This document shows positions 1 to 64,000 of a stretch of 64,000 nt of DNA, in pieces; positions within the stretch are counted from its first letter, which is position 1, and each line of letters begins with the position of its first letter. The stretch is from positions 84,072,001 to 84,136,000 of the forward strand of contig OZ024744.1 in NCBI GenBank assembly GCA_964016885.1, given 5' to 3'. The position numbers were made by a program, and so were the translations under genes. This stretch comes from Eledone cirrhosa (lineage: Eukaryota). Below the pieces are notes generated by a model. The model saw nothing but the letters and a program-made list of their open reading frames with translations, was not told where the DNA came from and ran no database searches.

Positions 1-2785
1 CGTATCGGGTCATCCAGCTCTTATCTAGATAGACTATTTTGTAGGGAAATAGATAATTCCAGCATAAACTGTCCACAATACAAAATAGTAGACTACATGG
101 ATCATAAATTCGTGATCTGTTGACTTAGATAGGCTTCATAGACAGGAACCCGGCTACTGGAAGCTAAACGCGTCATTAACAGCGCGCAAAACCTACAGAG
201 ACCGGATTAGCGAACTGGTTAAGCGGGTGTTGACGGGGTCCATCGTCAACAACAAATGGTGGTTTGCTCTGAAAAGAGCGATTAGAATAGAGTCCATTAG
301 GTTTAGTAAAGTTTTAGCAATAGAGAAAAATAGAGCAGAGGGAGAATTAGTTAGAAAATTAGATGAGGCGCTTAGTAAATGTATCGCGATGGACGTACTT
401 GCGGCGAAATTGGCCCTTGACGAATTCTTCAATGCAAAGCACGAAGGCTGCGTTGTCAGAGCTAAGGTGCGTGCTCTCACACAAGGGGACGAAAGCCGTT
501 TAATGGGCCCGAGTGGCGGAGGCCCATCGTTTCAACAAAGCCACGATCCGGTCTTTGGTGGACTACGACGGGCGCATGCTACTCGATCCCGGGCAAATAT
601 GTGAAGCTATTCAGCGACACTTCACACAGCTGTACGGGGGCATCGGCGGGCCGGCCCGAGTGATGGACATTAGTGCCTACCTCGACGGACTGCCGCGGCT
701 CTCAGCCACTGAGGCAGATTGTTGCGAAAAGCCGATAACAGCCGCTGAAGTACGGGAAGCAATGACTGGCTGCACAAAGGGTAAATCGTCTGGTTTGGAT
801 GGTCTGCCCTACGAACTTTACGTACACATGCCAGACTTGTTCGAAGGCCTCTTGGCGGACGTCTACTGCAACTGGCAAACGAACGGGAGAATTCCCAGCT
901 CTGTGAGCCGAGGAGCGGTGGCCCAGCTGAGAAAGGACCGGAACAAGAAGGATAATAGATAAGTTCAGGTCCATAACTCTGCTAAATACAGAGTTCAAGA
1001 TTTTGGCCAAGGTGCTAGCAAAGGGGTTGGCGCTTGTCGTTGGTGGTCTGGTGGGTGAGGCGCAGACATGCGCCATTCCCGACAGATCCATCCACGACAA
1101 CTTCCACCTCATGCGATACATCGTGGAGAGGGTAGCGAGGGACCCTGGCACGGATGGGTCCTTGATCAATTTAGATCAGTCGAAAGCTTTCGATAGGGTT
1201 GACCATCGTTATCTGGTGGCAGTCCTGAGGGCAGCTGGCTTTGGGTTCGTCTTCAGAGGCTGGATGCACAGCGACATTTGCTCTGTGGTGAGAGTTAACG
1301 GTCACCTTTCGGAACCGTTCAACATCATGCGCTCGGTCCGCCAAGGATGTCCCCTCTCGTCACTCTTGTACGTATTGACTCTCGAGCTATTACTGCACAA
1401 ACTGGAGACGTTGAGGGGCGTCCCGCGCGAACTAGGATGCAGAAGATCCGTGTCAGCATATGCGGACGATGTCACCGTAGTGGTGTCGAACGCCAAACAC
1501 ATTGAGGTGATCAGCACTACACTAAGAGAATACGAAGCGGTGACCAGGAAAAATCGGGCGGCCTGCATCTTGGCACCTGGGGAGGCAGGTCCATGCCGTT
1601 CAACAGCGTCGTCGGGCGCTGGACGGAGGGACTGGTTAAATTGCTAGGTGTCTGGTTCGGTCCGGACCTCCAGACGGACAAAAACTGGGACGAAGTGACG
1701 AGCAGGGTGGCTTCTCTCACCCAGAAATGGGCAAAGAGGAAGCTTACCCTGAAAGGTAGAGTGGAGGTTGCGAATGCGTACATCGCGTCCGTCATCTACT
1801 ATCGCCTGACCATCGTGCCTTGTCCTAAGCCTCCCCTGACTGCGCTGGAGCGTTTGATCTTTCGATTTTTGTCGAAGGGACGCGCTCCGATGGTCAATGC
1901 GGTCCATCTGCTATCAACACCCGCTACGGGAGGGCTGGCCATGCGTGGCTGATGATACGCAGACACGCGCTCAGGCTTCGGTATCTGCACCTCTTCCTCG
2001 ACGGTGATCAGGTGCAGTCGCTGTTTGCTAGACGCGTCTATCCCCAGCTAGTCTCCTTGACAGAGCTGCAGTCCTGGGTCAAGCGAAGACCGAGAGGGAG
2101 CGCTTGGAGACTGGAATGTCTTCAGGCGCTCACAGCCCTCGATCAGTCGGTCAATGTGATCAGTGGAAACTCCACCTTTGCGTTCTATATAGGATTGTGG
2201 AGGGGAAGAGCGGCGACGTACTTGGGGAAACTCTAGGCGTCGACGAAAATCAACCAGCCAATCTCTTCGGAAGAACTTTCGGGCCGGAGCCGATGGACAA
2301 CTTCCAGAAATCCCTGGCTTGGCAGAGCTACCGAGGAGCTTTGCCAGTTCGGGATGAAGTCTACAGGCATGGAAGTGCCGTCAGCCGGGCATGTCCGACA
2401 GTCGCGCAGGGCGACGAAACCGTACTGCATGCACTCGTCTAGTGTGCGAGCATTGCTGTCTTGTGGGTTTATGTCGAACACCTGCTGTCGCGTGTAGGAC
2501 GGATCCGGCTATCAGCTGAGTCCATCTGAGTATGTGCCTGTAAATTGAAGGTGGAAAACTGGGAGAGGGTCGTTGCTCTGATGGTCAGTGTCACCGTGGC
2601 TTTATTAATGGGCTTTCTCCACGAATGTCCCTCGGATGTCTTCCCCCTATTGGGGAATTTTTTATTGTTTTTTTTTGTTACATCTTCTGTTTTTGTTTTT
2701 TACACGTAGACATGCCCATTTGTAACGTCCTGTATTGTCCTTAACGTCTTACTTTGTGTAAACCCTTGTGGTTAATAAAGAAAGC
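1..2785 (+). mobile_element. Tx1/L1-clade LINE, family A, degenerate; 5' part lies outside the window
   Basis: Frameshifted ORF2 pieces contain LDQSKAFD, RQGCPLS and YADD. Colinear with 47920-51021. Ends in AATAAAGAAAGC followed by (ATT)n. Internal deletion at about 2527. Confidence 0.95.
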
Positions 2786-3539
2786 ATTATTATTATTATT
2801 ATTATTATCTTCGTTATCTTCTTCTTCTCTTTCGTTATCTTCTTCTTCTGGAGTTAGTATAGGCTGAGTATTTGGAGCCTATTTCAGCGAAAATCTGAAA
2901 GCGCCACAGAAACAATTCAGCATAAATGACATTGTAGTTTGTGTAATCGATATATATAGACCACACCTCTTCCCATAGACTGAAAGCTCTTCCACCTTTA
3001 GATAGTCATTACTTTATTACTCTACACCAAATGTTCTCAACCCATTTTGACCAAATGCCCCCTTTTGCCCCTCGAAATCACGAAACCTATTTTTCCATTG
3101 TTCAATATACTACTGATTTTGATACCAGTAGATTACTGGGCCAAATCAAGTTATCTTAGATTCTTTAAAAAATACTCGTAGACATTAAATACAAAAAAGT
3201 TTCAGTCCAAAACAAAAGCAAGCTATTTCAAATTATATATTTTTGAATTAAAAAAAAATATTTGATCTCAGTCGAAAAAGCTTTTTTTTTTTTAAATTCT
3301 ACATTTTACTGTGAGCTGTTGTAATATTTTGAGTGGATAGACAATTGAAACTGCAAAGTCAACATACAAAAGATGCAAAATATGAAGAATTTCTTACCTT
3401 TCTCTGAAATCACAAACTCAGGGGAAAAATAGTAACTTGCAAAATAATATACCTCGTAGCAAAATAAGTAGTAAGGAATGAATTGAGAAGCTTCGTCACT
3501 GAGAAAGCAATATTTTTATCCCTTATATATAAACATAGA

Positions 3540-3549
3540 TACACACACA

Positions 3550-3618
<69 letters not shown>

Positions 3619-3733
3619 CACACACACACAAACTTGTGTGTGTGTGCCTTGGTACAGAAATAATTTTGCCTACAGTTTTTTATTGCCAGGTCAAAGGCTA
3701 CAGCTCTTTTCAACAACGCCAAATAACAACGCT

Positions 3734-3775
<42 letters not shown>

Positions 3776-3790
3776 GTATATATATATATA
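3540..3790. repeat. (TA)n/(CA)n microsatellites
   Basis: Read directly from the sequence. Confidence 0.95.
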
Positions 3791-4082
3791 AATGAAGAGA
3801 GAAATAGGGAGGGACAGAGAGAGAGTAAGAAATGTGTGTGTTTGGTACACGTCTATCTATCTATCCTGGGATGGACACGTGTTAAATTTGCTCGGTAAGT
3901 TTTGTTTAAATTTCTTTAGAAATTCATCATTGTGAACTTTTAATTTTATACCAAATTGTAGAGGGACTGACAGGTCAAATTTTGATCTGGTCAGTCCTCC
4001 AAAATATAGTGCCCCTCAGGGCAAAAAGATCCAAAACATCTTAAAAAAAAAAAATTTTTTGCAAAACCACATTTTTAAAAAA

Positions 4083-5844
4083 ATGGCCGAAGCACCTACT
4101 TCTTTGCCAAAACAATAAGATGGGAAGGGAAGGCATGCCCACTTGACCAGCAGGTAGTAGCAGACATGAACAAAGAAAAGCCAACTTCATCGCCTCAACA
4201 TCTAGCTGCTGGCAAACAACTGAACACGCCTGACGTCACAAACGTCACAAGTATCCACACACCAAACGAGAAAGACAACAACAACAAAAATGAAAACAAC
4301 ACAAACGACGAAAAACAAAACAATACAAACACCAACAACGAAAACAAAATATCTTTTGCACAAACGGCTAAATTATCAATCACATATGTGCTTGAAGATA
4401 TTTCAAAAGCCAAAGGAATGCTGGAAAAAGCCAAAAAATATGTATCTTTTGGCGAAAACGGTTCTTTTTCTATAAATTCGCCTCCAGAACTAAAAAAACA
4501 GACGGAATTACGAACTGTCGTATTCCGTACAATTTCAAATAAGACAAAAAAAACAGCACAACCATCTCAAGCTGAAATTCAGTTAGTACTGAAAGAAGCG
4601 ATGAAAGATATCACTTTCATACAAAAGGATAAACTCTATGGGAGTTTATCCATATTGATGAAAGACGAATTGGCGGCGAAAAAATACTCTGTGTCGCCAA
4701 TTCGTTCCACACACTACACCTTCCCCACCTACATGGGTAAAAAAATCCCAGAGAATATGGATAACCACCATCACCCCAAACATAAACTACTGGTGGTTAC
4801 TAACCGGTTTCCTCAATTTAGACGAGGACAACCTCATATCAATAGGGAAGGCACCCGGCGACGCGTTCAGTGGAACGAGTATCGAAGTTCTAACACAAAT
4901 AAGGCCAGAACGTATCGCCCAAATCCCTGAGCGCGTCATGCTGGATGACCGTACCCACCTCAACATTATTGTGGAGGGTAGGCGTCCCTCCTGTTACCTC
5001 TGTGGCAATAGAGGTCACCTGAGGGCTGCCTGTCCCCAGCTCACACAGAAAAAAACACTGCTACCAACACCAACACCACCCCAACAACAACAACAAAAAC
5101 AACCATAACAACAACAACAACAAAAACCAACAACACCACCACCACAACAACAACAACAACAAACACGTGAAAAAACAACACAGAATACTGTCCCACCCAA
5201 CCCCTCCCCACTCAAAACAAATACAAAAACACACACACCGCAAAAACTACCAGAAAACATACCCTTCCCCCCCAACAAGGAAGACGAACCCCTTTCGTCG
5301 CAAGACGAAAAAGATCCCTTCCAAACAGTAAAAAGAAAGAAGAGGAGGCGCACCACAGACACACTTGTTAACATTAATCCTCCCCAAGAGAACACAAACT
5401 ATATACAAACCACCCCTCCCCGTCACACAACACTAACTGCTACACAAAAAAAAGACCTTACAATATACAAACATGAACACAGACAACAAAGAACTACTGA
5501 AAACAATTTCATCAAACCCTTCGTTCCAAACTGAAGGGCCTAACTTTATAACTGCTGTGGGACTACCTCCTTTAAAAATGATTAAAGTCCCAATGAACTT
5601 TTATAAAACATTGAAAATAAATTTCACGGAGGACGTGTCCCCCACCCCCCTGCGCCAAGCCAATCAACCGCGTCCTCCAAAAAATTTCACCCGTCCCCAC
5701 CCAGACACCCACTCAACCACAAACGCCCCAACCCCACAACACACTGATGCCCCTTTACTTCCACAAACCACCACCCCATCCAACAACCCATCCCCAACCA
5801 GCATGGAAATTGAGCGGCCCGTTTCCCGGGACGCAGAGAGGTAA
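4083..5844 (+). pseudogene. Tx1 family B ORF1 (zinc-knuckle nucleic-acid-binding protein), frameshifted
   Basis: ORF pieces 4166-4930 and 5473-5844. CCHC knuckle RPSCYLCGNRGHLRAACP at about 4980-5035. N/T/P/Q low-complexity tracts. Homologous layout to 45325-47306. Confidence 0.8.
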
Positions 5845-5868
5845 GTGCCTTTTCTCCTTACCACCAAC

Positions 5869-8800
5869 ATGGCTGTGCTAAGAGTAGGGTGTCTAAATGC
5901 GCGTGGCCTGAGCTCATCTTGGAAGCAAGTAATGCTTCTAAATGACCTCAGGTCATGATCTATAAATGTGATGGTTATCTGCGAGGCCCGGATCAGCAGC
6001 ATACGACAGCTAGCCCCCACCTTTGACGACTTTGAGATGCACGCATCTCTCTGTCAGCCCGGAGGTGGGGGTGGGGTTGTCGTTCTGCTGCAAAAACATC
6101 TGGGTCTTGCCACACATATAGTCCACTTGGACCCAGGGGGTCGACTGGTGGTGCTGGACCTTGGCAGTGGAGAAGGTGGAGCCTTTAGGCTGGTAGCCGC
6201 ATATGCCCCTTTTGGGACGGAGCGGCCCGACTTTTTCCAGCGTCTGGAGTCTTTTCTAGGGACGTCCCGTTCCCTGCTTTTAGTGGGGGACTGGAATGGT
6301 ATCCTGGATGCACGTTGGGACTATGCAGGAGCATGTCCCGATAGAGAGGGGTGCAACAGCCTCAAGGGGTTACTCGGCCGATTTCACCTGGCCGATAGAT
6401 TTCGACTAGATTTTCCGACGGTGCCAACCTGGTCTTGGTCAAATCGCAGCGGATCATCTAGGTCGTACCTAGATAGGTTTTTAGTTAGAAATAAGGACAG
6501 GGACTTTTTAAGTTGTCCAGAAATGCGCATGGTTGGCTATTCAGACCACAAGTTGGTGACCTGCATGGTCAACCTTGATAGAACGCATAGACAGGGCCCC
6601 GGTTACTGGAAGCTCAACTTGTCCTTGCCGGCAAGTAGAGCTTACAGGGATCGGATTAGTACGTTAGTTAAGGAACGGTTGACTGGAGCGATCGTCAACA
6701 GCAGGTGGTGGGTATCTCTAAAGAGAGAGATTAGAGTAGTCTCGATAGAATTTAGTAAGGTTCTAGCTGCGGATAGGAATAGGAAGGAAAGGGAGTTAAT
6801 AGATAGAGTAGAAGAGGCAATTAGAAGCAGCGACGTGGCCAGAGTGCTAGCGTCGAGAAAGGCTTTGAGCCAGTTTTTCGACGCGAAGCACGAAGGCTGC
6901 GTTGTCCGAAGTAAAATACGTGCTCTAGGGAACGAGGGGACCAAAGCTGTTAGCTGGGCCCACGTGACAGAGGCCAAGAGTGAAACTAAATCCACCATCC
7001 GGTCTTTGCGAGACCAGGATGGACGGGCGATCCTTGAGCCTAAGCAAATGTGTGAGGCCTTTCAAAGGCACTTTGCCCGACTGTTCGGAAGGGGCGGGGA
7101 GCCGGTTGGGGATGTGGACTTCGGTCCATACCTCGACGGCCTGCCGTGTCTCTCGGACGGGGAGGCGAAGTCCTGCGAGGAGCCGATTTCGGCCGCTGAG
7201 ATAGAGGACGTACTGAGCCAATGCGGCAAACGCAAATCGCCTGGTCTCGATCGTCTTCCATACGAACTATATCTAGCTATGCCGGACTTGTTCCCCGATC
7301 TCCTCGAGGCGGTCTACTGCAACTGGAAACAGAACGGGAGAATTCCCTGTACTGTGACCAAGGGCGTAGTCACGCTAGTGAGGAAGAACGAGAACAAGGG
7401 GGACGAAATAAGTTACTTCAGGTCCATAATTCTGCTAAATACAGAGTTACAGATTTTGGCCAAGGTGCTAGCAAAGAGGTTGGCGCTTATCGTGGGGAAC
7501 CTGGTGGGAGATGCGCAGACATGTGCTATCCCGTCCAGGTCCATCCTTGACAACCTCCACCTCATGCGATACATCATAGAGAGGATTAGGAACGAACCCG
7601 TCTTTGGTGGGGCTCTGATCAACTTGGATCAATCTAAGGCGTTCGATAGGGTCGACCATGGTTACCTGGATGCGGTGCTAGCGGCGGCAGACTTCGGACC
7701 CGTTTTTAGGGGCTGGATCACTGCTATGCACAGCAGCCGCATCTGCTCTAGGGTCAAGGTGAACGGCTACCTCTCGGAGCCGTTCAAAATCGCGCGGTCC
7801 ATCCGACAAGGGTGCCCTCTCTCCTCCCTTCTGTATGTGTTGACTCGAGCCACTACTGCGGAAGTTGGAGTTGTTGCAGGGCATCCCTTTGGAACCGGTA
7901 TTGCGGAAAGCGGTGTCGGCCTACGCCGATGACGTGACAGTAATGGTGTCGACGGTCTCCGAAATCGGGGCGATCGGCACCTTACTGGAGGAGTACGAAA
8001 GGTTCACAGGGGCTAAGCTGAACCGGGACAAGTCGATCGGTTTGCAACTCGGAACGTTGAGGGGCAAACCGATGCCCTCCGATGGCGTCGTCGGATGCTG
8101 GAGGGAGGGCCCGGTGAAGTTCCTCGGGGTCTGGTTCGGACCAGACCTCCAGGTGGAGAAGAACTGGGCGGAGGTTACGAACAGGGTGTTTGCACTGACC
8201 CAGAAGTGGGCCAGTTGCAAACTATCCCTGAAAGGTCGGGCGGAGGTGGCGAACACCTATATAGCGTCCATCATCTACTATCGCCTGACCGTCGTGCCTT
8301 GCCCAAGGGAAACCCTCGCCAAGATGGAGCGCGCGCTCTTCCAATTCCTTTGGAAGAGGCGGGCTCCCTTGGTGAGGAGATCCATCTGCTATCAACACTC
8401 TTCGAAAGGAGAGCTGGGGATGCCGTGGCTAATGATGCGTAAAAACGCATTAAGGCTACGGCACCTCCAGGTATTCCTCACCGGTCAACCGGTGTGGGCC
8501 TCGTTTGTGAGACGAACCTTTCCCAGACTCGACTCACTCACCGAGCTGCAATCTTGGGTTAAGCAAAGACCGAGAAAACTGGGCGCCTGGCACACTGAGT
8601 GTGCCTAGGCGCTCACCGTCCTCTGGCAGGCGGATCCGGTTATCAGTGGAGACTCCACCGCAACATTCTATAGAGGGCTGGTACGCAGCAGGTGCGACGA
8701 CGCCCTCGGAGAAGCCCTAGACATGGAGGAAGACGAACTGGCCAGCCTGTTCGGTAGGACATTCAGCCCGGGATCTATGGACAACTTCCAGAAGTCCCTG

Positions 8801-9304
8801 GCCTGGCAGTGCTACCGAGGGGCTCTACCCGTTCGAGAAAAGCTCTACAGACACGGTCGCCCGGGTAGGGACCCCGCCAAAAAGATCTGTCCCAGATGCG
8901 TGTGCGACGAGGAAACCGTTGCACACGCATTGGTACACTGCTCGGGCGTAGCCGATCTGTGGGGCTATGTCGAACAACTGCTGTCAAGGGTGGGACCGAT
9001 CCGGTTGACCTCCGAGTCTATTGTAATGATCAAGCCGGCTCCCCCCTTCAAAAATGAAGGAGAGACGGTGTTTCTGTGCGTAATAGCCATGGTGAAAGAG
9101 GTTGCATGGTGGACGCGTCTGAAAGTACTGAGGTCAGGCACCTTTCTCTCTGGCCAACAACTGGTCCGTTTCTTCCGATATCATTTCGGAAGAAGGATCA
9201 GGATGCAAAGAGAGCTGCTCCACCCCAGTCGTTTTTATGAAAGGTGGGTGAAAGTGGCGAGAATGGCCCGTGTGAATGGGCCTTCTCTTTACATAAGCCT
9301 GTAG
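5869..9304 (+). pseudogene. Tx1 family B ORF2: APE endonuclease, reverse transcriptase and C-terminal CCHC, with stops and frameshifts
   Basis: NARGL, GDWN, YLDR and SDH (APE); LDQSKAFD, RQGCPLS and YADD (RT); CPRC..ETVAHALVHC. ORF pieces 5968-7932, 7865-8608 and 8723-9304. Confidence 0.93.
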
Positions 9305-9655
9305 GTGGAAAAGAGGAAGGAACGCTCCTGAGGAGAAGGGTTGCACACTTTTTTCGGGGGTGTGTGCGACCCCCCAAGGCGCCTCCTCTCTATTGAGGAT
9401 TTTGTTATAAATTTTATTTTGTTATATTTTATTTTATTTTTATATTTTGTTATTGCCTCCTCCTTATTGAGGACGCTTTTTTGTGTAAACTCCCCCCATT
9501 GTACTTGTCCCACTTTTGATGCCCTGGTGGCAAATAAAAGAAACATATCTATCTATTTATCTCCAACGGGGTGCTCACACATGCGGTCCGCGAACTACTT
9601 ATCTGTGGCCCGTGGTAGAACCAATATTTCATATCGCATTATAACTGATGAAAAT

Positions 9656-9872
9656 AAGGCGGTGAGCCGGTGGAATCGTTAACACATCTGGCGAAATGCT
9701 TAGCGGTACTTCTTCCGTTTTTACGTTCTGAGTTCAAATTCCGTCGATCTCAACTTTGCCTTACATCCTTTTGGGGTCGATGAATTAAGTACCAGTTGTG
9801 TACTAGGATCGATGCAATCGACTGAACTCTAAACCCCAAATGTTATGCCTTGTTCCTATAGTAGAAATGATT
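9656..9872 (+). mobile_element. tRNA-derived SINE
   Basis: B-box-like GAGTTCAAATTCC and the core actttgcct(t/a)catcct..ggggtcgat..aagtaccag shared with many other copies in the window. Confidence 0.8.
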
Positions 9873-9972
9873 ATAACTGGTGAAAATGTTCACCCACCAC
9901 TACGTTTGGCCCACTGTGCTTCTCCTCTAGGACGTAATAGCCCTTTTGTGTCCTTGAGTTTGAGACCCCTCT

Positions 9973-10024
<52 letters not shown>

Positions 10025-10049
10025 CATATATATATTTTACTTTTTGTCT

Positions 10050-10759
<710 letters not shown>

Positions 10760-10760
<1 letters not shown>

Positions 10761-11510
10761 CGATTCTAAGCCCCAATATTAACTGTAAAACTAGAAATGT
10801 AGTATATAGCATAAGATGTACTGAAGGACAATGTAGAGATAAGAATATAGTGTACATAGGTGAGACAGCTCGTAGTATAGGAGAACGGATAAATGAACAC
10901 TGGCGAGAGCTTCAAAATAGTAAAGAATCATCTGTACGCCACCAACATGCTAAAATAGAACATAAGGGTAAATTAGAGAACATAGAAATAAAAATAGAAT
11001 CTACACACAGAAAAGACGCAATGTTTAGACAAATCACAGAGGCAATAAACATAAATGAACTCCAACTGAAATTAAATAGAAAACATGAATGGAATAGCAA
11101 CATCACAACTTACAATTAAGGACAAAATGAAAACACACACACATATAGAACAAACAACCAACCAGTAACATGTAAATAAACAAATAAATAAACAAATATA
11201 AACACACACAGACACCCGGATGTAACACATGCGCAAACTAAGCACACAACACACACAAAATCAAGATGGCGTAGGGCAGGACAGAGGAGAGGCACAAAAA
11301 CAAAGAAAAGAATCCCCAGTCACTGAAGTGGTCACAGAATGTGTGACGAAAGAACTTTGACAATATATGAACAACCGTCCGGTTGTGTCACCAACCAACC
11401 GGAAATTTATGAATTCTTAAATTTATAAATTTAACTTATAATAAATTGGAGTGAAAGCAACTGGTGCGTGTGTTTCTTATTGGCAACATGACCCTCCCAA
11501 AGCATAACAA
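10760..11510 (+). mobile_element. Penelope-like element 3' fragment (GIY-YIG endonuclease and 3' UTR)
   Basis: NVVYSIRC...VYIGETARSIGERINEH...RQITEAINI (ORF 10850-11119). Flanked by (TA)n. Confidence 0.85.
11319..11361 (+). ncRNA. Minimal type I hammerhead ribozyme-like motif with a degenerate core
   Basis: gtca-CTGAAGT-g-gtcaca gaatg tgtgac-GAAA-gaac-TT-tgac. Stems I and II pair. One core substitution. Confidence 0.55.
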
Positions 11511-11853
11511 TATATTTATATATATATATATGTAGATTTATATATATATATATATATATATATAAATCTACATACATACATACATATATACATACATTTA
11601 CGTATGTATATAGCTCTGCATTTATACATCTGTATATATACCTGCATTTATATTTAAGTGTGTAAGGATGTTGATATGATCTATGTCTTCTTTATTTTGG
11701 TAAGGTGAAAATTTTTGTCGCCAGATTTTATTACCTAGGGAGTTTAAATACCACACTTCTGGCTGAAAGCTGACCAGGTTCTCAACCTCATCAAACACTA
11801 ACGCCAGCCTGTGTGTGTATATATATATGTGTGTGTATATGTATGTGTATATA

Positions 11854-11884
<31 letters not shown>

Positions 11885-12199
11885 ATGTATGTGTGTATGT
11901 ATGTTCACCACCATTGCTTATTCTTGTCATTTCTGTTGAAGTAGTCCTTACTTTCATTCTCTTTGATTTCTTTTGATTTTCTTTTATCTCCCTAGGGAAT
12001 TCGTTGACAAGCTTCTTTAATTTATTTTCTTTGTTTTCTTCATTCAAATCACTGACTGTCTTAGAGACGTACAAATATGACTTATAAAACTTACCAAACT
12101 AAAAGGGCTTCTAGCGGCCTCAAAGTTTCAAACGCTCCCTTACTGCATAACGCCTTCCTGGAACTACGAAACTCCCCCGGAGGCATATGCCCCTCGTTG

Positions 12200-13070
12200 A
12201 GAACCTTTACTCTACACTATCTATCTAACCTTAAAGCATGCCTCCCAGTGGGTCATATCAGGAGCAACCATCTCCAATTGATCCAGCTGGATCTGTAAGC
12301 GTAACCAACCGCGATCATGATGTTATTCACCATCTTGTTCCTTGTCCACCTCTGTGTCTCTGGCTAGTCGATTTTGCCCGTAAAATCTGTCCAGCAATGT
12401 TTTCCTTATACATTGTAACCATATATCCGTAGTTCGGAGAAATAGTGGCTCTATCATGAGCGACTCCCAGTCGAATAACGTTACTCAAATGATCCTTCGA
12501 AGGAAACCCATTTAGCCGCTTGTATTCGAGATATATTCTTTCGGTCAATACTAAAAATTCATTATCATAAGTAAGGGTAGGAACGAACACCGAATTGAAA
12601 ATAGCGAGGTTTATTTTTACTTACTTTCTTCTAATGACCAAGTGCAGAAGCTCCAGTAATTCTTGTATTTAATTCAGTCTCCTGCCTTCCATCACTCATG
12701 GAATCGGTTCAGCTGTACTGCAACTTCTCCAGCTGCTTCAGTGGAACTCAATTCACATGTAGAATGCACTGCGCAGGCTTCGTTGAGAGGACAAATGTCT
12801 CAGTCTTCGCAGCACTATTTTACATTTTAGCCGAACAACACTCTACATCAAACCTATCATATGCATGTCGTAGATCACCTTCTGTCAAGTAACACCATGT
12901 CGTCTGCAAATTCCAGCTGACTGATTTTACATTTGCCAGTCTACATACCACAACCAACCAGGCTGCGCATGTCAATTCTGTTCATTTAAGTTATGGACAG
13001 GAATAGTGGCAGTACACTCTCTAGTTGGATTACGTCACCCACATTGGTGAGAGATCACAGCTCCGATATT
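12200..13070 (-). mobile_element. RTE-clade LINE fragment, degenerate
   Basis: LEFADD on the minus strand at about 12900-12918; ...FVPTLTY... in ORF 12327-12590. 3' part is similar to 13140-13260. Confidence 0.65.
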
Positions 13071-13129
13071 ATGGACATGGGGTTATAATATCTCAGGAAA
13101 GAATCGCTGGTCAGATTTTACGAGCTAAA

Positions 13130-13330
13130 TCAACAGGTGGGAGACCCAGGGGTAGAACCTGAGTAAGATGGGTGGATAACATCCATGAGCTTGGCTGGTG
13201 TTGCTTAGGGATCCAGCCAGATCAGTTGGAGGCGGTTGCTTCTGACAGGACCCGCTGGAGGAAGTATTTGAGGACTCTGCCCCTACGACCCTCTCAGGAA
13301 TAAGTGGATGAATAAAAAGAAGAAGAAAGA
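13130..13330 (+). mobile_element. RTE-clade LINE 3' end
   Basis: RPRGR..RWVDNI...ASDRTRWR C-terminal signature followed by a GAA-rich tail. Confidence 0.6.
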
Positions 13331-14189
13331 TTGCCAACACAAGAATTTCTGTAAGGACAAATAACCTACAAGAACAGACGTAAGCATATTTCAGGAAATA
13401 ATTAGGATCTGTAAACATTGTAAGAGAATTTTCAGACAACATTTTTAACCTTGCCAATTGTTGTTAATCTTTAACATCCTTGTTAACATTGAGTAACGTG
13501 ATGCTAAGAGATATGCGCTGAAAGAGTCAGGCCGACTCGCGGGGCCAATTCCTGTGTGTTGTCACCGCAATCCCGATCACTGTAAATAGAGAGATGACGC
13601 AGGAACTAGGACATTTATGAACATGTCCTCCAAAATGTAAAGCTCCTGGCGTATTTCTAAAATCATGAATAACGATAAATAACAAGAAATCTTTCTATTT
13701 GTCACAATTGTGAGAGATGGGGAAACATTACAAGAATAATATACCCCAATGACAAGGGTTAAAGTGTATGCACAGAATCAATTACGAAGAACAGTTTGAA
13801 AATAACTGTTTTTACTTTTGGTACAGTTCATTACTGGTACTTTATTTTATCGACCCCGTGACAAGTTAGAACATGAAAATTGAACAAAGTATTTCTTTTG
13901 TCTGCATACAGAAGCATACCTGCGCTTACTTGTACTTGTGTTGGCGTTCACCAACGTTCGGTTTAGCTGACTCTGATCAGTGTACTATAATACCACGAAC
14001 AGAGATCGGCCATGTATGACGATCACAGACATCCAACAGCTGATACCATATATGCGAGGACCGGATATTAGCTCAAAGCAGACACGATCGTTCCACTCCT
14101 CGTTTTCAACAGGCCGCCTCTCTGTTTACGCCACCATTTTCTGATACGAATTACTCACGGATGAATTCAGCTCATGGGTGATGAAGTAC

Positions 14190-14500
14190 GAGACTAAACC
14201 AATACCGGTGCATTTTTAGTAGGCGCTATTAGAAAGAATCTATCCGGCAGTGATAACGAATTCCAAAGTTTGACACAACATCCAATGCACGATGATGGAG
14301 GATTCGGCGTAGGCAAGAGTAGGGAAATGCTTTCAGCTTGTGTAATTCCATCTATCTTATTGACCACATCTCTCAGACGTATAGAAGTGTGTTGCGAAAT
14401 ATCACTAATACAGAAGCATATTGAAGGTAGGCCCAGCAATGCGTGATATTTTCACTACTCTCCTCCAACATTCAACTGATTCACACGAAGGCAACATCAC
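14190..14500 (-). mobile_element. CR1/L2-like LINE 3' fragment
   Basis: ...CVKLWNSL(S)LP C-terminal motif in ORF 14194-14439. Confidence 0.45.
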
Positions 14501-14609
14501 ATTCTCCACTTCAAAGTGGAACTTGGAATTGATAAGAGCTTCGCCGAAGTGAAAGATGTCTGTCTTCTGAACTTTTATTCTTGACCAGCATATAATATCT
14601 TTCGTCACA

Positions 14610-15030
14610 GTCCATCGCTTCTTCTTCGCACCGGTTGCCGTCGAGACCTCAGGCGTACTTGGACCCCGTACTGCCGAGCTCCTCCGCTAGATCGGAGCGT
14701 CGGCGGCCCGTCTGAGGGGGAGCCCTGCGAGGTTGGGTGGCTGTTGGACAGGTGTCACTGGCCATTGCCCAAGGGAATGCTCTTGCCGTCTTGTTAGAGG
14801 GACGCTGCAATTCTGTCCTCTTGCCCTCGGCCTAAACCCAATCACCCTCCCCCTTCATCCCTCCCATATCTTCAGTGACACCAGAGCTCTTGCCAACCCC
14901 TCCCCTTCCTGATATTTTTCTTCTTTCTTTCTCTCCTATTTTTTGTTCTATATTTTTTTTTTATTTCCCTATTCTTTCTTTCCTTTTGTTTCTCCTATTT
15001 TATTATTTCTATATTGAAAATAAATATAAT
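14610..15030 (+). mobile_element. CRE-like RLE non-LTR retrotransposon 3' fragment
   Basis: FFAPVAVETSGVLGP...SLAIAQGNA translated by eye. Pyrimidine-rich 3' UTR with AATAAA at about 15019. Confidence 0.6.
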
Positions 15031-15429
15031 TATCTGACCACCCTGGCCAAAAACAGACTGTGGGTTCATCCTCCAAGTGACAAGAGTTGTTCAATATAAC
15101 TCAACTTGTCAGAAATGCTCGTACATTTGGATGAATGCGTGCAGAACGTTTTTTACGATCTACGTACATCACTGCCAGATCCGGCTAACGGTGTTGTGAT
15201 GCCTGAAGAGTTTATCCCTAACCAGTAATACTCCCGGCGTCACTGACAGACACTAAATTTCTGGAAGTTATTTATATTACATGGAGTGAGAATCACTTGA
15301 ATATGCTGATCTGTTAAATTTCATTGGCAACCAAAGTCTTGTCGCTATTGCCCACCACAAATAGGTTTGATGTACAACTGACTATGTTTTCTAACCAGTA
15401 GACAACTGTAAGCTACTAGCAATATTCCA

Positions 15430-15925
15430 GGTCTCTGATTTAGGCACAAGACCAACAATTATTGGGAAAAGGGAAAATCGATTAAATCGAACCCAGTACA
15501 TTACAGGTACTTTATTTTATCGACCCCGTATGGATGAAAGGCAAAGTTAACCTCGGCGGGATTCGAACTCAGAACAATGTTTCTACTTTTGGCACAAGGA
15601 CATAAATTATCCCAGTACATTACGTAAAGAACCAGAACTAAATACTGCAAAGCATTTTATCCGATGCCTACCGATTCTACCAAACCACAGCCCCTTTTTG
15701 GTTTCTTATTTAGGCACAAGGCCAGCAATTTAAAGGGAAGAGGAAAAAAGTCGATTAAATCGACCCAAGTGTGTTACGGTTGCCTAGTTTTATCGACCCC
15801 GTAAGGATGAAAAGCAAAGCTAACCTCGGTGGGATTTGAACTCAGAACGTAAAGGGCCATAATTCTATGCAGCTAAGTATGCTGTCCGACGCTTTACCGA
15901 TTCTGCCAATCCACCGCTCTTAGTA
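15430..15925 (-). mobile_element. Cluster of two to three tRNA-derived SINE copies
   Basis: The reverse complement of the SINE core (ttttatcgaccccgta.ggatgaaa.gcaaag.taacctcgg.gggatt.gaactcag) occurs twice. Confidence 0.85.
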
Positions 15926-16952
15926 ATAATAATGGTTTTTCATTTTAGTCACAAGGGCTCGTACATACAATATCATGAACGTTATAAACATGGGCTTACA
16001 ATACATGTGGATTTAGACAATGTTATATAAAAACGAGAATCAGGCACGTTATACAAAGAAGACAGGCAACAGGTATCAATACTGTAATAGTTTTATAAAT
16101 AAGTTATTTATACAATATTCTTAATTAGAAACTAAACGGAAAAGCAAGACTAGACGGAAAGAAAAAGAAAAATAATTATTACATTTAGAATACACCACCT
16201 TGATCTAGAAAGATTACATTTGCCACGAATATACGTTGTAAAACTACAAAATTATATGGTGAAGAATAATGGAAAGCTAATACAAATGGCTAAGGCACAC
16301 GAACAAAATAAAAAAATCGTTTTCTGTCTTCATTGAAGCCAACAAATACAAAACAGAAACTGATATGACAGATAGTTATGGAGACAAAAGAGAAACAACA
16401 GAAATTGTGAAAAGTGTATAATTTATGCTAAAATAGTACTAGAGAATACAATGGTAAAATGATATTAATAAAAGCCCTACATGCCCAATAACTGGAAATC
16501 TGAACAGGGTGGGCATATACAAGCTAAATTCGCAACACTTGCTGAGAAGAACAGTATTCTAAGCCGAGTCTTAAGGAATCTTCATTGCGGTACAAATTCA
16601 GTCTCTAAACGGAACAGTAACAACCAAAACTACTTAAGGAAGCATATGAAATACCATCAGAAATACCAAGCATTATGAAATTCCACCAGAAAAGTGGTTG
16701 GTATAGGCACCGAAGAAAATATCCCGGAGAATGACAAAACTATCATACACTTGAATATGTGACTACACTAAAACCTAATAGATCAGACATTGTAAGCTAA
16801 GACCACCAGGAAAAGGAATACATCTTAATTGAAGTGTCAGTCCCAACAAATGATAATGTATCTCTTTATGAAATGGAAGAATTATACAAATATAATGATC
16901 TAGAGGTAACCCGAATTGGGGCACAGAAAACTGAAATAATTCCTATAATAAT

Positions 16953-17143
16953 CCTTTCTACTTTTGGCACAAGGCCAGCAAATACCCCAGAGCATTACTG
17001 GTGTTATTTTTTTTATTTTTATCGACACGTAAGGATGAAAGGCAAAAGCAAACCTCGGCGGGATTTGAACTCAGAACGTAAATGGCCATAACTCTATGGT
17101 GCAAATCATGGTGCTAACGCTTTATTGATACTGGCAATCCACC
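16953..17143 (-). mobile_element. tRNA-derived SINE
   Basis: Reverse-complement SINE core. Confidence 0.8.
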
Positions 17144-17256
17144 ATAATATCAGGTAGATTGAGAATAATTGAAAAAAAAACTTACAGAAAAATACACAAC
17201 AAAACACCCGAACATACAAATTTACACAACTTACTGAAAATAGCACTACTATACAC

Positions 17257-17457
17257 CAGGCATGTCAAACTGAGGGTTTCCCAAGGGCCACATGTGTCTC
17301 ATATGTGTTTTCTGAGGACCACACAGGACAACTAATAGCGCACATTACAACACATTTTTTTTATTTTATATTACGAAGATAAAACATGCTCGTGCTGTAA
17401 AAACCTTTGTACGGGCCGCAGGTGTGTTTGTAAACGGCTGCATGTTTGACATGCCAG
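17257..17457. mobile_element. hAT-superfamily MITE
   Basis: Terminal inverted repeats CAGGCATGTCAAAC / GTTTGACATGCCAG. 8-bp target duplication ctatacac (17249-17256) / ctatagac (17458-17465). Confidence 0.85.
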
Positions 17458-17629
17458 CTATAGACTACTCATATATAATGCAGAGTATTTCAATGGAATA
17501 AAAGCAATTCCGAAATAAAACACTGCGCATGTCCAAAACACCCAGAGCTATACTCTTTAATGCACTAAAACAATAGAAATAATAATGCCTTTCTTTATTT
17601 TGAAGTCGATAAAAAATACCAGTAAAATA

Positions 17630-17820
17630 ATTGTTTCTACTTTTGGCACAAGGACAGCAAATATCCCTCAGTGCATTACTGGTACTTTATCTTATCGACC
17701 CCGTAAGGATGAAAGGCAAAGTTAACCTCGGCGGGATTTGAACTCAGACTGTAAAGGGACGTAACTATGCTGGAAAACATGGTGTTCGACTCTCTACCGA
17801 TACTGCCAATTCACCGCCCC
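17630..17820 (-). mobile_element. tRNA-derived SINE
   Basis: Close reverse complement of 63774-63959. Confidence 0.88.
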
Positions 17821-17844
17821 AGTAAAATAATGAGGTTGATTCTT

Positions 17845-17887
17845 TCTCTATATATCTTTCTTACTTCCCTTCTCCCTCCTCTCACTC

Positions 17888-17971
<84 letters not shown>

Positions 17972-18770
17972 AATCTCACTCTCTCTTTCTCTTTCTCTCT
18001 TTCTGTTTTCTCTCTCTGTTTCTCTGTTTCTCTGTTTCTCTCTCTCACTCTCTCTCACAAACACATACACTTTTTCTCTTTCTTTCTCCCTCTCTCATCC
18101 TCTCTGTCTCTCACTCTCTCATTCTCTCGCACTCTCCCTCTCTCTATTTCACTCTCTCTAATCTAACTCTCTCCCTCTCTCTTCCTCTCTTTCTCCCTCT
18201 CTCATTCTCTCCCACTCTCCCCCTTCTCCCACTCTCTACCTCTCTCTCTCTAACTATCTCCCTCTCTCTCTCTTTCTAAATCTCACCCTCTCGCCCTCTC
18301 TTTCTCCCTCGCTCTCTCACTCTCAGCCTCTTTCTACCCCTCTCTCCCTCTCTCTCTAAATCTCTCTAAATGTGTGTATGTGCATATGTATACATTTATA
18401 TGTACGAGTATATAAATATAAACACGCAAACACAGATACACTTACAAAAGTACACACTCATAGACATACATTCACACTAAATACACATGCATTCACACAA
18501 ACGCACATACATTTACACACTCACATACAGCGTAGCAAATGGAACGCCAACCGCTGGTTTTCCTATAGTTTTGTTCACTATCCCGTTCCTTCTTATTACA
18601 AACGCATACATTCACGCAAACACATACACACACATACATATACACACACATACGCACACACATATACACACGCGCGCACACACACACACACTCGTTATAT
18701 GACGAACTGACGAACGGAAGTCGCTCAAATTTATATATTTATATATATATATATATATATATATAGATTG
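17845..18770. repeat. (CT)n then (CA)n/(TA)n low-complexity tracts
   Basis: Read directly from the sequence. Confidence 0.9.
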
Positions 18771-19104
18771 TCGTAACTTTCTTTCCCTGTTTTCTGTCAA
18801 CACACCGTAGTAACTGAAATATCTTTGCATCTTCCGCAACAGCCCCCCCCCCCTCCTCCTCCTCCCCGCTTGTGTATATGTGACTCATGTCCGTGTTTAA
18901 GTTTCTGTCTGTGTTTATGTCTGGAACTTAGCAGTTCGACAAAAAGTAATCGATAAAATAAGTACTTTTGAGAATACTTTTGAGACGTGGCATTATAATG
19001 GTCGTAGTTGAATGAATGAAACTAGTAAAAGTATAAAAGAAAGTGTGTGATGGTAGGAGGTGAAATGTTATGTGTTATATGTTATTTGGAACGTATATGA
19101 ACCA

Positions 19105-19174
<70 letters not shown>

Positions 19175-19479
19175 TAATTATCTTTCAGGTGGGTTTTTAC
19201 GATACATGATATAAGCAAAGAAAGAGCGCGGAAGAGGGCAAATACATTTTTTTTAAAAGAGAAAGCAATAAATGGTTACGGGGAGGGTGGACAGGTAGGT
19301 TTTTCTCGTCATTTTGGCTCCATACATGTTAATATTTCTGCCAAACTATGAAAGTTGCCGCCATTATTGAAAGATAGTGAACGAATTAGAATTGAAAATA
19401 ATTTCAATCATATTTAAAGAAAGGAAACAAAAAAAAACCCCACTGATATAGAAATACATATGGGCAGAAAGGAAGGTGG

Positions 19480-21230
<1,751 letters not shown>

Positions 21231-21244
21231 ATAGTTTTAATATA

Positions 21245-21303
21245 GATGAGATTCTACAGGACTAGAACTGTTTCATTCTTTAGAAATCATCAGGAATCTC
21301 ATC
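21245..21303 (-). ncRNA. Type I hammerhead ribozyme
   Basis: Minus strand reads gatgagattc-CTGATGA-tttc taaa gaat-GAAA-cag ttctagtc ctg-TA|-gaatctcatc. 10-bp stem I and an intact core. Confidence 0.8.
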
Positions 21304-21316
21304 AGGAATCTCATCA

Positions 21317-21369
21317 GGGGTTCCTGATGATTTCTAAAGAATGAAACAGTTCTAGTCCTGTAGAATCTC
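21317..21369 (+). ncRNA. Type I hammerhead ribozyme (mirror copy)
   Basis: ggggttc-CTGATGA-tttctaaagaat-GAAA-cag..ctg-TA|gaatctc. Stem I is kept with two G-U pairs. Confidence 0.7.
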
Positions 21370-21547
21370 ATCTATATTAAAACTTTTATACTCTGCTATG
21401 TATTGAGTACCTTACTTACTGTGGTTACCTCCGATTCAACCCGGAATAACGTATATATATATATATATATATATACATATCTATATACTTATACATACAT
21501 TCATACACATATATATATATATGTATATGTGTATATGTATATATGCA

Positions 21548-21579
<32 letters not shown>

Positions 21580-21652
21580 CACACATATGTGTGTGTGTAT
21601 GTGTATGTATTTATGTGTGCGTGATGTTTGTGTGTGTATATATATATATATA

Positions 21653-21689
<37 letters not shown>

Positions 21690-21790
21690 ATATATATATA
21701 TATACATATATGTTTGTGTGTGTGTGTGTGTGTGTATATGTAGGTGTGCGTGATGTTTGTGTGTGTGTGTATGTATGTGTGCGTGATGTT

Positions 21791-21822
<32 letters not shown>

Positions 21823-22066
21823 ACTTTCTTCATATATATATATATACATAGATGTGTTTGTGCGTGCATGTGTGTGTGTGGGGGGGGGGGGGGCTTCTCT
21901 TGCTTTCTCCACAATTTTATTTTTTACACTGTAGTCAGTGTATGTAAATTCATTTCACGGATAATGAAAAGTGGTAGATTCCATTAGGACTTTTTAAGGA
22001 ATAAGGAATTGTTGACAGGGGCTTTACTGGGAACTACTGTATCTATTGTAGCTGTCTCTGTTGCGT

Positions 22067-22257
22067 GCGGTAGATTGGCAGTATCGGTGGAGCGTCCGAC
22101 GCCATGCTTTACAGCATAGAGTTAGCTCCCTTTATGATCTGAGTTTAAATCCCGCCGAGATGAACTTTGCCTTTCATCCTTACGAAGTCGATAAAATAAA
22201 GCACCAGTAATACACTGGGGGTAATTTGCTGGCCTCCTCGTGCCAAAAGTAGAAACA
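22067..22257 (+). mobile_element. tRNA-derived SINE
   Basis: A-box-like TGGCAGTATCGG, B-box-like GAGTTTAAATCCC, shared core and tail. Confidence 0.88.
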
Positions 22258-22269
22258 ATTGTATCTTTT

Positions 22270-22554
22270 TTGGTGGTAGTGGTGGTGTTGTTGTGGTGGT
22301 GTTGTGGTGGCGTTGTGGTGGTGTTGGTGGTGGTGGTAGTGGTGGCGTTGTGGTGGCGCTGTTGTTGGTGGTAGTGGTGTTGGCGTTGTTGTTGTTGGTG
22401 GTTGTGGTGGTAGTGGTGGTGTTGTGGTGGCGCTGTTGTTGGTGGTAGTGGTGGTGTTGTTGTGGTGGTGTTGTGGTGGCGGTGGTGGTGGTGGCGGTGG
22501 TAGTGGTAGTGGTGGTGTTGTGGTGGCGCTGTTGTTGGTGGTAGTGGTGTTGGC

Positions 22555-22586
<32 letters not shown>

Positions 22587-24520
22587 TGGTGGTAGTGGTG
22601 GTGTTGTGGTGGCGCTGTTGTTGGTGGTAGTGGTGGTGGTGGTAGTGGTGTTGGTGGTGTTGGTGGTGGTGGTGGTGGTGGTGGTAGTGGTGTTGGTGGT
22701 GTTGGTGGTGGTGGTGGTGGTGGTGGTGGTAGTGGTGGTGTTGTGGTGGCGCTGTTGTTGGTGGTAGTGGTGTTGGCGTTGTTGTTGTTGGTGGTGGTGG
22801 TAGTGGTGGTGTTGTGGTGGCGTTGTTGTTGGTGGTAGTGGTGTTGGTGGTCTTAGTGTTGGTGGTGGTGGTAGTGGTGGTGTTGTGGTGGCGCTGTTGT
22901 TGGTGGTAGTGGTGTTGGTGGTGTTGGTGTTGGTGGTGGTGGTAGTGGTGGTGTTGTGGTGGCGCTGTTGTTGGTGGTAGTGGTGTTGGTGGTGTTGGTG
23001 TTGGTGGTGGTGGTAGTGGTGGTGGTGTGGTGGCGCTGTTGTTGGTGGTAGTGGTGTTGGTGGTGTTGGTGTTGGTGGTGGTGGTAGTGGTGGTGTTGTG
23101 GTGGCGCTGTTGTTGGTGGTAGTGGTGTTGTTGGTGTTAGTGTTGGTGGTGGCGGTAGTGGTGATGTTGTGGTGGCGCTGTTGTTGGTGGTAGTGGTGTT
23201 GGTGGTGTTAGTGTTGGTGGTGGCGGTAGTGGTGGTGTTGTGGTGGCGCTGTTGTTGGTGGTAGTGGTGTTGGCGTTGTTGTTGTTGGTGTTGTTGTTGG
23301 TGGTGGTGTTGTGGTGGCGCTGTTGTTGGTGGTAGTGGTGTTGGTGGTGTTAGTGTTGGTGGTGGCGGTAGTGGTGGTGTTGTGGTGGCGCTGTTGTTGG
23401 TGGTAGTGGTGTTGGCGTTGTTATTGTTGGTGTTGTTGTTGGTGGTGGTGTTGTAGTGGCGCTGTTGTTGGTGGTAGTGGTGTTGGTGGTGTTAGTGTTG
23501 GTGGTGGCGGTAGTGGTGGTGTTGTGGTGGCGCTGTTGTTGGTGGTAGTGGTGTTGGCGTTGTTGTTGTTGGTGTTGTTGTTGGTGGTGGTGTTGTGGTG
23601 GCGCTGTTGTTGGTGGTAGTGGTGTTGGTGGTGTTAGTGTTGGTGGTGGCGGTAGTGGTGGTGTTGTGGTGGCGCTGTTGTTGGTGGTAGTGGTGTTGGC
23701 GTTGTTATTGTTGGTGTTGTTGTTGGTGGTGGTGTTGTGGTGGCGCTGTTGTTGGTGGTAGTGGTGTTGGTGGTGTTAGTGTTGGTGGTGGCGGTAGTGG
23801 TGGTGTTGTGGTGGCGCTGTTGTTGGTGGTAGTGGTGTTGGTGGTGTTGGTGTTGGTGGTGGCGGTAGTGGTGGTGTTGTGGTGGCGCTGTTGTTGGTGG
23901 TAGTGGTGTTGGTGGTGTTAGTGTTGGTGGTGGCGGTAGTGGTGGTGTTGTGGTGGCGCTGTTGTTGGTGGTAGTGGTGTTGGCGTTGTTGTTGTTGGTG
24001 TTGTTGTTGGTGGTGGTGTTGTGGTGGCGCTGTTGTTGGTGGTAGTGGTGTTGGTGGTGTTAGTGTTGGTGGTGGCGGTAGTGGTGGTGTTGTGGTGGCG
24101 CTGTTGTTGGTGGTAGTGGTGTTGGCGTTGTTGTTGTTGGTGGAGGTTGTGGTTGTGGTAGTAGTGGTGGTGTTGTGGTGGTGCTGTTGTTGGTGGTAGT
24201 GATGGTGCTGGTGGTGGAAGTGGTGGTGGTGATGATGACGCTGTTGTTGTTGTTGGTGGTGGTGGTGTTGGTGTAGGTGTTGGTTGAGGTGGTGTTTGTG
24301 GTGTTGTAGTGGTAGAGCGGATGGTGGCGGTGGGACTCATGGTGGTTGTCTTGTTGTTGGCGGTGATGATAGTGGTGGTGCTGATGGTGTTGATGGTGCT
24401 GGTGCTGGTGGTGGAAGTGGTGGTGGTGGAGATGATGTCGTTGTTGTTGTTGTTGCAGGTGGTGGTGATGGTGGTGGTGGTAGTGGTGGTGGTGGTAGTG
24501 GTGGTAATGTATTTGTTGTT
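22270..24520. repeat. (GGT/GTT)-based minisatellite with a 71-bp period
   Basis: The anchor gcgctg recurs at 22891, 22962, 23033, 23104, 23175, 23246, 23317, 23388 and 23459. Confidence 0.9.
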
Positions 24521-24526
24521 GTTGTC

Positions 24527-25150
24527 AGGGCGATGGATTGGCAGAGTTGGTAGAGCGCTATATAACATATTTTTTGCAGCATGTAGTTATGGCCCTTTAC
24601 GTTCTGAGTTCAAATCCCGCCGAGGTTAACTTTGCCTTTCATCCTTACGAGGTCGGTAAAATAAAGTACCAGTAATGCACTTTCAAATTGCTAGCCTTGT
24701 GCCTAAATCAGAAACAATTAGTTGTTGGTGGTGGTAGTGATGTTAGTGGCGGTGGTGGTGGTGATGGTGGTGGTGGTGGCGGTGGTGGTTGTCAGGGAGG
24801 TGGCTTAACATTGACGGTAGAGCGTCGGACAGATACTTAATACTAACAGTTCCTGTCGACTGAGTTTCAAATCCCGCCGAGGTTAACTTTTCTTTTTATC
24901 TTTTCGATGTCGATAAAATAAATTATAATCGACTTACCCCTCTCCACAAATTGCTGTCCTTGTGCCTAAAGTATAAACTATTATTAGTATCGATTGCGGT
25001 GTTATGTATTTGGCAGAGTCGTTAAAACATCATCGGACATGTTATTTTGTGGTATTTATCCTATGTTCTGAGTTCAAATCTCGCTGGGTTAAACTTTGTC
25101 TTTCATCCTGCCGAGTTTGATAAAATAAAGTACCAGTTAAGTACTGGGGT
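24527..25150 (+). mobile_element. Three tandem tRNA-derived SINE copies (about 24527-24717, 24794-24980, 24996-25150)
   Basis: B-box and core are repeated three times. Confidence 0.85.
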
Positions 25151-25260
25151 CGTTTCTTTTTAGTTCCCGCGCCACATTGTGGGGAGGGGCGAAATAAATA
25201 GACCACTGATACAGATATTTGTTTTAAGTTCAACTATCAAATTACTCAAATATCTAGCCT

Positions 25261-25647
25261 CAAGAAATGTTCATATTTTCGCAGAAATACCTTTGTCATT
25301 TTCTCCGCGGGGCGCAGACGAAACACCGCTCTGACTTAGATGTAATCACTCTCTCCACTGCCCACTTTCTTTCTTTCTTTCGTTACCTAATACTTATTGC
25401 TCTAAAATTACATAAAGATAATAATTTTTTTCATATTTAGTTAAACTTATAGAAAAAGAAAGTAATATTGGAAAGGAGTATAAATACTATAAAATGAGAG
25501 AAAAGAGAGAGGAAGGGCAACGAAAGAAAGAAAGAAAGTGGGCATGGAGAGAGTGACAGATTCTACATCTAAATCAGAACGGTATTTCGTCTGCGCCCTG
25601 CGGACAAAATGGTAAATGCATTTCCACGAAAATATGAACATTTCTTG
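25261..25647. mobile_element. MITE-like inverted repeat with roughly 125-bp diverged arms
   Basis: caagaaatgttcatattttcg...ctttcgtt (25261-25384) versus aacgaaag...cgaaaatatgaacatttcttg (25519-25647). Confidence 0.65.
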
Positions 25648-25674
25648 TGTCTAAAATTCCGTCTCTCTCTATCT

Positions 25675-26365
25675 ATCTAGGGCGGGTAAAATCCACGAAA
25701 TCCATGGCCGAATTCTCTTCAGCGATCTCTGTCCTTCATCATCTCCGCCATATTCTGCATCGCCCAGAGACCAGTGTCTGTCCTTAGTCTCCCTCTTCCA
25801 GTCTGTCCTTAGTCTCCCTCTTCCAGTCTGTCCTTAGTCTCTCTCTTCCAGTCTGTCCTTAGTCTCCCTCTTCCAGTCTGTCCTTAGTCTCCCTCTTCCA
25901 GTCTGTCCTTAGTCTCCCTCTTCCAGTCTGTCCGTGTAGGGGCTCCCATAAGAGCACTGAGTGCAGTGTCAACTCTGAATGTCGGTGAGCATGTCCAGCT
26001 AACCTCAATCTCCTCTGTGTTACTTTCGAGCTTACTTTTGGGAGGCTCCCATACAGCTCTGAGTTCTTCATCCTCAGTGTATACTGATTAATGTTCGGAA
26101 CCATTCTCAACATTCTCGTGTAGCACCCATCCACCATATTAGTGAGTTTGTTGGTCAGTGTCCAAGTCCCAGACACGTACAGCAGCACATACTCCACTGC
26201 AGCAACGAAGAGATGGATCTTCAGGTTTTTACGAAGGTCCGACTTCCACACCGATCTCAAACTGTGGCACGACGCTTTGCTCTTCCTTTCAACCACATCA
26301 TCCTCTGTGTTCCCAATCTTTTCCCCCAGATACAGCAAGTCCTCAACCAACTCTAGCGGCTTCCC
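25675..26365 (-). mobile_element. RTE-clade LINE 3' fragment
   Basis: F.YLG...LLY..ETWTL-like motifs and RRLRLAGHAHRH...LLWEP..GRGR (ORF 25859-26350). (ATAG)n-like tail. Confidence 0.85.
25776..25933. repeat. 25-bp tandem repeat, 6.3 copies
   Basis: Unit gtctgtccttagtctccctcttcca. Confidence 0.95.
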
Positions 26366-26903
26366 GCTTTACATTCATAATTTTCTCTGGCTTCTTAATG
26401 TTCTCTACCAGATACATCGTCTTAATCTCCTTCATTTACAGCCCCATCTCTATATCAATTCTAAATATTACAAACTCCAGTTGTTTCTCAGTAATTTAAT
26501 TTTTTTCCATTATATCGTCCAGAAAAAAAAACTATGTTCTTCATTTTCTACTTGACTAGCTACTAAATACAATAGATTTAGTGCCAAAAACAAAATTAAA
26601 GCACAGACAGACTGTCTCCTTTCAATAATCTCATTGAAACATCAGTTACTCGTGTAAAGACTGTCGACAAGACTATCGTGAACCTTTCAATTACAACAAC
26701 TAGGACAGTCAGTACATTTGCCAAATCAGTGTTCCCATTCATTTTTTTTTTTTAGTTCATTTTAATTTTTCTTTATAATAATATTTGTCCGTGCTATGGC
26801 AAGCTGATTTGATATGTGATTTGATATGTGATATATGAGCGCGTGTCTATGTATATATTCCGATACACACACATACACACTCATGTCCAACAATATATAT
26901 ATA

Positions 26904-26945
<42 letters not shown>

Positions 26946-27036
26946 ATAATAATAACTTTGAAGACTAAAATCCAAAGAGGGCTCGATAAGGATAAATATA
27001 TATCAAATATATAAGAACCGTAGAGCAAATATTTTA

Positions 27037-27109
<73 letters not shown>

Positions 27110-27110
<1 letters not shown>

Positions 27111-27540
27111 GTGCGATGTTGTTGGACATGAGAATGAGTGCTCAGTACCGAGGTACAGTTTAAATTGTTTGGGTATATCCTCGACTGACTTCATCAAGAA
27201 CTCAGGTGGTAGTTGGTCAGTACAGGACGAAGGCGTTCTTCCAATTGAATCAGAGTTTGTGGTTTTAAGATATAAAATTCTTCCTTCGTCGACCACCGCA
27301 GAAAAAATCCCATATCCATAAATCAGAGCTTCTTGCTGACCATTTATGTGGAACTCGACAACCCTGCCAACGATCTGGAAATTGGATATCAAGCCCCTCA
27401 CAGACAGTTCGTGCAAAACGAGGGGCCCCAACAGTTTATGTTGCTAACTGGTGGAGTTCTGGTGCTACAGTGGCCCTTAAATTAAACCGCAAATTGAGGT
27501 GCGCTTTATAAGCCCATATATCTCATAATCCATCAAATAC
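27110..27540 (-). mobile_element. Tc1/mariner-like transposase C-terminal remnant
   Basis: ...PPEFLMKSVEDIPK. Nucleotide similarity to 39345-39480 on the opposite strand. Confidence 0.5.
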
Positions 27541-27579
<39 letters not shown>

Positions 27580-27582
<3 letters not shown>

Positions 27583-30121
27583 AAGTTTTATTTAAATTGT
27601 TGGGTTACAACGAGTAAATATTTATAACTGATATAAAAGCACTCAACAAGTATTTGGAGTATATTTACGATATTAAATAAATGGAAACTATATTTATAAA
27701 ACCATATTTATTTCATTATATATATTTCAGGGATATCATATTAAAAATATGGTATGCCTTCTTCAGACAAAATACAATATAAACAGTCTTATAAATAGAT
27801 AGATTTGACATACCTTACAACTTCAACTTCCATTTAAAAAGTTGATTTGGTAGTGAAAAATGTTAGGGACAGTTATAAAAAGAAAGAAAGAAAAAAAGCG
27901 AAGAAAAAGAAGAAATGCATGCAACTAAACAGAGAGAGATAGATATAGAGAGATAGATAGAGAGAAGAAATTCATGTAAAGAAACAGAGAGAGATAGATA
28001 GAGAGAGAAAAAACACAGAGGGAGATAGATAGAGAGAGAGAGGGAGAAGAGAGAGAGAGAGAAAAAATAGAGAGAGATAGATATAGATAGAGATAGAGAG
28101 AAAGAAAATAGGTAGTTGGGCACCAGTTGAATGACGTATCAATGATATATTTATTTATTTATTTATTTAGTTCTAGTATTAAGGTAGAGAGAGATATATG
28201 TGGTTAGGAGAGAAAACAGCCGTTACATAGAGAGAAAAGAAAAATATCCAGAGATAAACGAGGCAGATTTAAAACATTATGTTTCATCAATGTAAAAATA
28301 TCAATTCGTATGAATTAGGTATTATAATGTAAATATCAGTATTCATGAATGAGACACGTATCAATAATGTGTGAAAAATAATGATCATATGTCTAGTTTA
28401 AAATTCCTAGGTTTATATCAGAACTGAGTTAAAAACTGAGATAAAAAAAACTGAGATAAAAAACTGAGATAAAAAACTTTAAAAAAAATTGAAATACATA
28501 AGTATATATGCACTTTCATGAAAAAAGAAAAAGAAAATAGAAGGTTATCCCAGATTCGATACTATAGACTTCCATGTGAATTTACGTGATCAACTCTGCA
28601 AATTCCTATTTCACATGAAAACATTCTCATTGTGCTATAAAAATTCTAGTATACATATATGTGTACATACACACAAATATATATAGAATCTACATTAATT
28701 TTAACAATACTATTCTTGTCTTTACTCTACATGATTATCGTTCAAGCATAAATAGACAACAGATATCAATATATCAATAAAAATATCAAAAAATAAAAAA
28801 ATATTAAAAATAAAACACAGTATGCCCCGCAAATCAACCACAGAGATCAACCCTTCAAAATTAATTGACAATATATTGCCAAGTTCATTATAAGCATCAG
28901 AATCAAAAGCAAACAAAACCAAAATTATTTACCAAATCCTGTCTAGCAGAAATCATTCCAAAAGTTTAGGATACCCATTTGATCTACAGATGGCCTTATA
29001 TTTATTATAGAAGTTTATCTAGTGTAAAACTTATTCGATATATTTGGAGCATCAGCTTTTAGGGTAGTTTAATTATTCATGAAGAATGTTTAAAAAAAAT
29101 AAAAAAAAAAATTAAAAAAAGAAATCGAAAGATTTATCGGCGAGTTTCATAAATAATTATAAATCATAAGTAAATATACTACATTTTAAATTTATATTTA
29201 TATTTAAAAGTTGAGTTCAATCTATGTCTGCAGCAACTGAATACATTTGTCCGTAAATTAAGGGAATTTTTAGATTTTAGTATAAAGAATATCTCCTCCG
29301 CGCAGAGGTCACATGTCTCAGAGGATGAATTAAAAGGAATCCCTTTTGAGACTATATTCCAAGCCGTCGAATATCCAACGTTATCATGCTTAAGTTGCCA
29401 GAGTAAGCCTGATAGTGATGTTGAAGATTATTTGCTTGGATCTGTGAAAGAATTCTTGTGGTTATTATAGCGAAGTTTAAATTCTGTCGAGGTGGAACCA
29501 ACATAGTTAAAAGAATTTAAGTCCGTTTTAACATTACAGTTGTATATTATATTTTTAACTAAGCAATTGTTATTTAACGGACATTTAGATCTATCTCTAC
29601 AGTTACATTTGTTTACTTGGATATTATTTATGCTATTATCGGTATTTTGGCTAGGTTTTAAATTCCTATTATTTATTCTATTAATATTTTGTGCTAAATT
29701 TTTGGTGGATGAGTAAGTTAATTTTATAGTATGTCTATTGAAAATTGAGTGATACCTATGTGTTCTAGGGAAGCGATTATCAAGAGCATTAAAAAATAGT
29801 TTAGCGATGTGGGTTTTAATGTTTAGTGAGAAGGGGGGGGGGGGGGGCAAACCATATTATATTCCTAGTTCTATTTCTTTTTTGGCTTTTGGAATTATTG
29901 TAATGCTTTCTATTATAGTTGTTAAAGTTGTTGCCGTAATTAAAATTGTTGTTATTTTGGTTAGTTTGTCTATTATTATCTATGTACATAATTTTATCAC
30001 TATATCCTGCTCTAGCTATATCCTGCTCTAGCTAACGCTTCATTGTAATACTGGGCTTTTTCGTCGAAAATCTTTTTATTAGATGAGATTCTAGAGATAC
30101 GTTATCTCTCTCTCTATTTTT

Positions 30122-30153
<32 letters not shown>

Positions 30154-30517
30154 ATCTATCTCCCTCTGTGTTTTTCTCTCTCTATCTATCTCTCTCTGTT
30201 TCTTTACATGAATTTCTTCTCTCTATCTATCTCTCTATATCTATCTCTCTCTGTTTAGTTGCATGCATTTCTTCTTTTTCTTCGCTTTTTTTCTTTCTTT
30301 CTTTTTATAACTGTCCCTAACATTTTTCACTACCAAATCAACTTTTTAAATGGAAGTTGAAGTTGTAAGGTATGTCAAATCTATCTATTTATAAGACTGT
30401 TTATATTGTATTTTGTCTGAAGAAGGCATACCATATTTTTAATATGATATCCCTGAAATATATATAATGAAATAAATATGGTTTTATAAATATAGTTTCC
30501 ATTTATTTAATATCGTA
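27580..30517 (-). mobile_element. 5'-truncated Penelope-like element with an inverted terminal duplication, in (TA)n
   Basis: PPFSLNIKT...CNCRDRSKCPLNNNCL..NIIYNC...YVGST...RYNNH (ORF 29428-29850), then C..C and CRH. 27666-28080 is inverted at 30103-30517. Confidence 0.88.
27709..27774 (-). ncRNA. Minimal hammerhead ribozyme in the PLE terminal repeat (mirror copy at 30409-30474, +)
   Basis: tattttgt-CTGAAGA-agg...cct-GAAA-tatata-TA|-atgaaata. Palindromic stem III; stem I has two G-U pairs. Confidence 0.65.
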
Positions 30518-30529
30518 TATATATATATA

Positions 30530-30975
30530 TTAGATAGTGAAATTGAGTTTCCATCGTATTTTTTACTAAATAAATTAGCCTAATAGTTGGAGTGATAAAA
30601 ACCTCCAGATTGGAAAAAGGATGAGCATTGACGTATATGGTATTCGAACCCACATCTTTGGCTATCATGACAACTGTTTTAACCATTACAATAGGTTATC
30701 CATCAATTTCCTAATCAATTTGAAGTTATATAATTATAGCGTATGAATACATATATATATATAAGATATAGAGCTTAGCGTTGTTTTGAAAATTAGCTTT
30801 GTTTACAAACATCAGGGAATTTGAAAATTAGATAGTGAAATAGAGTTTCCGCCGTATTTTAGACTGAGGAAATTAGCCTAATAGTTGGAGTTATAAAAAC
30901 CCACAGAATGGAAAAAAGGATGAACATTGACCCATTTCTTTGTAAACAAAGCTAATTTTCAAAACCATGCTAGGC
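30530..30975. repeat. Small direct-plus-inverted repeat unit in (TA)n
   Basis: 30531-30631 is directly repeated at 30828-30931. 30773-30808 is inverted at about 30939-30978. Confidence 0.6.
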
Positions 30976-31489
30976 TCTTATGATGATGGCTGCCCCCTCG
31001 TTATCGAGTATGGCCATTACACGATATGCCATTATTAAAAATTATTAATTAATGCTATCGTGCAATGCCTGAGCGTGAAGATATGTTTTAAAGTGAGAAA
31101 AGAGTACTGTGCACTGAGTCAATCCCACTCTCTGAGCGACAGTAGCTATAACCCGAAAGGAAGAAAAGATTAACATCATCGGTAACTACTGAGCCGCAGG
31201 TTTTATATCGGAGTTATCCTAGTTTCCAGAGTTGCCTTCTCCTAGAAGAACTGACAAAGGCTAGGGGTCCTTCACTCACAGTGGTTTAACCGCGTTGACT
31301 CTTAAGAGTTCTTCCGCCATTTGTCAGGTTTTGTTTTTTGTCAGGCTGGGTGTCCAAAATCGACCTCCTCATCGAGTAAACTTGGTGGGGTTGCCGTTTT
31401 AGTCGCCGACGACCCGACTATGCGACAGGTTGTACTGGGTTACATGTTGCTAGTAGCACTAAAGAGTAACCCGACATATATATTTACAT

Positions 31490-31652
<163 letters not shown>

Positions 31653-31695
31653 AAATGTGGAGAGGAGGCACACGAGTTAGGATATATATATATAA

Positions 31696-34600
31696 ATGAA
31701 AACAGGGGGAAAGAGACGATTATGAGGAAGAAAAATTATTTTTTTTCCTTTTTTCTATCTCTCTCTCTTGTTTCTGGGTTAGAAAATGATTAAAATGGAA
31801 TGTTTTACTTTTTGTGAAGTGTTAAGGTATTAGTTGATTTATTTATTATTTAACAATGGCATTTATTTATCTATTTATATATTTAATTATTGTCTATTAC
31901 CGGTTTCAGCATTTATATGCATTATCAAATGATAGTGAAATTTATTAGTGTGGTGTCGCACGTGTTAAACAGAAGGGGCAGAAAGAATAATGTTATATAC
32001 AAACAAGGTTTAAGAAGTGAAAAGAAAAAAGAAAATGAAAAAAAAAACGTGCATAATGTGGAACGTAAAAAGTCAATGTGGGAGAAAAGTTAATGTTATT
32101 TACAAGCACAGTCATTGAAGTTAAGCAGTTCAAAATGTGTTAATATCGCAAGAGTGCTTAGTTGAACCATGGTTCCGTGAAGGAGGCAAATGGTGGACTG
32201 TGGTTTGATATGATTTCCCTTTTTGAAAGGGAGAAATAAGGAAGAATTAAAATCCCTTCAACGCTGGGAAATAAACGAAACCTGGTTCTCTAACTATGAA
32301 ACACTTTTCCAAAAAGAAAACACATCCAAGAACCCCTTCATTAAAACCATAATAACAAGAAAACTCAATCAACACCCAAACAACACACAACAAACAACAA
32401 CAAAAAAAAACAATACCTCCCCACATAGCAACAAAAGAAGGCATCACCTCGCCCCTACCACAACTACCACACGGACTCCCAAGCAACAAATATAGTAATA
32501 GAGAAGCATCAGCTACAAGATAGACACTACAACTTCTCTCCCACCAGGAGAAACCATAGAATTCCCCACTCTTACACACCCCCCCTAACATCCCCACACA
32601 ACAAACCCACAACCATCATTACTTCCAACATAGAACCCAAAATACACAACTACCACACATGTCACACAGGGCCTCACAACCACACTCCAGCTATAAGTAA
32701 ACCCTAATCTACCCTCCCCCACTGACCACACCCTACTACAACAACACCAGCAGGGGACAATACAACCTCACCAAACACCCTAACCACTACAACCACCATA
32801 GCTACACACCATATAACAGCAACAACAGGACTCAATATTAACACACAAGACAAGCCTACTACAACTACCACCAAGTCTAGACACCCTACAACAAGAGCAG
32901 TGCTCAACACAAACCACACGATACAACCCACCTTCAACAACCACCACAACTTCACACCCTATAACCACGTCCATCAAATCTACACACCCTACAACAACAT
33001 CAGCAAGGCTCAATACAACCACACGATACAACCTAAACTCAACACCACCACAACTAGACACCATCTTACAACAACAGCAGGAGCCTATACAACTATAAGA
33101 GACATCCAAACTTCAACAGCCATCACAACTTCCGTAATCATTTTTTAGACACAGCACACAGACACAGGATCACAAGATAACACAAAACACACAGGAGACA
33201 AAAAATGCAATAAAAATTGTCAATTTAACATCCAAAGAATTAACAACAGACCAAATCAACATACTCTCCAAAGGTCTAAACTCCCCAACAACCAAACTAC
33301 CCCGAAATGAAGGAAGATATTGCAGAATTCTGTAGAAAACTAAAACTCAGCGAACAACTATACAACAAATACAATGAGGATGACTCAATAGCCAGAAATA
33401 GAAACAACTACACCCCACCAAAAGGCAAGAATAAATTCCTCGTTCAATTCTGCGAACACATTACTAATTACCCATACCACCATCTACCCAGACATAAACA
33501 AAAATCAAACCTAAGCTAAAAAGAATGGAATGGTCTTAACAGTCTGAAAAATGACAACACCCTAACAATCAAAGAGGCAGAAAAAGGGAGTACAGTAGTC
33601 CTTATGGAGACAGATTGTTACACAACTCTAGTACTCTCAACTCTAGAAAACCAAACATATTATGAAAAGGCCCAACACTACACACAACAGAAAATAATGA
33701 GAAACCTAAAATCCCTAACAACCCTTTACAAAGAAGGCCTTACAGACAAGGAATACAACTACATCACCAATTTCAAAAGCAGAACCAGCCTCTTCTACGG
33801 TTTCCCCAAGACACACAAAAGTGAAGTAATAGGTAGGGCCTGCAAGCAAGCCACAGACATTTACATCAATATAGCCCCTCCTGATGACTTTAAATTCAGA
33901 CTCATAATAGCAGGTACCACATGTGAAACGCACCGCCTAAGCAACTTTATAGATATTCTGCTTACACCTTTCCTTAAACATATAAAAAGCTTCATAAGGG
34001 ACGACCTTGACCTGCTCAACCACCTCCCAACAACACTCAATAATGAACATACCCTACTAGTAACCTTTGATGTCATCAATTTATATTCCAATATCCCACA
34101 CAACCTAGGTACAGAGGCAATACAATTCTGGATGGAAAATTTCCCTAGTGAACTCCCACAGTGCATCCCTAAAGAATTTGTGTTGGAGGGACTCAAATTC
34201 ATCTTGGAAAACAATTTCTTCGAATTCAATGCAAAATACTACAGACATAAATCTGGGACTGCCATGGGCACAAACGTGGCACCCTCATACGCCAACCTTG
34301 TCATGGGATATTGGGAAACCATTCTCTACCGCAAAGTTATAGACAAATTCGGCAACCACTTCTACCAACACATAGAAAAGAACTGGAAGAGATATCTGGA
34401 CGACTGCTTCATCCTCTCGCATGAAAGTATAGATAGACTGTTTGAGTTCAAAACCCTTCTGAATGGGCTCAACACTAACTTACAATTCACAATGGATTAC
34501 AGCCATGAACAACTCCCTTTCCTCGACATCCTCATCAAGAAAACAAGCAACAAAATAGAAACAGACATATCACAAACCCACAGACTCCAAACAATACCTT

Positions 34601-36066
34601 CCATTCAACTCGTGCCACCCTAGACACACCAAAATGGCAATTCCTTATAACCTAGCCAGAAGGATCTGCACAATAGTTTCAGATAAATACACATGCTACA
34701 CACGACTAAGAATTAAAAAATACACTTATCACAGAAACTACCCACCATCCCTAATCACCAATGGATTCCAACGTGCCCTAAAACTAGACATCCAGGAACT
34801 CAGACACCCCAAACCCAGGAGTGAACTGAACAAAAAAACTCTCCATACATCTCCACACACAACCCCCTCAACAATGAGGCATTCGACACCATCCTCCAAA
34901 ACATTCCTTTACTAAAAAGAGACCCAAGAATGAACAATATCCTCCAAACACACAACATCATAAAGAGCAAAAGACAACCCAAATCCATAAAAAACATCCT
35001 CACACAAGCCAAAATCAAACAAACCCTCACAATGAACCCTACAGTAACAAAATGCGGAAGGCCCAACTGTGGCATATGCATAAATCTAATAGAAGGTTCA
35101 ACATTCCATTTTAAACAAGGACAACGTTTCACAGTTAAACACAACTTTACATGTGCATCTGAAAATCTTATCTATGTTTTGACCTGCTCAGGTTGTCAAG
35201 AGCACTACATAGGACAGACAAAAAAAAGCCTCCGTCAGGAATACAGGAAGATTGCATTTAGTGAACATATCGCACATTGTTCTCTCAACCAACATCCAAA
35301 CTTTAAAATTTTCCCCATTTACAAATTCATAGACAAGGCTACTTTCATCCAACGTACCAATAAGGAAACATATTTCATTAATAAATTTCAACCACTACTC
35401 AATGCCCTAATAATCGGACCAAGCTAAAACTGCAGCAATCCATGAAACATTTACAAGAATTACCTCCCGCACACCCTACCTAATCCTTTTTCTTAAATAA
35501 ATTAAATATCACCCAGCAAGAATTGCTTCCCCCTGCATATTAACTCTCTAAAAGGGAAATCATATCAAACCACAGTCCACCATTTGCCTCCTTCACGGAA
35601 CCATGGATCAACTAAGCACTCTTGCGATATTAACACATTTTGAACTGCTTAACTTCAATGACTGTGCTTGTAAATAACATTAACTTTTCTCCCACATTGA
35701 CTTTTTACGTTCCACATTATGCACGTTTTTTTTCCTTTTTCTTTTTTCTTTTCACTTCTTAAACCTTGTTTGTATATAACATTATTCTTTCTGCACCTTC
35801 TGTTTAACATGTGTGACACCACACTAATACATATCACGATCATTTGATAATGCATATAAATGCTGAAACCGGTAATAGACAATAATTAAATATATAAATA
35901 GATAAATAAATGCCATTGTTAAATAATAAATAAATCATCTAATACTTTAACACTTTACAGAAAGTAAAACATTTCGTTTTAATCATTTTCTAACCCAGAA
36001 AAGAGAGAGAAACAAAAAAGGAAAAAAAAAATTTTTTTCTTCCTCATAATCGTCTCTTCTCCCTGT

Positions 36067-36072
<6 letters not shown>
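31696..36072 (+). mobile_element. Penelope-like element, near full length, with an inverted pseudo-LTR of about 520 bp, in (TA)n
   Basis: 31696-32223 is the reverse complement of 35550-36072. Internal RT and GIY-YIG coding remnants. Confidence 0.93.
33200..35427 (+). pseudogene. PLE polyprotein (RT, Cys-rich linker, GIY-YIG), frameshifted
   Basis: FDVINLYSNIP, GTAMGTNVAPSYANL, RYLDD, LPFLD; CGRPNCGIC; NLIYVLTCSGCQEHYIGQT. Confidence 0.9.
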
Positions 36073-36112
<40 letters not shown>

Positions 36113-36240
36113 ATATTTGAACCCGACGGCAGAGCTGAAGCCGTTTCGACGGCTATTTCTGGACAACTACTACCCTAAGTACTGAGTACTCTAGTGTGTT
36201 ATAGTCAATCTGGTTCCTTACCACACCTCCTTCGTTATAT

Positions 36241-36322
<82 letters not shown>

Positions 36323-36327
<5 letters not shown>

Positions 36328-37185
36328 AAGAATTAGTATATCTACTAACATATATATACAGATGCATACCTAAGCCAGCAAATATATAGGTTTTGTCTTA
36401 GTAACTTTGTGGTTCAATGCATGGGGATGCAGAACAATAATATGAGAGACGTAAAATAAGAAAATTATAAAGTTAACTTACTAAAATTTCACTCCAACTA
36501 ATTAGTTTCTGAAAGGGAATAAACATAGTTTCCGAAGAAACGTACTGAGAAGCCTTTCGTCATCAGGGAAGTCTATTCTCAGCTAAGTTTCCAGGCAATA
36601 CGTGGACACAGGGAACTTAAGTAAGTTAATTTTATAATTTTCTTATTTTACGTCTCTCATATTATTGTTCTGCATCCCCATGCATTGAACCACAATGTTA
36701 CTAAGACAAAACCTATATATTTGCTGGCATAGGTATGCATCTGTATATATATGTTAGTAGATATACTAATTCTTTATAATTATCTCCAAATTATTTTGTC
36801 GAGCCAAAATTGGCCAAAACTGCTACTATAGTTCATAGTAACAGTCCGGCTGCTGTCTTCTTAACAAACCACTCTTCACTGATTGACCTCAATGTCACGT
36901 GATTGATTTTTTTGAATTTGCCACCGACGCAGTAGGCAGTGATTTTTTCAATGGCTTGGAACTTAGTCCACGCTTTGCTTTTTTCCATCCACTGAATTAT
37001 TTTTGTATAAGTTCCCTGTGTCCACGTATTGCCTGGAAACTTAGCTGAGAATAGACTTCCCTGATGACGAAAGGCTTCTCCGTACGTTTCTTCGGAAACT
37101 ATGTTTATTCCCTTTCAGAAATTAATTAGTTGGAGTGAAATTTTAGTAAGTTAACTTTATAATTTTCTTATTTTACGTCTCTCAT
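36323..37185. mobile_element. Non-coding, terminally redundant mini-element with an inverted permuted copy, in (TA)n
   Basis: 36323-36482 is inverted at 36620-36779. 36441-36619 is inverted at 37008-37185. 36620-36660 is repeated directly at 37146-37185. Confidence 0.8.
37054..37136 (+). ncRNA. Hammerhead ribozyme candidate (mirror copy at about 36490-36573, -)
   Basis: acttcc-CTGATGA-cgaa...ttcg-GAAA-cta [25-nt loop] tag-TT|-ggagt. Confidence 0.55.
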
Positions 37186-37579
37186 ATATATATATATTTA
37201 TATATATATATGTATATATATATGTATATATATGTATATATATATATATATATATATAGAAGTGGTAACACAACAGTTAGTTCACCATACCGAGAACAAT
37301 TGTTTCACCTTAGCGGATCTTGAGCTCGGCATGGGCATGGTTATAGGAACAGGAAGGACAACCGTACGAACACGCATGCGCAGAAACCCGGTCACTTCAC
37401 ACAGGCAATACTAGACTGCGTGCGAGAGCGGTAAGGGCGATAACTGCGAAAGTCCGAAAAGTTTTTAGGTTGAAAGTAAAATAAAAATACAAAGAATCAG
37501 TCCGGAGCCTTGTAGTTAAGTCACAGGTGTTTGGCGAGGGCTCTACCACTACGGATATTACCTTCCAGTGTTCCACCAC

Positions 37580-37610
<31 letters not shown>

Positions 37611-37696
37611 ATATATATATACTTGTGTATAATGGTACCTTCCATAGGCGGTATGCCAAAATTAGCACTCAATATTCATACAGAGTAGAGTGTGGA

Positions 37697-38514
<818 letters not shown>

Positions 38515-39344
38515 CGAGGATGATGATGATGAGGGTGATGATGATGATGATGATGTTGATTATGACGATGATGGGTGATTAATATATACACATTAGTGTA
38601 AAACGATGGTGGAAAAAGAGTATTCAAAGCTAAAAGTATCCGTGAAAGCTGAAGCATCACAGTTCATTATTCTAAGCTCGCTGTTGTCTATCAGAAGATT
38701 ATGGAAACCTATATAAGAAGTGTACAGAGTCATTTTGAATTGTATAACAAACACTCACTGGTTTTCAGAAAACAACAAAAGAATACTATTGGCTGGCATT
38801 ATAAACGTTCCTTGTTGATTGAAAATGGAAGAACGGAAAATCATTTAGTGTTGGTAAATTAAATGTAACGCTCTTAATATAATTTGTAGAAAAAGATTTA
38901 ATGAGTATGGAACTATATATAATATGTCTTAACAACAAGACGTAATTATATTCGAACAAATCACCGTTGAAAATACAATGTAAGGAGAAAATGATTAATG
39001 ATTAAGAATTGCTAATCTTTAGAAATCAGAGATAAAAATCAGCTGTACACAAATGCCAACATTATATGGTTGCTTTGAGTCGTACAGCTACTCCGTAAGA
39101 ATTTCGTATGATATCTGCAGAATACTCTACCGTTGTCTTCATGAAATAATACTGCTGACTCCTCATTTATATTCGCTTAACCAAAGTTTATTTTAAACTG
39201 CTTTTATCAACATTTTCACACAATTATGAAACGTAATGAAAAACGTTATGACACGGTTTTGGTTTATTGTATCCCTTTTTTTTTGTGTGTTTATTTTTTA
39301 TTTAAGAAGTTTGATACACTTCAATTTCAATGGTCATTTCGAAA

Positions 39345-39613
39345 TTAGGGGATGGGCGAAGGAAGAATGTTATAGCTCAAAACAAAAAAAACTCTGACAA
39401 TTGGAAGAACGCATTCGTCATGTATTGACCAACATACTGCCTGAGTCTTAATGAAGTCAGTCGTGGATATACCAAGACGATTACAAGACGGTTACACTGG
39501 TGGACAACACTAGTGCCTATGTAGAATTTTAACATATGGCTCATGACTTCAAATGTACGGTTCGTGTTTTCCGTTCAAATCCGCGCCGAGAATTTTGTTT
39601 AAACAACACGTAG
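39345..39613 (+). mobile_element. Tc1/mariner-like 3' remnant
   Basis: WAKEECYSSK...LEERIRHVLTNI...MKSVVDIPRRL...AYVEF* translated by eye. Confidence 0.5.
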
Positions 39614-40647
39614 GCAATCCTGTTTCATGCTGTTAACCATTTAAATGAGTAGTCGGAAATAATATTTGGTTTTTGAAGACATTCTGTAAAGTTTTTGCTT
39701 CGAACCATTGTAATCCAAACGGTTAAATTAAGGTTCGCATTTAACGGTAACATTTTTGTATTCCTAATTTTTTTGTTTATCTTTTATTTTTAAGGATTCG
39801 TGTTTCTTAATCGTTATGCGTTTTTCCTTGCACTGTAGTGTCAGCTTCCATGTTTTTCCACTCATATCTGTATTTTGTTTTGAAAAAATATATTTTTCCA
39901 TATACTATATTTCTTTTGTAAAAACATTTTCATAATACGTTTACTTCATCAACCTCAACTATTGTTTCCCATTTCCATTTTAACAATCAACTTCAGTCAC
40001 TAGTATATCTTTACTGTTTTTCCGCAAACCGACGAGTATTTGCTTCGGTAATCCAATATTTTCCAGTAGGCTCTTTTTATATTAAGTTCTAACTTCTAAT
40101 TGTATAATCCGTCTTCGAACGTAAGCGAGTTACTCCGAATAACAGTTTAAGTTTCAGTTTTCAATTAAGGAAGTACGTACACTAACATAAATATATGCAC
40201 AGTTGTTCATTTCTATTCTCAATTCCGTTCTCTTTCTGCTTAACACCATCATTTGTCTCCCTGACCCCTTCAAAATGTTCCGCTTATAAGTGATTTAACA
40301 CACTTATGAACAATGCTTAACTCTGAAAATTGTATTCGTTTTCTCTCACACAATGCACACCCAACGTATTATAAGTTACTGTTTGTACTAGATAAAAGAG
40401 CAAATTCGTGGAGTTACCTCTCTTTGGCAATTTCTAATAAACATAACATTTTCTGATCAACTCTCCTTTTCTTACGAAAGCTTATCGCTGAATCTCATCC
40501 AGACATTTGAAAATAGACGTCAGAAGAAAGGCTGATTTATTAACGTTTGTGATCATGTGTTCTAATCAAGCCGTCAAACCTAAGGTTTACCATTGATTTT
40601 CTTGTGAACAATTCATAATGCACACACACGCGCGCGCGCGCGCGCAG

Positions 40648-40730
<83 letters not shown>

Positions 40731-40756
40731 CATATATGTATATATATAATTATTAT

Positions 40757-40909
40757 TATCATTGGTAGATTGGCAGTATCGACATTTATGATGATCTGAG
40801 TTCAAATCCCGCCGTAGTTAACTTTGCCTTTCATCCTTACGGGGTCGATAAGATAAAGTACCAGTAATACACTGGGATAATTGGTGGCTTTGTGCCAAAA
40901 GTGGAAACA
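40757..40909 (+). mobile_element. tRNA-derived SINE with an (ATT)n tail
   Basis: B-box, core and tail; internally deleted. Confidence 0.85.
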
Positions 40910-40933
40910 ATTATTATTATTATTATTATTATT

Positions 40934-43900
40934 ACAGTTGCATTTATCTTGCTTTATGTTCATACGAGTTATCACCAAGTCACAACTAGTGACCTCAAGA
41001 GACAACAAGGTCCGCCATGTTCAAGAAAGAACATACATACACACACATGCATCTTTAGGTATTTAGACTTGTGATGTACTTATATTGACAGAATCTTCCT
41101 TAGTATATGGGCAGTTCCCATTAGTACTATCTTTTGTATTTCTCCTATACGCGGGTTTCCTGGGATCTGCGATAAGTAATCATTAGACCCCTTAGGTATC
41201 ATTCCCAGAGCGCCTACAACCACTGGTATTGTTTTAATTCTCAATTTCCACAGTTTTCCAATTTCTATCTCCAGGTCCTTATACTTGCTCAATTTTTCAA
41301 ATGTTTTTATAGATACATTCTTGTCTATTTGAACGGACATATCAATTAGCAGGCATACCCTCTTTTTAAAGTCCTTCAGTATTATATCAGGTCTATTTGC
41401 ATCTGTTTTTCGGTCTGTTTGGATGCTAAAGTTCCACAACATTGAGATGTGATCTTTTTCAAGTATGGGAGGTGGTTGATGCTCCCACCAATTCTTTTGA
41501 TGGGGCAGGTCAAAATGTTTACACATTATCCAATGTATGTATTGTGCAGCTCTGTCGTGCCTGTTTAGGTATTCGGTTGGAGCTATAGGACTGCACATTG
41601 AAATTATATGGTCAATGGTCTCTGGTTGTTTTTTACATACATGGCATAATGGGCTGCATCCATTTTTCATTATGTTGGCTTGGTAATTTTTTGTTGGCAG
41701 ACACTGATCTTGTGCTGATATAATCAGTCCTTCAGTCTCCGATTTCAGTCCAGAGGATGCCAACCACTGATGGGTTAAAGTTTTGTCAACATCAGGATTG
41801 TTAGCTCGTTCTGGGTATTTTCCATACAGAGGCTTTTCTTGCCATTTCTTAGCCAGTTTATGTAGCAGTTCTTTCTTTGCAGTTACTTTTACCTGCTTTG
41901 CTTTTTCTGTGTTTTCCATTTCAGCAGTAAATGGGACTTCTGAAATTTGTAGTCCATTACTGTATCTTTGTGCATCTTTTGATGCTTTCGTGTTTCAAAA
42001 CGAGTTTGATCATCCAATCATGTGATTCCCTTAGATATGTAGATAATCCAATTGTTGCAGTATTCAACGCAATTTCTAACTGGATTAACCCACGTCCTCC
42101 TTCTTTCCTAGGGAGATATATTCTATCTGTATCTGCCTTAGGGTGATGCATTCTGTGCATGGTTAAGAATTTTCGAGCCTACGGACTCTGTGCTTGACCA
42201 GTTGATGACATTGTAACTGTAGGTTACTACTGGTATGGCAAGCGTCTTTATGGCATCGATCCTATTCCTTGCATTCAATTCCGTTCTTAAGATTGCTCTT
42301 ACTCTGCGGTAACATTCCTTCCTTATCCTTTCCCTCATTGTCGAGTGCTTGTTTCCGTCTCCTTCACAAACACCTAGATATTTGTAAGTTTCCTCTTGAT
42401 CAAGTTCTCTTATCACATTCCCCCGATCAAGATTAATGTCTGAACTCTTCAGCAGCTTTCCTCTGGTGAACGTTGCTTTGGCGCATTTATCTAGTCCAAA
42501 CTCCATTTTAATGTCATCACTGAACTGCTCCACAGTGGATAATAGCCCTTGCAATTGTTCATCATTTTTTGCAAATAGTTTCAGGTCAACCATGTAGAAC
42601 AAGTGATTAATGGTTTTGTCATAGACTTTATATCCATGCTTTGTTTCATTGAGCATTTTACTTAATGGTATAAGTGCGATGCAGAATAAAAGCGGTGATA
42701 AAGAGTCACCCTGAAACATTCCACAATTAATATTAACTTCTCCAGCTTCCAGTGATTTTGTTTCACTATTCAAAAGGAGTGTCGTTTTCCATGTCTTCAT
42801 ACTGAATGACAAAAACCTCCTGACAACGGGAGATATTTTGAAAATCTCTAAACAATTTTCAATCCAACTGTGTGGCAAACTATCGAATGCTTTTTTATAA
42901 TCTATCCAAGCAATTGATAGATTTTTGTGTCTATTATGACAATCTTCCAGTATCATTTTGTTAACCAAAAGCTGATCCTTACAGCCATATGAGCCTCGTT
43001 TACACCCTTTCTGCTCAATGGGAAATAGGTCATTTGTTATCAGGTGGTCATATGTATATTCAGTTAGGATTGATGTTAAAATTTGTTGTTTCCTCTCGTT
43101 TTCATACCAAGTAATTTCCTGACCGCATTTTCTGTTACTTTGAGGATATTGTTGCATTGCTGAAGGTTCCTAGCCTTAAGTATGGGATGACTTTGTTTAC
43201 CTTAGCTGTTGTTTCTTTTAACTTTTGCCTGTCTACGAATCTTAGGTTCATAGGTATACCTCTATCATTGTTCATTTCATCTACCTCTAAGTTTAGGATA
43301 TCAACCAAATATTGTCCTAGCCGGTCAGCATTCATCTCCTCATCGGCCGTATCTTTGTTCCAGATGTTATTTATTTCAGCATTCAGATCATTGTCTGCTT
43401 CGGATGCTTCCTCAGGTCCATCTACCTCTTCACCTTCATTTCCCACTGGCTCGTTTGCCTGACATACTCCACTCTCCATTTCCAACTTAATCTCTCTGCT
43501 CAGTTCCTCCAGTTACAACTCACTTATCCATCCATTAGTTCTTATTACCCGAGCCTGTCCGGCAAATTTTTGTTCATGTAATTTAAATAGTCCAATCTCG
43601 TTCCAGGTGTTATGCATCCGTTCCCTATAGCCTTTTTCCATGGTGTTACTCTTCTGGTAATATTTCATGACAGTTCTATTCAATTCTTTCGTCCAGTTGG
43701 TTCTTGTCCCTTTCCTTCTTCTTCCTCCAACACCACCAGTATTTGGATGACAGCCAGGTACCTGCTGCTGGGCCAGGGAGCACTTGCTGTGTGAGAATCT
43801 GTCAAATTGCGTTACAGTCTCCCCTTCACCGTTATTCGAACTGTTTAGGTTCGACATTTAAACACTCATATCGAGGATTGGTGAATGTATGGTTACATAA

Positions 43901-44873
43901 CCACCGGTGATTTCATCAACCCCAGTGATTTCATCATCCCCGGTGATTTTAGCGTGACACCACCACGCTGTAGACGAACATAAATAAATAAACAATTAAA
44001 TAGATAAAAACTTTAAAAATAAACATAAGTTTCATTGTAATGTTTGAATGTCTAACTTAGTTTTTTTTTGTTTGTTTGATTTTTTCCTTTACGTTTTTCG
44101 TTTTTCAAGGCCAGTCACATCGGTTACTAGTGTTGTTGTTGCTGCTGCTGCTGTTTTTGTTTTAGCTACGTGGGAAGTAGTGGTTGTTGCGTTGAAAACT
44201 TTTGAAATTTGTTTTTGTCTGTGTTCTGTTCTATAATCTTTCGACTTCTTGCTTATTATTTTTATTATATTATAGTTTAGATTTGACATCGTTTAAACTA
44301 AACATTTTGAGAGAGTTTAGAGTTTAGAGATACAACAACAATAATTATTTTGGTGTTGTTGATGTTGTCTTAGCTGTTTGATCGGGTCACTAAATCAGTC
44401 TATTTATATCTTTTGATGCCTTATTCGCTTATTCATGTGTAGTGGCACTACTACCATCCCTATCTTAACAGGAGGTTGTGAGGTAACAGTGGTTATAGCG
44501 ATGATACAGTGGTGGCGGTGGTGATGGGATAGTAGTACTATAGTGATGGTGTTGCTGCAGCCTGGCTAGATTTTTTGTGGTAGTGGTGTTGGTGGTGGCG
44601 GCGGTAGTGGTGTTGGTGGTGAAATTATTTGGCTGTTGTTCGTAACCATTTTCTTTTTTTACTATAAAATTTCTGATACAAAATTAAATATTAAATATTG
44701 GGGCCCTATGCCAAAATGTGATGCGTTGTCACTCCCTTAGAGTTGAGACTAGTATCTTATGTTCCATTTGTAATAAGGATTATTCTATCACAATTGTTTT
44801 AAATATGTAAAAAATCAAAAACTTACGGGAGCGATTCCATAACACTCTATCCACCATGTGCGTATCTTCCCTG
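40934..44873 (-). mobile_element. R4/Dong-type RLE LINE, copy D1 (chimeric)
   Basis: EQKGC..G.KDQLL, WIDYKKAFD, FQGDSLSPLLF; C..C...ETIDHIISMC and RHD; NRPDI..IDMS (RLE). Flanked by (TAA)n in element orientation. Confidence 0.93.
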
Positions 44874-44905
44874 AATATTATTATTATTATTATTATTATT
44901 ATTAT

Positions 44906-45092
44906 GGGGAATTTTTCATTGTTTCAATTTTCATTTTTATTGTTTATATATATATATATGTTTCTATGTCCTTTTTTTTTTCTTTCTTATATAAATAATA
45001 AAGATATTTACGTGCACAAAGCCACATCGTACCGTCCTCTGCCGTCTGTAATGTTTTTCTTGATGTCAGCCCTTGTGGCCAATAAAGAAATC
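44906..45092 (+). mobile_element. Short 3'-UTR fragment of a third Tx1-like family
   Basis: ggggaattttt...gtaccgtcct...cccttgtggccAATAAAGAAATC resembles the family A 3' end. (ATT)n on both sides. Confidence 0.65.
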
Positions 45093-45324
45093 ATTATTAT
45101 TATTATTATTATTATTGGCGACCTACGTAGTAAATCGTATCATCGTGAGCTCCGCAAAGGTTTGTTATTTCCGTTTGTTAAAAATTGCCATTTATGGAAA
45201 ATTTTATTGTTAACTGTTTATAAGCACACATACATTGTTTTCCGAAAAGGACACCCAGAAAGATTGGGGCCTTGTGCCCAAAATTTTAACTTTTATTATT
45301 ATCCAAAAATTTCTTTGAAGAAAA

Positions 45325-47306
45325 ATGGCTACTTCACCTCTGCACGAAGCAGCTGAAAGCCTTCCTCACAAAATAACACCTCACACCGACACCACCATTG
45401 TAAATGTTACTACGTTTGCCAACACAAAAAAAAATATAAGCAGTAGCAATATTTTAAATTTGTCTCAGGCAGACATTCATTTCCCGCCATTACCAATGAC
45501 TGCAGGTGTTAAAGCCTCCACCACCACCACCACCGCGACAACCACCACCACCACCACCACCGCGACAACAGAAACAAAAGAAGAAAAAAATAAATTAACT
45601 CGTGATGTCGAAATGAAATCAAGCAAAATGGACTCTTCCCCACCAAAGACGACTGACGTCACCACCACCACAACTGAAACTAAAATTAATATTAACGATA
45701 GCAACAACAACAATGACATTATAAAACCCCCCCTCAGTTTCGCCAGAGTAGCAAAACAATTCGAAGCATTTACGGTAACTCAGGAAGATTTAGAAAATGC
45801 CAAACAAATGGTAAAGAAAGATGGGTACAGGGTCAGCCCCCCCCCCCCACCTAATAAAATGGAGCATCGGCGCCTATGCACCGTGTCGTATAGAACAATA
45901 AATGTAAAATCGCGCCGAGTGGAACGGGCATCCGAGTCCCAAATCCAAAAAGCTTTGGGACATGTGTGGGCAAGAAAAACCCACATCAGACGTGGGCAAA
46001 AGTATGGAACCGTGGACGTGTTCTTTGAAACACCAGAGGAGGCTAGAGAACACTCCATGGCCCCATTAAAAAGTGACGACTTCACACTCGTCCCAAGCTA
46101 TTGTGGCCAGAGACTCGTAAAGATCAGGGTGACCCACGTTCCACCGGCCATCGAAATTCCCTGGCTAATAGCGGCCGTCCTCGCCGGCATCGAAGCCAAC
46201 ACGAAAATAATAGCAATAGCAAAAGAAAAGCAGGAAAACTGGTCCGGATCTGGGATGGAGCTCCTGATCCAAGCGGACCAAAAAAGCATTGAGGAGATCC
46301 CAGAGGTAATAGACCTCACTGACGGCAGCCACCTCACGGTAATTGTCGAGGGCAGAAGACCTAGGTGTGTCGTTTGTGGTGAAGGAACCCACCTAAGGGC
46401 TTTCTGCCCTCAGGCTAAAAGGTTGAGGCCACCTCTCCTACCCACCCCAGTGACACAACCATCAACACCACCAGTAGCAGAGATGGCAGCAACAACTGTA
46501 GCAGCAACAACAGAAGCAACTATAACAGCAACAACTCCAGCAACAGTAGCAAAACCAACACCACCACCACCACCAGCAAAACCAACACCACCACCACCCA
46601 ACGCTTCAGAACTAGCACCAGCGCCTACACCATCCCCCACGCCACAACCAAAACTAACGGCTGTGGAGGATTTTCCACTCCCCGGCCTATCACAACTGGA
46701 GACAGATTGTGACGACGAGGAGTGGGAAACGATATCCGGAAAAAAAAAAGAAACCAAAAAAGAAAAAATTCTCTTCCTTCCCCCTCCAAAAAAAAATTAC
46801 AGAGGGAAACAAATAAATTAAGAAACAAAAAAGTTAGGACAGATATGCCACCATCCACACCAGCATCACCAACCCCATCAACCCAAACACCAACACCATC
46901 ACTATCATTAACCCCAACACCACCATCACCTACACCACAAAAGTCACCAAAATGCGAAACAGAAACAAACCCACAACAAACGCAAACAAAACAAAACAAC
47001 CAAAACGATACACACTACACAGCATTAAATTTGAACAACAAGCAATTATTACACTACATCCAACACAACACCAGCATCACAGAAAAAGACTACACAACAA
47101 CCCCAAAATTCACACCACCTCCACACATACAAATCACTCGCATCACACAGAAAACGTACATGACACTAAAACAAAAATTCCCAAAAGACATCGGAGACTT
47201 CCGACAAGCACTCTCCAGGAGGATTTATAAGGACATCCTTCCTGAGGAGGCCACAAGCAGTGAAAACGATGGAAAAACCGTCCTTTCTCTACGAGAAGTA
47301 AGGTAA
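45325..47306 (+). CDS. Tx1 family A ORF1 (zinc-knuckle protein), one frameshift in the A-run at about 46740
   Basis: ORFs 45325-46821 and 46722-47306; RPRCVVCGEGTHLRAFCP. The copy at 53874-54518 reads through this site. Confidence 0.85.
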
Positions 47307-47340
47307 GTGGTCTTTACCATCTTTTCCATTCCTTTTCAAC

Positions 47341-50300
47341 ATGACCTCACTCAGAATAGGCAGCATAAATGCGCGTGGCTTGGGGTCATCATGGAAGCAG
47401 GGCCACCTGCTCAACGACCTCAGGTCACTAAACATAGATGTAGTGGCCATCAGCGAGACCAGAATCTCGGAAGCACAGGCTTTCGCACCGATCTTCGGCG
47501 GCTCCGATGTGTACGCATCTCCCAGCAGTCCGGGATCGGGGGGAGGAGTTCCTGTGCTTTTTCGGAGAGGTTTGGATCTTGCCATACGGGCCATCTTCCT
47601 GGACCCAGAAGGTAAGTTGGTGGTGCTGGACGTGACCAGCGGAGACGGGCAAGCTTTCAGGTTAGTGGCCGTCTATGCCCCGACAGGAGCAGGGCGGCCT
47701 GATTTCTTCGGGCGTCTGGAGACCTTTCTTGGAACGTCCCGCTCTTTAGTGTTAGTGGGCGACTGGAACGGGATCTTAGATGCACGCTGGGATTGTGTGG
47801 GATTAGTGGATAGGGAAGGAGGGTGCAAGAGTCTCACCAACCTGCTCAGACGTTTTGAACTGTCTGCCAGGTACCGAATGGATTTCCCGAATGTACCAAT
47901 GTGGACTTGGACAAATCGCATAGGGTCATCCAGATCATATCTAGATAGAGTATTTTGTAGGGAAATAGATAGGTCTAGCATAGGCTGTCCACAATTCAAG
48001 ATAGTCAGCTACACGGACCACAAATTCGTGATCTGTGTGCTTGACTTAGATAGGCTTCATAGACAAGGACCCGGCTACTGGAAGCTAAACGCGTCCTTAC
48101 CAGCGCGCAAGGCCTACAGAGACCGGATTAGCGAACTAGTTAAGCGGGCGTTGACGAGGGCCATCGTCAACAACAAGTGGTGGCTTGCTCTGAAAAGAGC
48201 GATTAGAATAGAATCCATTAGGTTTAGTAAGGCTTTAGCAATAGAGAAAAATAGAGCAGAAGGAGAACTAGTTAGAAAATTAGACGAGGCGCTTAGCAAA
48301 GGCATCGCGACCGACGTACTTGCGGTGAAATTGGCCCTTGACCAATTCTTCAATGCAAAGCACGAAGGCTGCGTTGTCAGAGCTAGGGTGCGTGCTCTCA
48401 GACACGAGGGGCCGAGTGCCGTTCTATGGGCCCGAGTGGCGGAGGCGCGTCGTGGCAACAAAGCCACGATCCGGTCTTTGGTGGACCACGACGGGCGCAT
48501 GTTACTCGATCCCGGGCAAATGTGTGAAGCTTTTCAGCGACACTTCGCTCAACTGTTCGGGGGCAGTGGCGGGCCGGATCGAGGGATGGACTTTAGTGTC
48601 TACCTCGACGGACTGCCGCGGCTCTCGGCCACAGAGGCGGAGTGTTGCGAAAAGCCGATAACAGCCGCTGAAGTACGGGAGGCAATGACTGGCTGCACAA
48701 GGGGTAAATCGCCTGGTTTGGATGGTCTGCCCTATGAACTTTACGTACAAATGCCAGACTTGTTCGGAGGCCTCTTGGCGGACGTCTACTGCAACTGGCA
48801 ACAGAACGGTAGAATTCCCAGCTCTGTGAGCCCTGGAGCGGTGGCGCTGCTGAGAAAGGATCCGAACAAGGGGGATAACATAGATAATTTCAGGCCCATA
48901 ACTCTGCTACACACAGAGTTCAATACTTTGGCCAAGGTGCTAGCAAAGAGGTTGGCGCTTGTCGTTGGTGGTCTGGTGGGAGAGGCGCAGACATGCGCCA
49001 TTCCCGACAGATCCATCCACGACGACATCCACCTCATGCGATACATCGTAGAGAGGGTAGCTAGGGAACCTGGCACGGGTGGGTCTTTGATAAATTTAGA
49101 TCACTCGAAAGCCTTCGATAGGGTCGACCATCGTTACCTGCGGCCGTCCTGAGGGCGGCTGGCTTTGGGCCCATGTTCAGAGTCTGGATCGCTGCCATGC
49201 ACAGCGACATCTGCTCTGTGGAGAGAGTGAACGGTCACCTTTTGGAACCGTTCAACATCATGCGCTCGGTCCGCCAAGGATGTCCCCTCTCGTCTCTATT
49301 GTACGTATTGACTCTCGAGCCATTACTGCACAAACTGGAGACGTTGAGGAGGGTCCCGCGCGAACTAGGATGCGGAAGATCCGTGTCAGCATATGCGGAC
49401 GATGTCACCGTAGTGGTGTCGAACGCCAAACATATCGAGGCGATCTGCACTACACTAAGAGAATACGAAGCGGTGACAGGAGCAATGATCAACCAGGAAA
49501 AGTCAGTGGGCCTACAGCTCGGCACCTGGAGAGGCAGGTCCATGCCGTCCAACAGCGTCGTCGGGCGCTGGACGGACGGACCGGTTAAATTGTTAGGGGT
49601 CTGGTTCGGTCCAGACCTCCAGACGGACAAAAACTGGGACGAGGTGACGAGCAGGGTGGCTTCTCTCACCCAGAAATGGGCCGAGAGGAAGCTATCCCTG
49701 AAAGGTCGAGCGGAGGTGGCTAACGCGTACATCGCGTCCGTCATCTACTACCGCCTGACCGTCGTACCTTGTCCTAAGCCCCGCCTGACTGCGCTGGAGC
49801 GTTTGCTCTTTCGCTTCTTGTGGAAGGGACGCGCTCCGATGGTCAGGCGGTCCATTTGCTCTCAACACCCGCTACGTGGAGGGCTGGGCATGCCGTGGCT
49901 GATGATGCGCAGACACGCGCTCAGGCTACGACATCTCCACCTTTTCCTCGACGCTGATCAGGTGTGGTCGCCGTTTGCTAGACACGTTTTTCCCCAGCTC
50001 GTCTCCTTGACGGAGCTGCAGTCCTGGGTCAAGCGAAGACCGAGAGGGAGCGCTTGGAGACTGGAATGTCTTCAGGCGCTCACAGCCCTCGACCAATCGG
50101 GCAATGTGATCGGTGGAAACTCCACCTTGGCGTTCTATGGGAGATTAGTGGAGGGGATGAGCGACGACGTACTTGGAGAAACTCTAGGCGTCGACGAAAA
50201 TCAACTAGCGAATCTCTTCGGAAGGACTTTCGGGCCAGGGCCTATGGACAACTTCCAGAAATCCCTGGCCTGGCAGTGCTACCGGGGAGCTTTGCCAGTT

Positions 50301-50759
50301 CGGGATAAACTCTACAGGCATGGAGGTGCCGTCAGTCGGGCATGTCCTAGATGCGCGCAGGGCGACGAAACCGTCCTGCACGCACTCGTCCAGTGTCCGA
50401 GCATTGCTGACTTGTGGGTTTATGTCGAACACCTGCTGTCGCGTGTAGGACGGATCCAGCTATCAGCTCAGTCCATCGTGAGGATTGCCCCACCCTCTTC
50501 CTTTAGCCGGGAAGGGCAGGCAGTTTTTATCTGTCTGGTGGCCATGGCGAAAGAGAAAGTATGGTGGACACGTTTGAAAGGGCTGAAGACGAGCACTTAC
50601 CTCTTCGGTGATGCTCTGATTGACTTTTTCAAATTTCATTTGAAAAGGAAAATCAGAGTAGAGAGGGAAGTGCTCTCTTCCCAGCATTTTGTTGAAAGAT
50701 GGGTGAGAGAAGCAAGAATGGCCCGAGTGAATGGGCCGACTCTGAGTATATATCTGTAA
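47341..50759 (+). CDS. Tx1 family A ORF2 (APE endonuclease, RT, CCHC), one frameshift at about 49140
   Basis: ORFs 47341-49152 and 49173-50759. INARGL, ISET, GDWN, YLDR, TDH; KAFDRVDH, RQGCPLS, YADD; CPRC...HALVQC. Confidence 0.93.
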
Positions 50760-51019
50760 ACTAAAGGTGGAAAACTGGGAGAGGGCACTTGCCTTGGTGG
50801 TCAGGGTCATTGTGGCTTTTTACTGGGCTTTCTCCACAAATGTCCCTCCGAAGTCTCCCCCCTATTGGGGAATTTTTCATTGTTATTTTCATTGTTATTT
50901 TTGTTACATCCTCTGTTTTTGTCTTTTTACACGCAGAAATGCCCATTTGTACCGTCCTGCATTGTCCTGCACTGTCCTTAATGTCTACTTTATGTAAACC
51001 CTTGTGGTTAATAAAGAAA

Positions 51020-51072
<53 letters not shown>

Positions 51073-52265
51073 GAATGCTATGGTTGAGGGAGGCTCGGCT
51101 CTGTAAGGTATTGTAAATTTTGAACGCTATAATAATTGTAAATTGTTTAAAACTTTTACCAACTTGTAGACAAAAACACCCTCCTACGATATCTCCACCT
51201 CTTCCTCGACGGTGATCAGGTGTGGTCGCCGTTTGCTAGACACGTATTTCCCCAGCTCGTTTCCTTGACGGAGCTGCAGTCCTGGGTCAAGCGAAGACCG
51301 AGAGGGAGCGCCTGGAGACTGGAATGTTTTCAGGCGCTCACAGCCCTCGACCAATCGGGCAATGTGATCGGTGGAAACTCCACCTCAGCGTTCTATAGAG
51401 GATTAGTGTAGGGGAAGAGCGACGACGTACTTGGGGAAAATCTAGGCGTCGACGAAAATCAACTAGCCAATCTCTTCGGAAGAACTTTCGGGCCAGGACC
51501 TATGGACAACTTCCAGAAATCTCTGGCCTGGCAGTGATACCGAGGAGCCTTGCCAGTTCGGGATAAACTCTACAGGCATGGAGGTGCCGTCAGCCGGGCA
51601 TGTCCGAGATGCGCGCAGGGCGACGAAACCGTCCTGCACGCACTCGTCCAGTGTCCGAAAATTGCTGACTTGTGGGTTTATGTCGAACACCTGCTGTCGC
51701 GTTTAGGACGGATCCGGCTATCATCTGAGTCCATCGTGAGGATTGCACCGCCCTCCTCCTTTAGCCGGGAAGGGCAGGCAGTTTTTATCTGTCTGGTGGC
51801 CATGGCGAAAGTGATAGTATGGTGGACACGTTTGAAAGGGCTGAAGACGAGCACTTACCTCTTCGGTGATGCTCTGATTGACTTTTTCAAATTTCATTTG
51901 AAAAGGAAAATCAGAGTAGAGAGGGAAGTGCTCTCTTCCCAGCATTTTGTTAAAAGATGGGTGAGAGAAGCAAGAATGGCCCGAGTGAATGGGCCTACTC
52001 TGAGTATATATCTGTAAATTAAAGGTAGAAAACTGGGAGAGGGCACTTGCCTTGGTGGTCAGGGTCATTGTGGCCTTTTACTGGGCTGTCTCCACAAATG
52101 TCCCTCCGAAGTCTCCACCCTATTTGGGAATTATTCATTGTTATTTTTTGTTACATCCTCTGTTTTTGTTTTTTACACGCAGAAATGCCCATTTGTACCG
52201 TCCTGTATTGTCCTGCACTGTCCTTAATGTCTACTTTATGTAAACCCTTGTGGTTAATAAAGAAA

Positions 52266-52267
<2 letters not shown>
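51073..52267 (+). mobile_element. Tx1 family A 3' portion (51184-52267) fused to a foreign 110-bp 5' segment
   Basis: From 51184 it is colinear with 49926-51021. 51073-51183 has no match in the family A 5' UTR. Confidence 0.9.
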
Positions 52268-52303
<36 letters not shown>

Positions 52304-55300
52304 GGCGACCTACGTAGTAAATCGTATCATCGTGAGCTCCGCAAAGGTTTGTTATTTCCGTTTGTTAAAAATTGCCATTTATGGAAAATTTTATTGTTAA
52401 CTGTTTATAAGCACACATACATTGTTTTCCGAAAAGGACACCCAAAAAAATTGGGGCCTTGTGCCCAAAATTTTAACTTTTATTATTATCAAAAAATTTC
52501 TTTGAAAAAAAATGGCTACTTCACCTCTGCAACAAGCAGCTGAAAGCCTTCCTCACAAATTAACACCTCACACCGACACCACCATTGTAAATGTTACTAC
52601 GTTTGCCAACACAAAAAAAAAATATAAGCAGTAGCAATATTTTAAATTTGACTCAGGCAGACATTAATTTCCCGCCATTACCAATGACTGCAGGTGTTAA
52701 AGCCTCCACCACCACCACCACCGCGACAACCACCACCCCCACCACCACCGCGACAACAGAAACAAAAGAAGAAAAAAATAAATTAACTCGTGATGTCGAA
52801 ATGAAATCAAGCAAAATGGACTCTTCCGCACCAAAGACGAATGACGTCACCACCACCACAACTGAAACAAAAATTAAGATTAACACAAATAACGATAGCA
52901 ACAACAACAACAATGACATTATAAAACCGACCCTCAGTTTCGCCATCGTAGCAAAACACTTCGAAGCGTTCACGGTAACTCAAGAAGATTTAGAAAATGC
53001 CAAACAAATGGTAAAGAAAGATGGGTACAGGGTCAGCCTCATCCCCCCCCCCCCCCCCCACCTAATAAAATGGAGCATCGGCGCCTATGCACCGTGTCGT
53101 ATAGAACAATAAATGTAAAATCGCGCCGAGTGGAACGGGCATCCGAGTCCCAAATCCAAAAAGCTTTGGGACAATGTGTGGGCAAGAAAAACCCACATCA
53201 GACGTGGGCAAAAGTATGGAACCGTGGACGTGTTCTTTGAAACACCAGAGGAGGCTAGAGAACACTCCATGGCCCCATTAAAAAGTGACGACCTCACACT
53301 CGTCGCAAGCTATTGTGGCCAGAGACTCGTAAAGATCAGGGTGACCCACGTTCCACCGGCCATCGAAATTCCCTGGCTAATAGCGGCTGTCCTCGCCGGC
53401 ATCGAAGCCAACACGAAAATAATAGCAGTAGCAAAAGAAAAGCAGGAAAACTGGTCCGGATCTGGGATGGAGCTCCTGATCCAAGCGGACCAAAAAAGCA
53501 TTGAGGAGATCCCAGAGGTAATAGACCTCACTGACGGCAGCCACCTCACGGTAATTGTCGAGGGCAGAAGACCTAGGTGTGTCGTTTGTGGTGAAGGAAC
53601 CCACCTAAGGGCTTTCTGCCCTCAGGCTAAAAGGTTGAGGCCACCTCTCCTACCCACCCCAGTGACACAACCATCAACACCACCAGTAGCAGAGATGGCA
53701 GCAACAACTGTAGCAGCAACAACAGAAGCAACTATAACAGCAACAACCCCAGCAACAGTAGCAAACCAACACCACTACCACCACCAGCAAAACCAACACC
53801 ACCACCTCCCAACGCTTCAGAACTAGCACCAGCGCCTACACCATCCACCACACCACAACCAAAACTAACGGCTGTGGAGGATTTTCCACTCCCCGGCCTA
53901 TCACAACTGGAGACAGATTGTGACGATGAAGAGTGGGAAACGATATCCGGAAAAAAAAAAAGAAACCAAAAAAGAAAAAATTCTCTTCCTTCTCCCTCCA
54001 AAAACAAAATACAGAGGGAAACAAATAAACTAAGAAACAAAAAAGTTAGGACAGATATGCCACCATCCACACCAGCATCACCAACCCCATCAACCCAAAC
54101 ACCAACACCATCACCATCATTAACTCCAACACCACCATCACCTACACCACAAAAGTCACCAAACTGCGAAACAGAAACAAACCCACAACAAACGCAAACA
54201 AAACAAAACAACCAAAACGATACACACTACACAGCATTAAATTTGAACAACAAGCAATTATTACACTACATCCAACACAACACCAGCATCACAGAAAAAG
54301 ACTACACAACAACCCCAAAATTCACACCACCTCCACACATACAAATCACTCGCATCACACAGAAAACGTACATGACACTAAAACAAAAATTCCCCAAAGA
54401 CATCGGAGACTTCCGACAAGCACTCTCCAGGAGGATTTATAAAGACATCCTTCCTGAGGAGGCCACAAGCAGTGAAAAGGATGGAAAAGCCGTCCTTCCC
54501 CTACGAGAAGTAAGGTAAGTGGTCTTTCCCATCTTTTCCACTCCTTTTCAACAAGACCTCACTCAGAATAGGCAGCATAAATGCGCGTGGCTTGGGGTCG
54601 TCATGGAAGCTGGGCCACCTGCTCAACGACCTCAGGTCACTAAACATAGATGTAGTGGCCATCAGCGAGACCAGAATTTCCGAAGCACAGGCTTTCGCAC
54701 CGATCTTCGGCGGCTACGATGTGTACGCATCTCCCAGCCGTCCGGGATCGGGGGGAGGAGTTGCTGTGCTTTTTCGGAGAGGTTTGGATCTTGCCATACG
54801 GGCCATCTTCCTGGACCCAGAAGGTAAGTTGGTGGTGCTGGACGTGACCAGCGGAGACGGGCAAGCTTTCAGGTTAGTGGCCGTCTATGCCCCGACAGGA
54901 GCAGGGCGGCCTGATTTCTTCGGGCGTCTGGAGACCTTTCTTGGAACGTCCCGCTCTTTAGTGTTAGTGGGCGACTGGAACGGGATCTTAGATGCACGCT
55001 GGGATTGTGTGGGATTAGTGGATAGAGAAGGAGGGTGCAAGTGTCCCACCAACCTGCTCAGACGTTTTGAACTGTCTGACAGCTACCGAATGGATTTCCC
55101 GAATGTACTAATGTGGACTTGGACAAATCGCATAGGGTCATCCAGATCATATCTAGATAGAGTATTTTGTAGGGAAATAGATAGGTCTAGCATAGGCTGT
55201 CCACAATTCAAGATAGTCAGCTACACGGACCACAAATTCGTGATCAGTGTGCTTGACTTAGATAGGCTTCATAGACGAGGACCCGGCTACTGGAAGCTAA

Positions 55301-55454
55301 ACGCATCCATACAAATATTGGGGAATTTTTCTTTGTTATTTTATTTCAACCTCTGTTTTTTTTCACGCAGAAATGCCCATTTGTACCGTCCTGTATTGTC
55401 CTGTACTGTCCTTAATGTCTACTTTATGTGAACCCTTGTGGTTAATAAAGAAAA

Positions 55455-55455
<1 letters not shown>
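52304..55455 (+). mobile_element. Tx1 family A copy with about 2.8 kb deleted internally (RT lost)
   Basis: Colinear with 45117-48096, then jumps at about 55308/55316 to the 3' UTR (equivalent to about 50863). Confidence 0.93.
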
Positions 55456-55488
<33 letters not shown>

Positions 55489-55489
<1 letters not shown>

Positions 55490-58400
55490 TTTGAGTTTCA
55501 GTCATTGATGTTAGTTAACTGGAAACTTTGTTGCAATGAATATCAAGCCACTACCTGCAGCGTCAGATATTCAGGACGTATCGGAGGGTTATTGCTGTTC
55601 CCAGCAAGCATGCCTTTTGAAGCGTTCCAAAAAGCGTGAAGGGGCCAATTTTCTTTAACCATCCCTGGAAACTTTTGAGATAGTCCCTATTGCGCCTATG
55701 ACAATCTTTGACTTCATGGCAGTTCCAAATCCTTTTTACCTCCCACTTTAAGTCCTGGTATCGGTTAATTTTCTCCCTCTCCTTCTCTTGCACTCTCGTG
55801 TCGAATGGGCAGGCCACATCCACAATCACGCACGATCTTTTTTTTTGTCCACAACCACCAGGTCAGGTCTATTGTGTTCCAGTTTCTTGTCCGTCTGTAT
55901 CCTAAAATCCCACAGCACCTTCACCTGATCGTTCTCTATCACCGACTCTGGCTTATGCTCATACCACTTCTCAGAATGTGGTAAATTGTTTACTTTGCAT
56001 AGGTGCCAGTGGATCACCCTGCCCATCACATCATGTCTCCAGCCCTTATAGTGAGTCTGGGCTAGGTGTTTACACTCGGATACAATGTGAGCCCCAGTCT
56101 CCTCTCTCTCTCCACAGATCCTGAACAGTGGGCTAGCCTCCCCCTTGTAAATATGGTGTTTCAACCACTTCGTTTTGAGGGCCTGCTCCTGCGCAGCCAT
56201 TAACATTCCTTCTGTAGCCTTTTTAAGATCTCCTCTTTTCAACCAGTTCCATGTCTGTGGATCTCTGAATTCAGTTTTCTCAAAGAAGGTACTATGAAGG
56301 GATTTTTCCTGAAGGCTGCTCTTTCGCCATGATGTTATTTCCTCCTTGGACATCCCCTGGTCTATTGTCCCCTCCTTCAGTACAGTTATGAGCATTGGCT
56401 CCTTACTATCAGTCACGTATTTGTGAAGTTTTTTTTTCTCCATCTGAACACAGTCCTCTATGCTGATAAGACCTCTTCCACCTTCAGATCTCCTTAAGTA
56501 GAGTCTATCGACATCACTCCTCTTGTGGAGCATGTTGTAGATAGTCAATAGCTTCCCAGTCTTCCTATCCATTTCTTTTTGTTCAGCAACATTCCATCTC
56601 AGAATTCCTGCACTGTACCTAATAATAGACACAGCTCGGGAATTTACTGCACTTATGGCATTCCTACTGTTCAGATGTGACTTTAATACGCTCCTTACTC
56701 TCCGAATGTATTCAGTTCTTATCAATTCCTTCATTTTTTTTTGTTCTTGATGTCATCAGCGTCCAGAACACCCAAATACTTGTATCCTTCTTCAGAGTCA
56801 ATTTCCTTTATCATCTCACCTGTTGGTACCTGCATTCCGTTACTTCTGCTCAATTTACCCCTCTTCATCACAAGGACTCCACACTTACTAATACCAAATT
56901 GCATACATATATCGTTGCTGAAAATACGGACAGTGTCAACAAGCACATCCAACTCCTTCTCACTCTTCCCGAAGAGCTTAAGATCGTCCATGAAGAGGAG
57001 GTGATTGATGGTAAGCCCTCCCTTTCCCAACCTGTATCCTGCTCTCACTTTTCGCAGTACACTGGTCAGGGGCATCAGGGCAAGGACAAACAATAGAGAG
57101 GACAGACTATCTCCCTGGAAGATGCCTCTCTTGATCTTCACGCTTCCCAAGGATTCTCCAGTTGATGTTAACTCTGTTTCCCAGGACTTCATATTTTTGC
57201 CCAACAACTGTCTGATCTTATCTGCCACCTTGAAGATCTCCAGGCTTTTGGTAATCCAAGAATTAGGCACCATGTCAAATGCCTTTTTGTAGTCTCTCCA
57301 TCCCATGGCAAGACCAATATGTCTCCTCTTGCAATTCCTCATTACCATCTTATCAATAAGTAACTGGTCCTTTGTACCACGTGACCTCTTTCGGCATCCT
57401 TTCTGTTCGTCCGGTAACAAGTTGTTTGTGTGGAGGTAATGGTAGATTTCCTCAGACATAATTCTTGTCAACCGTTTCCACATTACGGACAGACATGTGA
57501 TAGGTCTATAGTTGGTAACATCATTACCCTTGATTCAGTCTTTCATTACCAGAACTGTGGTACCTTTTGTCAACCACTCTGGTGCCTCACCTGACATCAA
57601 GCAGTCATTGAACATGGTTGTCAGTTTCGGGTGGAGGGATGTTATATTTTTAATCCAATACCCCTGCACACCATCTGGGCCTGGTGATTTCCAGTTGGTT
57701 AGATTTTTGGCCTGCCCCTTAAGAGTTTCGACTGTGATACTCAAATCAGTTTGTTGGTGTGCCTGTTCACAAATCTCCTTATGTACTGTCTCAATCCACA
57801 CTGCCTGGTCATTATGTTTAACATACTGCTCCCATATTCCTCTCCAGAATGCTTTAGTTTGTTCCGCCTCAGGGATCAAGTCGTTGCCTCTTTCTTTCCC
57901 TTCAAGCTGTCCAAACAGCATCTTCTGGTTGTTGTCAAACATGCGGTTCTGTCTATACTGACTGACTCTGTTCTCGTATCGCCTGATTTTTGCACTCTTT
58001 GCTACAATGCGTGGCTTCAGTTCCTCTATGATAATATTTAGCTTTTTCCTCCTAGTTTTGTACTCTATTTCCAGTTTATTTTTAGTGTCTATTTTTTTAA
58101 TGTCCCATTCAGTAGGAACTCAAGCTTTCCAATGTCATTTCTCATTTCCCTGATTTGACCACTCAGTCGTTTCTTCCACCAAGGCTCTGATCTTTCTTGT
58201 TTGTTGTTTCCTCTCGCTTTTATACCAAGTAGTTTCCTCACCGTATTTGCTGTTGCTTTGAGGATATTGTTGCACTGGTGAAGGCTCCTCGCCTCAAGGT
58301 ATGGGATGACTTTGTTTACCTTAGCTGTTGTTTCTTTTAACTTTTGCCTGTCTACGAATCTTAGGTTCATAGGTATCCCTCTATCATTGTTCATTTCATC

Positions 58401-60434
58401 TACCACTAAGTTTAGGATATCAACCAAATCTTGTCCTAGCCCGTCAGCATTCATCTCCTCATCGGTCGTATCTTTGTTCCAGATGTTATTTATTTCAGCA
58501 TTCAGATCATTGTCTGCTTCGGATGCTTCCTCAGATCCATCTACCTCTTCACCTTCATTTCCCACTGGCTCGTTTGCCTGACATACTCCACTCTCCATTT
58601 CCAACTTAATCTCTCTGCTCAGTTCCTCCAGTTACAACTCACTTATCCATCCATTAGTTCTTATTACCCGAGCCTGTCCGGCAAATTTTTGTTCATCTAA
58701 TTTAAATAGTCCAATATCGTTCCAGGTGTTATGCATCCGTTTCCTATAGCCTTTTTCCATGGTGTTACTCTTCTGGTAATATTTCATGACAGTTCTATTC
58801 AATTCTTTCGCCCAGTTGGTTCTTGTCCCTTTCCTTCTTCTTCCTCCAACACCAGCAGTATTTGGATGACAGCCAGGCCCCTGCTGCTGAGCCAGGGAGC
58901 ACCTGTTGGGTGAGAGTCTGTCACATGATATTCTAGTCACCTTTTCACCGTTATTCGAACTGTTTAGGTTCGACATTTAAACACTCTTATCGAGGATTGG
59001 CGAATGTATGGTTACATAACCACCGGTGATTTCATCACCTCCGGTGATTTCGTCACTCCCGGTAATTTTTGTGTGGCATTATCACGCTGTAGACGAACAT
59101 AAATAAACAAACAAACAAACAGGCAAAAAAAAAACCAAAAATGAATAAGCATAAGTTTCATTGTAATGTAATGTTTGAATATCTGACTTAGTTTTTCCCT
59201 TCCCTTCTCTGTCCGTCTGTTTGTTTTTCTCTTCATTTTTCTTTTCTTTGCGTTGTTCGTTGTTGCTGTGCTGCTTTGATTTTTATTTTTGTTTTTTTTT
59301 TATATTCCCGGGTCATCAATTCAGTCTATTTATATAGTTTGATGCCTTCCTCTTTTAGTGGGGACACTACGATCTAGCAGGGGTTAGCGGGAGAGAATAG
59401 CGGGGGTAGTGATAATGAGGCAGTAGTGGTGGTGGTGGTGGTGGCGGTGCTGTGCTAGTAGTACCTAGCAGGAGGTAGTGGGAGAGAATAGCGTCGGTAG
59501 CGATAATGAGGCAGTGGTGGTGGTGATGTGATCGTAGTACTGTAGTGATGGTGTTGAAGTTGTAGTAGAAATAGCGGTTGAAGCAACTTGACCAGTGTTT
59601 TTAGCGTGGTAGTGGTGGTGGTGTTGGTGGTGAAATTATCTTTAGCTATTTAGCTACTTAGTCATTTTGCCATTTTTCTCCTTTTCGACTCTAACATTCC
59701 TGATCCAAAATTAAATATTAATCTTGTATATTAAAATTGTCTAGTTATACCGCCACCTTCCCCTTTCGTAAGTTAACAGAAGGTAATGGGGAATAGCGGT
59801 GGTAGCACTGAAGGAGTGGTGGCGGCGGTGATGGGATAGTGGTAGTAATGATGGATGGGTGGTGGCGGCGGTGACTGTAGTGATGGCGTTGTCGTTACTG
59901 AGTTTTGTTGAATAGACTGTATTTTTGTTTGATCGGTGAATCTATGGGGTTAGTCGCGTATATGTGTTGACATATTTTCTTAATATTGGAAGTAAACATT
60001 TTGTAAAAACTTGAGACAATAATAATAGTAATTATAATTATTATGCTGGGATTGGTGGTGGTGCTGGTGAAATTGCCGTTATCTGGCTGTTGTATTTAGT
60101 GTACACAGAGGAGTGATGGGGTAGGTGGTGTATCTAGTTTGTGGTGTTGGTGAAATTGCTGTTATTTGGCTGTTCTATATAGTGTAGACAGAGGGGGTTT
60201 TCTACCATTTATAACCATTTTCTTTTTTGAATGTAAAATGTATATTACAAAATTGAATATTTGAGCGATATAACAATATATTATGGATCCGAATTTTCCT
60301 GAGGCTTGCGTCTGGTGCTTTATGCATCATTTGTACTAAGAATTGTTATTTCACAATTGATTTAAATATGTTAAAATCAAAAACTTACGGGAGCGATTTC
60401 ATGACCTTCTTTCCACCATGTGCGTCTTCTTCCC
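55489..60434 (-). mobile_element. R4/Dong-type RLE LINE, copy D2, full length and frameshifted
   Basis: KSPGPDG, YRPITCL, QGDSLS, FMDDLKL, YKYLG, RHD, HNRPDL..IVDVACP. (TAA)n flanks. Confidence 0.94.
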
Positions 60435-60487
<53 letters not shown>

Positions 60488-60496
60488 GTTGTTATT

Positions 60497-63400
60497 CCTT
60501 GAATCTCAGTCATTGATGTTGGTTAACTGGAAAGTCCGTTGGAATGAATATCAAGCCACTACCTGCAGCCTCAGATATTCAGGACGTATCGGAGGGTTCT
60601 TGCTGTTCCAAGCAAGCATGCCTTTTGAAGCGTTCCAAAAAGCGTGAAGGGGCCGATTTTCTTTAACCATCCCTGGAAACTTTTGGAGATAGTCCCCAGT
60701 GCGCCTATGACAATCGGGATCACTTTGACTTCATGGCAGTTCCAAATCCTTTTCACCTCCCACTTTAGGTCCTGGTATCGGTTAATTTTCTCCCTCTCCT
60801 TCTCTTGCACTCTCGTGTCGAACGGGCAGGCCACATCCACAATCAGACACGATCTTTTTTCTTTGTCCACAACCACCAGGTCAGGTCTATTGTGTTCCAG
60901 TTTCTTGTCCGTCTGTATCCTAAAATCCCACAGCACCTTCACCTGATTGTTCTCCATCACCGCCTCTGGCCTATGCTCATACCATTTCTCAGAATGTGGT
61001 AAATTGTTTACTTTGCACAGGTGCCAGTGGATCACCCTGCCCATCACATCGTGTCTCCAGCCCTTATAGTGGGTCTGGGCTAGGTGTTTACACTCGGACA
61101 CAATGTGAGCCACAGTCTCCTCTCTCTCTCTCCACAGATCCTGCACAGTGGGCTAGCCTCCTCCTTGTAGATATGGTGCTTCAACCACTTAGTTTTGAGG
61201 GCCTGCTCCTGCGCAGCCATTAGCATTCCTTCTGTAGCCTTTTTGAGGTCTCCTCTTCTCAACCAGTTCCATGTCTGTGGATCTCTAAATTCAGTTTTCT
61301 CAAAGAAGGTACTATGAAGGGATTTTCCCTTAAGGCTGCTCTTCCTCCTTGATGTTATTTCCTCCTTGGACATCCCCTGGCCTACTGTCCCTCCTTCAGT
61401 ACAGTTCTGAGCATTGGCTCCTTACTATAGGTCACGTATTTGTATAGGTTGTTTTTCTCCATCTGAACACAGTCCTCTATGCTGATAAGACCTCTTCCAC
61501 CCTCAGATCTCCTTAGGTAGAGTCTATCGACATCACTCCTCTTGTGGAACATGTTGTAGATAGTCAATAGCTTCCTAGTCTTCTTATCCATTTCTTTTTG
61601 TTCAGCAACATTCCATCTCAGAATTCCCGCACTGTACCTAATAATAGACACAGCTCGGGAATTTACTGCGTTTATGGCATTTCTGCTGTTCAGATGTGAC
61701 TTCAATACGCTCCTTACTCTCCGAATGTATTCAGTTCTTAACAATTCCTTCATTTTTTTGTTCTTTATGCCATCAGCCTCCAGAACGCCCAAATACTTGT
61801 ATCCTTCCTCAGAGTCAATTTCCTTTATCATCTCACCTGTTGGTATCTGGATCCCGTTACTTCTGCTCAACCTACCCCTCTTCATCACAATGACTCCATA
61901 CTCCTGCCTAGCAACTGTCTGATGTTATCTGCCACCTTGAAGATCTCCAGGCTTTTGGTGATCCAGGAATGGGGCACCATGTCAAATGCCTTTCTGTAGT
62001 CTATCCATCCCATGGCAAGATCAGTGTGTCTCCTCCTGCAATTCCCCATTACCATCTTATCAATAAGTAACTGGTCCTTTGTACCACGTGACTTCTTTCG
62101 GCATCCTTTCTGTTCGTCCGGTAACAAGTTGTTTGTGTGGAGGTGATGGTAGATTTCCTCAGACACAATGCTCGTCAACAGTCTTTCATTATCAGAACTG
62201 TGGTACCTTTTGTCAACCACTCTGGCACCTCACCCGACACCAAGCAGTCATTGAACATGGCCGTCAGCTTCGGGTGGAGGGATGTTAAATGTTTAATCCA
62301 ATACCCCTGCACACCATCTGGGCCTGGTGATTTCCAGTTGGTTAGTTTTTTGGCCTGCCCCTTAAGAGTTTCAACTGTGATACTCAAATCAGTTTGTTGT
62401 TGTGCCTGCTCACCGATCTCCCTCTGTACTGTCTCAATCCACCCTGCCTGGGCATTGTGTCTAACATCCTGCTCCCATATTCCTCTCCAGAATGTTTTAG
62501 TTTGCTCCGCCCCAGGGATCAAGTCGTTGCCTCTTTCTTTCCCCTCAAGCTGTCCAAACAGCATCTTCTGGTTGTTGTCGAACATGCGGTTCTGTTTATA
62601 CTGACTGACTCTGTTCTCGTATCGCCTGATTTTTGCACTCTTTGCTACAACGCGTTGCTTCAGTTCCTCTATGATAATATTTAGCTTTTTCCTCCTAGTT
62701 TTGTATTTTATTTCCAGCCTATTTTTAGTGCCTATGTTTTTTAGTGTCCCATTCAGTAGTGACTCAAGCTTTCCTATGTCATTTCTCATTTCCCCGATTT
62801 GCCGACTCAGTCGCTTCTTCCACCACGGCTCTGCTCTTTCTTGTCTGTTGTTTCCTCTCGCTTTTATACCAAGTAGTTTCCTCACCGTATTTGCTGTTGC
62901 TTTGAGGATATTGTTGCACTGGTGAAGGCTCCTCGCCTCAAGGTATGGGATGACTTTGTTTACCTTAGCTGTTGTTTCTTTTAACTTTTTCCTGTCTACA
63001 AATCTTAGGTTCATAGGCCTCCCACTATCATTGTTCAATTCATCTACCACTAAATTTAGGATGTCAACCGAATCTTGTCCTAGCCCGTCAGCATTCATCT
63101 CCTCAGTGGCCGTATCTCTGTTCCAGGTATTATTTATCTCAGTATTCAGATCATTGTCTGCTTCGGGTGGTTCCTCCGTTCTCAGGACCTCTTTACCTTC
63201 ATTTCCCACTGGCTCGCTTGTCTGGCATACTACACCCGCCATCTCCAAGCCATTCTCTCTGCTCAGTTCCTCCAGTTCCAGCTCGCTTATCCATCCATTA
63301 GTTCTTATTACCCGAGCCTGCCCGGCCAATTTTTGTTCATCTAATTTAAATAAACCAATCTCGTTCCAGATGTTATGCATCCGTCTCCTGTAGGCCCTCT

Positions 63401-63752
63401 CCTTGGGGTTACATTTCAGGTAACATTGCATTACAGTTCTATTCAATTCTTTCGTCCAGTTGGTTCTGGCCCCTTTCCTTCTTCTCCTTCCTCCAACATC
63501 AGCAGTATTTGGTTGACAGTCAGGTTCCTGCTGCTGAGCCAGGGGGCACCTGTTGGGTGAGAGTCTGTCACATGACGTTCTAGTCTCCATTTCACCGTTA
63601 TTCGAACTGTTTATGTTCGATATTTAAACACTCTTATCGAGGATTGGCGAATGTATGGTTACATATCCATCTGTGGATCCACCATTCCACTTGGCCCTTG
63701 TGTGGCATTATCACCACGCTGTATACGAACACACATAAACAAACAAACACAC
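60497..63752 (-). mobile_element. R4/Dong-type RLE LINE, copy D3, with two internal deletions and a short 5' end
   Basis: Homologous to D2. ORFs 62175-63590, 61382-61888 and 60571-61146. (TAA)n flanks. Confidence 0.93.
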
Positions 63753-63773
63753 ATTATTATTATTATTATTATT

Positions 63774-63959
63774 AAGGGCGGTGGATTGGCAGTATCGGTA
63801 GAGGGTCGGACGCCATGCTTTCCAGCATAGTTACGTCCCTTTACCATCTGAGTTCAAATCCCGCCGAGGTTGACTTTGCCTTTCATCCTTACGTGGTCGA
63901 TAAAATAAAGTACCAGTAATGCACTGGTAATTGCTGGCCTTGTGCCTAAAGTAGAAACA
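63774..63959 (+). mobile_element. tRNA-derived SINE in (ATT)n
   Basis: A-box-like TGGCAGTATCGGTAG, B-box GAGTTCAAATCCC, core, and a tail ending AGAAACA(ATT)n. Confidence 0.9.
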
Positions 63960-63966
63960 ATTATTA

Positions 63967-64000
<34 letters not shown>

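Follow-up and report, generated by a model that had tools for sequence, protein, structure and literature searches.

Does an animal LINE splice out its own ORF2 from part of its RNA, and would this set the ratio of its two proteins? LINEs need far more ORF1p than ORF2p, and I know of no test, in most LINE clades, of how the ORF1p:ORF2p ratio is set. The question is raised by LINE copies in Eledone cirrhosa, in a stretch of 64,000 nucleotides of contig OZ024744.1 (positions 84,072,001 to 84,136,000), which is called the window here. An earlier note on this DNA had proposed that one splice donor at the end of ORF1 serves two acceptors, giving either an ORF1-only mRNA or an ORF1-ORF2 fusion. I analysed the donor, the acceptors and their surroundings in the window and in related LINEs.

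The LINE copies and their relatives

As listed in Table 1, the + strand of the window holds several LINE copies, A1 to A4 of family A and one copy each of families B and C. The family A ORF2 has the Pfam domains Exo_endo_phos, RVT_1 and zf-RVT, and its best sequence match in the PDB is the L1 ORF2p (E 4e-24); in copy A2 its frame is broken near 49122-49152. An ORF2 with APE, RT and zinc finger, a separate upstream ORF1, a simple-repeat tail and 5′-truncated copies place family A in the L1/Tx1 group. Relatives of the family A ORF1 were not found by word-based protein searches; 150 matches came from HMMER, and the named homologues are from Octopus sinensis, O. bimaculoides, O. vulgaris and Argonauta hians. 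An (ATT)n tract adjoins all five 3′ ends of families A and C and precedes both intact 5′ ends, in this one window, where tail and target are indistinguishable. In copy A4, an internal deletion brings the endonuclease domain next to the 3′ UTR near 55312-55316, and its ends are not splice sites. No usable 3′ UTR was obtained from the fragment at 14411-15269.

In a scan of prokaryotic assemblies, LINE arrays of animal type were found on contigs assigned to two bacterial MAGs, G001 and G002; their ORF2 is about 40% identical to the ORF2 here. The LINE DNA lies on G001 contigs C3-C19 (L063-L106) and on G002:C16. In G001, intact units of 6.4-6.9 kb stand head to tail, mostly with one subfamily per contig, and such arrays are possibly telomeric or site-specific. 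Two sister families were distinguished among the relatives, M1 and M2 (L103, L106). In a quick RT tree, a single branch (SH-aLRT 100) holds A, B, M1, M2 and P0157; the tree does not place P0165, the single Tx1-named row. Pfam zf-CCHC matches the ORF1 of M1, not that of family A. No LINE relatives were found in viral contigs.

Two further points concern rearrangement. The loop of the small hairpin that precedes GGGGAATTTTTC contains both the 5′ end of copy C (44903) and the deletion end of copy A4 (55316), and it may be a hot spot of RT stalling or of microhomology with (ATT)n. In contigs X5 and X4, a subfamily has the family A ORF2 and donor with a different ORF1 upstream of about 47268, and this change looks like ORF1 swapping directly before the donor.

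Table 1. Positions of the LINE copies and of the features discussed, numbered from the first letter of the window.
Feature	Position	Strand	Remark
Copy A1, 3′ end	2651..2808	+	5′ part missing; TAG 2707-2709
Family B element	about 3870-9546	+	about 70% DNA identity to family A
Family B donor D1 (5841) with ORF1 stop, spacer and ORF2 ATG (5869)	5838..5871	+	
Family B ORF2 stop TAG (9302-9304), zipper arm and 3′ UTR	9280..9545	+	no YAG after the T tract
Family C 3′ end	44903..45116	+	shared motif and T tract; no YAG downstream of the tract
Copy A2, full-length family A LINE of L1/Tx1 type	45117..51021	+	flanked by (ATT)n tracts
Copy A2 ORF1	45325..47306	+	frame broken in an A-rich stretch near 46740-46820; homologues in octopods
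CX2CX4HX4C knuckle in copy A2 ORF1	46366-46407	+	
Zipper 5′ arm (donor, pyrimidine spacer, ORF2 ATG), predicted	47299..47350	+	
Donor D1, AAG/GTAAGT	47300..47309	+	intron start 47303; holds the ORF1 stop TAA 47304-47306
Copy A2 ORF2 (APE endonuclease, RT, zinc finger)	47341..50759	+	own ATG 47341; stop 50757-50759
In-frame AG for a fusion splice (52-nt intron)	47353..47354	+	part of the Arg codon where the endonuclease begins; unsupported as acceptor
Zipper 3′ arm, predicted	50742..50797	+	50786-50793 pairs with the donor core
Small hairpin and GGGGAATTTTTC motif	50856..50884	+	common to family C and the sister lineage; inside the proposed intron
U-rich tract within an 83-nt AG-free stretch	50873..50933	+	B and C: tract kept, no YAG after it
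Candidate 3′ splice site CAG	50934..50936	+	
Predicted terminal exon of copy A2	50937..51021	+	in-frame stop 50995-50997; AATAAA 51010-51015
(ATT)n tail and target tract after copy A2	51022..51072	+	
Copy A3, 3′ end, 5′-truncated	52122..52303	+	CAG 52180-52182
Copy A4, internally deleted	52304..55489	+	D1 at 54515; CAG 55368-55370

The donor at the end of ORF1

In both family A and family B, ORF1 closes with AG/G-TAA-GT, so written to mark the stop codon within the donor motif, despite unrelated ORF1 ends. The motif, called D1, is also present in copy A4 and in the relatives L063-L105 and L108. In M1, AG/GTAAGT follows ORF1 at 75 of 76 ORF2 starts (overlapping loci counted twice), and the ORF1 stop is located one frame over, directly upstream of the donor. 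Since M1 reads the donor in another frame, it is the RNA motif rather than a peptide that is conserved at this site. In L108, an older copy, the donor is kept and the stop and spacer are changed. Outside the clade, a relaxed donor motif precedes ORF2 in one of 38 distant loci (40 of the 62 metagenome loci hold an ORF2 start, and two of these were omitted as too near the contig end). As controls, 16 LINEs with an unbroken ORF2 were taken from the same 62 loci (17 qualified, and L047 was omitted as a near copy of L044); D1 is absent from all of them.

Some features limit what the motif can say. A second perfect donor lies at 47612 inside ORF2, in family A only, so perfect donor motifs can arise by chance. 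No second donor was found after the ORF2 stop in A and B, where the best candidates match 5-6 of 8 positions. Population variants were inspected as well. The -2 base of D1 changes from A to C in 78% of the X4 depth and 23% of the X2 depth, with the Arg codon retained; no variant in the six intron bases of D1 was present among the 40 listed of 199 variant rows. At the donor core or the CAG, none was present among the 40 listed of 1227 and the 40 listed of 199 rows, which proves nothing. Rfam gave no matches in the window or in L063, L076 and L103, and thus no snRNA or spliced-leader target was recognized. As a separate observation, the donor motif may be read in a third frame in the ORF1 homologues P0003 and P0004, whose last residues are Gly-Lys(-Ser). 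Of the two halves of the proposed pair, D1 is far stronger than the acceptor.

Pairing between the start and the end of ORF2

The splicing model of the earlier note overlooked a long-range pairing that would bury the donor. The sequence around the donor and the ORF2 ATG is complementary to the sequence around the ORF2 stop codon, and the predicted duplex is called the zipper here. In copy A2 (47299-47350/50742-50797), it has -39.3 kcal/mol, a value that 5 of 300 shuffles reach; in family B (5833-5878/9291-9368), one of 300 shuffles is as low. The A2 arm was also paired with the UTRs of copies A3 (32/300 shuffles) and A1 (143/300), and by this prediction the zipper is weak or lost in the truncated copies. 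When about 240 windows along each element were ranked, the zipper pairing came first in all six clade sequences (four families) and in one of the 16 controls. Cross-pairing is strongest within lineages, and the family B arm pairs even better with the family A UTR. In the population, a single zipper pair, at the helix edge (47301, 50794), is variable in both of its bases. In the distant LINE L018 (1876-5700), which is outside the clade, the ORF2 start also pairs best beside the ORF2 stop.

The donor core is fully paired and almost never unpaired in the family A prediction, and only partly paired in B and M1. In family B, the pyrimidines before the ORF2 stop pair with the purine-rich ORF2 start. 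This bears on the earlier description of the family B stop as lying in an acceptor-like context: its TAG is indeed the top YAG after the ORF1 end, but the pyrimidine run is interrupted and pairs in the predicted zipper. The acceptor-like look of family B may be a by-product of zipper pairing.

The candidate acceptor in the 3′ UTR

A T-rich tract followed by YAG was confirmed in four family A 3′ ends (AG at 2708-2709, as TAG, and at 50935-50936, 52181-52182 and 55369-55370, as CAG). Of the common context acgCAG/aaatgccc described before, the YAG is present everywhere, but copy A1 reads acatg after the AG instead of aaatg. The joining of 47302 to 50937 is in frame, as had been noted; it would add a 20-residue tail ending at the TAA of 50995-50997, 12 nt before the AATAAA at 51010. 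The copies at 52.2k and 55.4k encode the 20-residue tail with one change, while an ORF1-end splice to the copy A1 site would meet a stop after five codons. By a plain pyrimidine count rather than a trained model, 50936 ranks first among the 187 YAGs in 45117-51021 (16 of 20 pyrimidines, 83 nt free of AG).

Is this a sign of function? The earlier note had pointed to the C-to-T change that keeps YAG; an argument from conservation fails here, since the four 3′ UTRs are 89-98% identical and two unchanged bases plus one transition are expected without selection. No YAG follows the T-rich tract in family B (9370-9545) or C (44903-45116), and the tract itself is kept. In nine X2 contigs the CAG is kept and the bases after it differ (agreement 0.67, weak). 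The caveat that T-rich 3′ UTRs can mimic acceptors was found to be justified. The top-ranked YAG lies in the 3′ UTR in 6 of the 16 control LINEs, and a YAG within rank 3 does so in 9 of 16 (for the seven controls without AATAAA within 460 nt, up to 300 nt were used). The six mimics have 14-20 pyrimidines of 20, and 50936 is inside that range. Of 117 T-rich tracts in the window, 19 have a YAG within 12 nt.

These counts favour a rival explanation, in which a U-rich 3′ element that serves 3′-end formation or ORF2p recognition gives rise to the YAG at 50936 as a by-product. The donor would then be a U1-binding or zipper motif, the zipper would control the translation of ORF2 or the stability of the RNA, and splicing would be rare or absent. 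The T tract kept without YAG in B and C also fits this rival, and so does the zipper, which is the one trait common to all four clade families and covers the ORF2 start. I consider it a real possibility, close behind the ORF2-skipping reading. In all four clade families, on the other hand, the YAG that ranks first coincides with or follows the ORF2 stop; this holds for 6 of the 16 controls (Fisher p 0.04, with rows that are not independent). Families A and B reach this in opposite ways: family A has no YAG at its ORF2 stop (TAA) and one at 50936, and family B the reverse (TAG stop).

The sister lineage carries a conserved acceptor of its own. A pyrimidine tract ending in YAG, about 250 nt past the ORF2 stop, is present in 12 of 12 aligned M1-type 3′ UTRs (ten align in register and two are shifted by one or two columns; in five, identity to L063 is only 52-75%), and the bases after the acceptor AG diverge. 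In L063 and L085, the sense strand of the 6.2-kb unit has G/GTRAGT just twice, at the ORF1 end and 17 nt from the ORF2 stop; this second donor is kept in 11 of the 12 aligned 3′ UTRs. M2 lacks D1 and has its own second donor, a strong 3′-UTR acceptor and a zipper. An intron-like cassette of donor, pyrimidine tract and YAG lies in the 3′ UTR, about 235 nt long in M1 and 145 nt in M2 (L063:9469-9930, L103:5010-5470, L107-L112). It is unspliced in every DNA copy seen, and a 3′-UTR intron that survives retrotransposition would be unusual. The UGGGA in the M1 spacer was considered as a reinitiation motif and rejected, for it varies. The by-product explanation leaves the conserved M1 acceptor and the second donor unexplained.

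The GGGGAATTTTTC motif is common to A, C and M1 (17/18 and 19/20 matches), and it lies downstream of the M1 acceptor but upstream of 50936. Because the two sites are on opposite sides of the shared motif, 50936 is not the homologue of the M1 acceptor. It would be either a family A replacement acceptor or a mimic. Folding of the 3′ UTRs alone is no better than that of shuffles (z 0.35 and -0.69). A TATT-loop hairpin was seen with the stem CCCC/GGGG in A (50856-50871) and CCTC/GAGG twice in B (9387-9399, 9460-9473), a compensatory-looking difference.

Fusion and other acceptors

The second branch of the earlier proposal, the ORF1-ORF2 fusion from the same donor, is not supported. A splice from D1 to the AG at 47353-47354 is very improbable, even though the corresponding join would keep the frame in families A and B alike. 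It would need introns of 52 and 42 nt, and its AG belongs to an Arg codon where the endonuclease begins. A separate ATG for ORF2 is present in A, B and both relatives, and it is intact in the population, where X2 reads T at 54554 in 337,657 of 337,781 depth units. In M1, the fusion is impossible, since the ORF1 stop is upstream of the donor. None of the 150 ORF1 hits has an ORF2 match; seven of them end in Arg, and most are fragments or gene models.

Another alternative is that D1 removes ORF2 by way of a different acceptor, namely the AAG at 50765-50766, the CAG at 50802-50804 or a downstream site in the host or the next copy. In both A and B, AG/GTGGAAAA stands just past the ORF2 stop in the same frame (TAG/GTGG in B), upstream of the shared GGGGAATTTTTC motif as is the sister lineage acceptor. 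However, the family A site reads AAG, its pyrimidine run is poor, and its location within the zipper arm accounts for its conservation without any splicing. This alternative seems improbable, though less so than the fusion.

Search for the junction and for processed copies

The spliced joint was searched for in contigs, which show presence and not absence, so that a negative result from them is weak evidence. X1, X4, X5 and X6 were compared over 45125-51020, and X4, X2, X6 and X5 over 54400-55452; X3 was not included. The second region was chosen because the deleted copy A4 has donor and acceptor within 1 kb. The 47302-to-50937 joint was not found among the 15 listed of 1028 joints or the 24 listed of 3187 loose ends. 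Likewise, the 54514-to-55371 joint was not found among the 15 listed of 86 joints, nor loose ends at 54514 or 55371 among the 20 listed of 548. The joints listed for the copy A4 region reach a depth of 12.8, and diverged single pieces have about 6-25; an amplified processed family would probably have appeared among the joints if, as I guess, the rows were picked by depth.

The processed ORF1-only copies with the exact junction that the earlier note had called for were found neither in the 62 terminal-exon matches of G001 nor among the contig joints listed. In G001, the acceptor is kept in 61 of the 62 matches, and the remaining one has a point change. A deleted, ORF1-rich form does exist, as one X2 contig joins 54467 to 55373, not at the splice sites. 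The summed depth of X4 is far higher over the 3′ UTR than over ORF2 and rises upstream of the acceptor; depth cannot rank the parts.

A proposed mechanism

The motifs, the reading frame, their spread in relatives and the complementarity are observed, and from these I infer the following model for family A, at slightly less than even chances: part of the RNA would be spliced from D1 to 50936, skipping ORF2 and giving an ORF1-only mRNA, with the zipper as a brake. During transcription, U1 would bind D1. Once position 50797 had been made, about 140 nt ahead of the emergence of the acceptor, the zipper would compete for the donor in a kinetic contest. RNAs in which U1 won would be spliced across a loop shortened to about 150 nt, would use the normal poly(A) site and would yield extra ORF1p with the 20-residue tail. 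RNAs in which the zipper won would stay at full length and would be used both as template and for the translation of ORF2p from its own ATG. The splice would also remove the shared hairpin and GGGGAATTTTTC, and the loss of this 3′ motif may keep the short RNA from being copied back. The site at 50936 would be the family A replacement for an ancestral acceptor nearer the ORF2 stop.

How does the ORF1-only branch of the earlier proposal fare? It is helped, though indirectly, by D1, conserved in two frames and kept across A, B and M1, by the sister 3′-UTR acceptor and second donor kept in M1, and by 50936 as the best downstream site, but this site is found in family A alone and is no stronger than mimics. 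Against ORF2 skipping, M2 has the zipper and the 3′-UTR acceptor without D1, the predicted zipper of family A leaves the donor scarcely accessible, and the stray donor at 47612 and the early stop of copy A1 also speak against it. The by-product explanation has difficulties of its own. Pairing of the donor is only partial in B and M1, so that its sequence is not fixed by the zipper alone. The internal A(A/T)TAAA hexamers are all upstream of the donor (six in A2, 45589-47024; two in B, 5581-5616). As none lies inside the ORF2 of A2 or B, there is no canonical poly(A) hexamer there for U1 to mask, and a purely protective role of U1 is weakened. In its favour, the donor of the Arabidopsis element EVD has a documented role that is independent of splicing (PMC5580714). 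If 50936 is a mimic, the conserved donor and the zipper still call for an explanation. Given the donor, the zipper and the cassette of the sister lineage, the ORF1-only splice is a serious and cheaply testable hypothesis; the site described as its acceptor is real but was over-read.

A broader scheme can be drawn from the sequences, although I regard it as rather unlikely in full. An animal LINE clade would be built on the spliceosome, with one 3′-UTR acceptor, alternative donors at the ORF1 end and (in the sister lineage) the ORF2 end, and a co-evolving ORF2 zipper as a switch. Spliced RNAs would be translated and only unspliced ones copied, and the introns would survive in this way. In family A, the second donor would have disappeared and the acceptor would have shifted to 50936.

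Comparison with known systems

The closest parallel is the shGAG RNA of EVD, a Ty1/Copia element, as described in PMC5580714. There, the structural gene ends in a strong, conserved donor that is used with a weaker acceptor, as proposed for family A; the splice supplies a stop codon, and the short RNA serves to make excess structural protein, as proposed here. EVD differs in that it is an LTR element whose intron spans the protease and whose splicing, coupled to premature termination, has been shown (PMC5580714). In family A, the proposed intron is the entire 3.6-kb ORF2 region, the RNA would end at the normal poly(A) site, and the splice is a prediction. As a LINE without LTR, gag-pol or integrase, family A would at most work like shGAG without being a member of that group. 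Families A, B and M1 have the conserved U1-type donor at the end of the structural gene; an acceptor conserved across families is seen for the sister-lineage site, not for 50936.

In LINEs, splicing is better known as damage. Human L1 RNA has usable donors and acceptors, its splicing is described as harmful to the element, and spliced forms have been retrotransposed (131 of 6,609 full-length L1PA1-6, about 2%; PMC5860796). These SpIREs are spliced in the 5′ UTR or ORF1 and are called dead ends (PMC5860796), whereas the family A sites bracket ORF2 and look selected. HAL1, an ORF1-only derivative of L1, has the form expected of a processed copy of the proposed splice (PMC5753468). It is a DNA family of its own (PMC5753468), while the ORF1-rich forms here (copy A4 and one X2 contig) are not joined at splice sites. 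Kibi and Koshi, Tx1 elements that target microsatellites, are two-ORF APE-RT LINEs stacked in a simple repeat, as is the case here (PMC4494074). The tract here is (ATT)n, and the available text on Kibi and Koshi mentions no splice signals flanking ORF2 and no long-range pairing (PMC4494074). The Drosophila TART is a non-LTR element with head-to-tail arrays and spliced transcripts, but its introns are in antisense transcripts, unlike those proposed here (PMC1636488). L1-Tx1 families have been recently active in O. vulgaris, according to a paper whose main text mentions neither ORF1 nor splicing (PMC13282606). An ORF2-skipping splice or an ORF2 zipper in a LINE was not found in the literature searched; Repbase, subscription journals and supplements may describe these families.

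If the model is true, the shGAG strategy of Copia elements arose in non-LTR elements too. Moreover, the 5′-truncated copies would be cassettes of an acceptor and a poly(A) signal, able to trap host transcripts in octopod introns.

Other repeats in the window

The minus strand of the window has another RT-bearing family, with three copies 87-95% alike (41080-43900, 55491-59014 and 60499-63669), one of which is inserted directly behind the tail of copy A4. Inverted-repeat elements (MITE-like), some of them nested, are located at 25255-25653, 36328-37183 and 37705-38398.

Follow-up and report, generated by a model that had tools for sequence, protein, structure and literature searches.

Retained introns are known from Penelope-like elements. 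In Penelope of D. virilis, a 75-bp intron situated 46 bp downstream of the start site is required for reporter expression (PMC2377424), and a 398-bp 5′-UTR intron is described for Chlamys-3_cRei (PMC8557442). Intron retention has been treated as a Penelope-like peculiarity, possibly tied to an unusual mobilisation (PMC8557442). Human L1 carries splice sites inside its 5′ UTR; the lineage is maintained by unspliced RNA, and the splicing that gives rise to SpIREs is a dead end in which promoter sequence is lost (PMC5860796). In TART, introns were described in the antisense RNA, mostly of 50–100 nt, and are cited there also for L1 and Tad transcripts (PMC1636488).

Elements of the Dong/R4 clade have a single ORF with a reverse transcriptase (RT) and C-terminal restriction-like motifs and sit in (TAA)n (PMC7998251, PMC3774820). 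The 5′ end of Bombyx Dong is defined by an HDV-like ribozyme (PMC3774820), a Dong consensus has been noted for Octopus bimaculoides (PMC9115989), and a conserved RTE/R4 5′-UTR domain, related to the Ceph domain, has been described (PMC5786205). The word "intron" is absent from the main text of PMC3774820 and PMC9115989. More generally, an intron in R4/Dong is reported nowhere in the open-licence literature that we searched; the statement in an earlier note on this DNA, that retained introns mark Penelope-like elements and were not known in R4/Dong, agrees with these sources.

Here we analysed a window of 64,000 nt of Eledone cirrhosa (contig OZ024744.1, positions 84,072,001 to 84,136,000), in which two Dong-like LINE copies, D1 and D2, carry a GT-AG segment of 0.86–1.3 kb ahead of the ORF. 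The segment is real and family-wide. Judged from its sequence, it is probably part of the element's own 5′ end and a lineage-specific, spliceosomal intron of the 5′ UTR that is retained as in Penelope. As in Penelope and Chlamys-3, such an intron would lie in the 5′ UTR and persist in genomic copies, and the 46 bp ahead of the Penelope intron resemble the 46-nt exon 1 of D2. Penelope-like elements differ in their GIY-YIG endonuclease, their pLTRs and their introns of 75–751 bp, which were shown by RNA (PMC2377424, PMC8557442), whereas D1 and D2 appear to be LINEs of the restriction-like-endonuclease type, with a longer insert and an intron predicted from sequence. GIY-YIG was absent from the D1–D3 fragments in Pfam searches, and no terminal repeat (pLTR) was seen in the self-comparison of the window. 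Like human L1, D1 and D2 have splice sites, here predicted ones, inside a LINE 5′ UTR; unlike in L1, relatives lack the insert, and their leader is what splicing would bring back. TART is a further non-LTR element with introns, differing in that its introns are antisense.

Retroelements with TAA/ATT tracts between them form a nest in the last 24 kb of the window: the Dong-like copies D1, D2 and D3 on the minus strand and Tx1/L1-like copies on the plus strand. All three Dong-like copies are flanked by TAA tracts, and (TAA)n is the target described for R4/Dong (PMC7998251). The D2 body (55489..58976, minus strand) consists of a broken single ORF with RT, zinc-knuckle-like and restriction-like motifs and a 3′ UTR ending in (TAA)n, and a (TAA)n tract (60435..60496, minus strand) separates the 5′ end of D2 from the 3′ end of D3. 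This third copy, missed in the earlier two-copy account, is of the majority type (60497..63752, minus strand) and keeps the acceptor. It starts inside the pyrimidine tract, directly after (TAA)n, at 63752, 34 nt above its acceptor CAG at 63719 (the same CAG as in D1 and D2), and is likely a 5′-truncated copy. The 5′ end of D1 lies at a (TAA)n tract (44876..44905, minus strand). D1 is a chimera: its ORF matches D2 for ~780 nt, a 5′ part (43082..43857, minus strand) that has 18 minority alleles in common with D2, one of them a premature stop, and from 43082 on it is fused to the RT-to-3′-end part (40935..43081, minus strand) of a different Dong-like family (~38–53% amino-acid identity). No TAA tract is present at the fusion point 43082, where a template switch or a deletion may have occurred.

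A D2 fragment matches RVT_1 of Pfam (E 1e-16), and the full-length homologues, of 1.1–1.2 kaa, also have RVT_1. For one of them, P0001, the nearest solved structures are R2 proteins. At the C terminus of the D2 and D3 fragments and of the homologues we saw, by eye only, motifs that we take to be a CCHC knuckle and a PD-(D/E)xK-like endonuclease; Pfam gave no match for them on the window fragments, and zf-RVT matches on the homologues were weak. A ribozyme such as that of Bombyx Dong was not found in the window: Rfam returned none for positions 40000–64000 at E ≤ 5, nor for 20 relatives at the gathering score, searches that divergent forms could escape. HDV, twister and hammerhead readings of the leader motifs were tried by eye and dropped.

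Other repeats were observed in the window. A SINE-like repeat of 130–200 nt occurs at 40794–40934, at 63776–63965 and in about eight other places, adjoining TAA tracts in the two places read. A broken Penelope-like element with an RT and a weak GIY-YIG lies at 33604–35427 (plus strand). A 2-kb minisatellite with a 71/142-nt unit (22271–24312) has a CAC-rich strand that resembles the interior of the D1/D2 insert, which is probably a low-complexity similarity.

Both D1 and D2 begin directly after (TAA)n, have CCC|GTAAGT 46–49 nt into the element and have a T-rich tract followed by CAG 110 nt before the ORF ATG. In D2 (all minus strand), the predicted exon 1 of 46 nt (60389..60434), whose first and last bases close a predicted stem, is followed by a predicted intron of 1302 nt (59087..60388; donor 60388, acceptor 59087) and by a 110-nt exon-2 leader with 18-nt repeats (58977..59086) that ends at the ATG at 58976. 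The corresponding features of D1 (also minus strand) are a predicted exon 1 of 46–49 nt (44827..44875), 87% identical to that of D2, a predicted intron of 859 nt (43968..44826; donor 44826, acceptor 43968), and a 110-nt exon-2 leader (43858..43967) before the ATG at 43857. The donors, acceptors and start codons of both copies, the two intron lengths and the D2 exon-1 length had been given in the earlier note, and all were confirmed.

The donor GTAAGT is the best consensus match among the GT sites of the leader (50 in D2, 47 in D1), preceded by the exonic bases CCC, not MAG. The hexamer occurs 29 times in the window on both strands and arises in 707 and 828 of 10,000 shuffles of the first 200 nt (7–8%); alone, it is modest evidence. 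A strict filter (a T-rich tract and no AG for 60 nt) leaves 11 of 3411 YAG sites, one of them the D2 acceptor, and the predicted D2 intron has no AG for ~96 nt above this acceptor. The D1 acceptor, with an AG at −45, 24% A and a pyrimidine tract weaker than that of D2, fails this filter. Donor and acceptor agree with the consensus of U2-type spliceosomal introns, strongly so in D2. Four of the 11 strongest acceptor-like sites are at the 3′ ends of Tx1-like copies (2709, 50936, 52182 and 55370, plus strand). No canonical CTRAY branch point was found within 130 nt of the D2 acceptor, and the nearest approaches to one are only CTAAG at −105/−93 and TTAAT at −32 in D1. The longest stop-free stretch of the predicted D2 intron, which contains internal duplications, is 77 codons. 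A 16-nt motif at the donor gave eight matches to viral contigs, none beyond 20 nt, and was discarded as chance.

We aligned the N-terminus of D3 with 11 homologues and, with this alignment, retrieved 80 related loci; 33 were examined with the 5′ part of the ORF, 17 of them with a visible upstream repeat boundary. Leaders in these 17 distant relatives are short and continuous (5–394 nt), and none has a donor–acceptor pair. The D1 and D2 blocks found no match in the 80 loci. The exon-2 leader of D2 is homologous to the 3′ half of the relatives' continuous 5′ UTR, and the best match to the relatives is given by D1: its exon-2 start matches the leaders of L022 and L026 (85% over 27 nt, E 0.011) and is the best window match of a relatives-only profile (E 0.082). 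Only when the exons are joined does this profile extend to exon 1, by 6 nt. Just before the point homologous to the acceptor, the relatives carry CTAG, from which the acceptor AG could have descended.

A covarying three-helix motif was observed in the 5′ UTRs of L005, L017, L022, L025 (twice), L037, L062 and L066. In these eight copies from seven loci, 82% of the cells are paired, with 13 double changes, and neither value is reached in any of 500 shuffles; the structure was drawn by eye from the same eight sequences, which biases the covariation upward. A scan of three of the loci (L005, L017 and L022) gave no Rfam family for it at the gathering score. This mid-UTR motif may be the RTE/R4 5′-UTR domain of PMC5786205. 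The start of D1 exon 2 matches the 3′ half of the structured domain, and, compared with the relatives that bear it, the motif in D1 and D2 appears diverged and split by the insert. In a second family of relatives (L001, L002, L006, L009–L011, L014 and L015), a short, A-rich hairpin motif without an Rfam match is present in the leader, in one to four copies.

Whether the insert splits the relatives' domain was addressed by sliding the join point along each block with exon 2 fixed and ranking the donor among all join points (906 in D1, 1349 in D2). On three measures, chosen after looking, the donor join is in the top 0.3–2.3%. For sequence likeness to the relatives' upstream half, it ranks 4/906 in D1 and 31/1349 in D2, with the unspliced side at 639 and 1005, and the likeness is matched by 50/6000 and 187/6000 background positions, respectively. 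For a stem whose closing falls exactly on the join and, as in the relatives, one base ahead of the next hairpin, it ranks 3/906 and 6/1349, on a measure for which only three of eight relatives' own sites score 0.4 or more. For pairing across the junction, the ranks are 17/906 and 4/1349, the first of 37 and 42 GT joins; in D1, 172 of 2000 shuffles pair as well, and in the relatives the cross-junction stem is significant at none of nine sites (46–500 of 500 shuffles as good). With a covariance model of the relatives, neither exon was recovered from the window (best E 2.6). These join tests are modest singly and post hoc, and D1 and D2 are related copies; together they are suggestive.

The divergence of the two copies was called intron-like evolution in the earlier note, in that the segment varied between conserved ends and a conserved ORF. 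The differing lengths and the conserved ends were upheld; the contrast with the ORF is inflated. Over 58287–58886, D1 and D2 are 96–100% identical, and above that 85%. D1 has the letter of D2 at 18 of the 25 sites where the majority of run X1 (see below) and D3 differ from D2, including the premature stop, a pattern suggesting that the two, both dead and neighbours, exchanged sequence by conversion or recombination. Since D1 and D2 have a dead ORF haplotype in common, the conservation of the ORF is not independent. At the 5′ ends, exon 1 is 87% identical, the first 60 intron nt 88%, the last 110 intron nt 89% and the exon-2 leader 86%, which suggests a fair baseline of about 87%. The two inserts are collinear homologues (71% over the first 184 nt, 67–78% in the middle, 87.5% in an island and 79–89% at the end) whose interiors were reshaped by large duplications and CAC-rich slippage. 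Such divergence would fit an intron, and equally any non-coding spacer.

It is rather unlikely that the segment is instead a fast-evolving internal promoter or spacer, with splice-like sites that are incidental or harmful leaks as in human L1. This would account for an interior that changes by slippage around a preserved 40-nt island with TATAAA (59309..59348, minus strand; 87.5% identical to D1 44383–44422), of which a further variant occurs in loose ends of runs X7 and X4, and for intron-side ends that are conserved no less than the exons (88–89% over 60 and 110 nt, versus 86–87%). The shuffle frequency of GTAAGT and the lowered retrotransposition that follows 5′-UTR splicing in L1 (PMC5860796) also agree with it. 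It leaves unexplained the strong consensus sites at both borders, where the halves of the relatives' leader appear to rejoin, and a variation at the acceptor that is limited to CAG and TAG. The intron reading of the earlier note gains comparative support, from the short leaders of the relatives, the halves that appear to rejoin at GT/AG and the YAG kept in four variants, while its argument from intron-like evolution is weaker than stated.

Reads of other samples (runs X1, X7, X13 and X4; X13 is genomic, the type of X1 is not on record) were aligned to 58300–60446. Thousands of raw X13 reads run on from 60435–60439, most of them in ATT repeats, and show several variants of exon 1, so that the 5′ end of the block is defined and multi-copy. 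Across the acceptor, the depth stays level (34.8k/33.8k/31.6k in X1, about 124/123/123 in X13), which indicates that D2-like copies are unspliced in both runs, with the proviso on the type of X1. The acceptor YAG is kept in all variants seen: CAG in D1, D2, D3 and an X7 contig, TAG in four X1 contigs. No joint 59086–60389 was present among the 15 of 58 joints listed for the four runs, from which rows near the masked repeat 59091–59155 were left out, and no exon-1 sequence among the 15 of 43 loose ends listed. An X7 contig whose alignment ends at 59085 was considered as a splice junction and ruled out, being an unspliced D3-type acceptor. Run X11 gave no alignment.

These reads bear on whether only the acceptor belongs to the element, splicing onto upstream host or neighbour transcripts, with the block as a TAA-associated passenger or a captured host exon and intron. 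We consider this quite unlikely. No TAA tract separates the block from the acceptor in D1 and D2, whose 5′ ends differ by ~13%, and an X7 contig with a D3-type leader extends 80 nt above the junction (30 nt of them seen), although D3 itself has its 5′ end just above the acceptor and next to (TAA)n. Ten X13 reads that carry the acceptor and 13 nt before a repeat tract, and not the ORF, would also agree with an acceptor-only origin, as would the weak likeness of exon 1 to the relatives. The summed X1 depth, a rough measure without copy number, is 40–87k at the block start, below the 141–173k at the ORF start; by this measure there is no sign of a free-standing block in excess of the ORF, nor of the outcome that the earlier note held against its own reading, a block found mostly without the Dong ORF. 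A local accident of the nest, in which a single chance fusion was multiplied by duplication, as the common dead haplotype and the duplicated neighbouring Tx1-like elements (95–96% identity in the self-comparison) might suggest, is highly improbable given 5′ ends that are only 85–89% identical between D1 and D2 and that meet (TAA)n in thousands of reads, in several sequence variants and in other samples.

Predicted splicing would lower the number of upstream ATGs from 17–19 to 5–7. It would also bring the exon-1 ATG of D1 and D2 into the frame of the ORF; this frame is open for 46 codons in D1, to the TAA directly before the ORF ATG, and stops after 6 codons in D2. An in-frame TAA directly precedes the ORF ATG in D1, D2 and D3. 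The exon-2 leaders vary in length by multiples of 3 (110, 110 and 95 nt, with read variants of −36 and −60), so that the leader is possibly a uORF with stop–start coupling; the 18-nt repeat unit could be an alternative cause. The sequence around the start codon is highly conserved (58941–59005 in D2, the same in D1 and D3) and has two small hairpins; this stretch folds weakly (z −1.2 to −1.7), and no compensatory pairs were found in it. The ATG at 58976 is replaced by ATA in about 31% of the X1 depth, and at a second in-frame ATG, at 58943, the base giving ATG makes up about 96%.

Under the favoured reading, that of a retained 5′-UTR intron, the intron would have been gained in the Dong-like lineage of D1 and D2, inside an older structured 5′-UTR domain, and its splicing would give back a short leader as in the relatives. 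A Pol II promoter may span exon 1 and the start of the intron, and splicing would affect part of the Pol II RNA that begins at the element's 5′ end. The spliced RNA would plausibly be the main message, the opposite of human L1, in which 5′-UTR splicing leads nowhere (PMC5860796), and the unspliced RNA would be copied back to yield complete daughter elements. The earlier proposal that unspliced RNA is the insertion template fits the genomic copies, which are unspliced through the acceptor. Spliced daughters would lose promoter or regulatory sequence, die out and so be rare, a logic shown for the SpIREs of L1 (PMC5860796) and proposed for Penelope (PMC2377424), and no special mechanism protecting the intron would be required. 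A more specific version is conceivable, though we hold it doubtful: the intron might sit between two helices of the conserved 5′-UTR RNA domain, and splicing might act as a switch between a translation-competent leader, with an exon-1 uORF ending on the stop before the ORF, and an unspliced template. Such a switch would mean that a target-primed LINE divides the roles of its RNA in the manner of a retrovirus.

If the intron reading is true, a LINE of the restriction-like-endonuclease type retains a lineage-specific intron, and selection on the 5′ end alone would be enough for an intron to survive round after round of reverse transcription. An R4/Dong lineage would, moreover, be able to use a long leader of Pol II type where Bombyx Dong uses a ribozyme. 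The Dong intron would then make it simple to test how message and template are kept apart in a LINE.
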